The notes beneath the pieces were generated by a model that was not told where the DNA came from, did not search any database, and was given only the letters and a program-made list of their open reading frames with translations. Shown piece by piece: positions 1-64,000 of a DNA stretch of 64,000 nt. The translations under genes and the position numbers were made by a program. Source of the stretch: a virus. How positions within the stretch are numbered: the stretch's first letter is position 1; each line of letters begins with the position of its first letter. The stretch lies in the IMG/VR virus record IMGVR_UViG_3300045988_011398; one strand, given 5' to 3'.

Positions 1-28
1 TAAGCTTAGGAATGCAGATGTAACAGAG

Positions 29-3000
29 ATGCTTGATGAGGCATTATCCTCTTCATTTGATACTCCTAAGGTCTCTTCCATTGAAGAGCAGGCTAAGGTT
101 GATTTAGACTTTGACCCAAGAACAAGAAGGGATAGAGTTACTTTGATTGCAAGATTCTTCAGTAATGAGGTAGACAAGGCATTACAGGAAATGAATGATT
201 CCATTAACAAGAGAATGGACACTGTTTCTGATGAAGAAAGATTGCAATTACAGAAGGAACTAAGTTCCCTTGACAGATTTACTGTCATAAAGAAGTACAC
301 TCCTGCTGGATTGTTTAGTAGAGTATTGGATATATTCCAATCCTATATTAATGATACAGAGGAGAACAGAGTGAAGGTTGAATTGGATAAAATCAATTCA
401 GCTAAAGGTGCAGACAAATATTCTGATGAGCAGAAATTAGCTGCTGCAAAGAAGAAAGCTGCATATAAGGAACAAGCCTATAGAAAGGTTGTTGATAACT
501 TCAAACCTCTGGCAGAAGAAGCAAGTACATTGCTTGTGATGACAGAAGGAATTAGGATTGACCCGAACTACATTGCTCCTAAAGATGCCAACTTGAATGA
601 TGATACTCCTGAAGGAGATAGTGAACTTGATGAGCAAGCTGATGATTATAATAAGGAAGAGACTTTCAAGGATGGTTGGATGACCAACTTTAGACAAGTA
701 AGTTCCCATGAATCATTATCTCAAGCAGTAAGAAAGGTCATTAGACAAGTACCTAAATTGGATTATAGAGGAAAGTATGAGAAAGATGACTTAGGATTCA
801 CAAGATATTTGGATGCTGATTATGTCCATGCAACTTTCATTGATAAGTTGAGGGATATGATTACCTCTGAAGATATGATTCCTCTTATACAGGAGCTTGA
901 AAAGAACAAGCCTTGGGTAAAGCAAGTAACAAAGCTTTTACAAGGTAATGAAACACTGTTCTCTCAGTTCTACCAAGACTTCAGAAAGGACTTCATGCCT
1001 TACTGGATTCAGAAGAAAAAGATGATGCCTGATGGTACATTCAAGATGCAGACTATTGCTATTAATAAGCCTGAAGGTGTATATTATCTTCTTGATGCTT
1101 GGAGAGATAACTATGAGAATGGTATTCAACTTGATGATGATAGTGTATATGAGAAGAATGGAGATATAAATATTGAAAATGCTGAGAAAGGTCTCAAGTG
1201 GGTTGAAACCCTAAATAACAAATTCTCCAATCTTGATACTGAGGCAAGATTGAAACTTCTTGAAGAGGATAGGATTTGGAATACTATCCTAAAGTTGTTG
1301 AATATGATTGGTATTGATGCCAATCCTTCAGTATTGAAGAATGCACTTACAGATATTAAAACCTCTGATACAATCAAGTTCACTGACCCTATCATGCTTC
1401 TATTACCTCAATTGAATGTAATATTCAGTGGTATTAAGAAGGGTGATATAAAGTCTGAGACAAGAGAAGATGGAACAGAGAAGAGGGGGGACTTAATCAA
1501 TACATTTGGCTCTGCTTACAACATGATTGCAAGTATGATGGCTAATGTAACTGAAGATGCTATTGAAAGTAGTGTTAGAGAGAATGATAAGTCCTATTAC
1601 TCTCATGTTACCCCTAATTACCTTGGGAAGTTGATTAAACAACTCAAGAATGTAAGAGGAGACAAGAAGAGATTTGAGGAGTTCATTAATACTGAGTTTA
1701 AGCAGTATGAGTGGTTCTTCAAGGATGGAAGATGGAGAAGTGATTGGTTGGAGCAACTTGTCAATTCTGAGGAAATGAGAAGAGGTCTAAGTCATAAAGT
1801 GGTGTTGAACTCTGATAAAGTGGACTATACCAACTGGGATGATTTGGATTACACATTAGCACTTCTTACTGAATACTGGGGAGACCCAGAAGATAGTAGA
1901 ACAAGTGTAAAGTGGGCTTGGTATCATGTTCCTATTCTTTCAGACTCTCCTTCTGCTGAGTTCATCAGATTCAGAAAGTATGTCAGTGGGGTTGAATATG
2001 ATGAAAATGGAAACAAGCTGACTTATGATGATATTATTCTTGATAAACTGACTGATTTAGTCAATCAAGAATATGACAGAATAATGCTTGTCAGAGCAAG
2101 AGATGAGGAGCTTCAAAATGGTAATCCAAACATCTCTCCTATAGCAAACTATGATATTGTCAGAAAGAAGGATGGAAGTATTAAGAGTATAGGTGGAGCT
2201 GAGTTCAAGTTCTTACCTGCACTTAACTCCATTAGATATGATAATGGAGAGACATTCCTTGACAGATTAAGTAGGTTGAGTAGAGAGGGAAGTGGTGCTG
2301 AGTTGAAGGATTTTATCAGAGGTGCTCTTAGAGAAGTCATGGATAATGGTTTTGAAGAAGCATATAGAGATTGGGTAAGAATTGGTCTGCTTGATGAACT
2401 GCCAAATGGAAGATATAAATATCTGCCTTTTGCAGGGCAAGCACAGCAGAACTCAAGGACTGCAAAATCTCTTATTAAGGCTAAAGAGATTCTTGGCACT
2501 ACTCTATGGACTACTGATATGGAGTTATTGCTAAGAGACTATAACAATAATGCCCCAGTAGATGATAGAGTAGCTGCAAACCTATTTCAACAGATAAGGG
2601 ATATGGTTACTCAAAAGGCTACAAGAGGTGATATTACAAAGCAGGAAGCTGACAGTATCAATAGAAACCTTGTAGTAAAGAACAATGCAAAAGCTGCATT
2701 GAGAGAGTACTACTGGAATAGTAAATTAGCCACTTCTCAAATCATTGAACTGACTACTACTGATTTGGCATTCTATAAGAATGTAGAGGACTTTCAAAAG
2801 AGATATAAGGAGGTTCATGCCCCTGCTCTTAGAATGAATACCAAAGCAACTTATAAGGGTGAGAGAATTGGTAGAGATTGGGAAAGAACTATTTACTTGA
2901 TGGATGATGAGATTACCTCTTCTGTACTAAGTGACATTGAAACAGTTCTTGATGAAAGAGTCAAGAGAGGTGAAATGACCAAGACAGATAGAGATAATAT

Positions 3001-6000
3001 TGTCAATAAGTTTAAGGCAGTTAATGTTGCAGATGCACAGGCTTATAGAAGTCTAAGCTCTTATAGAGCAATACTTGGTATGTCAGGTCAATGGACAGAT
3101 GAAATGGAGCAAGCATATAACAATTTCAAGAATGGTACTTGGAACATTGCTGACTTCAATATCATCTGGCAGACTAAGAAACCTTATGTATATACTCAAG
3201 TCAATAATATGAGTGGTGTACAAGGTCATACAGGCATAAAGACTCCTGTACAGCATAAGAACTCTGAGTTCCTATTACTTGCTATGCACGAATTAATTGC
3301 TGGACCTCTTGGCAAGTCAAGCAAGCTAAGAGCCATCAATGAGTTCATGGAAGAGAATAACATTGATGTAGTTCAATTTGAGTCTACTACTAAAGTTGGT
3401 AAGCAAGGGATTATTGACCTTAACCAAGTCAATGATTTCAAGCAGGTGAAAGAAGTCTTGAAGAGTGCCACTACACAAGATGGTGTGGAGAATCCTAATG
3501 TAGTTCATAAAGTGAGCTATGAGGATTATGGTATTCAGACTGCAACTCCTGAACATGCTATTGATGCTGTACAGCTTGTAGGTACTCAGATTAGAAAGTT
3601 GATTACTGCTGATATTGCACCAGATGCTATTATTGAGGTTGATGGTAAAAAGATGACCAAGCAAGAATGGCTGGATTTATATAATGCTATTAACACTGAA
3701 AACATCCTTCAGGCATTCAGGGATGTAGATGATATATTCAAAGACCCTAAGAAGGTAGAGGAGATACTACTTGAAGAGATTAGAGGTAATCAGAGATATG
3801 GAATTGACATGATGAGAGCATGTACTCTTAATGAGAATGGTCAGTTCAATATTCCATTATTTGACCCTGTACAATCTCAGAGAGTGCAGACCCTTTTGAA
3901 TAGTATCATCAAGAGCAGAATTACCAAGCAGAAGATTAGAGGTGGAGCATTGATTCAGGTATCTGATTATGGCTTGACTGATGAACTTCATGTGGTATTT
4001 GAAGGAGAAGGTGAGAACAAGAGAATCAAGTATCTTGAGTGTTATATGCCAGCTTATTCAAGAGAGTTCTATGAGCCTCTTATGAAGGAAGGAACTCATG
4101 AACTTGACATCAACAAGTTGCCTGAAGACCTTAGAAAGTTGATTGGCTATAGAGTTCCAACAGAGGATAAGTATTCAATGGCTCCTCTGTATATCAAGGG
4201 ATTCTTACCTCAACAGAATGGTTCTGCAATTATGCTTCCTGCTGAGATTACTACTCTATCAGGTTCAGACTTTGATGTGGATAAAATGTACATCATGTTG
4301 CCTGAATTTAAGGTAGAGAAGTTTGATTTCAGAAGAGCAAAGCAGGATTTCAAAGGTGAGCAAAGAATACTTGATGAATTGGCTTCTCTATTCAGAGAAG
4401 GCAGCCTGATGGATGACTTTGCAAATGCACCTGTAGAGTTTAAGGAATGGTTCAGAGAGAACAAGGAGAAGTACAGACTTGCTACACCTAAGATTAGGAA
4501 AGTAAAGTATGACTTTAATAAAGCCCCACAAGAGAATAGTCTTGAAGCAAGAAATAACTTGATGATAGATATGATGTGGGGAGTTTTGACAAATGCAGAT
4601 ACAGCTTCTAAGATTCTTAACCCCGGTGGTTTTGATTATCAGAAGAAGGCTGCAAGAATTGTCAGTATCCTTAGTTCAAGTTATGAATCAGATTTGAGAA
4701 GGGATTTGAATATTCCTAATGGTCCAGTTATCACTAAGTTAGTTTCAATGGATTTGGAAGAACTTGACAAACTTGCTGAAAGAACTAAGAGAAAACTTGA
4801 CCCTATCTCTCCAAGAACTCAGGTACAACTTCACCAACAGAATATGACTGGTGCAAAGCTGATTGGTATATATGCAAACCATAATGCAAACCATGCTTTG
4901 ATGCAGCATACTGAATTAGGTCTTGATGTGGAAAATGGCTCATTTGTATTGAATGGAAAGAGACTTACATCCCTACATGATATTATGAATAGAGACAAAG
5001 AGTTCATATCAAAGAATAATGCAGGTTTCTTGGCTGCATCTGTGGATAATGTGAAAGACCCTGTGTTGGCTGGTATTAACCAGAACACATTTACTGCTGA
5101 TGCCTCTATGCTTCTTTCAAGACTTGGTTACAATCCTGTTGAGATAGGTCTGCTTATGGCACAACCTATTATCATGGATATTACTCAGGCTTATTTCAGA
5201 GAAAGCAGAGAAGGTAAAGGTAAGGACACTGTGATTGATGAAATCCTTGTAGAATATAAGAAGAAGGCTGCAATGATGGAAGAAGTTACTTATGATAACT
5301 ATAAGAATAATGACTTCCTAATTGAAGACCTTGCCAACAACATCCTTATTGCAAAGGAAATGGCAGGCATTATAAGTGCCCATCAGACTTCTGATTACAG
5401 TAAGGTTGAGTTCTATAAGAAACAAGTTGCTGTAGGATTCCTATTTAAGAGAATAATGAGAACTGCTGATAGTCTTGGTCAGCTTGTACAAGCTACAAGG
5501 TCTGATACTCAAGGTGGTGCAGCAGGTCCAACTATTGCTGATACAAAGCTCAAAATCCAAAAGGTTCAAGACTTCTTGAAAGATATGGAGGAGAATGACA
5601 AGTTCCCACTTGTAGGGGCAGATGTAATCAGTGACAGTATTTCTCTTAATGATGACATTGACAACATAAGAGAGCAATTGCTTGCAAGTAAATTGCCTTT
5701 TTTACAGGCATTCTACACACTTGGATTGAAGCAATCAGAGAGAATGCTAAGCAAGTATTTCCCTCAATTCACTGAGTCATTTGATGAAGTGGTTGATGTT
5801 CTTAGAAACATGACAAAGACAGGTAGATTAAATGTGAAGACTATGAATAGTATTTACAATGATTTGCTTGCTTACATAATGTCTAAGACAGATTTCTTTG
5901 GTGCAGAACCTGATTGGAGTTCAGTAGATGAGAATGGTAATCCTACAAAGATGATTACATCTGCTGACAAGAGAAGGGACTTCATCAATAATTTCCCAAC

Positions 6001-7027
6001 TTACTTCAAGAAAGTGGTTGCAGAGAATGAGGATATAGCTGACCTTGAGTTTATTAAGAGACTTAGAGTGATAAGGGCAAATGATACAAATCCTGTGGAT
6101 ACTGTAGTATTCAAGAATGTTGGTCAGTTAAGTCCTACTCTAAGAGAAAGATATATGAGAGACTGGGCTTCTCTATTATATATGAGTAACCCAGAAGCTC
6201 AAAAACTTGCTCTTAATCTATTCAGATGCAGCTTCTACAGAAATGGCTTTGCATTTGGTCCTTCCACATTTATTCACTTGGCTCCTGTAGCTGTAAGAAA
6301 TGCAGTTCCAGAGTACATTGAAACACTGAGAAGTCTCCTTACATCTGAGGATGATTACAGTAACTTTGTTGAACAGTATATCTATAATCACCTTGATAAT
6401 AGAAAGCTTGTTCCTGAAGTTCCTGATGATGCCTCAACATCATTCATAGGTGAAGACAATGAAATAAAAGATGAAGTCACATTTGTAATAGATGAAAATG
6501 CCAACTTTGGTGATAAAAAGGTTGTCAAGAAGAGAATAGATACACCTGATGGTCCTGTATATGATTTCTTTGATTTCATTGCAAGAAGAAACAGAGGTAA
6601 CTATGTTTATTACAGATTGACTACAGACAGAGTTGATGAGTCTAATGTGGCAGTCTATAGGAGAATTGAGCCACTTGGATTTAGAAACAGTTTCATTGAA
6701 TATGAATATGGCAAGGAAGCAAGTGAGATGACTTCTGTAATTGAGAAGAATAGTAAGGACTATAATCCTAATCCTAATGTTGATTATGAGGCATTTGCTT
6801 CATTTGAAACTCCTCAAATGACAGAAGAAGACTTGGCTTATTCTGAGATATATAGAGAGGCATTCAGTGAGGATGCTTTAAGACAGGCTTATGGAGACAT
6901 TTATGGTGCTCCCCTTGAAATGCCACAAGGTTCTGAAAATGATGTGACATCTATTCAGCCTAATATGGATTACAAGGATGAGAATGGTGATAATATTTGT
7001 GGTGCAACAACTTTATATAGCTTATAA
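29..7027 (+). CDS. crAss-type giant virion RNA polymerase (DxDxD class); N-terminus may lie upstream of the window
   Basis: 2332-aa uninterrupted ORF. The frame is open from nt 2, so the ATG at 29 may be internal. SGSDFDVDKM (DFDVD = nt 4268-4282) resembles the Mg-binding NADFDGD loop of RNAP beta-prime and the DxDxD of crAss-like virion RNAPs. A second giant ORF is coupled 4 nt downstream. Confidence 0.8.
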   Translation: MLDEALSSSFDTPKVSSIEEQAKVDLDFDPRTRRDRVTLIARFFSNEVDKALQEMNDSINKRMDTVSDEERLQLQKELSSLDRFTVIKKYTPAGLFSRVLDIFQSYINDTEENRVKVELDKINSAKGADKYSDEQKLAAAKKKAAYKEQAYRKVVDNFKPLAEEASTLLVMTEGIRIDPNYIAPKDANLNDDTPEGDSELDEQADDYNKEETFKDGWMTNFRQVSSHESLSQAVRKVIRQVPKLDYRGKYEKDDLGFTRYLDADYVHATFIDKLRDMITSEDMIPLIQELEKNKPWVKQVTKLLQGNETLFSQFYQDFRKDFMPYWIQKKKMMPDGTFKMQTIAINKPEGVYYLLDAWRDNYENGIQLDDDSVYEKNGDINIENAEKGLKWVETLNNKFSNLDTEARLKLLEEDRIWNTILKLLNMIGIDANPSVLKNALTDIKTSDTIKFTDPIMLLLPQLNVIFSGIKKGDIKSETREDGTEKRGDLINTFGSAYNMIASMMANVTEDAIESSVRENDKSYYSHVTPNYLGKLIKQLKNVRGDKKRFEEFINTEFKQYEWFFKDGRWRSDWLEQLVNSEEMRRGLSHKVVLNSDKVDYTNWDDLDYTLALLTEYWGDPEDSRTSVKWAWYHVPILSDSPSAEFIRFRKYVSGVEYDENGNKLTYDDIILDKLTDLVNQEYDRIMLVRARDEELQNGNPNISPIANYDIVRKKDGSIKSIGGAEFKFLPALNSIRYDNGETFLDRLSRLSREGSGAELKDFIRGALREVMDNGFEEAYRDWVRIGLLDELPNGRYKYLPFAGQAQQNSRTAKSLIKAKEILGTTLWTTDMELLLRDYNNNAPVDDRVAANLFQQIRDMVTQKATRGDITKQEADSINRNLVVKNNAKAALREYYWNSKLATSQIIELTTTDLAFYKNVEDFQKRYKEVHAPALRMNTKATYKGERIGRDWERTIYLMDDEITSSVLSDIETVLDERVKRGEMTKTDRDNIVNKFKAVNVADAQAYRSLSSYRAILGMSGQWTDEMEQAYNNFKNGTWNIADFNIIWQTKKPYVYTQVNNMSGVQGHTGIKTPVQHKNSEFLLLAMHELIAGPLGKSSKLRAINEFMEENNIDVVQFESTTKVGKQGIIDLNQVNDFKQVKEVLKSATTQDGVENPNVVHKVSYEDYGIQTATPEHAIDAVQLVGTQIRKLITADIAPDAIIEVDGKKMTKQEWLDLYNAINTENILQAFRDVDDIFKDPKKVEEILLEEIRGNQRYGIDMMRACTLNENGQFNIPLFDPVQSQRVQTLLNSIIKSRITKQKIRGGALIQVSDYGLTDELHVVFEGEGENKRIKYLECYMPAYSREFYEPLMKEGTHELDINKLPEDLRKLIGYRVPTEDKYSMAPLYIKGFLPQQNGSAIMLPAEITTLSGSDFDVDKMYIMLPEFKVEKFDFRRAKQDFKGEQRILDELASLFREGSLMDDFANAPVEFKEWFRENKEKYRLATPKIRKVKYDFNKAPQENSLEARNNLMIDMMWGVLTNADTASKILNPGGFDYQKKAARIVSILSSSYESDLRRDLNIPNGPVITKLVSMDLEELDKLAERTKRKLDPISPRTQVQLHQQNMTGAKLIGIYANHNANHALMQHTELGLDVENGSFVLNGKRLTSLHDIMNRDKEFISKNNAGFLAASVDNVKDPVLAGINQNTFTADASMLLSRLGYNPVEIGLLMAQPIIMDITQAYFRESREGKGKDTVIDEILVEYKKKAAMMEEVTYDNYKNNDFLIEDLANNILIAKEMAGIISAHQTSDYSKVEFYKKQVAVGFLFKRIMRTADSLGQLVQATRSDTQGGAAGPTIADTKLKIQKVQDFLKDMEENDKFPLVGADVISDSISLNDDIDNIREQLLASKLPFLQAFYTLGLKQSERMLSKYFPQFTESFDEVVDVLRNMTKTGRLNVKTMNSIYNDLLAYIMSKTDFFGAEPDWSSVDENGNPTKMITSADKRRDFINNFPTYFKKVVAENEDIADLEFIKRLRVIRANDTNPVDTVVFKNVGQLSPTLRERYMRDWASLLYMSNPEAQKLALNLFRCSFYRNGFAFGPSTFIHLAPVAVRNAVPEYIETLRSLLTSEDDYSNFVEQYIYNHLDNRKLVPEVPDDASTSFIGEDNEIKDEVTFVIDENANFGDKKVVKKRIDTPDGPVYDFFDFIARRNRGNYVYYRLTTDRVDESNVAVYRRIEPLGFRNSFIEYEYGKEASEMTSVIEKNSKDYNPNPNVDYEAFASFETPQMTEEDLAYSEIYREAFSEDALRQAYGDIYGAPLEMPQGSENDVTSIQPNMDYKDENGDNICGATTLYSL

Positions 7028-7030
7028 GAT

Positions 7031-10000
7031 ATGGCAAGAAATTGTGCAATTATCCCTCAAGTAAGAAACAATAAAGGTCAGGTAGTAGACAGCAAGCTCT
7101 TTAAGGGCTTGCTTGCCTACACTGGCAATAATAGGTCAGAAGCTACCAGACTTTATTTGATTACTAAGAGTAGTGAGTTTATTAAGAATTGGAATCCAAG
7201 GCTAACTCTTGATGAAAACAATGAACCTACATTGAGAAGTCTTCTACAAAAGACCAATCTTAGTGATGTTATTCCTGAGTCAAAAGTACTTGAAAGACTC
7301 AATAGGGAAATAGGGTACTATAAGAGGGGAATGGATAGACCTGCTCTTTGGGTAAATAATGATGAGAACTATCAGAAGTTACTACAGAAGGCAATCTCAT
7401 TCAATCAAACCTCAGATTTCAGGGATGACTATGTAGCTAAGATTATTAAGATTCAGGACACTGAATCTCCAAGAATCTTCATAGGAGTAAAGGTTGAGAA
7501 GAGAAACAGGCTTAACTCAATTGATGCTGACAAAATGGCATATAATGCCAATCTTAATAGTAGATTAAGAGACATTTTGGCAGCTAATGGCATTGCAATA
7601 GGTGCTCTTACAGACCTTGAGAAGAGAATGGGAATCAATGGTGTAACTGACTTTGATGTGGCAAGAACTGCTGCTAATGGAATGATTGAGATGATTAGAT
7701 TGGCTAATGGTATTGAAGGAGAAAAAGCTCTTCCTGAAGAGTTTGCCCACTTTGCTATTGAGGCAATGGGAGAGTCCCCCCTTATCAATAGATTGATTAA
7801 TAATCTCAGTTCAAGTGGTCTTATAGGTGAAATACTTGGTGATGAGTATGAGACCTACAATACTCTCTACAAAGGTGATACTGCAAAGTTAGCTAAAGAA
7901 GCAGCAGGTAAATTACTTGCAAAGCACTTATTGAAGTCAGAGCCTATAGGACAGAAACCCTACAAGAATTTATTAGAGAGAGTAATCTCAGCTATTAAAT
8001 CCTTCTTCAAGACAATGAATGCCAACCAGATACAAAAGGCTATGTATGAAGTAGACAAAGACTTTGGCAGGCTGGCAAGAGATATTCTCAATGGTAGAAT
8101 GGATGAAGAGATAAATGTGGGGAACATTAATTCCTCTGGCTTATTCTATCAGACCAATGAAAGAGTTCAAAGGGATAGAAGGCTATTGCAGGACATCATG
8201 AATAATGAGTTGAAGAGGCTCAAGATTTATGAGAAGAGAAATCCTAATAGCCAATTCAGTGCCAACCAAAGACTTCTTATTGACAGGCTTGAGCTTGAAT
8301 TAGCTGACAATAATGAAGTTGAGGGAATCTATGCTTTCCTTGATAATGCTCTTGAAGAATTACAGAAGGTAAGCAGTAGGCTTGAGGTGCTAAGAAACAC
8401 TCCAGCCACTAATGCAAATGAAAGGGCTTCTGTATTGAGAGATGTGAGAAATTACATGTACTCATATAAGAATATCATTGAGGATATAAGAAAGGCATTG
8501 GTAGATGAGGAAAGATACACTGATAATAGATATGGTCAGAGAGTCAGAGTAGCATTGGATAATGCTTCTATTTTGATTGGAGACCTATTTGTTAAGTACA
8601 ATGATGTTTCTATGCCTCTATTTGTGGACTTCATTAAGCCATTTGTAGGAGAAAATATCATGATACCTTTTGGTAAGTTCAAGGGTAAAGTGATTAAGGC
8701 TGAGGATTTAGTGAAGATGGCTGATGAGGATATTTCCTTCTTTGACAGATGGCTTGATAGTATGGCAGATTCTTCTGACTATATGTTGAAAGTAATGGAC
8801 CAAGCTGTCAAGAAGAGTAAGGAACAGGCAAGATTGAGGACTATTGATGTAATGAAACAATTACAGGCTGCCACTATTAAACTTGAAAAGGCTGGTATTA
8901 AGAATACTGACTGGATGTTTGAGAGGGACAGCAAGGGTAATTTAAGTGGTAATTACATCTCTGAAATCAATCAAGCCTTGTTCAAGGAGAAAGTAAGGGA
9001 AATGTTCAAATCTCTTAATGAGAAGTATGGAAAGAACCCTGTTGGTGAAAATGCTGAGAAGTATAAGAAAGAAAGACAGGCTTGGTTTGATGCCAATATG
9101 GAAATAGTCAATGGTAAGAAAGTACCTAAGATGTCAATCTATGGTAATAAGCAATACCAAAGACTGAATGCAGCTCAGAAAGAGTATTATGATACAGTGA
9201 TGAACATTAAGTCCCAGTTGGATTCTTATTTGCCTGAGAAGTACACTACACTTACTAATGCTGTCAAGATAAGAAAGGACTTGCTTGAGAGGGTCAAGTC
9301 ATCTGATGGTGTGAGGTCAGGGGCAAAGCAGATATGGGAAAGTATCAAGGATGAGTTTATTAGAAGGACTGATGATGTGGACTTTGGAGACAGAGCCACA
9401 GTGAAGGACTTTGAAGGCAATGAGGTACAGACTCTTCCTATATACTTTACTAAACTGAAAGAGGGAGAAAGTGCAAATGACCTGTCTACTGACATTGTAA
9501 GTACTCTCACAGCCTATGCTGCAATGGCTAATGACTTTGATGAAATGAACAAGGTTATTGATGTGCTTGAGTTAGGCAGAGACTTACTAAGAGAAAGGCA
9601 AGTAATTCAAACTCAAGGAGGTAAGCCACTTGTAGAGAAGTTTAAGGCAGTAGGTAGAAAGGTTGAGAGTAAATTAACAAAAGAAGGAGAAGCTACAAGA
9701 TTTGTCCAAAGACTGAATGACTTCTTTGAAATGCAAGTATATGGAAGATACATGGCAGATGAAGGTACATTTGGTAAGACAAATATTGATAAGGGTAAAG
9801 TCGCTAACTTTGTAAATAGAGTTACTTCTATGAACAACTTAGCACTCAATGTTCTTTCAGGTATTTCCAATATAGCTACTGGTAAAGTGATGATGAGAAT
9901 TGAGTCATTTGCTGGTGAGTTCTTCAATGAGAAGAATACAATTACTGCTGATAGGATATATGGTCAATCTCTTCCTGCATATCTTGCTGAAATAGGTAAT

Positions 10001-11068
10001 AGAGTAAAGACAAGTAAACTTGCTCTATGGGATGAATTGTTCAATGTGATGCAAGAGTATGAGCAGGATGTCAGAGAAGTGAACTTTGATAGGAAGACTT
10101 GGTTCAGTAGAATGTTTGGCGCATCTACATTATTCTTTATGAACAATGCGGGTGAACATTGGATGCAGAACAGAACCTCTTTAGCCTTAGCTGATGCCTA
10201 TAAGATGAAAGCACCTAATGGTAAGATTGTCAGTCTATGGGATGCTATGGAAGTAGTTCCTATTGATAAGAATAATAAGAAAGCTGGTGCTAAACTTCAA
10301 TTGAAGCAAGGTTATACAAAGGCTGATGGCTCTGCATTTACACAGGATGACATTATCAAGTTCAGTAGAAGAAGTGCAGCAATCAATCAGAGAATGCACG
10401 GTATTTACAATAAGGCTGATAGGTCAGCAGTACAAAGATTGGCTATTGGTAGAATGGGTATGATGTTCAGAAAATGGATTAAACCATCTCTGAATAGAAG
10501 ATTCAAGTCAGCTACTTATAACTATGATTTGGATGCTTGGACTGAAGGTTATTATAGAACAAGTGGTAGATTCCTGTTACAACTTGCAAGAGATTTGAGA
10601 GAAACTCAATTTAATCTTGCTGCAAGGTGGAAAGAGCTTACCCCTACTGAGAAGGCTAACATAAGAAGAGCATTGACTGAGACAGGTCACTTCTTGGCAG
10701 TAATGGCTATTATTGGTCTCATTGAGTGGTCTGATGATAAGGATAGACCTTGGTTAGTGAGGATGGCTGAATATCAAGCAAGAAGATTGTACACTGAATT
10801 AGGTGCTATGATACCCGGCAAACCTATGATTTCAGAAGGTTTGAAGATTATCAAATCACCTGCTGCTGGTGTGAATACAATTGAGAATATGCTTGATTTA
10901 ACTAAACTGCTTAATCCTTGGAACTACATGGATGAATTACAGTCTGGTAGATATGAAGGACACAGTACTGCATACAAGTCATTCTTTGAATCTCCTATAA
11001 TTCCTATGAACAGGACTATTTATAGAGGATTGCATCCTGAGACTGGTATTCCATTCTTCAAGCAATAA
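7031..11068 (+). CDS. large uncharacterised protein of the RNAP / ejected-protein block
   Basis: 1345-aa ORF with its ATG 4 nt after the RNAP stop (TAAGATATG) on the same strand. It ends at the bidirectional terminator. No catalytic motif recognised by eye. Confidence 0.6.
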   Translation: MARNCAIIPQVRNNKGQVVDSKLFKGLLAYTGNNRSEATRLYLITKSSEFIKNWNPRLTLDENNEPTLRSLLQKTNLSDVIPESKVLERLNREIGYYKRGMDRPALWVNNDENYQKLLQKAISFNQTSDFRDDYVAKIIKIQDTESPRIFIGVKVEKRNRLNSIDADKMAYNANLNSRLRDILAANGIAIGALTDLEKRMGINGVTDFDVARTAANGMIEMIRLANGIEGEKALPEEFAHFAIEAMGESPLINRLINNLSSSGLIGEILGDEYETYNTLYKGDTAKLAKEAAGKLLAKHLLKSEPIGQKPYKNLLERVISAIKSFFKTMNANQIQKAMYEVDKDFGRLARDILNGRMDEEINVGNINSSGLFYQTNERVQRDRRLLQDIMNNELKRLKIYEKRNPNSQFSANQRLLIDRLELELADNNEVEGIYAFLDNALEELQKVSSRLEVLRNTPATNANERASVLRDVRNYMYSYKNIIEDIRKALVDEERYTDNRYGQRVRVALDNASILIGDLFVKYNDVSMPLFVDFIKPFVGENIMIPFGKFKGKVIKAEDLVKMADEDISFFDRWLDSMADSSDYMLKVMDQAVKKSKEQARLRTIDVMKQLQAATIKLEKAGIKNTDWMFERDSKGNLSGNYISEINQALFKEKVREMFKSLNEKYGKNPVGENAEKYKKERQAWFDANMEIVNGKKVPKMSIYGNKQYQRLNAAQKEYYDTVMNIKSQLDSYLPEKYTTLTNAVKIRKDLLERVKSSDGVRSGAKQIWESIKDEFIRRTDDVDFGDRATVKDFEGNEVQTLPIYFTKLKEGESANDLSTDIVSTLTAYAAMANDFDEMNKVIDVLELGRDLLRERQVIQTQGGKPLVEKFKAVGRKVESKLTKEGEATRFVQRLNDFFEMQVYGRYMADEGTFGKTNIDKGKVANFVNRVTSMNNLALNVLSGISNIATGKVMMRIESFAGEFFNEKNTITADRIYGQSLPAYLAEIGNRVKTSKLALWDELFNVMQEYEQDVREVNFDRKTWFSRMFGASTLFFMNNAGEHWMQNRTSLALADAYKMKAPNGKIVSLWDAMEVVPIDKNNKKAGAKLQLKQGYTKADGSAFTQDDIIKFSRRSAAINQRMHGIYNKADRSAVQRLAIGRMGMMFRKWIKPSLNRRFKSATYNYDLDAWTEGYYRTSGRFLLQLARDLRETQFNLAARWKELTPTEKANIRRALTETGHFLAVMAIIGLIEWSDDKDRPWLVRMAEYQARRLYTELGAMIPGKPMISEGLKIIKSPAAGVNTIENMLDLTKLLNPWNYMDELQSGRYEGHSTAYKSFFESPIIPMNRTIYRGLHPETGIPFFKQ

Positions 11069-11083
11069 GATAAGGATAAAAAG

Positions 11084-11115
11084 AAAGGGAAGTAGATTAA
11101 GTTCTACTTCCCTTT
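11084..11115. terminator. bidirectional intrinsic terminator at the convergent junction
   Basis: Perfect 13-bp stem aaagggaagtaga / tctacttcccttt with loop ttaagt. It is flanked by an A-run upstream and a T-run downstream, and sits between the stops at 11068 (+) and 11151 (-). Confidence 0.85.
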
Positions 11116-11150
11116 TTCTTTCTCCTTTATAAAAAATTTCACCCTACTGA

Positions 11151-14100
11151 TTAAAGAGCTATACATTTAACTGCTTGGTCTCTCTCTTGTTGTGAGACTG
11201 CATCAAACTTCTCTTGTGTCCATCCCTTATTCAATAGGGATTCTTGTATCTCAGCATCTAATGACTCAAATGATGTAGTATCTTGCTTTTTTGATTCTCT
11301 CATTTGACTTAGTGAAGGTACTTTATAATTACTTGATGAGTACTTTCCTTCATTGATATTTCTGTAATAATCAATCAAGTGGGGTCTCATGTTATTCCAA
11401 TTAGTAACCTTAGCAAATAAGTCTTTGAAGAAATCAAGAATCTTTCTACCAATACCTCTATTCCCTCTGGTCATTACATACTCTCTGAATCCTTCTGCCA
11501 TATCCTCTTCAAGAGAGGCATCATCTTTATTACCATACATTTCCTTAGCCTCAGCCAATAATGCTTGTCTCTCATTATTGTCAAGAAGAAGTTGAAATAC
11601 TGCATGGAAGGCTTCATGGTAAGTAGTACCCTCAGCAGCTATATCAGATAAAGTAATTATGCCATTATTGAATTGTCCCCAAGCCAATGCTCCTTGATTT
11701 CCAACTCTAATAAGACCCTTTATTACTCTTACCCTATCATTATCAGATAATTGAGGAAGGACTTTCTTTATCCAAGCAAGTTCCTTTTCTTGATTCCAAG
11801 TACCTCTTGTCTCATCATCTACCCTTCTCAAACTACCCAAATCCAAGTCATCCTCAAATTCATCATCATTCTCATTTACTGCTTGTTCTGCTTGTGCAGC
11901 CTTAGCTGCCCCAGACTCAGTAGGAGTAGATAATATAGTGGCAGGAGTCTCAGTTTTAGGTGCTTCTACTACAGGAGCAGATGAAGGGTCAAATATGAGA
12001 GTCTTCTCATTTGACATATCTACCACTCTTTGAGGATTACCATTAAGCATCTTCTTGATAGTATCCTTAGCCTGCTGCTCAGTCATGGTCATTGGGTCAT
12101 TCTTGATAAGAGTAATTGAATTACCATTAGGGAATACTGCCATGTATGAATTACTTGCAACATGGGCTTCTTCACCTTGTCTACCAAATCCCTTAGTTAT
12201 AGTAGGTATCTTAGCCATATACACCTCAACACCATTCACTTTACCAATAGGAGTTAGATAACTCTTGTGTAATTTACCATCTCTTACAAAATAACCTACC
12301 TTACTATCTTCAAGACTATATTCAGGAAGCACATCATTAACAGGGTCTTGTGTTTCAAGAGCACTATTAAAGACTGGTACTGTTGAGTTAGTAGGAGTAG
12401 GTTCACTTGCCTTTACAGCACCTACTAATGGTACATTAACAGCAGGATTATAGGTTATCATTATACCCTTCTCCTTTGTTACTCCATCAACAACATCCTT
12501 ATTATAGTTAAGAACAAATGGTAGAACAGCAAGTGTAGTGATAGGAGTATGATATTGAGACTCAAACAGATTCTTATATGCAGACAATTGTAGAGTATAG
12601 TAATCCTTAGCACTCATTCTTTGAGTAGCTGAAGGGCTGGTGAAGTAATTCACTCTATGACCATATCTGTCTGTGAAATCATAGAAGCTATATCTGCTTG
12701 TCTTTACATCATATATCCTGAAGTTTCCATCTGCATCTACTGAAAGAATATCAACCTCACCTGCAACTCTTGTCCCATCAGCATACTTCTGGAATAGTAC
12801 AATGTTATTGGTTAGGAATCTTTCACCTCTTGCCTCAATGTTAGACCTGATTTCTGTAAGTGAGGCAATCAAATCTGTGAAAGCTTTCTCACTCATATTA
12901 TCAGGCTTTACAGGAGTATCATTTGATGTAAAGAAGTTTCTAATCACACTATCCACAGCAGTACCAGCATTTAAGGCTCTTTGTGAGTTAGTGCCAGACA
13001 TACTGTCTCTTATGATGTTTACAATAGTATCTCTACTTCTTGCATCAATCTTACCACTGAATGCACTTAAATCAACCTTCCAATGATTACCTAAGTACTT
13101 CAAGTAGTTATTGTACTGAGTAACATTATCTGCCAATTGAGACAATCTTACTCTTATATCTTTAAGAGCATCAGTTTGCTTCTTTGATTCAATCCAATTA
13201 CTTCCTAATCTGCTGTGTACTCTTTCATACTTATGGTACTGACCATCTTCCTCAAGTATATAATAGAACTCACCATCAGTTCTTGTCTTATCTACTTTCT
13301 TCTGATTCTCAGCTATCTGAGCTATGACTTTCTTACTGTCTCCTACAGTTCTTTCTCTACCAGCAATCTTATCCTTAACCTCTTGAGCTTCTTTACCTGT
13401 CAAGTATTTCTGAGTTCCTCTATCCAATACCTGACCACTTGGTAACAGGATTTTATTATTCCATATCAAAGAACCATTAGTAGCATCACCAAAGTTAGCA
13501 CTTGCCCAAGCTAAATCACTGATTAACTGAGCATTCTTAGGATATACCCTTTGATTGTTACTACCATATATAACACCAGTAGTCAAATCTACTCCATAAG
13601 TAGCACCATCAACAACTACCTTAGTACCTGTAATAACACCCTCAGTCCCACCTACAGGAGTTTCTATCTTCCTTGTAGTATCTGGAGTTACAGATGCAGG
13701 GTTTATAGCCTGATGTAAATTACCTTCCACATCAAAGTAGTCAGTAGTAAACCAGCTACTTATCACTCTTGCATCAGAGATATTTGATGTAAGTACATTA
13801 GAATTGATAAGTACATTGTTATATCCACCTCTATTCAACATACCAAGATTCACCTGAATAGGTAGATTGAAGTCAAGAAGGATTTCACTTATCTCCTTTG
13901 ATACATCCTCAATACTCTTTGAGGCAGGCTCTGTTTGTACCTCTTCATTTCCTGTAATAGAGAATAGAGTGTTTTGGTCCCACTTCTCAGTTAAGAATAC
14001 TGTCTTTACAGTCTCCTTTCTTATTCTCTTGCCATCTTTCTCCTCATATATCTCATTACCTTGAGCATCTCTTTGCACCTTAGTAAATCTAATACCATTA

Positions 14101-17100
14101 CCTGAGTCAGATGTAAACCAGTCAATGTGCAAATCTCCAGTATAAAGATTGGTTGCAAGAGACTTGACTGCATTATTCAAATCATCCTCACTCAATGAAT
14201 TAGCAAGTGCATCAATGGACTCTTGTATATTCTTATATACCTGAGTACTTTGTACTTCAACATCCTCAGGATTAAACTCAGTTTTGTTGAAGTGCTTTAC
14301 TCTTACAGCAGCAGGTGAATACTTACCAGCAGCATTAGGTATAAGAAGATACATTCTACCCTCCTTTTGAGCCATATCTACTGGCTTGATAATAAGACTA
14401 TCATCCAATCTACCATTAGTAGCCAATGTACCATTCTTGATTATACCAAAGATAGGTGCTCTGCCCTCTCCTGATACATTAGGTATATTAGCCAAGCTTC
14501 TTTCCTCTGTGCTATAAGGTATTCTACCTACCATTACTTGTGACACTCTTGTAGTAGGAGTAGCAATAAATCTCTTACTCTTATCACTTCTCTGTGCAAA
14601 CTCAGCTTTTATCTTCTCTTCAAGACCAGCCAGACCCTCATATCTATCTACTGAATAGTCAGATTCATCAAGGCTACCTACAATCTGGTTATTTCTTCTA
14701 TCTACAATAAAGATTGTATGGTCATTGAACTCAGGGTCAATCATAAATCCAAGCTCATCACCTGCCTTCAGATTACCTTCATTCACATAAGTAAATGCAC
14801 CATTATCTCTTAGATAGTTATATAACTCATCAAAGTTTACACCTTTCTCTCTTTCAGCAGCTACTACATTGAATGGTCTAAAATCTCCTTCCTTACTTGC
14901 CTGAATATGCAACTCAGGTATTGAAGGTCTGTAGTAGGGTCTTCTACTCTTTTGCTTGCTGTCAAGTGATTGTGGGGTTTCAACTCTATTATTAGTTTCC
15001 TTATTCTCATCCTTTACTTGAGTTGCAGTTACATTACCTACAGGAGGTTCATAAGTAACCACAGGAAGACCCTCAGTGCTAACTGGAGGAATAGTAGAAG
15101 TACCACTATCACCTGTAGTATCTTTTGTAGGAGCCTTGGGATTTGGCTTGCCCTTTTCTCTTAGTGTCCTATAATCTTGTGAGAATCTATCCTTAAATCT
15201 ATTCTCATTGTTGATTTGATTCATTGCTCTAAGAAGTGCATACTGAGCTTCTTGGAATTTAACAGCATTCTCCTCTGGTGTTAAATTATCATCATACAGA
15301 GCATCTGCATTATCAACATATATAGAGTTAGGATTTGCTATCTCATTTAGATTAGAGGAGTTCTCAAATTGGTCTTGAAGTAGTTTAAGAGCATCTGCCT
15401 TGACAGCAGGACTTTCATCAAGAGAATTAATTGCTCTTTGCACATCTGTGTTGTAGGCATTTACTTCCCTATAATTCTTAGCCATCTCATTACCTTCATC
15501 TTCAAGAGATTTAAGTGTCTCTTCTCTTGTAGCAGCATCCTCTTCCTCATTAAGAGCCTGTCTGAACTCAGATAAGTTAGTGGCTGAGAGTAGTCTGCTC
15601 TTCAGATTATCAGACTTTTTCTTAGCTTCTTCCTTAGCAATGTTCTCAGTAGATGAGACTATATCTTCTTGGAGCTTAGCAGGATTCTCAAGATATTCCT
15701 TTAGCTTAGTATTATATTTACCAGTAGCATCTACTAATTTCACAATATCATCAATCTTCTCATTGAATGCTTGTGCATCATCAGCAGTTACTCCACTAAG
15801 AGGACTCTCTATTACTGACTTGATTCCCTCTACTAACTTGGGGTCACTTGACAAGAGATAAGCAAAAGTCTTATCATCAAGACCTCTTACAGTCTCAAGA
15901 ATAGACATATTCTTCCTTATCTGTCTCTCATTCTTATCAGCAGAATTATACAAATCAGACAATCCTGCATGAGCCTTACCTTCCTCAGTCTTGATTGAAT
16001 TGTACATATCAGCAAGCTGAGACATACTTCCAAGCACTGTACCAATAGTAGGCTTTACTTCACTTGAAAGTTGATTAGCCCTATCTTGCCAATTACCAAT
16101 TTGAGACTTCAACCAAGTCAATTCCTCAAGTTGCTCATCACTTAATTGCTGACCAGTTCTTACATCAATATCATCCTTAATCTTAGTATAGTTAGTGATA
16201 GTATTAAGCATTTCATCTCTTGTCTGAGTCAGCTTATCTATCATTTCCTGCTTTCCCTCAGGAGTACTGTACATAGGATTACCATTCTTATCAATGAATG
16301 GACCAACCTTAGCTTCCTTACCATTTTCATCAGTTATAGTAGAAGTAGTATTTTCTACTATTGATGCAAGGTTCTCATCAGAAGTGTCATAGGCAGAATT
16401 AATGAGAGTAGTTAAATCTTCAAGTTTACCTGCATTATCAAACATTGCAATGTCAGAAATCAACTGAGCATGTTCAGCATTCTTGAACTCAAACTCATCA
16501 TTGTTTTCTACAGCTTGGTTCATATCATTCTGATACTTATTATGTCTGATAAGACCTTGATAGTAATTTATGAACTCAGGAGATTGAACCCTCTCATTCA
16601 TATAATTAGCTATCTCATTCTCTCTATTCATCTTGTCTCTATACTCTCTGAACTCACCAATAGTTCCACCTTCAAGAGTAACAGGAGATTGTAATCTACC
16701 TTCACTACTTCTTATCCCTCTGAACCTTGGCATACCAAGAGCACCAGTAAGAGTACCAATAAAGAACTCCTCCCATGATGAACCATCATTCACTGTCTCA
16801 TTAATACCTTGAGCAAAGGATTTCATCCAACTCAGTGTCTCCTGCTCAGCCTGTGAGTCTATCTTGGCTTTGTAGAAGTTATTTACATCATCCTCATAGT
16901 AATTACCAAATATTCTACTTGCTGCACCTTGTGAAATTTCCTCAAGACCCTCAGAAAGAGGACTCAAAGTAGCTCTTGCAATTCCCTTACCTGTAGTTCT
17001 TCCTGTAGTATATTCTCCTGCCTTACCAACTATGTTGGTTGCTTTTCTTGCAGTCTTGAAGCCATTGGCATACATTCTACCAAACTGAATAAGGTTAGAT

Positions 17101-18065
17101 GCAGTAAGAATAGGTATATTCATAAGCAGGTCTGCATTACCCATCTTTAGTCTGTCTTCAGTTAATTTACCAAGAGTAGCTTCATAATTGGCATTCTCTT
17201 GTGCAATCATTCTATTGTGCATCTCAGGGCCCAAGTACATACCATCAATAGCTTGAAGTCTTGCAGTATGCTGGTCATCAAGTTGAGTCTTATGTAGATT
17301 AAACCAGTCTGTAGAATTGTTCAATGCCTCTATTCTACCTTCATTCACAGCAGAGACAGTAGCACCTACACTTGATGTTACAATAGCAGGTGCTCTGGAA
17401 GACTTAGCTATAGCACCTATAATCTGAGGCAACTTTGTAGCTTTTAGCCCTGCACCTACAACACCACCACCATAGAATGCACCAACAGTGAAACCTAAGT
17501 TCTTTATGAACTTGTCCCCTAAGAAATTGGCAGTGAATATGTTTTCATACCAAGGTTCATTTCTCTCAGCATCAGTATAATAGTTAGGAAGTGCTTCCTC
17601 AGACCACTCATTAATAGATTGCATTGCTTTGCTAAATGGGTTATCCCATAGGGCAGAACCTCTACCCTCTGCAATAGCTTGTGCTCCACCAAGTACCAAC
17701 CCTAATGTACCATCAAGGAATGTAGTACCTGCAAGAATTACACCCTTAGCCAAACCTGCACCAATCTGTGCATACCAAGGCTGTAATTCTCTTCTTGTAT
17801 TAGCCAAGTTATCAAGTTGTGTAGCTGAGGTAATATCTTCATCAAACATACTGTCATTGACCCCAACAAAGCCTATATCCTGTCTTGGAGTTGCAGTTCT
17901 GTTGATTTCCTGCATTGTACCTCTATAGTCTCTGGCAAGACCAAGAATAGAGGTATCAATATTGATACCCCTTTCTCTTAGTCTATTAATACCATCCAGA
18001 CCTCTCAAACCTCCAGTCCCTTGTGTAGAAGGGTCTTGTATTTGTTGATTATCTGCTGCTGCCAT
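11151..18065 (-). CDS. giant multidomain virion-module protein with RecB-family PD-(D/E)xK nuclease signature and C-terminal HExxH zincin domain
   Basis: 2304 aa with an ATG start. GEVDIL-x12-IYDVKTS-x37-QLSAY (nt 12576-12761) matches GxhD / (D/E)xK / QxxxY. YHEAFHAV (HEAFH = nt 11604-11618) is followed by EEDMAEGFREY. It is the last gene of the minus-strand late block. Confidence 0.65.
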   Translation of the reverse strand: MAAADNQQIQDPSTQGTGGLRGLDGINRLRERGINIDTSILGLARDYRGTMQEINRTATPRQDIGFVGVNDSMFDEDITSATQLDNLANTRRELQPWYAQIGAGLAKGVILAGTTFLDGTLGLVLGGAQAIAEGRGSALWDNPFSKAMQSINEWSEEALPNYYTDAERNEPWYENIFTANFLGDKFIKNLGFTVGAFYGGGVVGAGLKATKLPQIIGAIAKSSRAPAIVTSSVGATVSAVNEGRIEALNNSTDWFNLHKTQLDDQHTARLQAIDGMYLGPEMHNRMIAQENANYEATLGKLTEDRLKMGNADLLMNIPILTASNLIQFGRMYANGFKTARKATNIVGKAGEYTTGRTTGKGIARATLSPLSEGLEEISQGAASRIFGNYYEDDVNNFYKAKIDSQAEQETLSWMKSFAQGINETVNDGSSWEEFFIGTLTGALGMPRFRGIRSSEGRLQSPVTLEGGTIGEFREYRDKMNRENEIANYMNERVQSPEFINYYQGLIRHNKYQNDMNQAVENNDEFEFKNAEHAQLISDIAMFDNAGKLEDLTTLINSAYDTSDENLASIVENTTSTITDENGKEAKVGPFIDKNGNPMYSTPEGKQEMIDKLTQTRDEMLNTITNYTKIKDDIDVRTGQQLSDEQLEELTWLKSQIGNWQDRANQLSSEVKPTIGTVLGSMSQLADMYNSIKTEEGKAHAGLSDLYNSADKNERQIRKNMSILETVRGLDDKTFAYLLSSDPKLVEGIKSVIESPLSGVTADDAQAFNEKIDDIVKLVDATGKYNTKLKEYLENPAKLQEDIVSSTENIAKEEAKKKSDNLKSRLLSATNLSEFRQALNEEEDAATREETLKSLEDEGNEMAKNYREVNAYNTDVQRAINSLDESPAVKADALKLLQDQFENSSNLNEIANPNSIYVDNADALYDDNLTPEENAVKFQEAQYALLRAMNQINNENRFKDRFSQDYRTLREKGKPNPKAPTKDTTGDSGTSTIPPVSTEGLPVVTYEPPVGNVTATQVKDENKETNNRVETPQSLDSKQKSRRPYYRPSIPELHIQASKEGDFRPFNVVAAEREKGVNFDELYNYLRDNGAFTYVNEGNLKAGDELGFMIDPEFNDHTIFIVDRRNNQIVGSLDESDYSVDRYEGLAGLEEKIKAEFAQRSDKSKRFIATPTTRVSQVMVGRIPYSTEERSLANIPNVSGEGRAPIFGIIKNGTLATNGRLDDSLIIKPVDMAQKEGRMYLLIPNAAGKYSPAAVRVKHFNKTEFNPEDVEVQSTQVYKNIQESIDALANSLSEDDLNNAVKSLATNLYTGDLHIDWFTSDSGNGIRFTKVQRDAQGNEIYEEKDGKRIRKETVKTVFLTEKWDQNTLFSITGNEEVQTEPASKSIEDVSKEISEILLDFNLPIQVNLGMLNRGGYNNVLINSNVLTSNISDARVISSWFTTDYFDVEGNLHQAINPASVTPDTTRKIETPVGGTEGVITGTKVVVDGATYGVDLTTGVIYGSNNQRVYPKNAQLISDLAWASANFGDATNGSLIWNNKILLPSGQVLDRGTQKYLTGKEAQEVKDKIAGRERTVGDSKKVIAQIAENQKKVDKTRTDGEFYYILEEDGQYHKYERVHSRLGSNWIESKKQTDALKDIRVRLSQLADNVTQYNNYLKYLGNHWKVDLSAFSGKIDARSRDTIVNIIRDSMSGTNSQRALNAGTAVDSVIRNFFTSNDTPVKPDNMSEKAFTDLIASLTEIRSNIEARGERFLTNNIVLFQKYADGTRVAGEVDILSVDADGNFRIYDVKTSRYSFYDFTDRYGHRVNYFTSPSATQRMSAKDYYTLQLSAYKNLFESQYHTPITTLAVLPFVLNYNKDVVDGVTKEKGIMITYNPAVNVPLVGAVKASEPTPTNSTVPVFNSALETQDPVNDVLPEYSLEDSKVGYFVRDGKLHKSYLTPIGKVNGVEVYMAKIPTITKGFGRQGEEAHVASNSYMAVFPNGNSITLIKNDPMTMTEQQAKDTIKKMLNGNPQRVVDMSNEKTLIFDPSSAPVVEAPKTETPATILSTPTESGAAKAAQAEQAVNENDDEFEDDLDLGSLRRVDDETRGTWNQEKELAWIKKVLPQLSDNDRVRVIKGLIRVGNQGALAWGQFNNGIITLSDIAAEGTTYHEAFHAVFQLLLDNNERQALLAEAKEMYGNKDDASLEEDMAEGFREYVMTRGNRGIGRKILDFFKDLFAKVTNWNNMRPHLIDYYRNINEGKYSSSNYKVPSLSQMRESKKQDTTSFESLDAEIQESLLNKGWTQEKFDAVSQQERDQAVKCIAL

Positions 18066-18067
18066 AT

Positions 18068-19753
18068 TTATTCCTCTTTACTAAATGTATTACTTTGTCT
18101 CTTCTCAAGAGTATTGTACCTCTTATAGAATGCTTCCATAGTAGCATCAATAAGTGTGGTAGCCAACTCATCTTCTCCATTTTCCAAAGCTACTTTAATA
18201 GCCTGCTGTGCTCTACTGAATGTTCTGTTCTGGTCATCAAGCAATTCAGTATCAAGTATTGCTGACCTTGTTTTACCTTTACTATCAGTAGAATTGATAA
18301 TGAATCCCAAATCAGGGTCAAAATCTATATCAGCATCTGATGTGAAGTAATTATTCAAATCTTCAATATCTACCTCATCACCCTTCTTATTATCATCAAG
18401 TTCCCATAGACCAGTGCTATTAGACCTTCTATAATATGACCTTGTATTCTCTTTCAATACCTGAGTTATCAAGTCACTCTGAGTGATATTAGGCTTATAA
18501 GAAAAAGCTCTTACTGCACTACTTCTAATATCATTTTCAAGTTTTTGGGCAAGCTCTCCAAGATTACCTCCTGTCAATACACCGTCTGTTAGGGTATAAC
18601 TTACATTTCCATATCTTTTTGATAACTCAGTTAATTTTTCTCTGTAAGGATAGTATGTTTCCTGCCTTGTAGGTCCTGTGCCAGTGTCTATCCAGAAATT
18701 AGTCATTGGGTCAGGATTTATCAAGTGAGGCTCTCTTACTGTCCTTGTAGATGCTTGGTCAAGTAAAGCTGGATTAGCCAGTACCTCTCTTAATACTTGC
18801 AGGTCAGTATTCATTTGAGTAGTCTTCTTGTCACCATCTACAGTAGTTTTAGGAACAGCTCTATAATAGAGTCTTGCTTTCTCTTCTGCCTCTTTTGCAG
18901 CTCTGGCTCTTGCCTCTTTATTTCTTGCAAGTTGGTCTTGCATTGCATAGTCATAAGCCTTATTAGACTGTATCTGATATTGAGTCTCTCCTACTGCATT
19001 CCATAGTCCTTGTCTTGCATATTCATAAGCTCTATTAAGAGTGGCTTGGTCTCCCCAGCTTGATATATTTGAGCTACCTACTGCATCCTCAACAATACCT
19101 TTTAATACTGAAGAAGCATTAGGGTCATTCTGCAATACCTGAATAATCTCTTCAGGTCTATATCCCTTCTGCATGATAGTTTCAAAGTACTGATTACCAA
19201 GAATAGTTCTCCACTTTCTTGGATTATCTCTCATTTCCTTAGCCAAGTTCTGAGCAGCAGTCCCTACTTGTTTTGCAAGAGTGGCACCTGAATATGATTG
19301 ATATGTAAGTTGAGGATTCTTAATCAAATCATCAAGACTGAGCATAGAGGCATTCCTATCAAACATAAGTGTGTTATCCTGTGCCAACAACTTTCTTTGC
19401 TCATCAATCAATTCCTGTCTTCTCTTATATGCCTGTTCTATAGGGACTATATCACTTGAGTATCTTTGCTTCATTCTCAGCATATTCTGTCTACTTGCAG
19501 GAGTAAGACCCTCTCTTGCTAATTGACCAGCCTGTTCCTCAAGGTCATTTGAATATGTCTTGTACATCTTGTAAGCATAAGGGTCAGTCTGCTCATTAGC
19601 CATTTCATCCCATACATTAGCCTTAGTTGCCAACTCAGCATATTCATTCTCAACTTCCTGATGTGCCAATGTTGCCATTTGTACTGGCTGAAGCATCTCT
19701 GCATAAGAGAAAGGTTTGAATTTACTATTTACTACAATATAATTTGCTGCCAT
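18068..19753 (-). CDS. uncharacterised structural-module protein (561 aa)
   Basis: ATG start, tightly packed between neighbouring late genes (2-nt gaps). No motif recognised. Confidence 0.55.
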   Translation of the reverse strand: MAANYIVVNSKFKPFSYAEMLQPVQMATLAHQEVENEYAELATKANVWDEMANEQTDPYAYKMYKTYSNDLEEQAGQLAREGLTPASRQNMLRMKQRYSSDIVPIEQAYKRRQELIDEQRKLLAQDNTLMFDRNASMLSLDDLIKNPQLTYQSYSGATLAKQVGTAAQNLAKEMRDNPRKWRTILGNQYFETIMQKGYRPEEIIQVLQNDPNASSVLKGIVEDAVGSSNISSWGDQATLNRAYEYARQGLWNAVGETQYQIQSNKAYDYAMQDQLARNKEARARAAKEAEEKARLYYRAVPKTTVDGDKKTTQMNTDLQVLREVLANPALLDQASTRTVREPHLINPDPMTNFWIDTGTGPTRQETYYPYREKLTELSKRYGNVSYTLTDGVLTGGNLGELAQKLENDIRSSAVRAFSYKPNITQSDLITQVLKENTRSYYRRSNSTGLWELDDNKKGDEVDIEDLNNYFTSDADIDFDPDLGFIINSTDSKGKTRSAILDTELLDDQNRTFSRAQQAIKVALENGEDELATTLIDATMEAFYKRYNTLEKRQSNTFSKEE

Positions 19754-19754
19754 A

Positions 19755-22259
19755 TTACTTACCTTTTCTTATAGTTAAATAACCTCCCTTAGCTTTCTTC
19801 TTTCCCTTAGCTTTATTAGCAGCATCTCTTACTACCTTCTTCTCAGCCTCACTCAAATCCTCATAACCATTCTTATAAGTTATTCTACCACTACTGTCAA
19901 TAGAATAGTAGAGTGCAGGATTTGTTTGAATCATATTTCTGCTGAACTCTTCTCTACCTATCTCACCAAGTGAGTCAAACAGATTAGTAAGATTAGCTGC
20001 TCTACCAGCAGAAGACCTTGCATCAGCTTGGTCTCTTAATTGAGCCTGTGTGGTTCTTGCCTGCAATCTCAATTTATCATTTGCCTGATTAGCTATGCTT
20101 GCTTTAAGACCCATTTCAGAATTGAACTGATTAGTTCCTCTATTGAATGTCTCAACCTCTTTTCTTTGATTGAAGTTGTATTCCTCAGCCTGTCTTGCAA
20201 GGTCTCCTAATACATTCTGAGCATTATAGTCTGCTGCCAATAAACCTGCTAATGCAGTAGCTCTGTTACCACCTGATTGATTTACTATTGCTCTTCTTGT
20301 TGCACCTGCTTGTGCATTTAGCTTGTTTATATAATAGTTTCTATCTAATGGTCTGTAAGTTAAATAATTACCAATAGGAGTAAATTCTACATTGGTTAAA
20401 TTGTCCACTGCACTACCTACCAAGTCAGCATTACCATAGTCAGGACTATTAGTCCATTCCAGTGCATCAGTCAATACACCAAGACCTGCTCCTACTGCTG
20501 GGGCATATCTCAACCATGTAAGTCCCCTACCTTGTCTTGAAGAGTTAGTATTTGGGTCTTCTGTGTCAGTATCACTTCCTGCATCACCTGTAATGGCAGA
20601 TGGATTGAATTGAATAGGCTTAATATTTTCATCCATCCATCTCTCAGCAGGAGTTCTTGTATCAACCAAAGAAGGAACTTCAAGATTGAAACTTGCTGTT
20701 CTTTCTTCAGGGGTCATCATACTGTAAGGCTTTTGGAAAGCAGGAAGTTCATAAGTAGGAACAACCCCTTGTCTCTGTAATGTTCTTAACCATCTTTCTT
20801 GTGGAGTATAGAACTGAAGAAGATTAGGTTCATCACCCTCACCATCATACTTTCTGCCTATCTTACCACCATGTGCATACTTATTACCTCCTCTGTTCTC
20901 TTCCATTCTCACTTGTTCCTGAGCTTGTTGCAATCTTGTCATTGCACTCATCAATCCTCTTTTACTGATAGGGTCATTAGGTCTTTCAGAAGATTCTTTA
21001 CTTAACCTCTCTGCTATATCAGCAAATGAGTGGTCTGCATAAGTGGTAGGAAGATTATGTGCTGCAAGTAATCCACCTGTAGCAAATAGTCTATTGCTGA
21101 ATACATAGTTATTGAACTTAACCTCACCTTGCTCAACAAGATTAGGAGTACCATCAGGAGCTACACCCATAGGTACACCTTCCATAGGATTCTCTTCATG
21201 AGTACCACCATTACCTATGATAGTAACCCCATTAGAAAAGTCTCCACCATGCTGACCTATATTAGGAACTGAGGTATATAGATTACCTCCTTCATCATAT
21301 AGATAACCACCAAAAGCATGATGCCACTTTCTTGCATTAGCAGCAAATGTGGCTCTCTTTCTTACAGCAGCACTCTTACTTCTCTTGCCTCTTGCAATAC
21401 ATTCAGATGTGACCTTTCCACCACAGTAGTCAGTGAACTTACCTCTATTAGCCTTCTTGATATGTATCTTACCTCCTTTAGCAAATACAGCAAGCTCTGG
21501 TGTCTCAAATGAGTTGGGCATTGAAGACATCTTATATTTACTCATAGCACTTAATTGTTTGTTATATAAGTCCTCTTTGGCAAGCTCATAATCAATAGCC
21601 CCACTGCCAAAGATATTTATAGGACCTCCATAAGCAGAGAAGTTAGCAAGCATATTAAGGTCATTTTGTGTATCAATATTTCCAGCCTTATCTTCCAATG
21701 CAACCATATTCTTTTCATTAGCTGCATTTATCTGCTTATTGAATTTCTTAGCTTTCTTCTTAGCTTTGCTATTACCACTAATCCAGCCTGCAATAGAACT
21801 ACCCAGACCAACCACACCACCCACAATAGCACCAATAGGTCCACCTACAGAAGCACCTGCTGCTGCACCTGAACCTGCTGCACCAATAGTATTGCCAATT
21901 CTCTGACCAGTGCTTCCTCCTCTAATATCCTTCCAAGATATATTCTCCATTGGGGAAAACATTCCCCATTCACTCATCAGGTCATCATTATTATTGGCTT
22001 GTACTGTGTATGTCTGTGCTTGCTTTATTTCTCCTTCAAGGTCAGAGGTGTCAGCTATTTGGGCATTTTGAATGCCAGCATTTACTATTGTGCCTACTGC
22101 TGAACCTATTCCTCCAATGGTACTTCCTAAATTCTGACCACTGAAAGCACTTTGAGCTGAGGACTTAGCCTGCTGACCCCAAGTCTGCTTAGTGTCTCCA
22201 CCATCTGCAAAGAGATTAAGAGTTCTATTAGACTTTCTTATAATCTTTTTCTTAGCCAT
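19755..22259 (-). CDS. glycine-rich structural/ejected protein candidate (834 aa)
   Basis: ATG start 19 nt downstream of a TTG-N20-TACCTTTG promoter. The N-terminal third has long small-residue tracts (GGIGSAVGTIVNAG, GAAGSGAAAGASVGGPIGAIVGGVVGLGSSIAG) followed by a basic KAKKKAKKF patch. Confidence 0.55.
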   Translation of the reverse strand: MAKKKIIRKSNRTLNLFADGGDTKQTWGQQAKSSAQSAFSGQNLGSTIGGIGSAVGTIVNAGIQNAQIADTSDLEGEIKQAQTYTVQANNNDDLMSEWGMFSPMENISWKDIRGGSTGQRIGNTIGAAGSGAAAGASVGGPIGAIVGGVVGLGSSIAGWISGNSKAKKKAKKFNKQINAANEKNMVALEDKAGNIDTQNDLNMLANFSAYGGPINIFGSGAIDYELAKEDLYNKQLSAMSKYKMSSMPNSFETPELAVFAKGGKIHIKKANRGKFTDYCGGKVTSECIARGKRSKSAAVRKRATFAANARKWHHAFGGYLYDEGGNLYTSVPNIGQHGGDFSNGVTIIGNGGTHEENPMEGVPMGVAPDGTPNLVEQGEVKFNNYVFSNRLFATGGLLAAHNLPTTYADHSFADIAERLSKESSERPNDPISKRGLMSAMTRLQQAQEQVRMEENRGGNKYAHGGKIGRKYDGEGDEPNLLQFYTPQERWLRTLQRQGVVPTYELPAFQKPYSMMTPEERTASFNLEVPSLVDTRTPAERWMDENIKPIQFNPSAITGDAGSDTDTEDPNTNSSRQGRGLTWLRYAPAVGAGLGVLTDALEWTNSPDYGNADLVGSAVDNLTNVEFTPIGNYLTYRPLDRNYYINKLNAQAGATRRAIVNQSGGNRATALAGLLAADYNAQNVLGDLARQAEEYNFNQRKEVETFNRGTNQFNSEMGLKASIANQANDKLRLQARTTQAQLRDQADARSSAGRAANLTNLFDSLGEIGREEFSRNMIQTNPALYYSIDSSGRITYKNGYEDLSEAEKKVVRDAANKAKGKKKAKGGYLTIRKGK

Positions 22260-22277
22260 ATCACATTAATTTGATTA

Positions 22278-22309
22278 CAAAGGTAAGTAATTATATTGAG
22301 ATTACCAAC
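22278..22309 (-). promoter_or_regulatory. Bacteroidota-type promoter (GTTG-N20-TACCTTTG)
   Basis: Minus-strand read: gttg, 20 nt, tacctttg. Located just upstream of the ATG at 22259. Confidence 0.65.
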
Positions 22310-22316
22310 CCTTTAT

Positions 22317-22361
22317 GTAAAAAAGTAAGGGTGAGCAAATGAAATTATTTACTCACCCTTA
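22317..22361 (-). terminator. intrinsic terminator after the 1582-aa gene
   Basis: Stem taagggtgag / ctcaccctta with an imperfect extension. The minus strand continues acttttttac. Confidence 0.7.
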
Positions 22362-22367
22362 AATATA

Positions 22368-25300
22368 CTATTCAAAATAGTGTACTATCATATCATGAAG
22401 CACAGTCTTATTTGTATTCTCACCTTCCATTGACAACTTAATATATAGCCAAGGGTTCCTCATTCTATCCCTACCATTAGTGCTGGCTCTTGGTATATTA
22501 GCTCTCCATATTCTGAACTTCTTCTTTAACTCAGAAGGTCTTCCAAGTATGTTATTGAGAGTTGCAGTACCAGTTTGGTACTCATTCCAAGTAGTCAAAG
22601 TATCAAATGTAGTATTAAGTAAAGTACTTCCATTCCATGAATCTGCCCTAAATTCAATATTATTGAATATCTTGTCCTCTGGCATATCAGGGTTAGCTAT
22701 CACAGTAGTATAAAATGGTTGGTACTTATTGAAGAACATATTGTAATTGCCTTCATTATGCAACCATGCTTTATATATTGTACCCCCCTTAGCAGTGTTA
22801 AGAGCTATTCCTCTATCTTCAAGATTGATAAAATATGGCATGTGCTCATAACTATAGAATGAGGTAAACTGAGCAACAGGCTCAGAAAATGCAAGACACT
22901 CATCTTTTGATATAAAGAACACATCTCCATTTACCTTATCATAGTAAGTTACAAACCCATTGAAATCTACAGGGTTCCAAATATTAATACCAGTAGATTT
23001 AGCATTTATCCATGAGTGGAATCCTAATCTATCAGATAGATTATCTAATTTACCATTAAATAGGAATATACCCTTAGTAGTATCATCTATAAAGTAAATG
23101 CCATTAGAGGTTTCACACATTGACCATTTATTAGCACATCCTATCTTATCTGATAAATATCTCTTACCATTGACTTTACCACTGTTAGCTATCTCAATAG
23201 GAACTCCTTCAGTTGAAGTAATCTGCATATTTTCATTGTACAGAATCTGACTTATGCCTCTATCTTGAAAAGCAATGAGAGTATTATTAAATCTTCTTAT
23301 TGCTCTCACATCTCCCTTGTCTCCATCAAGGTCAAGAGTAGATGCTAATGTGATATTAGTCCATGTGTCAATTAATTCTCCAGCAGTCTTGGTCTTAGTC
23401 CATGTGATTGAGTTGTGGAAATTATCCAGATTCAATTTATTTGGATTGACTGTTCTGTAATTGAAGAAATTATTCTGTTGGCTATATACATCATTCATCA
23501 AGTTGAAGTTAGTAGGAGTTACAGCAAAGTTATTTGTCTGTCCTCTATTCCTATCATATCTTCCATCAATGTTTACTCTTGTTTCACACATGAATGATAC
23601 AATATCAGTAATGGCATTCTGGTCTTCAAGAGTAAATGGATAGGTCTTCAGGTGGTCATATCTCTGATAATATGTGTCTCCCTCAGTCCATGTTATAGCA
23701 ACACTACTCTTAACACCATTAGTGTCATTTATTAATGACACAGGGTCTCCACATGGAAGCCATTGATTATTTTCAAATGCTTCCTCAGTCTGACCTCCGA
23801 ACCTGTTAGTAACCTCTGGATTGTATATCTCACCTAACCACAACCACCCATATTCAATAGAATATCCATTGAATGAGCCATTTAGATTAGATAGTGGAAT
23901 ATCAAGAATACTCTGATAAGTACCTGCACATACCTTATTCTTATCCCAAAAGGCATGTTGTCCAGATGATATGCTTCCAGCAACATTTACATTCCATAAT
24001 TCTGTAGTAGAAGGGTATGATATGTCACCATCTTTAATGGTTGGTAAAATACATTGGTAGTGGTTCTCAGTAAAATTCAAAGCAATGACAGCATGAGGAG
24101 TTGATTTGTACTTCATTCTAACAGGGTCTACACCAGTAACTTGGTCTGTAAATCTACCATCAATCTGTATATAATTACCACTGAATAAGGAGTGTGCATT
24201 AGTGTCAGCATTCTGTACTCCAGTAGTCATTATAGGGTATCCTTCTTTCTTATCTCCTATTCTTGATATATTGATAATTTTATCTACATTACCATAGTAG
24301 TTTATATCCCCTAATCCAGAGTTCTTTTGGGCAGGCAGTCTTACAAGTGAGACTTCATCAGAATCAAACACTACAATACCTGACACACCTGTCTTATATC
24401 CACTTCCCTCTCTATAGAAATTATATACACTTCCTGAGTCCAAGAAATAAGTATTGTAAGAAAATCTCATATTTGAAATCTTCTTTTTATCAAGCATAGC
24501 AGGTCTGTATCCATCTGTAGCCCATTTCTTATTATTCAAAGAACCATTTCTGTGGAATGGATATACAACAAATCCTGTTGTATAGTGGTTTGAGTTTCCT
24601 GTATCTTTCTTGTAATCAGATAATTCATCAAACCAGAATCCACCAGACATCAATCCTCTCCATCCAAATCTTGATATATTCTCAGAACTTACAGGCTCTT
24701 TGTAGAATCCCGGAGCTACCTCACTACTATCATAGTAGTTGTTAGCTGGTGTGGAGGTTTGAATATCAATATCTCCAATGAATGCTGTAAGTGGAACCAT
24801 TCCTACAATCCTTAATTGCAGTCCTGAGGTATCTATACTTCTTACATTATTATCAAACTCTATATCTGGAGAGTGTAATGTAACAATAGATTGGTCTATA
24901 TAGAAATTCTCAGCATTTTGAGATACCCAAGCATTTACATCTGCTTCAGATGCAGTATCTGATACACTTGGCTTGCTTGGTGGATTCCATATACATTGTA
25001 TTTCAGCATTTCTTTCACTATTTGAAGGTATTGGGTGTAGGTGTCTGAACTCAGCCCAAGCTCCTTTATTTGGCAATTCCATTATAAATGGAGTGCCATC
25101 ATAATTCACATTGGTTCTGCTATTACTCATTACTCCTGCTCTTGAATTAGGAGTAGGGTCATGTAGTGGACCATTTTCTCTATCCCACCAGTCACCACCC
25201 CATTTTCCTGAAGAGTCCTGAGTATAGTGGTGAGCCTTATATTCATCAAATGGAGCATTTGCCCTTATAAACCAAGATGATTGGGCAAATGGGGAATTAC

Positions 25301-27116
25301 CTTGTCTATCCCCTACATTAAATACAGTAGGACATAGAATACCCTGACATATACACTCTCTATCAGTTAGAGAGGGATATACTACTACAGGTCTTACTCT
25401 TATGTATCCCTGATTGACCAATCTATTTATTATAGATTTATCACTCAGTGTATAAGATGCAACAGGCAGATACACACTTGAACCACTTATATAACTACAT
25501 TGAACATGTTGTGTATTCCTTACATCATTAATCCATATTGGTTCTGACCACTTTCCACTTACATGCTGGAACTGAACACCAAACCTATATGTCTCCAAAT
25601 ATTTGAAAGTCTTAATCTTGTATGAGTTAAGCTTTAATTGGTTATCATAAGGATAATATCCCAATGGCTGTGGTGGGGTTAGATATTTTGTTGGGTAGCC
25701 TACACTTGTAAATGTAACTGTCTTACCTCTGAAGAAGTTTCTTACTGTACTGTCTATCAACTTTCTCTTCAAAGTTATGTCACCTAAGAACAATGTATTA
25801 TCTTTTTGAGCCATTGTTCCAAATACCACTTCTTCTCCTCCAACATACAGTAATTCCGTAGGGTCTATAGTATCTCCTGATGTTCCATTGTCTGTATAAG
25901 ATACTTTGCCCTTTGTATATAGATAAGTAGTCATCTCTGTTCTATCTGTGTAATATATAATCGCAGTACCTCTACTTGTTACACTTATATACGCAGTTTT
26001 ACTTCCATTTATATACATATAATCTCTATCTGGAAATCTAATGTATCTATAAGCAGAGCCTGCAAGATTCCAAGAATTTACAGAAGGGGAAGTTGAGTCT
26101 GGTGTTATTGATGATAGTGGAACATATGCACCTTGTGATATGTTATATACTTCAATATTATCAGCAATAGCATACTTATTCCATTCTGTCATAGAATATG
26201 TAGTAGCTCCAGCAGGAGGAGCCAAATCTACCACTCTTTTAACTGTAGGCACAGCATCTATTGAAGTCCTGTATATTGAGTATATCCTTATATAGTCAAA
26301 ACTTTTATCAACATTATCTATTACAATACTGAAGCTATTTCCAACTTTATCTTCTGGACTTGCCCCTCTATTATTGTAAGATATATAGTATAATGGGGAT
26401 GTATAAAATATATTACTCTCCTGTCCATATTTATCAAAATATGTAAAAGCATATTGTATAACTCCCGGACTGAATGTACCATTTGCCACAATATTTCTAT
26501 CTATTGTAATAGTCTCTTGCAGCTTTAGTTTTCTTGTAAAGTTAAATGAGTTATCATTCCATTTACTAATCACATCTGAAGCTGCTGCAACATTAATAAC
26601 TCTTGGTTGATTAAGCCCATCTGTCCAATATATCTTTTTTATTTCTTGGTTTTCATAGAAGGATATAGTCTCAATAGGGTATCTGTAATCAAAGTCAAGC
26701 TGACCTCTATATATTCTTGTGCCAGATAAAGTAGTGCCATTGAACCATAGCTTATATATTCTGTCATCTATGTCACTATCTATATCAATAGTAAACTCCT
26801 CACTTGTAATATTATCAACTGTATCAACAGTTGGAGTAATATCTTCTACTGTCCTTGCAGTGTCATCCCCAGCAGTGAATATGATAAGCTCATCATCTAT
26901 TAGGGCTTGTCCAATAGGTATTCCCTTCAAAGAACTGCCAATACCACTTATATTTGCAAGTTTATTACCCTTTTCATTTACTATACTAAGCAGAGTACTC
27001 TCATCAGTAGGCATAATTCTGACATTCTTATTCTCATAAGCATACTCAGGATTAAATGCTGAGGCACTCAAGTCTCTCTGCATTCCTTTCACTTTGAATT
27101 GAATTTGCTTCTGCAT
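22368..27116 (-). CDS. very large tail-associated structural protein (1582 aa), function unassigned
   Basis: Uninterrupted ORF with an ATG start, located in the late block downstream of small structural ORFs. Its size and position fit the big tail proteins of crAss-like phages. No motif proof. Confidence 0.55.
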   Translation of the reverse strand: MQKQIQFKVKGMQRDLSASAFNPEYAYENKNVRIMPTDESTLLSIVNEKGNKLANISGIGSSLKGIPIGQALIDDELIIFTAGDDTARTVEDITPTVDTVDNITSEEFTIDIDSDIDDRIYKLWFNGTTLSGTRIYRGQLDFDYRYPIETISFYENQEIKKIYWTDGLNQPRVINVAAASDVISKWNDNSFNFTRKLKLQETITIDRNIVANGTFSPGVIQYAFTYFDKYGQESNIFYTSPLYYISYNNRGASPEDKVGNSFSIVIDNVDKSFDYIRIYSIYRTSIDAVPTVKRVVDLAPPAGATTYSMTEWNKYAIADNIEVYNISQGAYVPLSSITPDSTSPSVNSWNLAGSAYRYIRFPDRDYMYINGSKTAYISVTSRGTAIIYYTDRTEMTTYLYTKGKVSYTDNGTSGDTIDPTELLYVGGEEVVFGTMAQKDNTLFLGDITLKRKLIDSTVRNFFRGKTVTFTSVGYPTKYLTPPQPLGYYPYDNQLKLNSYKIKTFKYLETYRFGVQFQHVSGKWSEPIWINDVRNTQHVQCSYISGSSVYLPVASYTLSDKSIINRLVNQGYIRVRPVVVYPSLTDRECICQGILCPTVFNVGDRQGNSPFAQSSWFIRANAPFDEYKAHHYTQDSSGKWGGDWWDRENGPLHDPTPNSRAGVMSNSRTNVNYDGTPFIMELPNKGAWAEFRHLHPIPSNSERNAEIQCIWNPPSKPSVSDTASEADVNAWVSQNAENFYIDQSIVTLHSPDIEFDNNVRSIDTSGLQLRIVGMVPLTAFIGDIDIQTSTPANNYYDSSEVAPGFYKEPVSSENISRFGWRGLMSGGFWFDELSDYKKDTGNSNHYTTGFVVYPFHRNGSLNNKKWATDGYRPAMLDKKKISNMRFSYNTYFLDSGSVYNFYREGSGYKTGVSGIVVFDSDEVSLVRLPAQKNSGLGDINYYGNVDKIINISRIGDKKEGYPIMTTGVQNADTNAHSLFSGNYIQIDGRFTDQVTGVDPVRMKYKSTPHAVIALNFTENHYQCILPTIKDGDISYPSTTELWNVNVAGSISSGQHAFWDKNKVCAGTYQSILDIPLSNLNGSFNGYSIEYGWLWLGEIYNPEVTNRFGGQTEEAFENNQWLPCGDPVSLINDTNGVKSSVAITWTEGDTYYQRYDHLKTYPFTLEDQNAITDIVSFMCETRVNIDGRYDRNRGQTNNFAVTPTNFNLMNDVYSQQNNFFNYRTVNPNKLNLDNFHNSITWTKTKTAGELIDTWTNITLASTLDLDGDKGDVRAIRRFNNTLIAFQDRGISQILYNENMQITSTEGVPIEIANSGKVNGKRYLSDKIGCANKWSMCETSNGIYFIDDTTKGIFLFNGKLDNLSDRLGFHSWINAKSTGINIWNPVDFNGFVTYYDKVNGDVFFISKDECLAFSEPVAQFTSFYSYEHMPYFINLEDRGIALNTAKGGTIYKAWLHNEGNYNMFFNKYQPFYTTVIANPDMPEDKIFNNIEFRADSWNGSTLLNTTFDTLTTWNEYQTGTATLNNILGRPSELKKKFRIWRANIPRASTNGRDRMRNPWLYIKLSMEGENTNKTVLHDMIVHYFE

Positions 27117-27119
27117 AGC

Positions 27120-27812
27120 TTATTGTAATTTTAATCTTTCCTTTGTACCATTGTTTCTGAACCCTGTTCTGTGTTCAGTATCTCTAAGTAATAGAGTCCT
27201 CCATGAATTATAGAATGACTCTGCCTTGTCAATAGACAATCTATTAAATTCAGTCTGGCAATCACCAACTGCCCAAGCATACTCCTGTTGCACATTCTGT
27301 AACACAGCAGGATTTATCTTTCCTAAATCAAACAGTATTGTGAACCACTGTTTCTTAATATACAGCTCCAATGCTCTTGTGAAACTACTATTGTCAGGAA
27401 GAAGAGGATAGCCTTCTGAGTCTGTAGCAATAGCTTCATAGGACAGCTCAATCTCTCCCTTTTCAATAGAAGTGTATATCATATTGCCTTGAATCTTATA
27501 TGTCAAATCAGCAAGTTCTCTGCCACAATTACCCTTACATTCACTCATATGAAATGAGTCTGAAGAATATCTAAAGGCTGGTCCACCTGCTTTTCTGACT
27601 TGAATCATCTGATAGTAATCACAAGGAAGCATGGCTCTATACTTTTCAACTTCTACTATCTCTGTTTTCTCCATGAACATATTAGGAACACCTACTATTC
27701 TCATGAAATCTACAGTATAGTCAATAGCAGTCTCAAGAGATATATCCTGCATAAGAGGATGTCTCATTATCTTATCCAAGATAAGTCTTACATTTGTATA
27801 TTGTTCTGCCAT
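27120..27812 (-). CDS. uncharacterised structural-module protein (230 aa)
   Basis: ATG start. The stop lies 3 nt before the next gene's ATG. Confidence 0.55.
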   Translation of the reverse strand: MAEQYTNVRLILDKIMRHPLMQDISLETAIDYTVDFMRIVGVPNMFMEKTEIVEVEKYRAMLPCDYYQMIQVRKAGGPAFRYSSDSFHMSECKGNCGRELADLTYKIQGNMIYTSIEKGEIELSYEAIATDSEGYPLLPDNSSFTRALELYIKKQWFTILFDLGKINPAVLQNVQQEYAWAVGDCQTEFNRLSIDKAESFYNSWRTLLLRDTEHRTGFRNNGTKERLKLQ

Positions 27813-27823
27813 ATTTGAATAGT

Positions 27824-28390
27824 TTATATTGTGAAAGCATCTAACTTTCCTTCTTTAATATTCTGTTTTAATCTTCTCTTTAACTCTCTATTAACATCAA
27901 ATTGATAGAAAGTCTTGTTAGTAAACTCTGCTACATTTCTATTGTAGTAGACTTTATATATCTCTTTCTCCTCGACTTTAATGAGTGTTTTATTCTTATA
28001 GGATTCCTCGTCTTCATACCAGAGCTTGAGAGTCCTATCCCAATCAATGGGCAAATTAGTTCTGATTTTCTTACCATGTACAGTTATTCTTGCTTCATAT
28101 TTTCTTATCTCAAGTCTACCCAGTCTATGTGGCAAAGTAATATCTTCTCCATTTATTAATGCTTCACCAAGCAATTCATTTACTCTTCTAATAATAGAGA
28201 AGTATTGTGACTCAGTAAGTACATACTTATGCTCTTTAGGTCTATTCTTTCTGTAGTACTTAAAACCATCATAGACTCCATAAGAGTTCTTCACTTTATG
28301 TGTTCTTGGTTCATTAACCCTCTTAATAGAATTAATGAACCCCAAGAACCCTTTATCTAACTCTTCCTGACAATGTTTTATCTCTCCCAT
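27824..28390 (-). CDS. HU/IHF-like DNA-binding fold candidate (188 aa)
   Basis: DITLPHRLGRLEIRKYEARITVHGKKIRTNLPIDW resembles the beta-arm segment of HU/IHF (GFGxFxVxxRxARxGRNPxTGexIxI). An IHF-like gene inside the structural block is typical of crAss-like phages. Confidence 0.4.
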   Translation of the reverse strand: MGEIKHCQEELDKGFLGFINSIKRVNEPRTHKVKNSYGVYDGFKYYRKNRPKEHKYVLTESQYFSIIRRVNELLGEALINGEDITLPHRLGRLEIRKYEARITVHGKKIRTNLPIDWDRTLKLWYEDEESYKNKTLIKVEEKEIYKVYYNRNVAEFTNKTFYQFDVNRELKRRLKQNIKEGKLDAFTI

Positions 28391-28396
28391 ATTTCA

Positions 28397-29089
28397 TTAT
28401 TTCCTTGTCAGCTTATTCACCAAATCATCTTTAGCATTATTTTCCTCATCATCAGGCTTATAAACTGGTCCAGCAAGCTCCTTTACTACAAGCTCAATTA
28501 ATGGTGGAACCAGTGCATCCTCAATAGGGAATGTCCTGTCTACAGGGTCACATATAGTCTCACCATTATCATCTGGGCATTGTAAATCAGATGCTTGCAT
28601 AGAGTCCTGAAATATACCTGTAAACTTGGCTTTCTCAAGATACAGATATTGGGGATTGAATGACTTGAAATACAGGTAATTATCAGGTCCTATTGAACAA
28701 TATATTATATTCTGTAGGAACTTATTGTAACCTACATATCTCATTCTATCTCTACTTACATAGGTAATTTCCCCTTGATAGTAGTCAAGAGGATATACTC
28801 TTGGAGTACCTATCTGCATTAAGAATGGAATCTTCTCCTTACTTCTTAGGTATGTACCCCCCTCACAAGGTTCTCCTGATATGGCAGGTACTTGTATAAG
28901 GTCAAGGCAAATAGTCTGATAATTACTCTCAGGTATCTGCTTCTTAATATCTGAGTACCTCTGCTTCAATAGGAAAGTTCTGTACTTATTTAGTAGAAAC
29001 ATTACATGGTCTTCAGTGAATTGTGCATCATCAGATGACAGTTTCAATTCATCAAGTACCATATAGGTTAATTCTTTATATGTGCTCAT
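28397..29089 (-). CDS. uncharacterised structural-module protein (230 aa)
   Basis: ATG start about 37 nt downstream of the promoter at 29126-29157. Confidence 0.55.
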   Translation of the reverse strand: MSTYKELTYMVLDELKLSSDDAQFTEDHVMFLLNKYRTFLLKQRYSDIKKQIPESNYQTICLDLIQVPAISGEPCEGGTYLRSKEKIPFLMQIGTPRVYPLDYYQGEITYVSRDRMRYVGYNKFLQNIIYCSIGPDNYLYFKSFNPQYLYLEKAKFTGIFQDSMQASDLQCPDDNGETICDPVDRTFPIEDALVPPLIELVVKELAGPVYKPDDEENNAKDDLVNKLTRK

Positions 29090-29125
29090 ATCTTTACTAT
29101 TAGTTATAACTAAAAATCCTCACTG

Positions 29126-29157
29126 CAAAGATAAGCAAAATATATCTAAGCAGCAAG
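29126..29157 (-). promoter_or_regulatory. Bacteroidota-type promoter (CTTG-N20-TATCTTTG)
   Basis: Minus-strand read: cttg, 20 nt, tatctttgca. Lies in the intergenic gap 29090-29196. Confidence 0.7.
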
Positions 29158-29196
29158 GATTTTACTATTTTTCTGTCAGTAGTATTAGTTTAATTG

Positions 29197-29463
29197 TTAT
29201 ACAGTTCTACCACTACAGGTTACAGAGGCATTTGATATATACTCTGGATAAGGTATTAAGCAAGTAGAACCATATAGACAATATAGTGACTTATGAATGG
29301 TCATATACTCCTCTTCAGTTATAAATGACTTGCAGTCACTATCCAATAGCTCTTGTATGAATATAAGCATTAGAAGTCTATCAACATCTGCATAACTCTT
29401 ATATCCAAACTTTGACAAGGCATTGAAATACCTTTCAAGTGATGTATTAACCAATTCCTCCAT
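29197..29463 (-). CDS. small uncharacterised protein (88 aa from the ATG)
   Basis: The track start at 29472 is GTG. The first ATG (MEELVNTS) is at 29463. Overlaps the upstream gene's end by 17 nt. Confidence 0.45.
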   Translation of the reverse strand: MEELVNTSLERYFNALSKFGYKSYADVDRLLMLIFIQELLDSDCKSFITEEEYMTIHKSLYCLYGSTCLIPYPEYISNASVTCSGRTV

Positions 29464-30010
29464 AACAACCACATTTACTTGTTACCACATCCTTTTTAAG
29501 ACCTCTGAAGAACTTCTCCCAATACTTTATTGCTTGGGTATAATGACCTGTTCTAACTGCAAGTTGAAGTGCTTTCAACTGTAATATGAAATTGATGAAT
29601 CCTTTAGGAGTGGCACACTCTTTTTCCAATTCCTTGATATAACCAAAGGCTTGTTGGTACAAAGGATATAGTGCTATCACAACCCCAAGGGTTAGTATAT
29701 TATCTTCACCACAAGGTGTACTTATAGCAGGTGTACCCTTTGTTTTAACCCATACAAAGAACATGTTGTCAAGAAGAGATGGTAATAGGTCTCCTATCCC
29801 AAGTTCTAATCTTACAGTTTTATTATCTCCTGCAAGTGTGTTTGTGTATGCTACATTACTACTTGGACCACTATCAATAAAAGTATCTTGAGTGTCTATT
29901 GATATAGTATCAATGTACACATTTTCATAGTACACAGAGCCCTTTACAGATACATCAATTATAAGCTTAGTGCCTTCAGGATTGATTCTTAACTCATTAA
30001 ATTGTACCAT
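29447..30010 (-). CDS. uncharacterised structural-module protein (187 aa)
   Basis: ATG start immediately after the terminator at 30021-30056. Confidence 0.5.
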   Translation of the reverse strand: MVQFNELRINPEGTKLIIDVSVKGSVYYENVYIDTISIDTQDTFIDSGPSSNVAYTNTLAGDNKTVRLELGIGDLLPSLLDNMFFVWVKTKGTPAISTPCGEDNILTLGVVIALYPLYQQAFGYIKELEKECATPKGFINFILQLKALQLAVRTGHYTQAIKYWEKFFRGLKKDVVTSKCGCYGGIG

Positions 30011-30020
30011 AGTATCTTAT

Positions 30021-30056
30021 TTATAAAATAAAAGGGAGACTTTGTAGGTCTCCCTT
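30021..30056 (-). terminator. intrinsic terminator after the 349-aa gene
   Basis: 9-bp stem aagggagac / gtctccctt with loop tttgtag. The minus strand continues ttattttataa. Confidence 0.75.
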
Positions 30057-30070
30057 CATTGGTTTTATCT

Positions 30071-31120
30071 TTAGTCACCAGCAGAAGCATCCAATGCTTT
30101 AATTGATAGACCAGTAGCAGTGTTGATTGCTGAAATAATGTCATTAGCCAGATTGTTGCTTGCTTGATTATTAGCACCAATCTTAGGAACTACAATAGTA
30201 ATATCCTTCTCTGACTTCTGAACTGACTCATTAGGACCTACATAGGCATAATGAATATCAATAACATTGTACTTGCTATCAGGATTAACAAGATACTTGG
30301 TTCTGATTACATTAGGGAATCCTACCATTCTGTAAACATCACCTCTTTCACCCATGCAGAAGTACTCAAGGTCTGCAATCTTGTGACCATCAGGAATGCT
30401 GCTTGTAGAAGCAACTTGCTTTACAGTACCCCAGATTCTCTCATCACCATTAGCAGTGATTGTGTCAGGCTGTAGTGTAAAATTCACAGGAGTCTGTTCC
30501 ATTACACCAAGAATCCACTCTTGAGGTGCTTCCTCAATTACAATACCAGTATAAGTACCAGTCAAAGTACTTTCCTTAGTATCTTTAGTTACCTCTGTAG
30601 GTGTACCTGCTACAGTACCTGCATCTGTACCTCCTGTTTCAAGATAGAACTTCAATAGACCTTCCTCTTCTCTGCTGAAGTTCTTTACTAAAGATAGAGC
30701 AAGAGTCTTGTAGAAATCTGAAGCAGTCATACCTGCAACTGCATGAACCATACCATACTTGAAGTATTGGTCTTCCTCTGACAAGCCAATGTAGTTTCTG
30801 AAAGCAATTCTCAAGATGTAATCTTGACCTGCTACAGGAGCCCCACCATTGACACTTGCATCAAGAGTTAACTTGTACTTAGCTAAGTCATGTGCCAAGT
30901 CATCAGCATCAGTTGCCTTTGCATACAAGATGTTCTTGATGTCAATCAAATCACTTCTTGTCATGCCACCAGCACCCATATACTCAAAGTACAGATGAGT
31001 CTTAGCTGTATCAGCCTTTACTGCAATAGAGCCTGCTGCATCAGTTGTAATCACATTAGGAGTTTTTAATGCTTCTGCTACATAAAGCTGTCTTACTTGA
31101 TTTGTACTAAATGTTGCCAT
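30071..31120 (-). CDS. abundant virion protein candidate (349 aa)
   Basis: ATG start (MATFSTNQ), an Ala/Gly/Thr-rich balanced sequence, and its own strong terminator directly downstream, as expected for a highly expressed structural gene. Confidence 0.5.
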   Translation of the reverse strand: MATFSTNQVRQLYVAEALKTPNVITTDAAGSIAVKADTAKTHLYFEYMGAGGMTRSDLIDIKNILYAKATDADDLAHDLAKYKLTLDASVNGGAPVAGQDYILRIAFRNYIGLSEEDQYFKYGMVHAVAGMTASDFYKTLALSLVKNFSREEEGLLKFYLETGGTDAGTVAGTPTEVTKDTKESTLTGTYTGIVIEEAPQEWILGVMEQTPVNFTLQPDTITANGDERIWGTVKQVASTSSIPDGHKIADLEYFCMGERGDVYRMVGFPNVIRTKYLVNPDSKYNVIDIHYAYVGPNESVQKSEKDITIVVPKIGANNQASNNLANDIISAINTATGLSIKALDASAGD

Positions 31121-31152
31121 TTTAATTTAATATTAAATTATACAATTGTTTG

Positions 31153-31863
31153 TTACTTACCTGCACTTGGAGCTTTACTGAGGATAGCCAATTTGACTGC
31201 CTTTTCAAGTATTGCCCTGTGTATTACAGGATTCAATTTACATTCTGTTTTCTCACTTATCTTATTGATAGATAAGTTATCAGGTAAATCAGTCAGTATA
31301 ATAGGGTCAGGTCTTGCAATGTATCTCACAAGATACCTGTCTATATTATACTCTGATACTATTTCTACTATCCCATTACCATTGTCCAATCTTAATGCTC
31401 TTCTCTTATTTGAGCCTCTAAAAGGATTACCAGATATTCTGAAATAGTCATCTTGTGAAATAGGTATCACTGATATTTCCTCTCCATTCATACATCCTAA
31501 TCTACTATCTTCAAGACCAGCAGATTCATAAGTGATGAACCATAAGTCTTCAGGTAGTTCAAAGAATATAGAAGTCTTGGATAGTCCTACATAACCTGTT
31601 TTCTTTTCAGTAGTAGTATAAGTCTTAATCAAATCACTCAAGTATCTTCTGACTTCCTCAGTCTTCTCAAATGAGTCTCCAAGTGGATTCTTACCACTAT
31701 AAAGGTCAATGACTATTTCCTCCTGTGCCTTTGTCAAGAACACTGACTTCTCATATTCATCAAGTTCAATAGTAGAGGGATTTTCTCCTTTGCCAAACTT
31801 ATCAATTACTGAATAACTGTTCAGTAAAGTGTCAAACTCATTAGAAAATTCTTCAGTTGTCAT
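31153..31863 (-). CDS. structural-module protein, paralogue B (236 aa)
   Basis: Shares MTTEEFSNEFD, LDEYEKSVFLTKAQ, RYxxRPxPIILTxL and TECxLxPxxH with the adjacent 243-aa ORF. Its start overlaps the upstream stop (TAATG). Confidence 0.6.
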   Translation of the reverse strand: MTTEEFSNEFDTLLNSYSVIDKFGKGENPSTIELDEYEKSVFLTKAQEEIVIDLYSGKNPLGDSFEKTEEVRRYLSDLIKTYTTTEKKTGYVGLSKTSIFFELPEDLWFITYESAGLEDSRLGCMNGEEISVIPISQDDYFRISGNPFRGSNKRRALRLDNGNGIVEIVSEYNIDRYLVRYIARPDPIILTDLPDNLSINKISEKTECKLNPVIHRAILEKAVKLAILSKAPSAGK

Positions 31864-32594
31864 TATTCACTTCTTTGACCAAGTTCTACTATGTTCTTTA
31901 TATCACCAGTATATGCTGCCTTAGCAAGTTCCACTGCTCTCTGTAGTATCTCTGGATGAAGAATTGGGTCTAACTCACATTCTGTAACAGTAGTCAATCC
32001 TTCAATACTTACATTTGAATAAGTATCTGCAAGATTAGTCAATATAATTGGCTTAGGTCTCCTTACATATCTTACTTTATAATCAGTAAGAGTACTGCCT
32101 GTCTTGACAATTATCTCTGAAATAAAGTCTACACCACCAGTAGATTGGAATAATCTCCAGCCTTGATTCTTCAAAGGCTGCTTATATGGTTTTGACATTA
32201 TCCTTGAATACTCATCAAAGTTAATAGGAACTATATTTATTAACCTGTTTACTCCATCAACAGTATTAAGAGCAGTCTCATTCAACACAAACAGAATATC
32301 ACTTGGCATTTGAAATAACTGACTTCTGTCATCAAACTTAACATAAGAGCTGCCTACATAAGTAGCTGGCTTCACTGCCTTAATGAGAGTAGAAAAGTCT
32401 ATCTGTCTTTTCTCACTATCATCAAATCCTTCTTGGTATTTATTGCCCTTTGGATTGAAGTAGTTCTTCAATATCTCACTTTGGGCTTTTGTAAGAAAGA
32501 CTGACTTTTCATACTCATCAAGACCCGGAGCTTGATTGCTCATTATATTATTGTACAGAACATCAAATTCATTTGAAAATTCCTGTGTTGTCAT
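31863..32594 (-). CDS. structural-module protein, paralogue A (243 aa)
   Basis: Tandem paralogue of 31153-31863 (see the motifs listed there). ATG start. Confidence 0.6.
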   Translation of the reverse strand: MTTQEFSNEFDVLYNNIMSNQAPGLDEYEKSVFLTKAQSEILKNYFNPKGNKYQEGFDDSEKRQIDFSTLIKAVKPATYVGSSYVKFDDRSQLFQMPSDILFVLNETALNTVDGVNRLINIVPINFDEYSRIMSKPYKQPLKNQGWRLFQSTGGVDFISEIIVKTGSTLTDYKVRYVRRPKPIILTNLADTYSNVSIEGLTTVTECELDPILHPEILQRAVELAKAAYTGDIKNIVELGQRSE

Positions 32595-32600
32595 ATTCTC

Positions 32601-33629
32601 TTATTTTAGGTTAGCTTCCAAAGCAAACTTAATGTCTTGGTGTTTTGGAGCATTAAGGTACTTAGCAGCTATATTCAATGTTGGCTCTTCATTAGCCTCA
32701 CATAGAGGAGAGTTATCACTTCTCAGATATAGGTAATTACCTCTATTTGAGATTAGACCAGATTCAATGCTCTTCTTGATAAGAACCTTAGTACTTAAAA
32801 GAGGGTCTGTAATTACTCTCAAGAATATCTTGCTGTCAGCTTGGATAAGGTTATTAATCTTTGTCTGCAAGAACTCAAGTTTAGCTGAAGGAGAAGTAGG
32901 TCTACCATCAATAGACTCAATTATTACTCTTAGAGTATCAATATCATTCTCAATCTTACCAAACTCCTTATAGCATCTCATTGTGGTGCTCATATTATCC
33001 TTAGCTGTCTTGGTCTCTTCACCTTCTGATATGATGACAAATTGATAAGTAGCCTTAGGATTATCCTGTAATGCTTGCAGTGAAGGAGCAATAAAATCCT
33101 TATTTGCCAATAGTATCTTGTATCTGATGTAATCCTCTGGGTCAGCAAGGTTAAGATAATTGTCTTGCTTAGTCAATCTCACTCTTGAGATGCCATTCTC
33201 ATTACTATCATCCCAGAAGTTATCAACCTTCTTATAAATGCTAAGAGCATTGTACTCTAAGCCCATCACTTCCTCAAGGAAAGCCTTCTCTTTATCTGTA
33301 AGAACATTGACAAACATACCTGAGGACAATCTTGGAACTACAAAAGTCCTTGTAGCATTCTCAGCCATGCCTCCAAATAGAATGTGCTTAGGATTAGTAA
33401 CCATGCCACCTTCCTTTGGAATATGCCTTACAATCACTCTTTCATTTCTCAAACAGCTTACAAGGGTATCATCTTCTACTGACACAGCCTTCTTAGCTGG
33501 CTTTGAGGGTCTTGTTTTTACTTCTTCTTTTGGTACTTCTTGTAGAGGCATCTCCTGCATTGGGGTTTCATCAATATCAAAGTCAGGAGCTGTGTAATCT
33601 ACTTTCTCTTCCATTTTTTCTTTTGCCAT
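32601..33629 (-). CDS. uncharacterised capsid-module protein (342 aa)
   Basis: ATG start (MAKEKMEEK) directly after the post-capsid-gene terminator. Acidic N-terminus. Confidence 0.5.
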   Translation of the reverse strand: MAKEKMEEKVDYTAPDFDIDETPMQEMPLQEVPKEEVKTRPSKPAKKAVSVEDDTLVSCLRNERVIVRHIPKEGGMVTNPKHILFGGMAENATRTFVVPRLSSGMFVNVLTDKEKAFLEEVMGLEYNALSIYKKVDNFWDDSNENGISRVRLTKQDNYLNLADPEDYIRYKILLANKDFIAPSLQALQDNPKATYQFVIISEGEETKTAKDNMSTTMRCYKEFGKIENDIDTLRVIIESIDGRPTSPSAKLEFLQTKINNLIQADSKIFLRVITDPLLSTKVLIKKSIESGLISNRGNYLYLRSDNSPLCEANEEPTLNIAAKYLNAPKHQDIKFALEANLK

Positions 33630-33644
33630 ATCTTCTCCTTATTT

Positions 33645-33685
33645 GTTTTTATAAAAATAAGGGAGTAGGAGCAATTCCTACTCCC
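33645..33685 (-). terminator. intrinsic terminator after the putative major capsid gene
   Basis: 10-bp stem gggagtagga / tcctactccc with loop gcaat. The minus strand continues ttatttttataaaaac. Confidence 0.8.
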
Positions 33686-33694
33686 TTTGTATCA

Positions 33695-35209
33695 TTAGCC
33701 CTGTAGTACAGCAGGGATTAGTGACATAGTTCTTGTTGGGTCAAGAACACAGATACCAAGTGTAGCCATTCTGTGAATAACTGCTGAGTCCTCATCAAAT
33801 GACATATAAGGATTACCCTTTTGCCCTGTGAATGGGTTTCTCAGACCCCACTGATAACCTCTGTATTCAGTATCACCCTTAATCTTACACTTGAAGATAT
33901 TAGGTTGGTCCATAGTACCAATGTACATAATATCATATCTGTAAGACATAGCCACACCACCAAGTGGGTGAAGGATTTTATTTCTTACTGGGTCATCATA
34001 GAATGGGTCTACATCAATCTTAACTCTTACACCATTAGGTGCTTTATACTCTACAAACTGGAATCCAGCAGATAGAGAGTTAGAGTGAAGTCTTGATTGT
34101 GTCTTCTCAATTACACCAATTGAACTGTTGTCAAGTACAAATTGAGTCCAACCTGATACTACATTCAGTACAGCCTTGTGGAACTGAATAGCACCTCTTT
34201 CACCTGTCTTGATTAAGAAGTATCTATCACCAAAGTCCAACTTAGCGGCAGATAGCTCATACAGTGCATCCTCAAGCAACTTCAGTGAGAATGTATTGTA
34301 ATACATAGTGTTGGCTACTTCCATTTGCTCAAATAGACCAGCACCAGTCTTGATTACATTACCTGACTTACCAAAGTTCATGTACTCACCATTAGCATTT
34401 CTGTTAGAAGTACCAAATGCAAGTGCATTATTCTTATATTCAGAGAATTGCTGCTCTACTTCCCAGTCTACATTGTGCATCCACATTGTAGCTACAGACT
34501 TAACAAGCTTGCCACTTTCAGTAGCCTTAGTAATAGGCACACCTACAGCCAACTTCTTATTAAGCATAGAACCCGGAACTTTATGTTGGATTCTAATTGT
34601 AGACCACTCATTTCTCATAGAAACAGGGCTTGTGAATCTTACATCACCAACCTTTCTTGATAGTTCCTTCTCTACAGGAGCAAAGTCTACAGAGAATCTT
34701 TCACCTGCAAGTAACCTCTCAGCAGGGCAACCTGTAGTATTACCACCCATCAGCTCTACCTTGTAGACAGCATTAGTTCCTTCCATTCTTGCATCACCAA
34801 GGATTCTGAAAGGATATACCTGATTCAAGTGACCTACAATTACCTCACCATCAGCAAACCAATCTTCAGGGAATACAAGATAGAAAGGAGTAGTTCCTAC
34901 ACCAACATTACTACTACTTGCAGTAACAACAGTGCCATTTTCATCTCTTGCCTCCACAAGAGGAATGTTTCTTCTTGAAGAGCCAATTACATCCCAGTAA
35001 TACTCATTGTCATCCTCAAATTCTCTTGTAGGGAATTGATTCAGGAATGTATCAAGGGTCTTTCCTCTGTAATAGGCAAGCAATTGAACCATCAGGTTTG
35101 TAGCCTTCTGTGGAGCTAACTGAAAGATAGAACCCAAGTGATTCTCCTTAGTAAGTCCCTTCCAGTGTTGGAAGCCTACCATTTGAAATTTACCTAACTT
35201 TCCAGCCAT
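33695..35209 (-). CDS. putative major capsid protein (504 aa)
   Basis: Size and position fit: after an acidic scaffold-like ORF, downstream of a promoter, and followed by the strongest terminator of the block. The gene order TerL-portal-...-MCP matches crAss-like phages. No motif-level proof. Confidence 0.6.
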   Translation of the reverse strand: MAGKLGKFQMVGFQHWKGLTKENHLGSIFQLAPQKATNLMVQLLAYYRGKTLDTFLNQFPTREFEDDNEYYWDVIGSSRRNIPLVEARDENGTVVTASSSNVGVGTTPFYLVFPEDWFADGEVIVGHLNQVYPFRILGDARMEGTNAVYKVELMGGNTTGCPAERLLAGERFSVDFAPVEKELSRKVGDVRFTSPVSMRNEWSTIRIQHKVPGSMLNKKLAVGVPITKATESGKLVKSVATMWMHNVDWEVEQQFSEYKNNALAFGTSNRNANGEYMNFGKSGNVIKTGAGLFEQMEVANTMYYNTFSLKLLEDALYELSAAKLDFGDRYFLIKTGERGAIQFHKAVLNVVSGWTQFVLDNSSIGVIEKTQSRLHSNSLSAGFQFVEYKAPNGVRVKIDVDPFYDDPVRNKILHPLGGVAMSYRYDIMYIGTMDQPNIFKCKIKGDTEYRGYQWGLRNPFTGQKGNPYMSFDEDSAVIHRMATLGICVLDPTRTMSLIPAVLQG

Positions 35210-35243
35210 AAATCTTTAATTATTTATCAGTTATTTAATATGT

Positions 35244-36413
35244 TTAGACATCAAGGTCCCAACCTTTTCCAATGAAAGATTCTGGGTCATCCTCAACTCC
35301 ACTTGCAAACTTCAAATTTCCATCTGAGGTTCTTGATGTATTGTTGAGGGTATGCTCTAATTCCCTAAGACCTTTCTTTACTTCTTTTCTTACCTTGCCT
35401 TTAACCAGACCATCAAGGTTCTTAAAGCCATCAGTCAGTGTGAAAAGCAAGCCTACATTCTTGAGGAACTCAGTTCTATTCTCCATCTCATACTTTTGTA
35501 TGGCTGTGAATAATTCTCCTGTTTCAGGGTCTTTGTAAACAGGCTTACTGATATTATCAAATACTTTCTGTCTTGTGGCTTTGTCTACTTGAATATCTCC
35601 AAATACTTTGGTGTCCTCAAGGATAGATTTCTTTAATTTCTCTGCCTGCTCTTTTCTTTCCTGAGCTTCTCTTTTCTCCTCTTCTTGAGCTTCCTTAACA
35701 AGATTATCATACTCATTTTGGAAGAACTCCTTATTACTTGCTAAAGCCTCTTTAGCATCTTCTATATCAGTACCAGAGTTAAAGGACTTCTGCACTTCTC
35801 TTTGTGCTCTTTCCTTACTATAACCTCTGTTAATGAAATCTTGGAAAATGAGTTGCTGTCTCAATTTCTCACCCTTGTCAGTCTCATCAGAGATTGCACT
35901 GTCTTGAAGAGAGTTAAGATAGCTGAGTGTATTCTCATATCTTTTTATCTCAGAAGGCTCAATACCAGCATTCAATGCCTCATCAATCCTCTTCTGTCTC
36001 TCATCAAATCTTGCTTGAATCTGTTTCTCAACAGCCTCAGCAAAGTCCTCAGGTGCTTTAATCTTATCAGCAGTCTCTTCATCAAGGTCTGGGAAGATAC
36101 CTTCTTCTTTCAAGGCTTTGGCAATGGAAGAGTAGAAGTTGTTTTTGGGAGAAGTACCTTTTTCCTTGTCAGATTCAGTACCTTCCTTTTCCTTATTATC
36201 CTCTTTTCCACTACCTACGCTCTCTGGTTCTTCAGTAAATAAAGTATCTACATCAACAACCTCAGTAGTTTCTTCTTTGTTCTTGTCTTTATCCTCTTTT
36301 TCAGAGGTCTCCTCATTGGCAGGTGGAGTCTCCTGTGTCTCTTCATCATCTACAAACAGATTCTCTATTTCATCTGCTCCTAAGATGTTATCTAAACTTA
36401 GTTCTTCTTCCAT
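35244..36413 (-). CDS. acidic coiled-coil protein, scaffold-like (389 aa)
   Basis: Extremely E/D/K-rich N-terminal 100 aa and heptad-like K/E stretches. Lies immediately upstream of the capsid-protein candidate, with a promoter about 32 nt upstream. Confidence 0.45.
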   Translation of the reverse strand: MEEELSLDNILGADEIENLFVDDEETQETPPANEETSEKEDKDKNKEETTEVVDVDTLFTEEPESVGSGKEDNKEKEGTESDKEKGTSPKNNFYSSIAKALKEEGIFPDLDEETADKIKAPEDFAEAVEKQIQARFDERQKRIDEALNAGIEPSEIKRYENTLSYLNSLQDSAISDETDKGEKLRQQLIFQDFINRGYSKERAQREVQKSFNSGTDIEDAKEALASNKEFFQNEYDNLVKEAQEEEKREAQERKEQAEKLKKSILEDTKVFGDIQVDKATRQKVFDNISKPVYKDPETGELFTAIQKYEMENRTEFLKNVGLLFTLTDGFKNLDGLVKGKVRKEVKKGLRELEHTLNNTSRTSDGNLKFASGVEDDPESFIGKGWDLDV

Positions 36414-36444
36414 ATCTTCTACCTCTTGTTTTATTAAAACAATG

Positions 36445-36476
36445 CAAAGATATGCACAATTTCAGACTTACGCAAG
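36445..36476 (-). promoter_or_regulatory. Bacteroidota-type promoter (CTTG-N20-TATCTTTG)
   Basis: Minus-strand read: cttg, 20 nt, tatctttgca. Upstream of the scaffold-like and capsid genes. Confidence 0.7.
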
Positions 36477-36526
36477 TACATAAAGAATGCTCTTATAATA
36501 GTATAAGAAAAACATTTATCTTATAC

Positions 36527-36560
36527 ATAAAAAGAAAGGGCAAGATATTAATCCTGCCCC
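36527..36560 (-). terminator. intrinsic terminator after the 223-aa gene
   Basis: Stem gggcaag / cctgccc (one mismatch). The minus strand continues tttctttttatg. Confidence 0.6.
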
Positions 36561-36567
36561 AACTTAA

Positions 36568-37239
36568 TTAGTCTTCCTTGAAGTAATTCCATAGCTTGAA
36601 GCCATCCTTGTAATCATCATCCTTGAACCAGAATATAACAGCAGATTCAATTATCTTTTGTTCTACTCCATCACCAAACCATGACTTAAACAGCTCACAG
36701 TAATCATGATACTGTGCATTGATAGCTACATATACATCAGCATGAGTTACAGTCTGTGGTATGATACCTCTATATCTCTCACATACTTCTTTGGCTTTAG
36801 TCATGTCAAATTTCTCTCCAACATACTTTCTGCCATTCTCAAAGTGATACATATTAGATACTAAGTATCTTGCATAAGAGTCATTGAAGTGCTCATTACC
36901 AGTAGTGCTCTTACCCTTCATAGCTCTCATCATTTCATACATATCCTCCTCACTCATGCCTTCTGACATTCTATTGAATCTATCAAAGAATCTGTGCTGA
37001 CCTCTACTACCTGAGTTGAACATTTCATTGAACTCTTCAGGATAGTTATGTCTTCTCATATAAAAGTCATCATACATTCTATCAGGCATTGGATAATCTC
37101 CATCACCATGATGTCTCATATAATGGCTTCTACTACCCTTAGACATAAATTCCTTGAACTTATTCATGAACTCTTGTTCACTCATATTCTTGCCTATACC
37201 TTTATCTCTAAGGTATTCCATTAACATAAGTTCATCCAT
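36568..37239 (-). CDS. Met/His-rich protein of unknown function (223 aa)
   Basis: ATG start. 17 Met in the first 107 residues (hand count), together with His/Arg/Phe-rich repeats. Confidence 0.5.
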   Translation of the reverse strand: MDELMLMEYLRDKGIGKNMSEQEFMNKFKEFMSKGSRSHYMRHHGDGDYPMPDRMYDDFYMRRHNYPEEFNEMFNSGSRGQHRFFDRFNRMSEGMSEEDMYEMMRAMKGKSTTGNEHFNDSYARYLVSNMYHFENGRKYVGEKFDMTKAKEVCERYRGIIPQTVTHADVYVAINAQYHDYCELFKSWFGDGVEQKIIESAVIFWFKDDDYKDGFKLWNYFKED

Positions 37240-37244
37240 ATTTC

Positions 37245-37625
37245 TTAGTCTTTAGTGATTAACATTTCTTTGAAATTCTCTAAGTCTGTCATGTCAAATA
37301 CCAGTCTCTTATCTGTAAGAGGTATGTTAAGTTTAATACTTCCACCACCTACTTCTATGTCACCAATAAATGAAGTCTTGAAGGTAAATGGTTGAGTAGT
37401 CATCAGGTTCTCCATCATTTCTGACAGTATTCCCTCTACATCTACATTACCATTCTCATCAGCTATTAAATCCAAAGCCTTAGTAACTTTACTGAAATTC
37501 TTATCCAAAGCCCTTGTAATAAGGGGTTTCATAAAGCCTACCATAGGAGTAGTCTTGGACATTGAATCAAGTTGTGTTGCTATATAAGACTTCAGCTTGT
37601 CAGTCAATTGTATCACAGCCACCAT
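37245..37625 (-). CDS. uncharacterised protein (126 aa)
   Basis: ATG start, 2-nt spacing from the upstream gene. Confidence 0.5.
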   Translation of the reverse strand: MVAVIQLTDKLKSYIATQLDSMSKTTPMVGFMKPLITRALDKNFSKVTKALDLIADENGNVDVEGILSEMMENLMTTQPFTFKTSFIGDIEVGGGSIKLNIPLTDKRLVFDMTDLENFKEMLITKD

Positions 37626-37627
37626 AA

Positions 37628-38137
37628 TTACATATTTGCTTTAATAAATTCATCATAGGTTACTCCGGGATGTTGTTTACTATACTCCCTGAACCTTCTA
37701 AACATTTCCATTTCCCTATTAGTTTCATCAATTATTTTACCCTTCAATCTTTTGACTGTTTTCAATTGATGAGATAATAGCTCTTTACCCTCTGGAGTGC
37801 TTTCAATTCTGCCTTTTACAAGATTAAGAATCTCAGCATTCACCATATTTTGGATTTTAGTGTAAGTCTCAACATAATCCTCATCCTGAAGAAGTCTGCT
37901 CTTCTGCTCATCAGTCATTGGTTCTACCTCAGCATCAATATCATCCCATATTAATTTCTGAGGAGGAATTGGCTGTTGTGGCATAGGTTGCTGGACTTGT
38001 TGCTTCATTTGCTTTGCAGCTTCAAGGTTCTGTTTGTATCTCTCAAGCAATTGAAGTTGCTCATCAAGACTATTTCCTATTACACTGCCTCCTAATAGAG
38101 GGTCTCCTCCTAATATAACTTGATTTACTGGAATCAT
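37628..38137 (-). CDS. uncharacterised protein with a Q/P-rich linker (169 aa)
   Basis: ATG start. Contains QMKQQVQQPMPQQPIPPQ. Confidence 0.5.
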   Translation of the reverse strand: MIPVNQVILGGDPLLGGSVIGNSLDEQLQLLERYKQNLEAAKQMKQQVQQPMPQQPIPPQKLIWDDIDAEVEPMTDEQKSRLLQDEDYVETYTKIQNMVNAEILNLVKGRIESTPEGKELLSHQLKTVKRLKGKIIDETNREMEMFRRFREYSKQHPGVTYDEFIKANM

Positions 38138-38154
38138 ATCTCACAATTTTGAAA

Positions 38155-38190
38155 TTAGTATTTGAAATAAGGGGTATTTCTACCCCTTAT
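38155..38190 (-). terminator. terminator-like hairpin after the 266-aa gene
   Basis: 10-bp stem ataaggggta / taccccttat with loop tttc. The downstream T-tract on the minus strand is weak (ttcaaat). Confidence 0.45.
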
Positions 38191-38194
38191 TATC

Positions 38195-38995
38195 TTAGGC
38201 ATTTGCAGGAGCAGCAGCAGTAGCAGCATTAGAGCAGCAGCAATAGCTACCAAAACCTGTTACAGTAGGAGTATTAGGTAATACTACCTGACCTTCAATC
38301 ATCTTGCAAGTCTTTCTATCTGTGTAGTTGATACCAGCAGTGAATGCCTTGTCAATCTCACATTGGATAAGCTTGTCCTGATATGGTCTTATAGCAGCAT
38401 TAATAGCTACTTGTGCCTTCAGGTCAGACAATTCTTGTCTGATAGAATCATCAGCATCTCTTTGTGATTTGTATAGATTGAAAGCATCAGCATTTTGCTT
38501 AGCACTCAATACATCAAATCCATCTCTTGTGCTCTTGTATAGACCAAAGTCTGCATCAATCTGGCTCTTCCAAACACTGAACAACTCAGCATTCAGAGTT
38601 TGTCTGTCAGCAAATCTTTGTGATTGCTGTGTTAGTGCCCAGTCATAAAGACCCTTCTGTAGAGCAAGAGTGTCCTCACAGCTCTTTTCCCATGCTTGGA
38701 ATGCAGTAGGAGCAGCATATCCATAACCACTTCCAACTCCACCACAAGAAGCAATAGCTATGTTAGCATCACTTCCTGAAGTTCCAGTACCAGAGTTACC
38801 AAATAGGCTGAAACCATTTCTTCTACCAAGCAATGCAGCACCACCAAGTACAGTACCTATAATACCAAGAGTCAGGCCTGCATTAGCCTTGCCATTGACA
38901 TTTCTACCATAGCCATAGCCTCCATAGCCACAGTTTTCCCAGTAACCATAAGGAACTTCCTTTGTCTTTTCTACTTGCTTTTCAATAATTTCCAT
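38195..38995 (-). CDS. glycine-rich membrane-associated protein (266 aa)
   Basis: GYGGYGYG, the hydrophobic segment GLTLGIIGTVLGGAALLG, and a C-terminal CCCSNAATAAAPANA. Promoter about 58 nt upstream. Confidence 0.5.
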   Translation of the reverse strand: MEIIEKQVEKTKEVPYGYWENCGYGGYGYGRNVNGKANAGLTLGIIGTVLGGAALLGRRNGFSLFGNSGTGTSGSDANIAIASCGGVGSGYGYAAPTAFQAWEKSCEDTLALQKGLYDWALTQQSQRFADRQTLNAELFSVWKSQIDADFGLYKSTRDGFDVLSAKQNADAFNLYKSQRDADDSIRQELSDLKAQVAINAAIRPYQDKLIQCEIDKAFTAGINYTDRKTCKMIEGQVVLPNTPTVTGFGSYCCCSNAATAAAPANA

Positions 38996-39052
38996 AATAG
39001 CAATTTTTGAAATTAGTTAATAAATCATTTCTCTTCTGTAAGCTTACAAGTG

Positions 39053-39084
39053 CAAAGGTAAGTCAAATATCTCAGGATGCCTAT
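39053..39084 (-). promoter_or_regulatory. promoter with a strong -7 element (TACCTTTGCA) and a weak -33
   Basis: Minus-strand read: gacttacctttgcac. The -33 position reads atag instead of TTG. Confidence 0.5.
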
Positions 39085-39087
39085 CAT

Positions 39088-39126
39088 TGCTAAAAAGCCC
39101 CATAACTTATTAAGTTACAGGGCTTT
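39088..39126 (-). terminator. second tandem terminator after the 110-aa gene
   Basis: Imperfect long hairpin aaagccc..taactt / aagtta..gggcttt. The minus strand continues with ttttt. Confidence 0.5.
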
Positions 39127-39151
39127 AATTTAGCATTATGTTACTAATAAT

Positions 39152-39186
39152 GATAAAAAGAAAGGTAGCTGTTATTTAGCTACCTT
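39152..39186 (-). terminator. intrinsic terminator overlapping the stop codon of the 110-aa gene
   Basis: 9-bp stem aaggtagct / agctacctt with the stop codon in the loop. The minus strand continues tctttttatc. Confidence 0.7.
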
Positions 39187-39504
39187 ATCATGCTTGTAGA
39201 ATACATCTACAATCTTGTTATATATGTAGGTAATCAAGTAGGCATCTACCTCATCATTGTCTCTTTGAGGTCTATATCCAATGAAGTCCCATATATTATT
39301 CTTTATATGCTCAGCTTCATGAACAATACTACTTCCTCTCTTAGAGTTCACAGCTACTAATGATGCTCCATACTGAGATTTTGTTATGGCTCTTGGCTCT
39401 GGACCACCATCAAATAAGTGTTCTACTTCTTCCCACTTATCAAATATGACTATAGTTAATTTATAGTCAAAGATGGGTATATTTATCTTCTTTTGTGTTA
39501 CCAT
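39172..39504 (-). CDS. small HExxH (zincin-like) protein (110 aa)
   Basis: ATG start. SSIVHEAEHIKNNIW contains HEAEH. Adjacent to an HTH gene. Confidence 0.45.
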   Translation of the reverse strand: MVTQKKINIPIFDYKLTIVIFDKWEEVEHLFDGGPEPRAITKSQYGASLVAVNSKRGSSIVHEAEHIKNNIWDFIGYRPQRDNDEVDAYLITYIYNKIVDVFYKHDKVAK

Positions 39505-39552
39505 GACTTTTTCTCCTCTTAGTCATTTCAACAAACTCTATTATGGACATTA

Positions 39553-39894
39553 TTAAGCAAGCTGCGATTTTGGCTTGCTCCGCAAGCTGCGATTATCTCT
39601 ACTCTTCCTGACAAATTCATCCAAGTCTTTCTTAGACCAACTTAATTCTTTGAAACCAATTTCATGCTTGCCTTTAGGCAATTTGCCTTCTCTCACATAA
39701 TTATCAAAGGTTGCTCTACTTACATTCAAGTATTCACAAGCAGCATATTTACTTAGTCTCTTCTCTTTGTCAGTCAATTCCTTTAGTGTATCAATCAACT
39801 TGGTGGCTTCATCTTCAGTTATATTTGAATTACCTGCATCTATGTCATCCACTATCTTCACCAACAGGCTTCTTATGATTCTTAACATACACAT
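39553..39894 (-). CDS. helix-turn-helix DNA-binding protein, excisionase/MerR-like HTH (113 aa)
   Basis: LSKYAACEYLNVSRATFDNYVREGKLPKG fits the short HTH of excisionase-type binders. The 5-prime end overlaps the upstream gene by 50 nt, so the start is uncertain (alternative ATG at 39888). Confidence 0.55.
   Translation of the reverse strand: MCMLRIIRSLLVKIVDDIDAGNSNITEDEATKLIDTLKELTDKEKRLSKYAACEYLNVSRATFDNYVREGKLPKGKHEIGFKELSWSKKDLDEFVRKSRDNRSLRSKPKSQLA
39557..39594. repeat. 13-nt direct repeat gcaagctgcgatt x2, CG-rich, at the 3-prime end of the HTH ORF
   Basis: Copies at 39557-39569 and 39582-39594. An embedded inverted repeat agcaagc / gcttgct is present. The CpG-containing codons (cgc, cgg, tcg) are otherwise rare in this window. 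Confidence 0.7.
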
Positions 39895-40252
39895 ACAATA
39901 TTATAAATAGTGAAACACCTGTTATTACACTATGCAGCATTAACAACTCAAAGTTTGTGATTGGTATGCCTACATAGTAATCAATTATGTTTATTATATC
40001 TGTTGCAAGTATATAATACAAGAACATTCTATGATATAAACAAAACCTGAATACTATAGCTGACAGGTACATAAATATCCAAGTAAGCAAAGACATCCCT
40101 GCAATATTACTTAGTACAGGGATGTCAATACCAATATAAGCTGTGGCAGTGTTAATTACATAGAATAATGCTATGAGCATAGGTATATACTTCAGCATTA
40201 TCAGTAATAACTTATACAAAGACTTACTTTTTAAGTTTTCCTCCTTTGCCAT
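39845..40252 (-). CDS. polytopic membrane protein, about 4 TM segments (135 aa)
   Basis: ATG start (MAKEENLK) followed by four hydrophobic segments (for example YIPMLIALFYVINTATAYIGI and VITGVSLFIILYVYV). Confidence 0.55.
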   Translation of the reverse strand: MAKEENLKSKSLYKLLLIMLKYIPMLIALFYVINTATAYIGIDIPVLSNIAGMSLLTWIFMYLSAIVFRFCLYHRMFLYYILATDIINIIDYYVGIPITNFELLMLHSVITGVSLFIILYVYVKNHKKPVGEDSG

Positions 40253-40408
40253 ATCTGCCTTTCTTAACTCCTGCTTTTGGAGACATTGGTTTAGGTCTCC
40301 CAGTTCTTCTTGCCATAATGATTAAATTTTTAATTGTTACTTACTCTTTTTACCTTTGCCTTTACCTTTGCAACCACATTTCTTTGCCATAATAACAGTA
40401 TTTAATGG

Positions 40409-40837
40409 TTAAACAATTTCTATAGTTATCTCTTCTCCTCTTGCAATAGCTTCCTTCATCATCTTAACTAACCTTTCCTCATAAGGGGTTGAATTAAGTA
40501 CCTTTCCTACTGCCTTATTCTCCCCTACAAGTATGCAACCTGCTGAGTCTTTAGCAGTATTTCCTCTGTGAATCAGGATACCTTCAAATGAAGGTACATC
40601 AAGCAGTCTTGGTAGTTCCCTTTTGAACTTAGGAGACATATTTACCACTATCTTATATGTGCCAAAAGGAATACAAGTCTCTCCATAAACCTTTGCTTCA
40701 CCATTGTCAAACTTCCCATTCTTATTCACATCCCTATTCTTGTCTTCAAGAGTATTAGAAAAGAATGAGCCATCAACATAAAGATTGCCTATTGTATAGG
40801 TGTCCTTAAAATACTTTCTCTCAAGCTTTAGTTTCAT
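40409..40837 (-). CDS. putative cell-wall hydrolase with a YkuD-like His...Gly-Cys signature (142 aa)
   Basis: GILIHRGNTAKDSAGCILVG resembles the H-x(n)-(S/A)GC catalytic signature of L,D-transpeptidase-fold enzymes. It follows two N-terminally anchored membrane ORFs, which looks like a lysis cassette. Confidence 0.45.
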   Translation of the reverse strand: MKLKLERKYFKDTYTIGNLYVDGSFFSNTLEDKNRDVNKNGKFDNGEAKVYGETCIPFGTYKIVVNMSPKFKRELPRLLDVPSFEGILIHRGNTAKDSAGCILVGENKAVGKVLNSTPYEERLVKMMKEAIARGEEITIEIV

Positions 40838-41204
40838 CTTTATCCTCCTCTGTATGGGGAGCTACCTCCCCTAATATTTCTCTAATCTGCTCTTCTGTGT
40901 AGAACTTTCTCTTGATACAACCATTATCAAGACATGAGTTATTCAATAGTCTATGAATAACACCCTTCAATCTATAAACTTCTATCCTGTTATTTTCAGC
41001 CAAGTCAATATAGAATTGAAGTTTCTTGTTGTTGTCCTTTACAATACTCTCATAAAACTCAAGTGACTTCTTCAGATTTTCAATTTCATTAGAATCCACC
41101 TCAGTATTGTACTTCTTTCTTGCGAAGAACCATGAAGTCCAGCCACTGACTACTGTAGTAACTAAACCTATCCCACCAGTAATTAGAATACCTACATCAA
41201 TCAT
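40821..41204 (-). CDS. N-terminally membrane-anchored coiled-coil protein, holin/spanin-like (127 aa)
   Basis: The TM segment MIDVGILITGGIGLVTTVVSGWTSWFF is followed by charged helical sequence. Overlaps the next gene by 17 nt. Confidence 0.45.
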   Translation of the reverse strand: MIDVGILITGGIGLVTTVVSGWTSWFFARKKYNTEVDSNEIENLKKSLEFYESIVKDNNKKLQFYIDLAENNRIEVYRLKGVIHRLLNNSCLDNGCIKRKFYTEEQIREILGEVAPHTEEDKDETKA

Positions 41205-41210
41205 AATACC

Positions 41211-41837
41211 TTACTTTACAATTTCAATGAATCTTTGTTGTTTGTTCTCAATATAAGGGTTCTTCTCAACAACTTCTACTTCCACTACCTTATGTTTCTT
41301 TTGAAACCATCTGGCTATAAAACACTTTTTAGGTGGGTCTATAGTCTCCTTCCTATAATCTACTATTACATATTTCTCACTAATGAATTTAGGCTCAGTT
41401 ATAATTGTGCTTGGGTATCTAAGACCTAATTTCAATTGATACCACTTGTCTCCCAACAATGTATCAACTCTTACCAAAGGGTCTCTAAATATAGTATCTC
41501 TAAATACAATAGTATCCTTCTTCTGAGCTTCTGACAGGAGATACTGCATTTGCTTCAAATCCTTGTCCTTTATTCTCAGTTCCTTCCTGACCTCATTCAT
41601 CTTTGTAATCAATGAGTCATTAAAGTATTCAAGCTGTTCTACTGTAAACTGAAATGCTCTATTTTGGTCTTTCAATCCACTATTCTCTATAGCAAATGCT
41701 TTTTCATTAGACTTAGATATATCTAATTGAGACTCTAATGATTTGTTATTCTGATATAATATATAAGTTGATATGGATAATATACCAACAATAACCAATA
41801 CCAGTATCTTTATATATTTAGATAATCTCTCTATCAT
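41211..41837 (-). CDS. N-terminally membrane-anchored protein, spanin/holin-like (208 aa)
   Basis: The TM segment ILVLVIVGILSISTYILY is followed by coiled-coil-like sequence. Promoter 21 nt upstream. Confidence 0.45.
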   Translation of the reverse strand: MIERLSKYIKILVLVIVGILSISTYILYQNNKSLESQLDISKSNEKAFAIENSGLKDQNRAFQFTVEQLEYFNDSLITKMNEVRKELRIKDKDLKQMQYLLSEAQKKDTIVFRDTIFRDPLVRVDTLLGDKWYQLKLGLRYPSTIITEPKFISEKYVIVDYRKETIDPPKKCFIARWFQKKHKVVEVEVVEKNPYIENKQQRFIEIVK

Positions 41838-41857
41838 AGCCCATTACTTTAATAATA

Positions 41858-41889
41858 CAAAATTATAAATTATAATTGGATTATACAAT
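41858..41889 (-). promoter_or_regulatory. Bacteroidota-type promoter (ATTG-N20-TAATTTTG)
   Basis: Minus-strand read: attg, 20 nt, taattttg. Upstream of the lysis-like cassette. Confidence 0.55.
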
Positions 41890-41914
41890 AGCATAAATAA
41901 AATATTTATGCTAA

Positions 41915-41940
41915 GAACAGTGTCTGAAAAGACACTGTTC
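41915..41940. terminator. 10-bp hairpin after the 1263-aa fibre gene
   Basis: gaacagtgtc tgaaaa gacactgttc. The T-run is on the plus side only, and the minus-side tract is merely A/T rich. Confidence 0.45.
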
Positions 41941-41948
41941 TTTCTTCT

Positions 41949-44900
41949 TTATTTAACTGTCTCTATAAGAGCCTTTCCTAAACAAGCTTGTATATAATTA
42001 CCATCATTTGGGTGTGCATAATCACCTGACCATTGATTATATGCTAGCTTAATTGCTACAGGAGTATCTACTGATGGTATGTTCTTCTTCCATCTTAATG
42101 TCATAGTAGTTCTCTTATCATAAGGCTTCAAGTAATTATCACTACCTTGCCAATTAAGGTCTGAACCACTACTCTCTGGATTCACTGTATATAGCCATCC
42201 TGTCTCAACATAACAATCTGTGCCATACACATTCTTATCTCCTATCCAGACTTCAATACCCTCCCAATGACCTAAACTACTAGGGCTATTAAATGTTAAT
42301 GAGCTTGACCCATTTGCTGTAGTATTTATTACTCTTGAATGAGAACTTGTTTCTACATAATCTCTTGAATATTTCCAAGCATCAATATACTTAACAGAGT
42401 CATCAAAGTTAGAAGCAATCCATTTTTGTATATAAGTATATTCAGCAACATTTCTGTTCCACATATCTACATAGTACACATTAAATAGATATACTTTGCA
42501 CTTAGGATTAATCTTCTTGATATTAGTTATAAGAGCTTTCATTTGGTCCATATAATTAGATATACTTCTTATAGAAACATCCTGACCCACTAAATCCTCT
42601 ATACTATCAATACAGATAAATTCCTCCAGATGTAAAGGCTCATCCCATTTAACCTCTCCTTGAGATATATCAACCTCAGAGACTCTTCTTGTCTGAACTT
42701 GCCTCAAATCACCTGTGTATGTTCCAATCCTAATAAAGTCTCCTACTGATACATCAGTATTTTTAATGTCCTCAGACCTTAAAGACCTTAGAGTAATACT
42801 AGAAATGACTCCAGCATTTTTAACAACTGTGTATGTATCACTATCACTATTATAAGTTATACCTCCTAACTCAAGAGAGGGCATTTTCTGTAGCTCCTCA
42901 AGAGTAACTCCAGTAATAGTATGCTTTACTTTTCTAGGATAGTTTCTCCAATCATCATTACCAGTTAATCCTATAGTTACTATTTCAGGAGTGAAGTAAT
43001 TAGCAATATCATACCATGTTCTATTAGGATAATCTTCACTATTAAACATTTCAGCAGTCCACCCTCCAATGCCAGCATTCATAACATTATGATATTCAGA
43101 TGATGCAAAATTAAATCCAAAATAAGGATTAGAGCTTCCTCTTTCTATCTTCAAAGTTATAGTTCTTTCATTATCATTATCAAAATGATAATGGTAGAAT
43201 GACTTATTATTAACAAGTCTATAATCTAATCCCGAACCAATAGTTGCTGGATTTATTGGGTCATAGGACACAGTACCATCTCCATAAGGACTCTCATTAG
43301 TATTATTCTCATCTTCACCAACTGTTGATTTTACAAAGCATATAGTCTCCCCATATTTGTATGACACTTGTATGCTAGCTCCTGAAGAAGGAGCATCCTT
43401 AAACCATATAGAGTGGATTACTTTGCCGGCAGAATTAAGACTTCTTATCACTAAAGCATCTGTGCCTTCAGGGAATGAAGCACCATATCCTTGAGTATTT
43501 AACTTAATTGTCTTTGGAGTACCATCTACAGTTAGTGAGTGATTATAAGTAAAACATCTATCTAACTCAAATTTAGTACTTTCACCATCTCCTGTAAATG
43601 ATTTTGAATCACTTCCTATAGTATTATTATGATTAGTAAACTCAGCTACTTTTGTATTACCATCATATAAACCAATTACTGAATATTCAGAAGTTCTTTC
43701 TATAACTTGGCATATATGAAGTTCAGTACCCTTATGAGTAAATGATATTGATGAGCCAACTCCCTTTATCTTGATAGCCTCCTCATCTAGGAATTTCTTA
43801 CTATTGTATATTTTTTCACTTTCTCCACTTACAGTTACCTTTGAAGGTGGGTTAAATGAGGCTTTATTCTTAAATAGGAAGTCTATAGGAGATTTTAGAT
43901 ATGAGTAGAACAAAAATCCATCTCCCCAAACATTAGATGACCCCATAAAAACTAAGTTCTTATTTGGTTTATATTCTACAGATGAATCCCCACTTTTTAA
44001 CTCTTCAATTGCTTTTTCATTTTTATTTAATCTCTCCTGAATTGTACCTTGGCTCCAAGTCTTATTTAGATTAAAAGAAATCTTATTTGCAGTATTTGTA
44101 CCATAATTAAAAGGTGCATAATCTGTGAATACAGAAAAGTCTACTTCTAATCTAATTCTCATGCCCTTCATCTCTCCAGATTGAACTGTAACATCAAAGG
44201 ACTGAACATCAAAGTTACAAGGTTTTTTAGAAGATACTAATATAGAAGCCCCTGTATTCCAGTTCTGCTCCTCTTCATATATTCTTCTATTAGCAAAGTA
44301 TATCTGCTGACCATATTTACCTCCAGTAGTCTCAGATGCTGCTGAAAATGACCTGATGAATATATCATCATCTTTTATTGACTCTGGTACATTTTCAAAT
44401 CCAATATTCTTTATTGAAGATATTATCAGCTCTTCATTGCTAGTATATTTATCATAGGGATTCTTCAAGAAATTAATGCTTGAATTATCCAACACATTAC
44501 TTTGTAAGACCTCTATATCTGAAGTATTTTTACTTAGTTGTGTCTTTACTTCTTCACCATTATTCAATGGGATATATGGCAGATAAAGCTTAGACAATTT
44601 CACTACTGAGGTTGTGCTCCTTGATACATATATCTTATTTTCAGGCAGGCTATTATTTTTTATAATAGTGATTTTACAATCTTGCCCATCAATTGTATAA
44701 GGTATAGGAGAATCAAAGTCTACACTAGATAATTGCTTTCCAGTAGTTCTTTGTCCATCTTTTGTCCATGCTATACCAAATCTATTTCCATAAGTATCAT
44801 GTTTATAAATAAAAGAATATATATCTAAATCAGCATCTCCAGTATATCCATCTATGGCTACCTGTTGAATATACATTAGAAGAGTTTTCTCTTCATTATT

Positions 44901-45740
44901 TAGCAATCCTACATTAGGGTTATTCTTACCATCAAACCATTCAGGATATTGAGCAGAATTTTTTATTTTATCCTCTACCTCCTCTGGACTAGAATAATTA
45001 GTAAAATTCTTTCTATCAATTAATACTTTGGGGTTTGCACCTGATATAAGTACTCCATCTGGTAAATCCTCTGCATATATTTCCATGCAGATAGTTCTTT
45101 CCTGCCCATCTGCAAATTGAAATTTCTTTTCAGTATATCCATTAAATAGTGTATCTGATTTGATTTCAGATATTGCAGCCCAATTGCCATTATATTTCCA
45201 CTTGAATACAATTCTTGAGCCATAATCTCCGTAATTCTTTGTAACAGAATTAAATCCTATCTCAATATATGAACCCCCCTTAATTTCTATTGACCTAATT
45301 CTTTTATAGAGTTCTATTTCTTTCTCAGTAACACTACTACCTTCTACAATACTAAGACCATTAGCAAGAAGAATTGCAGATGACATATCTTTATTATTTG
45401 CTAAGATATTCCAATTATCTTGGTTAGTCCAGTCACTAATATCCTCTTTTAAGTACTGTATTACCTTCCATCCGTCACTTGATAGATAAGTACCTACATA
45501 CCCACTTACTCTCTCATCTACAGGAACTTTACTGATTGCTTGAGATAGTGTATATGTTTTGACAGTACCATCTGTGCTATACCTAGTTGATATATTATTA
45601 GATATACCAGCCTTTAATAGAGTATCCAGCCTAATATTTTTATTATCATATACAGCTTTTGTAGAAGTTACTGGGTAAATTTCAGTACTTTGTGAGCCTC
45701 CTACTAACTCTGATTCTATAAGTTTCTTTACCTTTCCCAT
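41949..45740 (-). CDS. tail fibre/spike protein with an SGNH (GDSL-like) esterase domain (1263 aa)
   Basis: All four SGNH blocks occur in order: LVFMGSSNVWGDG (aa 597), MNAGIGGW (aa 887), IGLTGNDDW (aa 923) and GDYAHPND (aa 1239), spanning nt 42003-43952. Follows the portal and fibre genes. Confidence 0.65.
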   Translation of the reverse strand: MGKVKKLIESELVGGSQSTEIYPVTSTKAVYDNKNIRLDTLLKAGISNNISTRYSTDGTVKTYTLSQAISKVPVDERVSGYVGTYLSSDGWKVIQYLKEDISDWTNQDNWNILANNKDMSSAILLANGLSIVEGSSVTEKEIELYKRIRSIEIKGGSYIEIGFNSVTKNYGDYGSRIVFKWKYNGNWAAISEIKSDTLFNGYTEKKFQFADGQERTICMEIYAEDLPDGVLISGANPKVLIDRKNFTNYSSPEEVEDKIKNSAQYPEWFDGKNNPNVGLLNNEEKTLLMYIQQVAIDGYTGDADLDIYSFIYKHDTYGNRFGIAWTKDGQRTTGKQLSSVDFDSPIPYTIDGQDCKITIIKNNSLPENKIYVSRSTTSVVKLSKLYLPYIPLNNGEEVKTQLSKNTSDIEVLQSNVLDNSSINFLKNPYDKYTSNEELIISSIKNIGFENVPESIKDDDIFIRSFSAASETTGGKYGQQIYFANRRIYEEEQNWNTGASILVSSKKPCNFDVQSFDVTVQSGEMKGMRIRLEVDFSVFTDYAPFNYGTNTANKISFNLNKTWSQGTIQERLNKNEKAIEELKSGDSSVEYKPNKNLVFMGSSNVWGDGFLFYSYLKSPIDFLFKNKASFNPPSKVTVSGESEKIYNSKKFLDEEAIKIKGVGSSISFTHKGTELHICQVIERTSEYSVIGLYDGNTKVAEFTNHNNTIGSDSKSFTGDGESTKFELDRCFTYNHSLTVDGTPKTIKLNTQGYGASFPEGTDALVIRSLNSAGKVIHSIWFKDAPSSGASIQVSYKYGETICFVKSTVGEDENNTNESPYGDGTVSYDPINPATIGSGLDYRLVNNKSFYHYHFDNDNERTITLKIERGSSNPYFGFNFASSEYHNVMNAGIGGWTAEMFNSEDYPNRTWYDIANYFTPEIVTIGLTGNDDWRNYPRKVKHTITGVTLEELQKMPSLELGGITYNSDSDTYTVVKNAGVISSITLRSLRSEDIKNTDVSVGDFIRIGTYTGDLRQVQTRRVSEVDISQGEVKWDEPLHLEEFICIDSIEDLVGQDVSIRSISNYMDQMKALITNIKKINPKCKVYLFNVYYVDMWNRNVAEYTYIQKWIASNFDDSVKYIDAWKYSRDYVETSSHSRVINTTANGSSSLTFNSPSSLGHWEGIEVWIGDKNVYGTDCYVETGWLYTVNPESSGSDLNWQGSDNYLKPYDKRTTMTLRWKKNIPSVDTPVAIKLAYNQWSGDYAHPNDGNYIQACLGKALIETVK

Positions 45741-45748
45741 CTCTTTTT

Positions 45749-45946
45749 CTATTTAGTTACTATATCAGGAACATCTTGAATATACTCAAAACTAAGACCA
45801 CCTGTATCATCAGATGATAAAGATGTCCACCCATTATCACCATATATAAACAATTTATAGGTGCCTTTAGCTTGAGGCTGTAGCCAAGCTACATTATTAA
45901 CAGGAGGCTCAGTATTACTGATAATAATATCTTTAATATATTTCAT
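45749..45946 (-). CDS. short fibre-anchor-module protein (65 aa)
   Basis: Its N-terminus MKYIKDIIISNTEPPVNNVAWLQPQAKGTYKLFIYGDNGWTSL is homologous to the N-terminus of the adjacent collagen-like ORF. Confidence 0.5.
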   Translation of the reverse strand: MKYIKDIIISNTEPPVNNVAWLQPQAKGTYKLFIYGDNGWTSLSSDDTGGLSFEYIQDVPDIVTK

Positions 45947-45947
45947 A

Positions 45948-46322
45948 TTATCCTTGAGTTACTGTTATTTGTATTACAGATTCATCACTTAAAGTAGCTG
46001 TACCTCCAGTTACAGCCCCCTCTGCATTAGTGGTTAATGCTATGGCAGTTATTGACTTACCATCTGCACCAGCAGGACCAACTTCACCTTTGTCTCCCTT
46101 ATCCCCTTTAGGTCCTGTTGCTCCTGTATCTCCTTTCTCTCCCTGAGGTCCTTGTGGACCAGCATCTCCTTTAGGTCCCTGTACTCCAGATGCAGCATCT
46201 ACCCAACCATTAGAACTAAAGAATCTAAGCTTAAAGGTACCATCTTGTAGTGGTAGTAGCCACCCAACCTCTTTAAGGTCAGGTGCTACTTCGGATATAA
46301 CAATATTCTTAATTATAATCAT
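45948..46322 (-). CDS. collagen-like repeat fibre protein (124 aa)
   Basis: 14 consecutive G-X-Y triplets (GVQGPKGDAGPQGPQGEKGDTGATGPKGDKGDKGEVGPAGAD, nt 46062-46187). Lies directly after the portal gene. Confidence 0.75.
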   Translation of the reverse strand: MIIIKNIVISEVAPDLKEVGWLLPLQDGTFKLRFFSSNGWVDAASGVQGPKGDAGPQGPQGEKGDTGATGPKGDKGDKGEVGPAGADGKSITAIALTTNAEGAVTGGTATLSDESVIQITVTQG

Positions 46323-46323
46323 A

Positions 46324-48729
46324 TTACTTAGTATTTACTGTTTTCTTTCTTAATGCTTGTCTTTTTACAGATATTTCATCCTCATGCTTTTTCTTATCAT
46401 GATTTAGCCTATCTCTATCAAGTTTTAATCTTTCATTGAACTCTCTCATTTTCTCCATTAGATTTGCCTTGGCTTCCTCAGAAAATTCTTGCTCTACAAT
46501 ACCATCATCATCTTTATTGTTAGCTTGTATTTGAGCTATCATGAGTTTAGTCTCATTATCTCTGATATTAGCCTGTTCTTTCTGTTGAAGTTCAGCTTGT
46601 CTCTGCTCAGCCTCTATTTGTGCAATCTGCTGTTGAGACTCCAATTGCTGTTGCTGTGCTTGAGCATTTCTTTCTTGTATAGCTTGTTCATCTTTCTCTA
46701 CAAGTCTCTGTTTTTCTGCAAGAGAGCTTGAACTGTATAACTTCATAATAGTTGAGAATGACAGAGTCTGGTTTTGAAGTGCTGCTTGTGCTAATACATC
46801 AAGTTTCTGAGATAACTCTTGAACACCTTGACTATTATCCACTATCAATCCATAATCAGCTTCAGCAAATTCATCACCATCTATATCCATAATCTTTATG
46901 GAATTATCAGATAGTATATACTGGAACTTCTTACTTCTTCCTTTAAGGGCTATTTTGGCAGTCTCAAGGAAACATTCTAAGACTCTTCTCTTTACATCAT
47001 CATGCTGTACAAACAACCATTCTGTAATATGTGAAGACTGTAATGTAGCTCTTTCAACTCCACCTACTGTCTCTCTATTACTTACCTGACCTTCTCTCTG
47101 TCTTGTAATACCTGCTACTTCTGACATCTCCATCTTGATAAATTCAAGGAGATTGATTTGTTGCTGAATTGAATTTCCAAACTCAGCATCAATTACTCCA
47201 GAAGAGGCATTATTAAGAGCACCAGCAAGTTTACCAGTAGAAGCACCTATATTACCTTCCTTAAAGCTGTCTTCAACTGCAAGACCATTAGCCTTTGCAT
47301 AATACATCCACTTTTCAACATCCCATCCTTTAGGTATCTTTGCTAAATCAAGCTTCAGTATCTTTCCCCAGTTCTTAGCCATCATCTTATTCAGTCTATC
47401 ATGAATAGCATCATACAAGTAATTATACTGCTTCATCATATCTACAAGAGAGAATGGTCTACTGTCATTGAGGTTGTATATAGAACCTATAATACCAAAG
47501 TGACATCTTGATGGGTTTGACAGCCTATTGTATTGTACAACTCTTGGTCTCATATTCACATAAATATCAGTACCAATCTTTGTACCTTCCCAAGCCTCAT
47601 TTATATAGAAAATCTGTTCCTCTTCTCCAGCATCTTTATCAATGATGTAAGTCTCAGGATAGAAGTTATATACTTCTTCTCCTGTCTCTGGGTCATAAGA
47701 TTTAACCTTCTTGATTCTTCTTCTTGACTTCCAATATACTCTAAGTACTCTAAGGTTGCCAGCTAAGTCATAAGGAAGAAGGGAATTTGAGATGGAGTCT
47801 GAGAATAAATTGAATGGGTCAAAATAGAATCCATCAGTACTTATCTCTTCTCCTACCATGTGATTATTCACATACCCAAATCTCTCATCAATGTTATCCA
47901 TAGAATCTACAGAGGCTTGACCAACATGGTCAGGCAGTTTTTCTATATATTCCATGTCTTTCTTACTTAATACATCATAGTAAGTATCTATTACTCTTCC
48001 CGGACTCCAATAGTCCTCTATAATAATCATGTCTGCATCTTCTATCCTATTAGAATACCCAGACTTGAAGATTCTCACCTTCAATGGATTAAGTCTCTCA
48101 ATAACAGGCTCTCCACCTACTATATCACATTGATATATCTCCTCCCCCACAGCCATAGCATCCATAAAGCCATTATTGAACAGCAGAGGAATATTATACT
48201 CTTTTACATAATGATTAAGAAGGGCATTTGCCCTAATCTCTCTCATGTCTTGCCACTCATAGGTATAATAATCATTTAGTTTCTCAAGCTCTTGGTTAAA
48301 CTCCTCTTCTGACTGTGATGTATCAGCTATAAGCTGCTGGAGTCTTTGAAGCAATTCTCCTTTCTTGTTGTTCTCAATCTCAGAGATGGCATTAGGGTTA
48401 GTAACCACTACTCTATAGTCAAATACTCTCTTTGATTCTTCGCCTCTAAGAACATTTAGTTTACTATTCATGATAGGATAGTGTTGTATTCTATCAGGTA
48501 CAAAACCAGCTTTTATGTTCTCAGGGTTCAGAACAAGCTCCAAGTCTGTCATATGAAGCTTGCCATTCAACAAGTCATAGTTAATCTTCTTATGAATCAC
48601 AGATTTTCTCACAAGACTATAATTAAAGAAAGTCTTGCTGTCTGCCCAATCCAAGTGCCTCTTTCTCCAAGCCTTGTTCTTCTTACTAAAAGGCAGTTGT
48701 TGTGGTGGTAAATTTATTAATTCAGACAT
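46324..48729 (-). CDS. putative portal protein (801 aa)
   Basis: Assigned from size, its position immediately downstream of TerL, and a Q/E-rich C-terminal coiled coil. It has its own promoter at 48751-48782. Confidence 0.6.
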   Translation of the reverse strand: MSELINLPPQQLPFSKKNKAWRKRHLDWADSKTFFNYSLVRKSVIHKKINYDLLNGKLHMTDLELVLNPENIKAGFVPDRIQHYPIMNSKLNVLRGEESKRVFDYRVVVTNPNAISEIENNKKGELLQRLQQLIADTSQSEEEFNQELEKLNDYYTYEWQDMREIRANALLNHYVKEYNIPLLFNNGFMDAMAVGEEIYQCDIVGGEPVIERLNPLKVRIFKSGYSNRIEDADMIIIEDYWSPGRVIDTYYDVLSKKDMEYIEKLPDHVGQASVDSMDNIDERFGYVNNHMVGEEISTDGFYFDPFNLFSDSISNSLLPYDLAGNLRVLRVYWKSRRRIKKVKSYDPETGEEVYNFYPETYIIDKDAGEEEQIFYINEAWEGTKIGTDIYVNMRPRVVQYNRLSNPSRCHFGIIGSIYNLNDSRPFSLVDMMKQYNYLYDAIHDRLNKMMAKNWGKILKLDLAKIPKGWDVEKWMYYAKANGLAVEDSFKEGNIGASTGKLAGALNNASSGVIDAEFGNSIQQQINLLEFIKMEMSEVAGITRQREGQVSNRETVGGVERATLQSSHITEWLFVQHDDVKRRVLECFLETAKIALKGRSKKFQYILSDNSIKIMDIDGDEFAEADYGLIVDNSQGVQELSQKLDVLAQAALQNQTLSFSTIMKLYSSSSLAEKQRLVEKDEQAIQERNAQAQQQQLESQQQIAQIEAEQRQAELQQKEQANIRDNETKLMIAQIQANNKDDDGIVEQEFSEEAKANLMEKMREFNERLKLDRDRLNHDKKKHEDEISVKRQALRKKTVNTK

Positions 48730-48750
48730 ATTGATTCATTTTATTTCCTG

Positions 48751-48782
48751 CAAAAGTAAGTAAAAATCTTCACTTGTGCAAG
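48751..48782 (-). promoter_or_regulatory. Bacteroidota-type promoter (CTTG-N20-TACTTTTG)
   Basis: Minus-strand read: cttg, 20 nt, tacttttgca. Lies in the gap between TerL and portal. Confidence 0.7.
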
Positions 48783-48826
48783 GATATAAGTGATTTATTA
48801 AGTATCCACATCTATTTTTGCTAAAT

Positions 48827-51091
48827 TTACTGTTTGAATCTTGCATCATAGTTGGTCTTAAAGAAAGGGTCATTGCCTAAGTATGAAGCAGAGGCATCCT
48901 CCTCCTTACTCTTGCTTACCTCACCCTTATAGAGAATCATCTTATCTTCCCTAAGCAACATAAGCATACCCATAGATGAGATTCTATCAAAGTTACCTTC
49001 TGAATTGTACAGTATAAGCTCTTTTATCAATGCTCTTGACCTCAAAGTATATAGATTGGGAATCATTACTTCTTGGTCTTCACCATCAATTGTTTGTATT
49101 ACAGGAACTGGTCTTAATAGCCAAGACCTTAATAGGTTTCTTGCATAAGCATTTATAGCTGCTGTAGCATTAGTACCTTTAGCCTTATTTCCATAGGAGC
49201 TACCCTTGACCATATCTTTGTCTTTCAAGAAGTCAAGTACATCAGTAAGCAGATACAGGCAATTCATTTTTGAGAAGTATGCAAATAATCCCTTCTTGTT
49301 ATTTTCATAATTCATTCTGCCATTGTAGAATAGACACATCTTTCTGCAAATCTCATAGAAGTCATCTGCAAATAATGGTCTACCTGTGTACTCAGCTACT
49401 ACCTTGTCAGTCCATAAATCAAGCACATATACAGAACCAAGAGACATAGTATTTGACTCATCATCATCATAGGGGTCACACCCTAATATGTATCTATTAT
49501 CAAATACTCTGCCTGACCTATCTTTCTCAGGCAGCTTATATATCTCAATAGCACCCTCTATCTTATTATCCTTATGTGGAAATTCTCTTATAGGCTGGTC
49601 TGAAGTAGGCTTAAATTCCACCTCCTTACTACCATTAATAGCTAAATCACCTACATATACATCATCATACTCTCTTGGGTTAGAATCCAATTGACCTAAT
49701 CTTTCAGTAAGGTCAGTTACTGGGAACATATTAACACCAGTCTTTACAATAGCTTCAGCAGGAGTAATAGGAACCTCAGCAATAGTCTTGATTACAGTAT
49801 TGGGGTCAGTAGAATTATACTTAACCCTATATCTATTCATCAATATCTCAATCAGTGCCTGTACTACATCAGATACACCATCTCTATTATAGCATCCTTT
49901 TCTATTGATATATCCCGGAAAGAAGAATACAAAGTATCTTTTACCTTGGTTGTTTTTATCATACACATTAGGCAAAGCATACATATTATAACCCCTTGGG
50001 TTATACATAATCTCCTGAGCACCAGCAAAGTCTGATTCATTATCACCAGCAGTACCTTGTAGGTACATAAGACCAAACACATAATCACCATCCTGTACAG
50101 AAGGAAGCATTACATTGTACAAATCAATCAATCTTGGAAATGTACCAAACTCTTCAATACCAATAAATGCAGCTCTCTTACCTCTTAATTTGGACTCATC
50201 ATCTTTTGATGATACTCCCAATACTGAGTTTTGTGTACCCTTCTCAATATCAAGCTCCAAATCCTTATATCCCATTTTCCAAACCATGTCTTGAAGAGAT
50301 GATTTAAGCCTCTTTCTTGGGAACTGGGTATGTTCAGCACAGAAATTAGCCATTGAGACAAATTTATTAAGTACACCATCCTTTGTCAAGTACTCTTTCT
50401 GATAGGCTGTAGCAATAGATACAATCTCTTCACAGGCTGTACTATTCTCACCTAATACAAAGTTATGAGTAAGAATTGAAGCCATTGAATAGGACTTTGA
50501 TTTACCTCTGGAGGCTAACTCTGCACCATGATTACCACCTAAGAAGTCATTATATAGACCACCACTTCTGGCTTGTTCCATATAATGAAATCTCCAATAA
50601 ATACCTTCCCACATTTCAGGGAAGTCCACAATTCTATCTGCCTGCTTAGTACCTTTCCTAATCTTTGATTGTATAATAGGACAGTAATTCATATAGAAGT
50701 AAAGAGGTCCTGTAACCCACTCACCATCAGACTCTCTTACATATCCATTCCAACATCTATCTCTCTCCTGTCTAATCCATTTACCATACTCACTATTAGG
50801 ATTGGCATTAGGTCTTAGACTTGTAAAACACCCATACTTCTTATAGTGAAGTGCAGTAGGTCTGAAGTAATCCATATCCTCAAGAATATGAGGATTAACT
50901 AAGTCCACTATTATTCTACCTTGTGAGTCTCTTGGTCTGTCTTTGGCATACTGTCTTGCAGGAGAAATCAATCTCTTAACAAACTCTACATTATTGATTA
51001 TGTCTAATAACTGGTCTTGTACTTCTTGTGGCAATCCACTAAGTAACTCATCAGTTATTTGAGTTTGATACTTATTCATCAATATATCCAT
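48827..51091 (-). CDS. terL: terminase large subunit
   Basis: Walker-A-like LASRGKSKS (nt 50493-50519), Walker-B-like AAFIGIEEFG, coupling motif LQGTAG, and the nuclease Asp cluster ILGCDPYDDD. Confidence 0.85.
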   Translation of the reverse strand: MDILMNKYQTQITDELLSGLPQEVQDQLLDIINNVEFVKRLISPARQYAKDRPRDSQGRIIVDLVNPHILEDMDYFRPTALHYKKYGCFTSLRPNANPNSEYGKWIRQERDRCWNGYVRESDGEWVTGPLYFYMNYCPIIQSKIRKGTKQADRIVDFPEMWEGIYWRFHYMEQARSGGLYNDFLGGNHGAELASRGKSKSYSMASILTHNFVLGENSTACEEIVSIATAYQKEYLTKDGVLNKFVSMANFCAEHTQFPRKRLKSSLQDMVWKMGYKDLELDIEKGTQNSVLGVSSKDDESKLRGKRAAFIGIEEFGTFPRLIDLYNVMLPSVQDGDYVFGLMYLQGTAGDNESDFAGAQEIMYNPRGYNMYALPNVYDKNNQGKRYFVFFFPGYINRKGCYNRDGVSDVVQALIEILMNRYRVKYNSTDPNTVIKTIAEVPITPAEAIVKTGVNMFPVTDLTERLGQLDSNPREYDDVYVGDLAINGSKEVEFKPTSDQPIREFPHKDNKIEGAIEIYKLPEKDRSGRVFDNRYILGCDPYDDDESNTMSLGSVYVLDLWTDKVVAEYTGRPLFADDFYEICRKMCLFYNGRMNYENNKKGLFAYFSKMNCLYLLTDVLDFLKDKDMVKGSSYGNKAKGTNATAAINAYARNLLRSWLLRPVPVIQTIDGEDQEVMIPNLYTLRSRALIKELILYNSEGNFDRISSMGMLMLLREDKMILYKGEVSKSKEEDASASYLGNDPFFKTNYDARFKQ

Positions 51092-51416
51092 TGTACTCTC
51101 CCTTTACAACCTGTTCATAGAAATTAGAGCCTATCCAATTGAATATCAGCCTACTAAGTTCTACATTCATCCTTCTTATCATAGTCTCCTCCTGACCATC
51201 AAGGACTTTTGCAGTCTCCTTTACTGTTATTACTCTATACTTCTTGCCACCTTTTACAAACCATATCACAGACTCATATTCCTTATATGCTTTGAATGTT
51301 TGATGTGGCTTTACAGTCCTCTGAAGTACAAGATGTCCAGTAGTCTTTATCTTGAGTGCATCTCTCTTATCTTCAATAGACCTGTTAAGTCCTTCTATAA
51401 TATCTTCTGCTTTCAT
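51072..51416 (-). CDS. uncharacterised protein (114 aa)
   Basis: ATG start. The 3-prime end overlaps the TerL start by 20 nt. Confidence 0.5.
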   Translation of the reverse strand: MKAEDIIEGLNRSIEDKRDALKIKTTGHLVLQRTVKPHQTFKAYKEYESVIWFVKGGKKYRVITVKETAKVLDGQEETMIRRMNVELSRLIFNWIGSNFYEQVVKGEYNGYIDE

Positions 51417-51419
51417 ACC

Positions 51420-51974
51420 TTAAATGTTTAGTCCATCTTCCATTATTGTCTTCTCTCCTTGACCTCTCATCTTACCAGCTACCATAGACTCCTTGGCTAT
51501 AGCTTTTTCAGCATCATCCAAATCCTTCACAAGTGATGGAACTTGTTTGATAGTAGCTGTAATTGTATTCAGTGTATATATAGGCTTACCCTTGTCATCT
51601 GTTTGTGTAAGGTCTATGTCTCTCAACAGTTTCCTTAATTTATCAACTGCATATCTTGTGTCTTCAAGAAGAAGAGCAGAAGTAGGCTTGAAGCTGTTAT
51701 AAAATTCCATAGCAGCCAATACTACTTTATCAGGTTCCCATTTCTCAGGTAATCCCTCACCTTCCTTAATAGCTTGCTTTCTCTGTTCCTCATCAGTAAG
51801 ATACTGATAATCACTTCTTGGGTCACAGAAGAAATAAATAAAGCCTAATTCCATCATAGCCTTATCCTTATTCTGAGACCTATCTCTTTGCCATATCTGT
51901 TTGAAGGGCTTCAATAGTAGAGCCTCAGGCTCAATTACCATTTTATAACCCTCATATTTGAACAATCTTATCAT
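51420..51974 (-). CDS. uncharacterised protein upstream of terL (184 aa from the first ATG); small-terminase role possible but unsupported
   Basis: The track start at 52019 is TTG and lies inside the terminator hairpin. The first ATG is at 51974 (alternative at 51944). Confidence 0.45.
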   Translation of the reverse strand: MIRLFKYEGYKMVIEPEALLLKPFKQIWQRDRSQNKDKAMMELGFIYFFCDPRSDYQYLTDEEQRKQAIKEGEGLPEKWEPDKVVLAAMEFYNSFKPTSALLLEDTRYAVDKLRKLLRDIDLTQTDDKGKPIYTLNTITATIKQVPSLVKDLDDAEKAIAKESMVAGKMRGQGEKTIMEDGLNI

Positions 51975-51983
51975 AACTAAAAT

Positions 51984-52026
51984 AAAAGAAAAAGAGCCTG
52001 TCAGGTTTAATTTTCCCAACAGGCTC
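51984..52026 (-). terminator. intrinsic terminator after the GroES-like gene
   Basis: 8-bp stem gagcctgt / acaggctc. The minus strand continues tttttctttt. Confidence 0.65.
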
Positions 52027-52034
52027 TCCTATAA

Positions 52035-52460
52035 TTATACAATCAGCTTCTTCTCTTCTGGCTTAATCAAGGTTGAAGGAGTTGGGTCTGGAACCTCTTC
52101 ATATTCCTCAATTATGAAATCAATATCTCTATCCTGAAGTAGAAGACATTGCTTACCATCCATCTCAATCACATCAAAGTTATACTTTACTACAGGATTG
52201 TCAGTAACTACACCATCTTTAAGTGTGCCTGCCTGATGTTGCTTGACAGCAAATCTTGTAGGGTTTACACAAACCAAATCTCCAACTTTAATATCTCTTA
52301 CTGAACTACCAATTGCAAGTACAGTCTGATATTCCTTTAGTCCACCTTGTTGCTTAGTTACATCAAGCAATCCTCCAGATGTTCTTACATCCTCCTCATA
52401 CTTATCCATTGTAGTGATAAGTGCAGTGAACATGGGTTTTATCTTTTTAACTTTCAGCAT
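52035..52460 (-). CDS. GroES/Cpn10-like co-chaperonin candidate (141 aa)
   Basis: IKPMFTALITT...EDVRTSGGLL...TVLAIGSSVRDIKVGDLVCVNP...LLLQDRDIDFII parallels GroES IRPLHDRVIVK...ETKSAGGIV...EVLAVGNG..VKVGDIVIF...LIMSESDILAIV. Confidence 0.5.
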   Translation of the reverse strand: MLKVKKIKPMFTALITTMDKYEEDVRTSGGLLDVTKQQGGLKEYQTVLAIGSSVRDIKVGDLVCVNPTRFAVKQHQAGTLKDGVVTDNPVVKYNFDVIEMDGKQCLLLQDRDIDFIIEEYEEVPDPTPSTLIKPEEKKLIV

Positions 52461-52722
52461 TTTCTCTTAATCTCTTAATATATTTGAATCTTTTCTTAAC
52501 ACCCATCATCCTGTCAAATGTACAAGTTAATTTGCCTAATGATGGAATATTGAAATTTGTTCTTAGTTTAGCAAATTCCTCTTCACTAATATCATCCTTT
52601 AATGGTAAGGACTGTATAGTTTGTTTTATGAACTTCCAATAAGATTTGTAGGCTGTGTCTACCACTTCAAGTGGTATATCCATCTCTTGTGAGACCTTAC
52701 CAATTATATCAGGATAATTCAT
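52447..52722 (-). CDS. small HU-like DNA-binding fold candidate (91 aa)
   Basis: The N-terminal pattern MNxxDIIxKVxxEMxIxxxVVDxAxKxxxxFIxxxI followed by NIPSLGKLTCTF parallels HU helices 1-2 and the GFGxF strand. Confidence 0.35.
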   Translation of the reverse strand: MNYPDIIGKVSQEMDIPLEVVDTAYKSYWKFIKQTIQSLPLKDDISEEEFAKLRTNFNIPSLGKLTCTFDRMMGVKKRFKYIKRLRENAES

Positions 52723-53102
52723 TTCAATTCAAAAAGTAACAATAGTTGGAAAGTACCAGTCTCTTCATCAATGTTTGGGATAAATCTTGGGTTTATCTTA
52801 CCATCAACTATGACTTTATTCTTTCTCAGTTTTCCCATAATCACTTGGAAGTGAGGAAGAGTGATATTGCACTCTTCCCTTACCTTCCTTTTAGTATCTT
52901 CACTCATTGTAACCTTATCAAGAATGTCATTATCCTTAATAACTTTACTGAGTTCATATCTTTGCTTTACGAAGCTTGTGATTACATCAATCTCTCTATC
53001 AGTTAATTTATGAAAAGGCTCTAAGAACTCAAACCAATATCTAAAGAACTTACCATTTAATGAAGTAGGAATCCTAACTATATTGTTAGCCTTCTTATTC
53101 AT
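52719..53102 (-). CDS. possible winged-helix DNA-binding protein (127 aa)
   Basis: LTDREIDVITSFV and ITLPHFQVIMGKLRKNKVI look like HTH/recognition-helix segments. Weak evidence. Confidence 0.3.
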   Translation of the reverse strand: MNKKANNIVRIPTSLNGKFFRYWFEFLEPFHKLTDREIDVITSFVKQRYELSKVIKDNDILDKVTMSEDTKRKVREECNITLPHFQVIMGKLRKNKVIVDGKINPRFIPNIDEETGTFQLLLLFELK

Positions 53103-53113
53103 AATAGTTCAGT

Positions 53114-53422
53114 TTACTCTTCAGGTTTATCTTCTGTCTCCTCCTCAGTCTCAGGAACTGTCATCAGGTCTTCAATCTCAGCCACACACTTAGCCACAAA
53201 CTCCTCACTAAAGGCATGTGCATTCTCCACTACCTTGAACAGGTAATCAAGTCTCTTGAACATATTAACCATGTTGGCTTCCTGCAATTTTGCATACAGT
53301 TGCTTTGCTTGGTTGCTCAACTGATGAGCAATGTTTTCAAGTTGCTCATAAGACATCTTTTCAGGTCTTGCAGCCTCAGGAGTAGGCTTCATTTCTACTT
53401 TTGCTTCTTTCTTCTCTTCCAT
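53114..53422 (-). CDS. acidic uncharacterised protein (102 aa)
   Basis: ATG start, with E-rich termini. Confidence 0.45.
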   Translation of the reverse strand: MEEKKEAKVEMKPTPEAARPEKMSYEQLENIAHQLSNQAKQLYAKLQEANMVNMFKRLDYLFKVVENAHAFSEEFVAKCVAEIEDLMTVPETEEETEDKPEE

Positions 53423-53433
53423 TTTATTATTTA

Positions 53434-53646
53434 TTAAAAAGGTTTACCATACTTCTTTTTATACATCTCCCTCCAAGACTCTATATCTGTAGAGTCTGTA
53501 TCAGTACATCCACATTCATCACAGTAGTCTACCTTATCATTAAGGACCATGACTTTTAATGAGAGACAATTCTTACAATAGACCACTGGAACTGCATCAT
53601 AGTATTCCTTAGGATGCTCTTCTTTGGTATTGTTTAAGTTGTCCAT
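53434..53646 (-). CDS. zinc-ribbon protein (70 aa)
   Basis: CKNC-x17-CDEC forms a four-Cys pattern. Confidence 0.5.
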   Translation of the reverse strand: MDNLNNTKEEHPKEYYDAVPVVYCKNCLSLKVMVLNDKVDYCDECGCTDTDSTDIESWREMYKKKYGKPF

Positions 53647-53908
53647 AAATCTTCTTCTTTAACTCATTAGTACTTCTACTGTGTACCCCTTTCCTTTTGC
53701 TTGTATTAGCTCTATTATTGAAAGGTCTTCTTGGCATTACAATACCCTCAGCAGTCACATGTCCTCTTCTCATAGCTCTTCTAACTGACTTAAATCTATG
53801 AACTCCATCATAGGTAATCAAGTGTAGAACTATGATACCTTTTGAGATATAATCCTCAAACTCTTCTTGACTCATCAGGTCTCTTTCAATTTTCTTCTGC
53901 TCTTCCAT
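53609..53908 (-). CDS. basic uncharacterised protein (99 aa)
   Basis: ATG start and an R/K-rich C-terminal half. Overlaps the next ORF by 38 nt. Confidence 0.45.
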   Translation of the reverse strand: MEEQKKIERDLMSQEEFEDYISKGIIVLHLITYDGVHRFKSVRRAMRRGHVTAEGIVMPRRPFNNRANTSKRKGVHSRSTNELKKKIYGQLKQYQRRAS

Positions 53909-53927
53909 ATTTCACAATGTTATGTTA

Positions 53928-54128
53928 TTACTTGTAGTACACTAACACAAATTGACCATTTTCCTTCAGAAGGGAAACAATGTCTTCTCTTTTTACCCCT
54001 TCCTCATTAGCAGTTTTTACAATCTCCCTAATTGTATTAGCTGCCATTGCAGTCATAATTTGGTGAACCACATTGGTTTCAGAAACCTTCTTAGTTCTTA
54101 CCATTTTGCTCTTCTCAATTTCTTCCAT
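53928..54128 (-). CDS. small uncharacterised protein (66 aa), first ORF after the tRNA array
   Basis: ATG start 19 nt downstream of the last tRNA. Confidence 0.45.
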   Translation of the reverse strand: MEEIEKSKMVRTKKVSETNVVHQIMTAMAANTIREIVKTANEEGVKREDIVSLLKENGQFVLVYYK

Positions 54129-54146
54129 AGCTTAACTAAAATTAGT

Positions 54147-54214
54147 TGCGGAGGTAGGAATTGAACCTACGGAGTCCAGCTTATGAGACTGGATTGAATA
54201 CCAATTCTCCCCGC
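54147..54214 (-). tRNA. non-canonical tRNA-like gene, anticodon CAT
   Basis: AC arm ccagt-ctCATaa-gctgg and T arm gtagg-ttcaatt-cctac. The acceptor pairs over only 6 bp, the D loop is 5 nt, and the whole gene is 68 nt. Confidence 0.55.
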
Positions 54215-54223
54215 GATGTTTAG

Positions 54224-54295
54224 TGCAGATAGACAGACTCGAACTGTCACATTGACATTGGAAGTGTCACATACTGACCTTTATACTATACCTGC
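54224..54295 (-). tRNA. tRNA-Gly(TCC)
   Basis: Acceptor gcaggta/tatctgc, AC arm tgaca-ctTCCaa-tgtca, T arm gacag-ttcgagt-ctgtc. Confidence 0.85.
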
Positions 54296-54300
54296 ATTTG

Positions 54301-54373
54301 AGTAGATAACTGGATTTGAACCAGCCCCTTGACATTGGCAATGTCATATGCTAACCACTAACACCATACCTAC
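54301..54373 (-). tRNA. tRNA-Gly(GCC)
   Basis: Acceptor gtaggta/tatctac, AC arm tgaca-ttGCCaa-tgtca, T arm gctgg-ttcaaat-ccagt. Confidence 0.85.
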
Positions 54374-54552
54374 ATAAAGCCAAAGATTTGCATCTGGTAC
54401 TTTGGCATTGCAAGGTTTCACCTTAACTTGCACCCTCCTTCACATTCCACCCATATCCAGCTTGTTATAGTGTCAGCTCACTTTGGGGTTTCCATTGGAC
54501 TAAGGAGTGTTAGCCTCTCACTGAATGGAATACAGCTTTTACTAACTTGTTG

Positions 54553-54624
54553 AGGCTTCTGTCAGAATCGAACTGACATTACTGGGTTACAAAGCCAGTT
54601 TCCTAACCATTGAAAGAAGAAGCC
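54553..54624 (-). tRNA. tRNA-Thr(TGT)
   Basis: Acceptor ggcttct/agaagcc, D arm tttc/ggaa, AC loop ttTGTaa (31-39 is a C-C mismatch), T arm gtcag-ttcgatt-ctgac. Confidence 0.8.
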
Positions 54625-54628
54625 ATTG

Positions 54629-54712
54629 TAGCTCAAGAGGGATTTGAACCCTCAATCCCTAAAGGGCGAGGGATTTTAAGTCCCTTGTGTATGCCAGTTC
54701 CACCATTGAGCC
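54629..54712 (-). tRNA. tRNA-Leu(TAA), long variable arm
   Basis: Acceptor ggctcaa/ttgagct, AC arm aggga-ctTAAaa-tccct, T arm gaggg-ttcaaat-ccctc. 84 nt. Confidence 0.85.
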
Positions 54713-54720
54713 ATTATATA

Positions 54721-55173
54721 TTAATAAGGTCTAATATCACAAAGTTCAAATAGATACTTATACTTATTAATATTCTGAATGAATGTCTCACACTCTGAAG
54801 TAATACCTTTATATACAGTCTCCTGTGGTATCTTATCATAGAATACTACAGTAGCACCTCTTACTTCATTTATGAAGTCTATAGCATTAAGAGTATCACT
54901 TGGAGTACCTTTTATAACATTAGGTTGCATCTTACCAAGTATTCCCATGTATCCTTCTGCAAGACTGTCTTGATAGTCTGAAAGTATGCTCAGAAATTCA
55001 TCAAGATATACATGTATATTCTTCTTAGGTGCTGCCCAATGCAAGTTTTTACACTTTGTTTTCCACCCTTCAAGTCTATTCAAGAAGCTAATAAAGAACT
55101 CGGAAGGATTCATATTAGGGTCTTCTTGTTTCATTGTTTCAAGTGGTGTCAATAACATATCATCACCATACAT
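54721..55173 (-). CDS. Dps/ferritin-like four-helix-bundle protein (150 aa) embedded in the tRNA array
   Basis: WKTKCKNLHWAAPKKNIHVYLDEFLSILSDYQDSLAEGYMGILG parallels E. coli Dps [44 protein letters not shown] (HW, H, D/E and DxxxAE positions). It has its own promoter at 55199-55230. Confidence 0.55.
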   Translation of the reverse strand: MYGDDMLLTPLETMKQEDPNMNPSEFFISFLNRLEGWKTKCKNLHWAAPKKNIHVYLDEFLSILSDYQDSLAEGYMGILGKMQPNVIKGTPSDTLNAIDFINEVRGATVVFYDKIPQETVYKGITSECETFIQNINKYKYLFELCDIRPY

Positions 55174-55198
55174 AAGCTTTATTGTTTATTTGATAATG

Positions 55199-55230
55199 CA
55201 AAGGTAAGTATTTTATTTGGAATATGCAAA
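55199..55230 (-). promoter_or_regulatory. Bacteroidota-type promoter (TTTG-N20-TACCTTTG)
   Basis: Minus-strand read: atttgcatat..ttacttacctttgca. Lies between tRNA-Leu(TAG) and the Dps-like ORF. Confidence 0.75.
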
Positions 55231-55259
55231 TAAAATGCTAATTATTTTTCAATTATTTG

Positions 55260-55348
55260 TACCCTCTGTGAGACTCGAACTCACACACTACTATTACTTC
55301 ATCCCAGTTTCTAAGACTGGTGTGTCTACCAAATTCCACCAAGAGGGC
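55260..55348 (-). tRNA. tRNA-Leu(TAG), long variable arm
   Basis: Acceptor gccctct/agagggt, AC arm ccagt-ctTAGaa-actgg, T arm gtgag-ttcgagt-ctcac. 89 nt. Confidence 0.85.
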
Positions 55349-55354
55349 ATATTG

Positions 55355-55440
55355 TGCTCCTGAAGAGAGTCGAACTCTTAATCTCTATTTCAAGCCCTGA
55401 CTTTTGAGGTCAGTGTGTATTCCAATTCCACCACAGGAGC
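55355..55440 (-). tRNA. tRNA-Leu(CAA), long variable arm
   Basis: Acceptor gctcctg/caggagc, AC arm ctgac-ctCAAaa-gtcag, T arm aagag-ttcgact-ctctt. Confidence 0.85.
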
Positions 55441-55446
55441 ATTATG

Positions 55447-55522
55447 TGGGGACTCTGGGAATTGAACCACAAGCCTACAGTTTTTCAGACTGCCGTGCAA
55501 TAACCACCTACACCAAGTCTCC
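55447..55522 (-). tRNA. tRNA-Phe(GAA), imperfect T stem
   Basis: AC arm gcagt-ctGAAaa-actgt and D arm gtgt/gcac. The acceptor has one A-C mismatch and the T stem has only 3 of 5 pairs. Confidence 0.6.
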
Positions 55523-55590
55523 ATATTGACTTATTTGCATCTCTACCTGCATCACCTTCCATAAGTCAAGGACAAAAATTTCTATTGAAG

Positions 55591-55676
55591 TGGGAGTGGT
55601 AGGATTCGGACCTACTGAGTTTCTAATGTGCTGGTTTTACAGACCAGTGCCCATCCACCATCTGAGCAGCACCCCC
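55591..55676 (-). tRNA. tRNA-Tyr(GTA), long variable region
   Basis: Acceptor gggggtg/cactccc, D arm gctc/gggc, AC arm ctggt-ctGTAaa-accag, T arm gtagg-tccgaat-cctac. 86 nt. Confidence 0.75.
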
Positions 55677-55684
55677 ATAATAAG

Positions 55685-55757
55685 TTCCCTCATAAGGAAT
55701 CGAACCTTACTCTCAGGATTAAAAGTCCAGAGCATCCACCAACAATGCTTTGAGGGA
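55685..55757 (-). tRNA. tRNA-Lys(TTT)
   Basis: Acceptor tccctca/tgaggga, D arm gcat/atgc, AC loop ctTTTaa (one U-U pair in the stem), T arm taagg-ttcgatt-cctta. Confidence 0.8.
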
Positions 55758-55762
55758 ATATG

Positions 55763-55836
55763 TGCTCCCACAAGGACTCGAACCTTGAGTCCCCTGTTTA
55801 AGAGACAGGTGCTTTAACCAATTCAGCTATAGGAGC
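55763..55836 (-). tRNA. tRNA-Lys(CTT)
   Basis: Acceptor gctccta/tgggagc, AC arm cctgt-ctCTTaa-acagg, T arm caagg-ttcgagt-ccttg. Confidence 0.85.
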
Positions 55837-55843
55837 TTATAAG

Positions 55844-55918
55844 ACTTGGAGGTGGGATTTGAACCCACGAATCATCAGATTTGCAGTCTGTGCCCTTAGA
55901 CCACTCAGGTACTCCAAG
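55844..55918 (-). tRNA. tRNA-Cys(GCA)
   Basis: Acceptor cttggag/ctccaag is perfect, AC loop ctGCAaa on a 4-bp stem, T arm gtggg-ttcaaat-cccac. The D arm is irregular. Confidence 0.7.
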
Positions 55919-55922
55919 ATAG

Positions 55923-55994
55923 TACTGGTATAAGGACTTGAACCTTCATCTTGAGTGTATAAGACTCCTGCACTAACCATTATGCTATACCAGT
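55923..55994 (-). tRNA. tRNA-Ile(TAT)
   Basis: Acceptor actggta/taccagt is perfect, AC loop ctTATac, T loop ttcaagt. Confidence 0.7.
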
Positions 55995-56001
55995 ATATTG
56001 G

Positions 56002-56073
56002 GGTGTCTGATGGGACTTGAACCCACACAATTTGGAGCCACAATCCAAAGCTCTACCATTAAGCTACAGACAC
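56002..56073 (-). tRNA. tRNA-His(GTG); CCA encoded (to 55999), no encoded G-1
   Basis: Acceptor gtgtctg/cagacac, discriminator C, then cca. AC arm ttgga-ttGTGgc-tccaa, D arm gctt/gagc. Confidence 0.8.
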
Positions 56074-56075
56074 AG

Positions 56076-56147
56076 TTCTGATGGATAGACTCGAACTATC
56101 AACTACTGCCTTATGAGAGCAGCTTTCTACCATTGAAATACATCAGA
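56076..56147 (-). tRNA. tRNA with CAT anticodon (elongator Met or lysidine-type Ile)
   Basis: Acceptor tctgatg/catcaga, D arm tttc/gaaa, AC arm ctgct-ctCATaa-ggcag, T arm gatag-ttcgagt-ctatc. Confidence 0.8.
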
Positions 56148-56154
56148 ATATAAG

Positions 56155-56227
56155 TGGGCAAGTAAGGACTCGAACCTTCATTACTTGAATATCAGTCAAG
56201 CTTCCTGACCAATTAGAAGACATGCCC
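56155..56227 (-). tRNA. tRNA-Ile(GAT)
   Basis: Acceptor gggcatg/cttgccc (one U-U pair), AC arm cttga-ctGATat-tcaag, T loop ttcgagt. Confidence 0.8.
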
Positions 56228-56234
56228 ATTTTAG

Positions 56235-56307
56235 CTAAGGTGGCAGGACTTGAACCCACAACTGCTGGTTTTGGAGACCAGTGTTCTACCAATTGAACTA
56301 CACCCTA
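56235..56307 (-). tRNA. tRNA-Trp(CCA)
   Basis: Acceptor tagggtg/cacctta, D arm gttc/gaac, AC arm ctggt-ctCCAaa-accag, T arm gtggg-ttcaagt-cctgc. Confidence 0.85.
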
Positions 56308-56313
56308 ATTTAG

Positions 56314-56386
56314 TTGCAGGTAGTGGATTTGCACCACTGTTCCCCCCATTATGAGTGGGGCAAGATAACTACTTCTCCAACCTGCG
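56314..56386 (-). tRNA. tRNA-Met(CAT), initiator-like
   Basis: Acceptor cgcaggt/acctgca gives a C1-A72 mismatch. GC-rich AC stem cccca-ctCATaa-tgggg, T arm agtgg-tgcaaat-ccact. Confidence 0.7.
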
Positions 56387-56499
56387 GAAGAAACATCAAA
56401 TCATGTGATTATGTCTCCTTATTGCACTCAGAGACTTTTCAGAAATGATGGCATCAAGTATTGCAAGCTACTTGACTGAACTTCTTGCAAAAGTTCTTG

Positions 56500-56571
56500 C
56501 GGGAAGTGTAGGACTCGAACCTACAGCCTGAGGATTAACAGTCCCCTGCTCTACCATTGAGCTAACAACCC
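56500..56571 (-). tRNA. tRNA-Asn(GTT), two U-U pairs in the acceptor
   Basis: Acceptor gggttgt/acttccc, D arm gctc/gagc, AC arm gggga-ctGTTaa-tcctc, T arm gtagg-ttcgagt-cctac. Confidence 0.7.
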
Positions 56572-56579
56572 ATTATTAG

Positions 56580-56653
56580 TTGCTCCTATTAGAATCGAAC
56601 TAATGACCTTCTGTGTGTAAAACAGACATTCTGAACCACTGAACTAAGGAGCA
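56580..56653 (-). tRNA. tRNA-Val(TAC)
   Basis: Acceptor tgctcct/aggagca, AC arm tctgt-ttTACac-acaga, T arm attag-ttcgatt-ctaat. Confidence 0.85.
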
Positions 56654-56739
56654 ATGAAGGCAGTTTCTTTAATCTCTAACTGCCCAAAAGAGTGTCCAAA
56701 GCAAAAGCTCTAACATTATGAAAACATGAAAACAATGAG

Positions 56740-56813
56740 TGGAGAATGAGGGACTTGAACCCTAAACTCTTCTTTGCAAAAGAAGTGTGTTAGCCAATTA
56801 CACCACAAACCCC
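56740..56813 (-). tRNA. tRNA-Ala(TGC) with G3-U70
   Basis: Acceptor ggggttt/attctcc (G3-U70 present, two U-U pairs), AC arm cttct-ttTGCaa-agaag, T loop ttcaagt. Confidence 0.75.
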
Positions 56814-56818
56814 ATTAG

Positions 56819-56894
56819 TAGAGTAGACAAGACTCGAACTTGCAATATCACTGCATCCCAAATGCAGGGGGCTAACCAATTACCCTACTACTCT
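56819..56894 (-). tRNA. tRNA-Pro(TGG)
   Basis: Acceptor agagtag/ctactct, D arm gggt/gccc, AC arm ctgca-ttTGGga-tgcag, T arm gcaag-ttcgagt-cttgt. Confidence 0.8.
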
Positions 56895-56901
56895 ATATTT
56901 G

Positions 56902-56986
56902 CGGAGAGCATTGTACTCGAAACAAATGCCTTTTACAGCACACATTACTTAGCAGGTAAGTCCACTGCCTCAGTGGTTTACTCTCC
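56902..56986 (-). tRNA. tRNA-Ser(GCT), long variable arm
   Basis: Acceptor ggagagt/gctctcc, AC loop ctGCTaa, T loop ttcgagt. 85 nt. Confidence 0.75.
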
Positions 56987-57011
56987 ATTAATCAGCCTTT
57001 CAAAGAACATG

Positions 57012-62064: not shown

Positions 62065-62526
62065 ATGGGACAGAAATGGCAATATTACGGTTTATTTCTT
62101 AATAAAGAGGCAAAAATACAATTATTTACAATGGTAGTAGCGAATTTTTTGAATAATATTAAGAACCCCAACAAAGTATGTTTGGACCATTGTACTTTAT
62201 TGCATAAATCTCAATTAGACAATGATAATACCATATTCCTTAATAGATGTATAAAATCCAGACTTGATTATCTATTGGAGAATAATATAATCAGAGCTAA
62301 ATTGATGATTACCTCAGTAGGTATATCTGAAAAAGCTATGGCTTTCAAAGTTATAATTCTTAATAATAATGAGGGAATATATGACTATGAAATCTGTGCT
62401 AACGAGATACCACATATTACTATTTGCACATTTAATGGTGGTAAGCCAGTAGATAGTAATAATATTGTTAAGTGGCATGATTTAGATGAGCCTATAGAGA
62501 TTGAAACAACACTAAAAAGAGTATAA
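62065..62526 (+). CDS. 2H phosphoesterase superfamily protein (153 aa), Acb1-like or LigT-like
   Basis: Two H-h-T-h motifs: LDHCTLL (H42/T44) and IPHITIC (H117/T119). The N-terminal strand YYGLFL resembles the first strand of LigT-type enzymes. Confidence 0.6.
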   Translation: MGQKWQYYGLFLNKEAKIQLFTMVVANFLNNIKNPNKVCLDHCTLLHKSQLDNDNTIFLNRCIKSRLDYLLENNIIRAKLMITSVGISEKAMAFKVIILNNNEGIYDYEICANEIPHITICTFNGGKPVDSNNIVKWHDLDEPIEIETTLKRV

Positions 62527-62527
62527 A

Positions 62528-62854
62528 ATGAAAATAACTTCACTACAACAATTAAAAGACTGGAATAATCAATATGCTGTTGGTTCAACTTTTAGAAAAG
62601 AACATGATGAAGCTAAATTTCCTATCTTATTAGAATGGTTTCTTGATTGGTTCTTTGAAGAAGCTTTATTAGATATAGAAGTAGCAAGAGAGGCTTTTAA
62701 TGAATATGTAAATTTTGCCTATATATGTACAGAGCTTCCACCAGAAGCTTCTCTTGGAAGGTGCTTACATAACCTTAATTATTGGTATGATAGAGCATCC
62801 TATTATAATTCAAGAGCAAAACAATTTAAGAAATTTAAGGCAGAGTGTTTATAA
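62528..62854 (+). CDS. uncharacterised protein (108 aa)
   Basis: ATG start 1 nt after the upstream stop. Trp/Phe-rich. Confidence 0.45.
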   Translation: MKITSLQQLKDWNNQYAVGSTFRKEHDEAKFPILLEWFLDWFFEEALLDIEVAREAFNEYVNFAYICTELPPEASLGRCLHNLNYWYDRASYYNSRAKQFKKFKAECL

Positions 62855-62874
62855 ATTAATAATTTGATATACAA

Positions 62875-63408
62875 ATGAACAAGAAACTAAGATTGCTTGT
62901 TACGACAGATTGTCCTAACAAGTGCCCTATGTGCTGCAATAATCAGTTTGATTTCAGCAAACTGCCTGTAGTAGATAGGTGGAATTATGATGAAATCATG
63001 ATTACTGGAGGTGAACCTTTGTTGTTTACAGATACTTTAGTAGAGGTATTAATTTCCATAAAAGAATTAAGTTCTCTCACTGGAAACCATCCTAAACTAT
63101 TTATTTATACTGCTGATTGCACTAACAAGATTATTAAAGTCTTACCCCATGTTGATGGTATAGTACTTACTCCACACAAGCAATCAGATATTGTACACTT
63201 TATTGAACTAAATAAGTTCATACTTGTACATAAGACCCAATTTTATATCCGAGATACATCACTTAGATTAAATCTTTTTCCTGACATGAAAGCCCTCTTA
63301 CCTAAAGATATTGATTTATCATTATGGGAAGTAAAAGATATGGAGTGGATAGAAAACTGTCCAGTTCCAGAGGGTGAGGACTTCAGGAGAATAGCTAATT
63401 TATGGTAA
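62875..63408 (+). CDS. small radical-SAM protein (177 aa), activase/QueE-sized
   Basis: CPNKCPMC is a CX3CX2C motif (nt 62911-62934). ITGGEPLL is the glycine-rich SAM motif. Confidence 0.6.
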   Translation: MNKKLRLLVTTDCPNKCPMCCNNQFDFSKLPVVDRWNYDEIMITGGEPLLFTDTLVEVLISIKELSSLTGNHPKLFIYTADCTNKIIKVLPHVDGIVLTPHKQSDIVHFIELNKFILVHKTQFYIRDTSLRLNLFPDMKALLPKDIDLSLWEVKDMEWIENCPVPEGEDFRRIANLW

Positions 63409-63734
63409 TAATTCAAAACAGAAATACAATGAGAAAATGGACAGAAGAGGATAAGAATATCCTCCTTGAGGAAATCTCAAATGACCCAAGTAACTTACAG
63501 AATGTCTTCAGAAGAACTGCTGAAAGAATAGGCAGGACTAAAGCCGCAGTTGCAACATACTGGTATCAGGTACTTGCTCCTAAGAACAGAAATAACAGGA
63601 GTAATACTGCATTCATGTCCTACAGTAAAGGCAGCATAAACAGCAATAGGAAAATATCCAGAGAGAATACTCAACAGCCTGTTGCAGTAAGAAGGAGCAA
63701 ATGGAGAAGAATACTTGATATAATCTTTGAATAA
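63402..63734 (+). CDS. Myb/SANT-like DNA-binding protein (110 aa; alternative start 63429)
   Basis: KWTEEDKNILLEEI...RTAERIGRTKAAVATYWYQVL fits the W-x(n)-W/Y Myb repeat pattern. Confidence 0.5.
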   Translation: MVIIQNRNTMRKWTEEDKNILLEEISNDPSNLQNVFRRTAERIGRTKAAVATYWYQVLAPKNRNNRSNTAFMSYSKGSINSNRKISRENTQQPVAVRRSKWRRILDIIFE

Positions 63735-64000
63735 GATTGGATTGGGGCATGATTTGGTTTTGATTGCTGATTATCAGGTAAGAGAACATGCAGAGACTGA
63801 TGGAGAGACATCAAACAATTAACTGGCAATACTTCTTATAGAGTTGCTGCCTAAACATAGGCTGAGCAGCACTTGCTTGGAAACAGAAAGGTGCAATAGT
63901 GGTGGATTTTCCTTATTTATCTGACCCTGACAAGTTAAATAAGGTGGTGGAATGGTATGTCAATCCGGGCAACCCCAGTAGATAACCAACTGCACATCAA

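Follow-up and report, generated by a model that had tools for sequence, protein, structure and literature searches.

A giant gp47-like protein of a gut crAss-like phage carries a predicted RecB/RecE-type nuclease and a probable zincin-like peptidase domain

Results

The window analyzed here is a stretch of 64,000 nucleotides (IMG/VR record IMGVR_UViG_3300045988_011398), and its source is a gut crAss-like phage. It contains a 2304-aa ORF, whose parts and neighbors are collected in Table 1. A preliminary description of this DNA placed the gene in convergent orientation with the RNAP genes, and this is borne out by two plus-strand genes, the first of which is cut by the window's left edge (its frame is open from nt 2). 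The 82-nt gap between the convergent genes holds a hairpin, a candidate bidirectional terminator; terminator-like sites, with an identical 13-15 bp stem on both strands, numbered 3 observed versus 0.4 expected. The 2304-aa protein was rejected as the catalytic RNAP subunit, because the DFDxD motif is found in the gene at 29-7027 and is absent from this protein.

Table 1. Features of the 2304-aa gene and its surroundings (nucleotide positions in the window)
Feature	Position	Strand	Residues	Remarks
Whole gene	11151..18065	minus	1-2304	ATG start; orthologue of crAss001 gp47, virion cargo
N-terminal conserved block	17349..17861	minus	69-239	two Gly-rich hydrophobic segments, aa 98-134 and 186-235
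Central region	13293..17348	minus	240-1591	without recognizable domain
PD-(D/E)xK nuclease domain (predicted)	12411..13292	minus	1592-1885	RecB/RecE/EXO5 type
Linker	11844..12410	minus	1886-2074	small conserved region and acidic, low-complexity spacer
HExxH zincin-like metallopeptidase domain (probable)	11331..11843	minus	2075-2245	H2150, E2151, H2154, with E2187/E2191 on downstream helix
Conserved C-terminal tail	11154..11273	minus	2265-2304	...KGWTQEKFDAVSQQERDQAVKCIAL; C2301 is the sole Cys of the protein
Cargo protein 2	18068-19753	minus		upstream, co-oriented; Pfam crAss_CARGO2, E=4.4e-161
Cargo protein 1	19755-22259	minus		upstream, co-oriented; Pfam crAss_CARG1, E=5.4e-50
Catalytic RNAP	29-7027	plus		DFDVD at aa 1414 of the listed ORF; BLASTP phi14:2 g066, E=3e-47
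RNAP-associated protein	7031-11068	plus		BLASTP phi14:2 g065, E=3e-36
Hairpin, candidate bidirectional terminator	11082..11117	both		15-bp stem, T-runs on both strands

The protein has a full-length, syntenic orthologue in crAss001 gp47, aligned by tblastn at 54% identity across 97% of its length; the nearest deposited relative is that of cr128_1 (Mahlunavirus rarus; 81%, tblastn). Full-length homologues are present in 36 deposited phage genomes, and the HExxH domain alone is found in 3872 representative clusters of public data (E≤1e-3), so that the ORF is no chance feature. The gene order around it is syntenic with crAss001 gp44-gp50: in both phages the gene follows those for the muzzle, cargo 1 and cargo 2 and converges on gp49/gp50 or their counterparts, and the two proteins have the same nuclease, peptidase and C-terminal tail. 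In contrast to the window phage, crAss001 belongs to a separate genus-level lineage, carries gp48, a small gene, between the convergent genes, and has its own insert of ~40 aa within the peptidase domain of gp47. Identity to gp47 is 71% at aa 101-200, only ~20% at aa 601-800, 82% at aa 1701-1800 (the nuclease core, the best-conserved stretch of the protein) and 66% at aa 1901-2000.

The deposited annotation of crAss001 gp47 is "putative RNA-polymerase subunit" (AXQ62690.1); it is an RNAP-associated cargo protein. It is late-transcribed according to transcriptomics (PMC8375218), and at its full-length size (262.5 kDa) it is among the virion proteins found by mass spectrometry (PMC10172136). The preliminary description called the window gene late and proposed that its product is packaged and ejected: the first would carry over from the orthologue's transcription, and orthology to a protein found in virions lends support to the second.

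The hydrophobic, Gly-rich stretches previously noted near the N-terminus are present, and are only moderately hydrophobic, with a Kyte-Doolittle maximum (19 aa) of 1.52, under the usual transmembrane threshold. The conserved block that holds them is the sole part of the protein alignable with g067 of Cellulophaga phage phi14:2 (BLASTP E=3e-8), a positional counterpart that also has the terminal Cys in common and is a virion protein confirmed by mass spectrometry (Drobysheva et al.). This block is a candidate membrane-active or ejection module. The central region gave no sequence match in Pfam, PHROG, NCBIfam or the PDB; that of crAss001 gp47 has been reported as alpha-helical from AlphaFold (PMC10172136). 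The conserved region of the linker is kept in P0048 and P0049, relatives that lack the peptidase.

The motifs on which the two enzymatic assignments were first based lie exactly where they had been placed: GEVDIL at aa 1769-1774, IYDVKTS at 1784-1790, QLSAY at 1826-1830 and HEAFH at 2150-2154. For aa 1592-1885, the prediction of a RecB/RecE-type DNA nuclease is well supported by both sequence and model. Among 34 non-redundant sequences, with identities as low as 21%, each of the predicted catalytic residues (D1705, D1772, D1786, K1788, Q1826, Y1830) is kept in 33-34. The domain shares with the RecB-family exonucleases (RecE, RecB/AddAB/AdnAB, EXO5, Cas4) an Asp on helix 1, the GxxD, DxK and QxxxY motifs, and the predicted fold. 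It is matched by the exonuclease family PHROG_298 (E=2.7e-8); Pfam PDDEXK_1 scores 17.9 bits on the window protein, below its curated cut-off of 22, and PF12705 is carried by distant relatives. When the confident AF2 model (pLDDT 88.9) was compared with the PDB by Foldseek, the top matches were all EXO5, Cas4, RecE, AdnAB or AddAB (prob 0.97-1.0), only nucleases of the RecB/RecE/EXO5/Cas4 clade. Normalized by query length, the TM-scores are low, at 0.22-0.37, in part owing to a helical insert of ~75 aa (aa ~1625-1695) that distinguishes this domain from RecB-family exonucleases, as does its location within a 2304-aa putative virion protein rather than in a repair or CRISPR-adaptation enzyme.

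Cas4 and EXO5 both have Fe-S cluster cysteines, and AddB likewise bears them. The window nuclease domain has none, and is therefore RecB/RecE-like; a Cas4 identity was rejected. Thus, of the original "RecB/Cas4-family" label, the RecB part is upheld by motif invariance, PHROG, Pfam and the fold search, while the Cas4 part is dropped.

In the putative peptidase, Y2149, H2150, E2151, H2154, E2187 and F2193 are invariant across relatives at 19-69% identity. On the glutamate-rich helix noted earlier, E2187 and A2190 show no variation in either alignment; for E2191 this holds only in the 10-sequence one. The AF2 model (pLDDT 79.5) has the order helix, beta-sheet, HExxH-helix, Glu-helix, in broad agreement with the published definition of the MPTase (zincin-like peptidase) domain (PMC5512222). 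In BFVD, its matches outside crAss phages include giants labeled "Large polyvalent protein associated domain", "DNA methylase" or "RelA/SpoT"; these polyvalent-type neighbors have E values of 2e-4 to 9e-3 (prob 1.0), and IrrE and M48 are weaker. The model had no significant match among solved structures in the PDB (best E=0.38), nor did the domain match Pfam peptidase families significantly, and the Pfam model family for polyvalent-protein peptidases left it unmatched at E≤10. The zincin assignment thus keeps its invariant HExxH...E, its zincin-like predicted topology and its polyvalent structural neighbors, but neither solved zincins nor Pfam peptidase families match it significantly; from sequence and model, we regard aa 2075-2245 as a probable, not proven, zincin-like zinc peptidase. 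The lack of a significant match between the peptidase and known enzymes would fit a reading of the nuclease and peptidase domains as decayed relics with a non-catalytic, structural or packing use. However, all catalytic residues of both domains are invariant across lineages that are otherwise 20-25% identical, and no part of the protein is better conserved than the nuclease core, which makes this explanation very improbable.

Two other phage proteins with an HExxH motif were compared. For phi14:2 the literature cites a "zincin-like" domain, which lies in g065 (HExxH at aa 245), of the gp49 family, and not in g067; g066 and g065 correspond to the window's RNAP and RNAP-associated genes, respectively. 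The g065 motif falls within an N-terminal part that the gp49 proteins of Bacteroides phages lack, and it was undetected by the HExxH profile of the window family. The virion RNA polymerase of N4, gp50, is an ejected giant and, like the window protein, has a conserved HExxH beside an RNAP function, in its C-terminal C1 domain (PMC13434306; PMC5512222), and there is local similarity in a beta-hairpin and the HExxH helix. No significant relation was found between the two peptidase regions (hhalign probability 3.7%), and the N4 polymerase is T7-like and part of the same chain, whereas the window polymerase is a separate QDE-1-like protein.

Across the family, a Cys is found 1-5 residues from the end in 120 of 124 full-length members, although the median content of the family is 0.58 Cys per 1000 aa, and the C-terminal tail is kept with or without nuclease, peptidase and ART domains. 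The nearly Cys-free cargo proteins have their cysteines confined to the termini. This terminal-Cys pattern suggests head-to-tail linkage, and the observation may be novel. The nuclease is present in 55 of the 124 members, each time upstream of the peptidase, and an ADP-ribosyltransferase, ART-PolyVal, follows the peptidase in 11 of 16 long members. The effector cassette of relatives also takes FtsK-gamma and HATPase modules, while gp47 of DAC15 and cr106_1 has the nuclease and no peptidase, and phi14:2 g067 has neither.

Discussion

We favor, with a probability of roughly 0.6, the explanation that the gene product is a polyvalent cargo protein, packed into the virion and then ejected, orthologous to crAss001 gp47 and equipped with an effector cassette. 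The deposited annotations offer a different view, in which the protein is an accessory subunit of the virion RNA polymerase and not a host-directed weapon: the nuclease fold would recognize DNA ends or promoters, or handle the template, and the peptidase would switch on the ejected polymerase. This is in keeping with the organization in Suoliviridae, where a gp47-like part, HExxH included, is fused to the DFDxD polymerase in a chain of 4300-4900 aa, and with the same fusion in two representatives of 6300-6600 aa. Nevertheless, we consider it unlikely. The 2304-aa protein has no polymerase motif, and since both domains are missing from g067 and one or the other from further orthologues, neither would be essential for transcription. 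Moreover, the modules that the cassette accepts (ART-PolyVal, FtsK-gamma, HATPase) are typical of conflict effectors, and invariant catalytic residues would favor cleavage over mere binding.

The time at which the enzymatic domains act is a separate question. They could work in the producing cell during virion assembly instead of after ejection, the peptidase trimming cargo before or during packaging, which has been proposed for P1 DdrB, and the nuclease processing genome ends or clearing host DNA late. Late expression of the crAss001 orthologue (PMC8375218) is compatible with such a role, as is the processing before packaging of P1 DdrB, in which Iyer et al. identified a C-terminal zincin-like peptidase domain (PMC5512222); in N4, the C-terminal region with the HExxH domain is required for encapsidation (PMC5512222). 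We find this somewhat less probable than the accessory-subunit view, because crAss001 virions contain gp47 of full-length size (PMC10172136), the tail follows the effector cassette in 120 of the 124 family members, suggesting that the entire chain is packaged, effectors too, and separate PDDEXK nucleases exist in the structural and replication blocks of crAss-like phages (PMC7886860).

For the packaged effector protein that we favor, late synthesis and packing into the capsid cargo zone would be followed by extrusion through the tail with the N-terminus leading, when the Gly-rich block may engage the envelope or channel. The C-terminal cassette would then act in the host cytoplasm at the earliest stage of infection: a Mg-dependent nuclease would cut or resect DNA of the host, a plasmid, a competitor or the phage's own genome ends, and the zincin-like peptidase would cleave cargo proteins (self-processing or activation) or host proteins. 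A processing role is not a given, since the N4 vRNAP, whose HExxH region is comparable, reportedly enters the virion without being processed (PMC5512222). The conserved tail with its lone Cys may be a packaging or interaction signal.

The window protein would rank as an ordinary representative of the "polyvalent proteins" known from phages and conjugative elements, in which a zincin-like metallopeptidase (MPTase) domain forms the hub (Iyer, Burroughs, Anand, de Souza and Aravind 2017, PMC5512222). Like those proteins, it is a giant multi-domain chain with unrelated enzymatic domains, probably delivered alongside the DNA; the modules exchanged beside a peptidase hub are nuclease, ART, FtsK-gamma and ATPase, and the HExxH model structurally matches "Large polyvalent protein associated domain" proteins. 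In contrast to them, most of the chain (aa 1-1590) is no effector array but a conserved module specific to crassviruses. The roles suggested in the preliminary description, against host DNA or defense proteins or in cargo processing, were proposed earlier for polyvalent proteins in a paper that mentions crAss-like phages 0 times (PMC5512222). Both domain types were noted earlier in crAss-like giant proteins (PMC7886860; bioRxiv 10.1101/2020.03.07.982082), so the novelty is modest. Viewed as a whole, the gp47 family resembles a polyvalent cargo protein whose effector cassette can be exchanged.

Results

Orthology and genomic setting

The window protein, encoded by an ORF of 2304 codons on the minus strand (11151-18065), is an orthologue of crAss001 gp47, the crassvirus RNAP-associated cargo protein. 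The preliminary description had called for a comparison with the giant RNAP-adjacent proteins of cultured crAss-like phages, and in tblastn crAss001 gp47 matches over its full length (53.8% identity, 97% of the query, E=0). Full-length tblastn matches occur in 36 deposited phage genome records, the best being cr128_1 (Mahlunavirus rarus, Steigviridae) at 81% identity. The crAss001 order of gp44 (muzzle), gp45, gp46 and gp47, followed by the convergent gp49/gp50, is the same in the window, and the two genes upstream of the window protein encode cargo protein 2 (Pfam crAss_CARGO2, E=4.4e-161) and cargo protein 1 (crAss_CARG1, E=5.4e-50). At the level of the whole protein, a phmmer search against PDB sequences returned nothing relevant and an NCBIfam search returned no family.

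The gene does face the plus-strand genes 29-7027 (RNAP) and 7031-11068 (gp49-like), as had been described, and the sign of the GC skew flips at about 11 kb, coinciding with the switch of coding strand. A hairpin in the gap between the convergent genes (see table) is plausibly, and likely, their bidirectional terminator; the corresponding gap of crAss001 holds the small gene gp48, which the window lacks. The motifs first read from the sequence lie exactly where they had been placed, with GEVDIL at aa 1769-1774, IYDVKTS at 1784-1790, QLSAY at 1826-1830 and HEAFH at 2150-2154, and the Gly-rich hydrophobic stretches of the N-terminus are also present (aa 98-134 and 186-235; Kyte-Doolittle maximum 1.52).

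Features of the window protein and of the facing genes (positions in window nucleotides)
Feature	Window position	Residues	Remarks
RNAP cysteine	7004-7006		8 residues from the end
Cys5 of the gp49-like protein	7031-7045
Hairpin	11082-11117		T-runs on both strands, 13-15-bp stem; in the 82-nt gap between the late gp47-like and middle gp49-like genes
Conserved ~40-aa C-terminal tail	11154-11273	2265-2304	Holds C2301; kept whatever effector domains relatives carry
HExxH domain		~2075-2245
Linker	11844-12410	1886-2074	Between nuclease and peptidase
Nuclease domain		1592-1885
Helical insert of ~75 aa	12981-13205	~1621-1695	In the nuclease domain, after the first strands and before the motif-I helix

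Relation to the RNA polymerase and to phi14:2

The window protein is not the polymerase, and the name under which gp47 is deposited ('putative RNA-polymerase subunit') is misleading. The catalytic DFDxD motif sits in gene 29-7027 (DFDVD, aa 1414 of the listed ORF), which matches the characterised RNAP g066 of Cellulophaga phage phi14:2 (E=3e-47); gene 7031-11068 matches phi14:2 g065 (E=3e-36), and no D[FY]DxD motif was found in the window protein. The protein could still serve the RNAP, with which its family is associated, as an accessory; we consider this unlikely. Transcription of gp47 in crAss001 is late, and that of gp49 and gp50 belongs to the middle phase (PMC8375218). In crAss001 (L001 21312-32602), the DFDxD motif belongs to gp50 (aa 1483) rather than to gp49. 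Two papers are at odds with this: one names gp49 as the predicted catalytic subunit (PMC8375218), and the other takes the solved structure for that of a gp49 homologue (PMC10172136).

The window RNAP gene (window 1-7027) is cut at the left edge of the window: the reading frame stays open back to nt 2, and the ATG listed at 29 is an internal codon. Ahead of the shared part, relatives have alternative N-terminal modules, such as the 'GGQTGIDEAG' SLOG/DprA-like segment in locus L124, and therefore the RNAP may itself carry swappable domains.

The gene order of phi14:2 is muzzle g071, g070, g069, g068, g067, g066, g065, and g067 is thus the positional counterpart of gp47. Its similarity to the window protein is confined to the N-terminal Gly-rich block (aa 69-239 of the latter, E=3e-8), and it lacks both the nuclease and the peptidase domain; a 6.5-bit match of g067 to the nuclease HMM was dismissed because the catalytic residues are all absent. 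Drobysheva et al. ascribe a 'zincin-like protease domain' to 'gp65 and its orthologs' (bioRxiv 10.1101/2020.03.07.982082). This domain belongs to the gp49 family, not to the gp47 family: the HExxH of g065 (L015 40997-45262) is at aa 245, in an N-terminal part missing from the gp49 proteins of Bacteroides phages, and the HExxH-domain profile of the gp47 family did not detect it. The window protein was accordingly rejected as the zincin-bearing orthologue of gp65 known from the literature; g065 matches window 7031-11068 instead. Motif and similarity mapping thereby clarifies the correspondences between phi14:2 and crAss001 proteins.

The nuclease domain

To the preliminary description the motifs GEVDIL, IYDVKTS and QLSAY signified a RecB/Cas4-family nuclease, and the RecB part of this label is upheld by invariant motifs, by a match to PHROG_298 'exonuclease' (E=2.7e-8) and by Foldseek comparison of the AlphaFold (AF2) model. 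We aligned 34 non-redundant sequences, down to 21% identity, with divergent copies taken from IAS virus, cr106_1, DAC15 and cr124_1 and from a profile search. Invariance is complete or nearly complete at G1701, D1705, R1709, G1769, D1772, D1786, K1788, T1789, Q1826 and Y1830. The complete RecB motif set is contained among them, namely the acidic residue on the first core helix (D1705), GxhD (G1769/D1772), (D/E)xK (D1786/K1788) and QxxxY (Q1826/Y1830), each retained in 33-34 of the 34 homologues. The core (aa 1701-1800) is the best-conserved segment of the protein, with 82% identity to crAss001. The direct library matches are modest, and we regard conservation as the decisive evidence for the predicted nuclease domain. 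That the nuclease and peptidase are decayed relics is very improbable. Pfam PDDEXK_1 (PF12705) scores 17.9 bits on the window protein, below its gathering cut-off of 22, and precomputed PF12705 matches are found in many relatives at 21-32% identity. In a profile search of PDB sequences, the RecB-type nuclease domains of AdnAB rank first, at a marginal E of 0.05, with an alignment exactly on motifs II-III.

The AF2 model (pLDDT 88.9, pTM 0.79) contains the restriction-endonuclease-like alpha/beta core expected of such an enzyme. Its top Foldseek matches in the PDB are human EXO5 (E=9.4e-5), Cas4 SSO0001, RecE, AdnAB, AddAB and ACE1, all of one clade (E from 9e-5 to 4e-2, probability 0.93-1.0). 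RecE superposes with an rmsd of 5.2 Å and a TM-score of 0.47 by target; TM-scores by query length are low, partly because of the helical insert, which the crAss001-like lineage and cr124_1 share and three relatives (P0043, P0048 and P0049) lack.

The Cas4 part of the label fails. Cas4 and EXO5 contain an Fe-S cluster, held in Cas4 by four cysteines, whereas the only cysteine in the whole window protein is C2301, outside the nuclease domain, and the cluster is therefore absent. AddB likewise carries an Fe-S cluster that this domain lacks. A Cas4 assignment was accordingly rejected for want of the Fe-S cysteines, and the domain, as judged from alignment and model, is a predicted PD-(D/E)xK nuclease that is RecB/RecE-like, with D1772/K1788 as a concrete predicted active site.

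The HExxH domain

HEAFH and a downstream glutamate-rich helix had been taken to mark a zincin. The conserved HExxH and downstream Glu and the broadly zincin-like order of elements speak for this, but no significant match to the PDB or to a curated family accompanies them. We compared the domain with copies at 20-50% identity to the window from Suoliviridae (cr118_1, cr113_1, cr55_1, cr50_1, cr4_1, cr56_1, Bohxovirus) and Dulem virus 41. In a 10-sequence alignment, Y2149, H2150, E2151, H2154, E2187, A2190, E2191, F2193 and R2194 are invariant, giving the motifs G-x-x-YHEA[FW]H and EE-x-[LMF]-AE-x-FR; with 21 sequences, E2191 and R2194 are no longer fully conserved and the other seven remain invariant. 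H2150, E2151, H2154 and E2187 correspond to the gluzincin pattern of an HExxH helix and a downstream Glu, and lie on helices 73-86 and 108-126 of the model. The AlphaFold model (pLDDT 79.5 overall, above 90 over the core) runs from an N-terminal helix through a five-strand sheet to the HExxH helix, with the Glu-bearing helix two helices later. The modelled order broadly fits the zincin-like peptidase domain as defined by Iyer et al., which allows variable inserts between the two active-site helices (PMC5512222).

Foldseek of the model against the PDB gave no significant match (best E=0.38); among the weak ones are PprI/IrrE, MATCAP, a Bacteroides putative metallopeptidase (4l7a) and an M32 carboxypeptidase. 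The predicted viral structures of BFVD give a clearer result: the crAss-like orthologues are followed by giant multi-domain proteins of other tailed phages (E from 2e-4 to 9e-3, probability 1.0) labelled 'RelA/SpoT', 'Large polyvalent protein associated domain' and 'DNA methylase', and by weaker matches to IrrE-like and M48 peptidases. Pfam, run at E<=10 on 21 members of the domain and including the polyvalent-protein peptidase family, found no peptidase family except Peptidase_M41 in one member (E=0.19), and the domain profile met only spurious helical matches and YME1 (E=1.2) among PDB sequences. An hhalign comparison with aa 2100-2460 of the N4 virion RNA polymerase (vRNAP) aligned a hairpin and the HExxH helix at a probability of 3.7%, which is not significant. 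A tblastn search of plasmids with the HExxH core gave no match, so that nothing at the level of sequence ties the domain to plasmid polyvalent proteins of the ArdC type. We conclude from conserved residues and the model that the domain is probably a zincin-like metallopeptidase, with E2151 as its predicted active site.

The linker that precedes this domain contains a small conserved region, 'GYFVRDGKLHKSYLTPIGKVNGVEVYMAKIP...YMAVFPNGNSITLI', which matches no family and is kept also in relatives that lack the peptidase.

Modular architecture of the gp47 family

An exhaustive search with the HExxH profile returned 3872 representative clusters at a cut-off of E<=1e-3; the number falls to 594 when E<=1e-30 is required. 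The best matches are almost all proteins of 1800-6600 aa. Among 124 full-length representatives, the nuclease is present in 55, always upstream of the peptidase. The length that follows the peptidase varies widely: 0-20 residues in 38 members, 21-150 in 22, 151-500 in 36, 501-1500 in 25 and over 1500 in three, two of which (P0208 and P0211) continue into a DFDxD polymerase. ART-PolyVal was identified in 11 of 16 members with long inserts (best E=1.3e-22), FtsK-gamma and HATPase_c in one each, and ART-PolyVal also in close homologues of the window protein. A nuclease without a peptidase is found in DAC15 gp47, cr106_1 gp47 and three further relatives (P0048-P0050). Because of this variation in post-peptidase length, domain content and inserted modules, the plan of the family is a conserved crassvirus-specific body of ~1500 aa, a variable effector cassette and a conserved tail.

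In the same genomic slot, the Suoliviridae cr118_1, cr113_1, cr55_1 and cr50_1 (L003-L006) encode single fusion proteins of 4300-4900 aa, in which a gp47-like body with HExxH (aa ~1665-2000) is joined to a DFDxD polymerase (aa ~3150-3445). The cr113_1 fusion gene contains 73 in-frame TAG codons (stop-codon recoding). The deposited names of these fusions, 'exonuclease V', 'DprA-like', 'DNA helicase' and 'nuclear pore complex protein-like', each describe one small module at most.

The design of the gp47 family is that of the polyvalent proteins described by Iyer et al. (PMC5512222), a paper that does not mention crAss-like phages. At least two unrelated enzymatic domains share a chain, here the nuclease and HExxH domains, both predicted, and in relatives ART-PolyVal, FtsK-gamma and HATPase_c; the window protein is the variant with nuclease and peptidase and without ART. 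The domain calls were largely anticipated in earlier work, by Yutin et al. and again in a review of 2023, and the virion location of gp47 is already published. One preprint notes a zincin-like domain in RNAP-adjacent virion proteins, the phi14:2 case being a different protein, and cites Yutin et al. 2018 on zincin domains (bioRxiv 10.1101/2020.03.07.982082).

Terminal cysteines

The gp47 family is nearly free of cysteine (median 0.58 per 1000 aa), and yet 120 of the 124 full-length members have a Cys 1-5 residues from the C-terminus. It lies in the conserved tail KGWT-x-E-x-F-x-S-[IV]-SQEERD-x-A-[IV]-x-C-[IVL]-[AG]-[FL], which may be a packaging or interaction signal. Each protein of the gp49 type, located with a three-sequence N-terminal alignment, has just one Cys, which sits at residue 3-5; this held in 67/67 viral-contig loci with 12 distinct N-terminal variants. 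In the RNAPs, a Cys at residue 3-5 occurs in all 20 readable loci, and a second lies 1-8 residues before the end. In fusion proteins of 6320 and 6581 aa the single Cys of the entire chain is at the C-terminal end.

This pattern, seen in the window and at loci L017-L083 and L085-L152, suggests head-to-tail linkage of the cargo proteins. The three giant proteins might form a 'virtual polyprotein' through disulfides or a shared metal site, a specific proposal that we hold to be doubtful. The gp47 C-terminus (C2301) would connect to the N-terminus of the RNAP, whose own C-terminus would connect to the N-terminus of the gp49-type protein. Ejection would then be ordered, as beads on a string, and the proteins would be freed when reduced in the cytoplasm of the host; where a lineage has them covalently fused, that task would fall to the HExxH peptidase close to the junction. 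Disulfides between subunits were observed in other parts of the crAss001 virion (PMC10172136), and the literature searched reports none for cargo proteins.

Discussion

Taken with the published virion data, these results lead us to propose, at a probability of about 0.6, that the window protein is packaged late, is extruded N-terminus first, and, as infection begins, would place in the cell a catalytically competent RecB/RecE-type nuclease together with a zincin-like peptidase. By mass spectrometry, gp47 (262.5 kDa) was found in crAss001 virions; it was placed in the capsid cargo zone, and its ejection through the tail was modelled by the authors as partly unfolded (PMC10172136). Virion presence in the family is documented for crAss001 gp47 (MS, PMC10172136) and phi14:2 g067 (MS/MS-based record annotation) only. 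By analogy with gp47 and its ejection model, the window protein would enter the host with the DNA. A late product could also use its two domains during assembly, a reading that we judge quite improbable with gp47 placed among the virion cargo. Orthology, the conservation of fold and motifs and the modular plan stand as results of the analysis, and ejection, activity and targets are inferred.

The terminal-cysteine pattern, if real, bears on the ordered ejection of several proteins of ~150-280 kDa through a narrow tail, and a virtual polyprotein, if true, would be the counterpart, not encoded covalently, of the single 4300-6600-aa chain of Suoliviridae. Among human gut viruses, crAss-like phages are the most abundant. 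In their gp47 family the cassette is filled differently by lineage, with nuclease, peptidase and/or ADP-ribosyltransferase, and the family is thus a natural place to seek host-takeover or anti-defence activities against Bacteroides.

Follow-up and report, generated by a model that had tools for sequence, protein, structure and literature searches.

In the window, by which we mean the whole stretch of 64,000 nucleotides analysed from virus record IMGVR_UViG_3300045988_011398, the listing of open reading frames holds an intact frame, opened by ATG, that encodes a protein of 153 amino acids at positions 62065-62526 of the plus strand. The gene is part of an accessory block of early plus-strand genes in a Crassvirales (crAss-like gut phage) genome of about 101 kb; the syntenic block of phage crAss001 is its 0-10 min early operon (PMC8375218). 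The features of this part of the window are the following:

61727..61801, plus strand: tRNA-Arg(tct), called by ARAGORN and Rfam, 264 nt upstream of the 153-aa gene
61838..62062, plus strand: 74-aa ORF (ORF listing), ending 2 nt before the start codon of the 153-aa gene
62065..62526 (stop codon included), plus strand: 153-aa 2H phosphoesterase gene of the Trl1-CPD/CNPase type (ORF, Pfam PF08302, homologues, AlphaFold2, Foldseek)
62528..63734, plus strand: closely spaced ORFs that continue the strand block downstream (ORF listing), the first of which encodes 108 amino acids
62875-63408, plus strand: 177-aa radical-SAM-like protein, among these ORFs
63402/63429-63734, plus strand: Myb/HTH-like protein, among these ORFs
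63744..64000, plus strand: 5' portion of a phage tmRNA, truncated where the window stops (Rfam, and ARAGORN on the full copy)

The tmRNA, 1.2 kb downstream of the 2H gene, exists as a full copy at positions 11680-12005 of L004, where it scores 66 bits against Rfam RF00023 and carries the ARAGORN tag GNTSYRVAA. A match of 91.7% links the tmRNA to the annotated SsrA of phage cr106_1. Just past the window end come a Ro60/TROVE gene, a tRNA-Lys, tRNA-like stretches and the NAD-salvage genes NAMPT and Pribosyltran, the last two in the same block, 5-8 kb downstream of the 2H gene. The tRNA complement consists of an array of 27 genes, the tRNA-Arg(tct) listed above and, at 59928-60004, a tRNA-like element of irregular form: 19 amino acids are covered and no tRNA-Ser was called, so that the full set announced in the preliminary description of this DNA is nearly right. 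No terminator-like site was found on the plus strand between 59500 and 64000, and a scan for sigma-70 promoters returned matches at chance level, with a consensus that is not informative for a Bacteroidales phage.

Homologues of the 74-aa ORF stand directly 5' of the 2H gene in four other loci, and one protein (P0114) is an in-frame fusion of its N-terminal portion with the 2H domain. Both this ORF and the downstream 108-aa ORF were considered as conserved partners and rejected, their conservation across lineages being absent. The 2H gene itself stands alone and is accessory, dispensable and, it appears, mobile: phage PhiCrAssBcn1 has it, and in crAss001 its slot is occupied by an HNH endonuclease.

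The 153-aa protein contains exactly two H-x-T matches, at residues 42-44 (HCT) and 117-119 (HIT), and it was from these that the preliminary description deduced a 2H fold. A sequence search with the protein finds 532 homologues at E<=1e-3, and a profile search extends the family to 1001 cluster representatives at 50% identity. In an alignment of 34 diverse homologues (42-78% identity), H42, T44, H117 and T119 are invariant in all 34 sequences, so that both histidines on which the proposal depended are conserved; H47, G86, S88, F94, N113, P116, G126, V129, S131, N132 and W137 are invariant as well. Both HxT/S motifs are kept in 220 of the 227 stand-alone family members. A motif pair that is invariant in the alignment and so widely kept among stand-alone relatives is more than a chance occurrence.

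The AlphaFold2 model of the protein (mean pLDDT 92.2, pTM 0.86) has the pseudo-two-fold alpha+beta architecture of the 2H fold, with the two motifs on facing beta strands, and its top Foldseek matches, in the PDB and in a viral structure library, are exclusively 2H phosphoesterases. Membership in the 2H phosphoesterase superfamily is supported by sequence, conservation and predicted structure, with the Pfam match given below, and the deduction of the preliminary description stands.

Function shifts between branches of the 2H fold. Here the branch is indicated by Pfam family PF08302 (tRNA_lig_CPD, the CPD domain of fungal tRNA ligase), which matches residues 26-140 with 36.3 bits (E 5.7e-9), against a curated cut-off of 23 bits, and is covered over profile positions 105-221 of 250; most homologues carry the same assignment in precomputed annotations. 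The other 2H families of Pfam, screened down to E<=10, give no match. These include LigT_PEase (PF02834) and 2_5_RNA_ligase2 (PF13563), with none in NCBIfam either, and the label of LigT/2'-5' RNA ligase raised in the preliminary description is therefore not the one that its sequence recommends. PHROGs, NCBIfam and PADLOC yielded no family for the 153-aa protein, the PDB yielded no match by sequence search or profile search, and we found no description of this 2H family in the literature on crAss-like phages.

The structural comparison points to the same branch. The best match in the PDB is 6u05, the KIN-CPD portion of Candida Trl1 (rank 1, E 1.8e-5, TMq 0.67), in which, as in the model, the two HxT motifs are carried by antiparallel strands. 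CNPase makes up about 45 of the entries that come next among the best 50 PDB matches (TMq 0.5-0.62), and RICH entries are present as well; this second-best group is that of the vertebrate CNPase catalytic domain (for example 2xmi and 2ydd), mouse CNPase included. In the viral structure library, LigT-like models reach E-values of 0.07-0.3 only, and the 2H domains of coronaviruses, toroviruses and rotaviruses (NS2 and VP3, 2',5'-phosphodiesterases of the AKAP7 type) 0.03-0.2 only: the similarity is below that to Trl1-CPD and CNPase, and membership in the viral/AKAP7-type group was rejected.

The preliminary description also named Acb1, the anti-CBASS nuclease of phage T4, and a protein of this kind would cleave cyclic oligonucleotide immune signals (of CBASS, or the cOA of type III CRISPR) or 2'-5'-linked messengers, thereby blocking abortive infection. 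The outward resemblance is close: T4 Acb1 (gp57B) is a stand-alone phage accessory protein with the 2H fold, of 152 amino acids, whose motifs fall at residues 44 and 113 where those of the phage protein fall at 42 and 117. Moreover, a gene that is early, accessory, dispensable and apparently mobile has traits typical of anti-defence genes, and the presence of NAMPT and Pribosyltran in the same block accords with such a role. On closer comparison the two proteins part. They belong to separate Pfam families, and the Acb1 family, PF23474, has no match in our protein at E<=10, whereas it finds the T4 control (gene 57B) with 202.7 bits; PADLOC gave no match. In BLASTP and hhalign comparisons with T4 Acb1, the PHIT motif is all that aligns; for the family profile against the single sequence hhalign gives E 0.046, too weak a value to tell the branches apart. 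The structural comparison by Foldseek is weak as well: the Acb1 of phage RisingSun ranks 15 in the viral library (E 0.033, TM 0.43-0.45), and Acb1, for which structures from Erwinia phage FBB1 exist, is absent from the best 50 PDB matches. Finally, the conserved non-catalytic residues, described below, are those of the mononucleoside clamp of Trl1-CPD and CNPase. We therefore judge a role like that of Acb1 to be clearly unlikely, and it is the weaker of the two roles offered by the preliminary description.

Neither does the neighbourhood of tRNA genes separate the possible roles. A tRNA or tmRNA on the same strand lies at most 1.5 kb upstream in about two-thirds of 43 loci, and in an unrelated lineage of jumbo phages the 2H gene sits between a tRNA-Met, 23 nt upstream, and a tRNA-Leu. 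However, the proximity is absent in at least five other lineages that carry the gene, and we consider it to be largely synteny by descent. The T4 tRNA cluster has the gene for Acb1 itself at a distance of 1.4 kb, so that such surroundings cannot decide between the readings.

The catalytic motifs and the other conserved active-site residues can be located in the gene as follows:

62083..62100, plus strand: strand beta1, Y7-Y8-G9-L10-F11-L12, with G9, L10 and F11 invariant and Y7 and Y8 nearly so
62188..62196, plus strand: proximal catalytic motif H42-C-T44, H42 and T44 invariant, on model strand E42-47
62203..62205, plus strand: H47 (H1+5), invariant in the alignment, at the spacing of His687 in Trl1 CPD and Phe235 in CNPase
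62401..62403, plus strand: N113 (H2-4), invariant, at the spacing of Asn763 of Candida Trl1 CPD
62413..62421, plus strand: distal catalytic motif H117-I-T119, invariant, on model strand E117-122
62446..62460, plus strand: P128-V129-D-S131-N132, a Pro-Val base clamp (H2+11/+12) followed by Asn at H2+15

The counterparts of the catalytic motifs are 682-HVT-684 and 767-HIT-769 in Candida Trl1 CPD, and H230-C-T232 and H309-V-T311 in CNPase. The alignment of the family profile with the single CNPase sequence has a pairwise E of 0.022 in hhalign, likewise too weak to discriminate; its register is nevertheless informative, and confirms that of the distal motif. Around the motifs, the constituents of the active site that are specific to the Trl1 CPD clade were defined by Banerjee et al. 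2019 (PMC7145591), and of these five the phage protein has four, with unchanged spacing and invariant or nearly so in the family: Tyr647 of the Candida enzyme corresponds to Y7/Y8, His687 to H47, Asn763 to N113, and Asn782 (H767+15, or H2+15) to N132. The fifth, Gln678 (H1-4), is not conserved, and neither is Glu680 (H1-2): the phage protein has V38 and L40 instead. In CNPase, mutagenesis identified Y168, F235 and V321 as nucleotide-binding residues (PMC4643303); they map to Y7, H47 and V129, and the adjoining P320 maps to P128. The two proteins also share the patterns Y-[FY]-G-x-F-L in beta1, H-C-T, a hairpin [ST]-x-K, and H-h-T-h-x7-P-V.

These positions are well kept in the family. Strand beta1 (E7-12 in the model) resembles L-Y168-F-G-W-F-L of CNPase and the beta1 strand of Trl1 CPD with its Tyr647, and its tyrosine is predicted to contact the terminal ribose. 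The residue at position 47 is aromatic (H, F or Y) in 182 family members that have a D-H-x-T/S motif, and H47 is predicted to stack on the terminal nucleobase. N113 is a predicted water-bridged contact of the phosphate. In the clamp segment the alignment shows no variation at V129, S131 and N132 and almost none at P128, and the dipeptide PV occurs at clamp spacing in 173 family members. The fold, the family and this layout of the active site are shown by the present analysis.

The likeness has its limits. In Trl1 the CPD is a domain of about 230 amino acids in a trifunctional ligase-kinase-CPD enzyme of fungi and plants, whereas the phage protein, encoded by a Bacteroidales virus, stands alone with 153. 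Compared with the CNPase domain it is about 60 residues shorter, has no equivalent of R307, lacks both the PNK-like N-terminal domain and the membrane anchor, and is neutral rather than basic, with a predicted pI of 6.9 (family median 6.65) against 9.1; nor does the similarity to CNPase reach significance at the sequence level. E. coli ThpR/LigT shares the superfamily and the predicted reaction on RNA ends that bear a 2',3'-cyclic phosphate. In ThpR a pair of aromatic side chains packs against the terminal nucleoside (PMC7145591), and for its catalytic Arg130 no counterpart is evident in the phage protein.

The characterised members of the Trl1-CPD/CNPase branch convert 2',3'-cyclic phosphates to 2'-phosphates (PMC4643303, PMC5434554, PMC7145591). 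Acb1, in contrast, is directed at cyclic oligonucleotides such as 3'3'-cGAMP and cA3, whose 3'-5' bonds it opens to give linear products ending in a 3'-phosphate, and a C-terminal lid closes over its ligand; a cyclic-phosphate intermediate occurs on its reaction path too (PMC9117128), a point in favour of the Acb1-like reading. Because the Trl1 CPD residues are conserved at the same spacing, together with the Pro-Val clamp of CNPase, the phage protein most likely, by analogy, hydrolyses terminal 2',3'-cyclic phosphates to 2'-phosphates with no need of a metal. Judging from homology, His42 and His117 would act as general acid and base; the phosphate would be held by Thr44 and Thr119, and by Asn113 and Asn132 via bound waters; the terminal nucleoside would be clamped by Tyr7/8, His47 and Pro128-Val129; and the reaction would leave a 2'-phosphate and a free 3'-OH.

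From this chemistry we infer a substrate, a product and a biological role, the candidate roles being RNA end-healing, hydrolysis of 2',3'-cNMPs, or destruction of a signal. Our best explanation, to which we give an even chance, is a minimal stand-alone enzyme of the Trl1-CPD/CNPase branch that most likely processes cyclic-phosphate RNA ends during infection. The targets would be the ends that host ribonucleases working without metal, for example anticodon nucleases or defence RNases of the HEPN type, leave on tRNA, tmRNA or other RNA, and the enzyme would unblock or re-mark these ends; a helper against host RNA-cutting defences is a plausible description of it. Besides family, structure and active site, we count in its favour the tRNA-Arg, tmRNA and Ro60/TROVE genes nearby, the tRNA genes beside it in the jumbo-phage lineage, the early timing of the crAss001 operon and the Pol-beta fusion described below. 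Of the roles in the preliminary description, action on 2',3'-cyclic-phosphate RNA ends is thus the better supported, although it is reached through the Trl1-CPD/CNPase branch, which was not named there.

Several observations count against the processing of RNA ends. A Trl1-type pathway is recognised by a 5'-OH polynucleotide kinase and an ATP-dependent RNA ligase, fused or co-encoded, and neither accompanies the phage enzyme: at the Pfam level, the 46 ORFs of the window contain no RNA ligase, polynucleotide kinase or Tpt1, in agreement with the preliminary description as to ligase and kinase, and precomputed annotations of the flanks show none within about 10 kb in about 45 related loci, the stretches covered amounting to all but about 29 kb of this phage's genome. 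Consequently no way is visible by which an RNA with a 2'-phosphate end would be sealed. To our knowledge, RtcB-type host ligases do not accept 2'-phosphate ends. The loss of Gln678 and Glu680, the dispensability of the gene and the near-neutral pI also weigh against the processing of RNA ends.

Fusion proteins provide some further clues to function. One homologue (P0242) joins the 2H domain to a nucleotidyltransferase of the Pol-beta type, the sole fusion that is significant by Pfam. In three others (P0249, P0264 and P0267) the partner is a domain, here called X, that has no match in Pfam or PHROGs; a first search found two homologous proteins and a profile search 34. With 35 sequences, hhalign aligns domain X to the NAD+ lobe of Tpt1 over 82 columns with a probability of 63% and a pairwise E of 7e-5, whereas with three sequences the probability was 3%. 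The likeness to Tpt1, drawn from sequence comparison, may be called suggestive only. Free-standing domain X occurs in jumbo phages between thymidine kinase/dUTPase and RecA-like genes, that is, in a replication module, and we discarded it as a clue to RNA repair; it has no homologue in the window or in the examined loci of 2H-carrying phages.

An alternative is an enzyme of free nucleotides, which would act on the 2',3'-cyclic NMPs released by RNA decay of the RNase I/T2 type, either to feed nucleotide salvage for phage DNA synthesis or to remove 2',3'-cNMPs as a stress signal. The conserved clamp corresponds to the site where CNPase, which acts on 2',3'-cNMPs and 2',3'-cNADP, binds mononucleotides (PMC4643303), and E. 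coli uses 2',3'-cNMPs as physiological effectors (PMC8765455). The near-neutral protein has no obvious basic RNA-binding surface, its gene stands alone with no sealing partner found, and domain X keeps the company of nucleotide and recombination genes when on its own. However, a 2'-NMP is not a standard intermediate of salvage and would call for a 2'-nucleotidase; many invariant residues lie beyond the mononucleoside clamp (K127, S131, W137 and G86-S88-K90), which suggests a larger ligand; and in this phage the gene is set amid tRNA, tmRNA and Ro60 genes rather than genes of nucleotide metabolism. We hold this possibility to be rather unlikely.

There is also the possibility of a substrate derived from NAD. 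ADP-ribose 1'',2''-cyclic phosphate (Appr>p) is the product of Tpt1 and the substrate of yeast Cpd1 and of the plant CPDase, and the phage enzyme might hydrolyse this molecule or a related one derived from ADP-ribose. The Arabidopsis Appr>p phosphodiesterase is a 2H enzyme and a structural neighbour of Trl1 CPD (PMC7145591), the genes for NAMPT and Pribosyltran are in the same block, and the domain X found fused to 2H aligns to the NAD+ lobe of Tpt1. That alignment is nevertheless below significance in Pfam and PHROGs, the AlphaFold2 model of the fusion has a pLDDT of 47, domain X has no homologue in the window or in the 2H loci examined, and the Pfam family CPDase (PF07823) is unmatched. A hydrolase of this kind seems very improbable.

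Returning to the preferred processing of cyclic-phosphate RNA ends, it is tempting to see the early block of these crAss-like phages as a virus-encoded RNA-damage module, by analogy with the bacterial rsr-yrlBA-rtcBA operon. Its members would be the tRNA-Arg, the 2H CPDase, the tmRNA, Ro60/TROVE and the tRNA-like RNAs with irregular anticodon arms. The CPDase would act on tRNA halves produced by host defence RNases and turn their cyclic-phosphate termini into 2'-phosphates, either erasing a cyclic-phosphate signal of damaged tRNA addressed to CARF-type regulators and effectors, or directing the fragments to turnover guided by Ro60 and Y RNA while the phage tRNA array replaces them. We rate this wider proposal as quite improbable. 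TROVE lies downstream of the 2H gene in the crAss001-like lineage only (19 loci, two of which are copies of this phage), and was rejected as a conserved partner. If the proposal were true, it would be the first viral counter-defence use of CPD chemistry of the eukaryotic (Trl1/CNPase) type, and would mean that the 2'-phosphate ends on RNA needed by bacterial Tpt1 enzymes, which are widespread and unexplained, can arise naturally.

The crAss-like phages are the most abundant human gut viruses, and only a minority of their early genes has been given a function. One of these genes gains here a specific biochemical identity, as a predicted minimal 2',3'-cyclic phosphodiesterase of the Trl1/CNPase type. 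It belongs to a large 2H family, with about a thousand clusters at 50% identity, that is phage-borne, accessory and apparently mobile, and it cautions that small phage 2H proteins are not all Acb1. Were free 2',3'-cNMPs its sole substrate, it would be an ordinary auxiliary metabolic gene; if the substrate is the ends made by host RNases, the enzyme would add an end-processing step to the strategy by which phages replace tRNAs.

The putative 2H phosphoesterase gene, with the two motifs on which the preliminary description based its proposal, is laid out as follows:

62065-62526, plus strand: 2H gene, an ATG-initiated ORF of 153 codons
62188-62196, plus strand: first motif, H42-C-T44, an H-x-T match
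62413-62421, plus strand: second motif, H117-I-T119, an H-x-T match

These are the only two H-x-T matches in the protein. Its homologues number 532 at E<=1e-3 in a collection of 5.8 billion proteins, and a profile search yields 1001 cluster representatives at 50% identity, nearly all of them stand-alone proteins of 130-160 aa. In an alignment of 34 sequences with 42-78% identity to the window protein, H42, T44, H117 and T119 are invariant, together with G9, L10, F11, H47, G86, S88, F94, N113, P116, G126, V129, S131, N132 and W137; both motifs are kept in 220 of 227 stand-alone relatives. The two motifs are thus not due to chance, and the conservation of their histidines holds in every aligned sequence. 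An AlphaFold2 model computed from the same alignment (mean pLDDT 92.2, pTM 0.86) places the motifs on beta strands 42-47 and 117-122. All this bears out the initial observation.

Two roles had been proposed for the protein: an Acb1-like anti-CBASS nuclease, or a LigT-type enzyme acting on RNA ends. The only Pfam family that matches at E<=10 is PF08302, “fungal tRNA ligase phosphodiesterase domain” (E 5.7e-9, 36.3 bits, curated cut-off 23). The dedicated Acb1 model, PF23474, gives no match at that threshold, and scores 202.7 bits on a positive control, gp57B (Acb1) from the T4 genome. When the model is compared with the PDB by Foldseek, the first match is 6u05, the kinase-CPD of Candida albicans Trl1 (E 1.8e-5, TMq 0.67), followed by some 45 entries for mouse, human and rat CNPase catalytic domains and goldfish RICH (TMq 0.5-0.62); none of the best 50 is an Acb1. 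Among predicted viral structures, the top matches are unnamed giant-virus proteins. Rank 15 is taken by the Acb1 of Erwinia phage RisingSun (E 0.033, TM 0.43-0.45); 2H domains of torovirus, coronavirus and rotavirus and “LigT-like” phage proteins match about equally well. Both BLASTP and hhalign align T4 Acb1 to the window protein over the segment P-H-I-T alone. Identity with Acb1 is ruled out on these grounds. The protein can be recognised as one of a known kind of enzyme, with an existing Pfam family, and of the two proposed roles, the one on 2',3'-cyclic-phosphate ends is the better supported. A signal nuclease of the Acb1 type is quite unlikely, PF23474 being silent here while it detects the T4 protein so strongly.

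The structure paper of 6u05 lists constituents of the Trl1 CPD clade beyond the motifs 682-HVT-684 and 767-HIT-769, whose histidines we call H1 and H2: Tyr647 (strand beta1) and His687 (H1+5), proposed to pack on the terminal nucleoside, and Gln678 (H1-4), Asn763 (H2-4) and Asn782 (H2+15), which make water-bridged phosphate contacts (PMC7145591). Four of these five occur at the same spacings in the phage protein, as Y7/Y8 (strand 7-12), H47, N113 and N132; in the 34-sequence alignment, the last three are invariant and Y7/Y8 nearly so. Only the position of Gln678, here V38, is not conserved. The likeness extends to mouse CNPase, whose catalytic-domain sequence was taken from the PDB and its numbering checked against the mutants named in PDB entries.

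Corresponding patterns in mouse CNPase and the phage protein
beta1 strand: CNPase L-Y168-F-G-W-F-L; phage protein Q-Y7-Y-G-L-F-L
first motif and H+5: CNPase H230-C-T232 ... F235; phage protein H42-C-T44 ... H47
second motif and clamp: CNPase H309-V-T311-x8-P320-V321; phage protein H117-I-T119-x8-P128-V129

For the hairpin and the second motif, hhalign independently gave the same register. In CNPase, the nucleobase is sandwiched by F235 and V321, the ribose is contacted by Y168, and the mutations F235A/L and Y168A cripple the enzyme (PMC4643303). Within the phage family, 165 members have H at H1+5, 13 have F and 4 have Y; at H2+11/12, 173 have P-V. Taken together, the shared spacings, the CNPase patterns and this conservation identify a pared-down Trl1-CPD/CNPase active site, built for a single terminal nucleoside with a cyclic phosphate. 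The enzymes of this branch that have been characterised convert 2',3'-cyclic phosphates to 2'-phosphates (PMC4643303, PMC5434554, PMC7145591), and by analogy the phage protein would do the same; cyclic-phosphodiesterase chemistry as such is probable. A purely mononucleotide role, with 2',3'-cNMP salvage or signal removal as its purpose, is unlikely.

We now turn to the surroundings of the gene. The minus-strand structural ORFs of the window match crAss-type-specific Pfam families (major capsid, muzzle, tail ring 1-4, cargo proteins, tail hub A), and the exact window protein is encoded on two human-gut metagenome contigs of about 101 kb: the window is thus part of a Crassvirales genome. Beyond its tRNA array, a plus-strand block begins near 59.9 kb, and continues on a full contig of this phage (L004):

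54145-57493, minus strand: array of 27 tRNA genes covering 19 amino acids, no tRNA-Ser called
59928-60004, plus strand: odd tRNA-like element, first in the block and followed by small ORFs
60894-61664, plus strand: 242-256-aa ORF, no Pfam or PHROG match
61727-61801, plus strand: tRNA-Arg(tct), then a 74-aa ORF, then the 2H gene
3' of the 2H gene, plus strand: 108-aa ORF, 177-aa radical-SAM-like ORF, Myb/HTH-like ORF, in that order
62875-63408, plus strand: the 177-aa ORF, with CxxxCxxC (C13-P-N-K-C17-P-M-C20), weak Radical_SAM matches and phrog_31524 (unknown function)
63744-64000 and on to L004 12005, plus strand: 5' part of a tmRNA, running off the window end
L004 12709-14118 and 14153-14646: 469-aa TROVE/Ro60 homologue and the tRNA-Lys and tRNA-like stretches after it, beyond the window end and 2.2-4.6 kb 3' of the 2H gene
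L004 15793-18813: phosphoribosyltransferase-like and NAMPT genes, same early block, outside the window

The “full tRNA set” of the preliminary description is thus nearly right, tRNA-Ser being the one kind not called. Related phages have a tRNA-Ser(gct) between tRNA-Pro and tRNA-Asp, where the window has an unassigned gap of 204 nt (56895-57098). The 2H gene and its neighbours form a tight head-to-tail series, with 2 nt between the stop of the 74-aa ORF and its start and 1 nt between its stop and the following ORF, and the plus strand has no terminator-like site in 59500-64000. Homologues of the ORF at 60894-61664 occur in 30 fetched loci, including unrelated jumbo phages and a 174-kb phage, usually a few kb from the 2H gene. 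The 177-aa ORF is unusually small for a radical SAM enzyme; one jumbo-phage locus (L042) has a homologue near the 2H gene. The full tmRNA copy matches Rfam RF00023 with 66 bits and encodes the tag GNTSYRVAA. Its place differs in several related phages, where it immediately precedes the 2H gene.

In the tRNA-like element, the acceptor, D and T arms are conserved, but the anticodon arm is irregular and varies by lineage: ARAGORN reports 4-base or odd anticodons, and the crAss001 annotation is tRNA-OTHER. It recurs, among others, in L010 (8181-8269), L020 (7560-7650) and crAss001 (L044, 854-944); most crAss-like loci have it at a constant distance of about 2 kb upstream of the 2H slot. Instead of decoding, it may serve the phage Ro60/TROVE protein as a Y-RNA-like partner. 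That protein is 74-77% identical across crAss001-like phages, far better conserved than the 2H gene. After it come tRNA-Lys(ttt), then 130 nt that fit the whole tRNA model with an insertion, then a partial tRNA-like stretch; none of the Rfam Y-RNA families matches. The phosphoribosyltransferase-like and NAMPT genes suggest that the phage salvages or reconstitutes NAD+, which is known to counter defences that deplete NAD. The matching block at the right end of crAss001, TROVE included, is an early module transcribed 0-10 min post infection (PMC8375218).

The loci compared were 36 from IMG/VR, five annotated phage records and seven metagenome contigs; the gene occurs in crAss001-like and Kolpuevirus-like Crassvirales, Bacteroides phages DAC19/20/22, Lak megaphages and several phage contigs of 115-350 kb. 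A same-strand tRNA, usually tRNA-Arg, or tmRNA lies within 1.5 kb upstream in about two thirds of 43 loci, mostly through shared ancestry among crAss-like phages. In an unrelated jumbo lineage (L030-L032), tRNA-Met lies 23 nt upstream of the gene and tRNA-Leu 0.5 kb downstream, and in at least five other lineages no tRNA is close to the gene. In 19 loci, all of one lineage, two being copies of this phage, TROVE comes 0.3-2.3 kb after the 2H gene. As first noted for the window, no partner RNA ligase or kinase is visible: domains of RNA ligase, polynucleotide kinase, RtcB and Tpt1 are not seen in 46 window ORFs, nor in the precomputed annotations of the 2H flanks.

The content of the 2H slot is polymorphic (crAss001, L044 2411-3604, versus L001 5769-6405; L006 9223-10462). 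In crAss001 and several PhiCrAssBcn isolates, whose flanks are 94-99% identical to PhiCrAssBcn1, it holds an HNH endonuclease and a 100-aa membrane protein, and no 2H gene. The gene is accessory and dispensable. The nearest relative of the window protein (78% identity) is encoded on an unrelated phage contig of 174 kb, directly after an HNH/I-HmuI-like gene, whereas crAss001-like copies reach only about 44%, which indicates horizontal movement. The HNH genes in the slot and beside this relative suggest that the movement is linked with homing endonucleases.

A few relatives are multidomain. In P0242, a Pol-beta-type nucleotidyltransferase (PF01909, 27.6 bits) is fused to the 2H domain, and P0154 and P0216 have an N-terminal zinc ribbon. 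P0114 (185 aa), compared with L001 5769-5996, is an in-frame fusion of the N-terminal 45 or so residues of the small upstream ORF with the 2H domain; this either is an artefact of a deletion or hints that both products act together. A domain X of about 250 aa follows the 2H domain in P0264 and P0267, and precedes it in P0249, after a phrog_2072 domain. Unmatched by Pfam and PHROGs, X resembles the NAD+-binding lobe of Tpt1/KptA (LYHGT...GL...RxHVHLS...VWL..VP; 35 sequences, hhalign probability 63%, pairwise E 7e-5), a lead rather than evidence. Where X is a gene of its own, it is flanked by thymidine kinase/dUTPase genes on one side and RecA-like genes on the other, and no 2H locus has an X homologue. 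An Appr>p or NAD-derived substrate is very improbable.

The best explanation is an early-expressed enzyme that stands alone, a 2',3'-cyclic phosphodiesterase of Trl1-CPD/CNPase type that would act on the RNA cyclic-phosphate ends left by metal-independent ribonucleases. For the combined reading, action on RNA or nucleotide >p ends during early infection, we see about an even chance. The setting fits a part in coping with host RNA-cleaving defences: the phage supplies replacements for almost all host tRNAs, and tRNA, tmRNA and Ro60 homologue lie alongside the gene. Defences that cleave tRNA, and phage tRNA loci that counter them, have been described (PMC13096335, for example). In Salmonella, the proposed inducer signal of the rsr-yrlBA-rtcBA repair operon is tRNA halves with 2',3'>p ends (PMC7790460, PMC10159003). 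Against a plain repair role stand the lack of a visible sealing pathway for 2'-phosphate ends, the dispensability of the gene, the neutral charge of the protein, and the fact that T4 Acb1 too lies near tRNA genes, so that such proximity does not discriminate.

The searchable literature does not describe this family in crAss-like or other Bacteroidales phages, and database records label it “hypothetical protein”. Four points are new: an enzyme type familiar from eukaryotic tRNA ligases and CNPase has a large clade of stand-alone members in phages; the protein is distinct from Acb1; its gene is set in an RNA-rich early block; and it is mobile and dispensable. There is a modest chance that the gene is a new RNA-based counter-defence step; an abundant gut-phage gene gains a sound, testable annotation.
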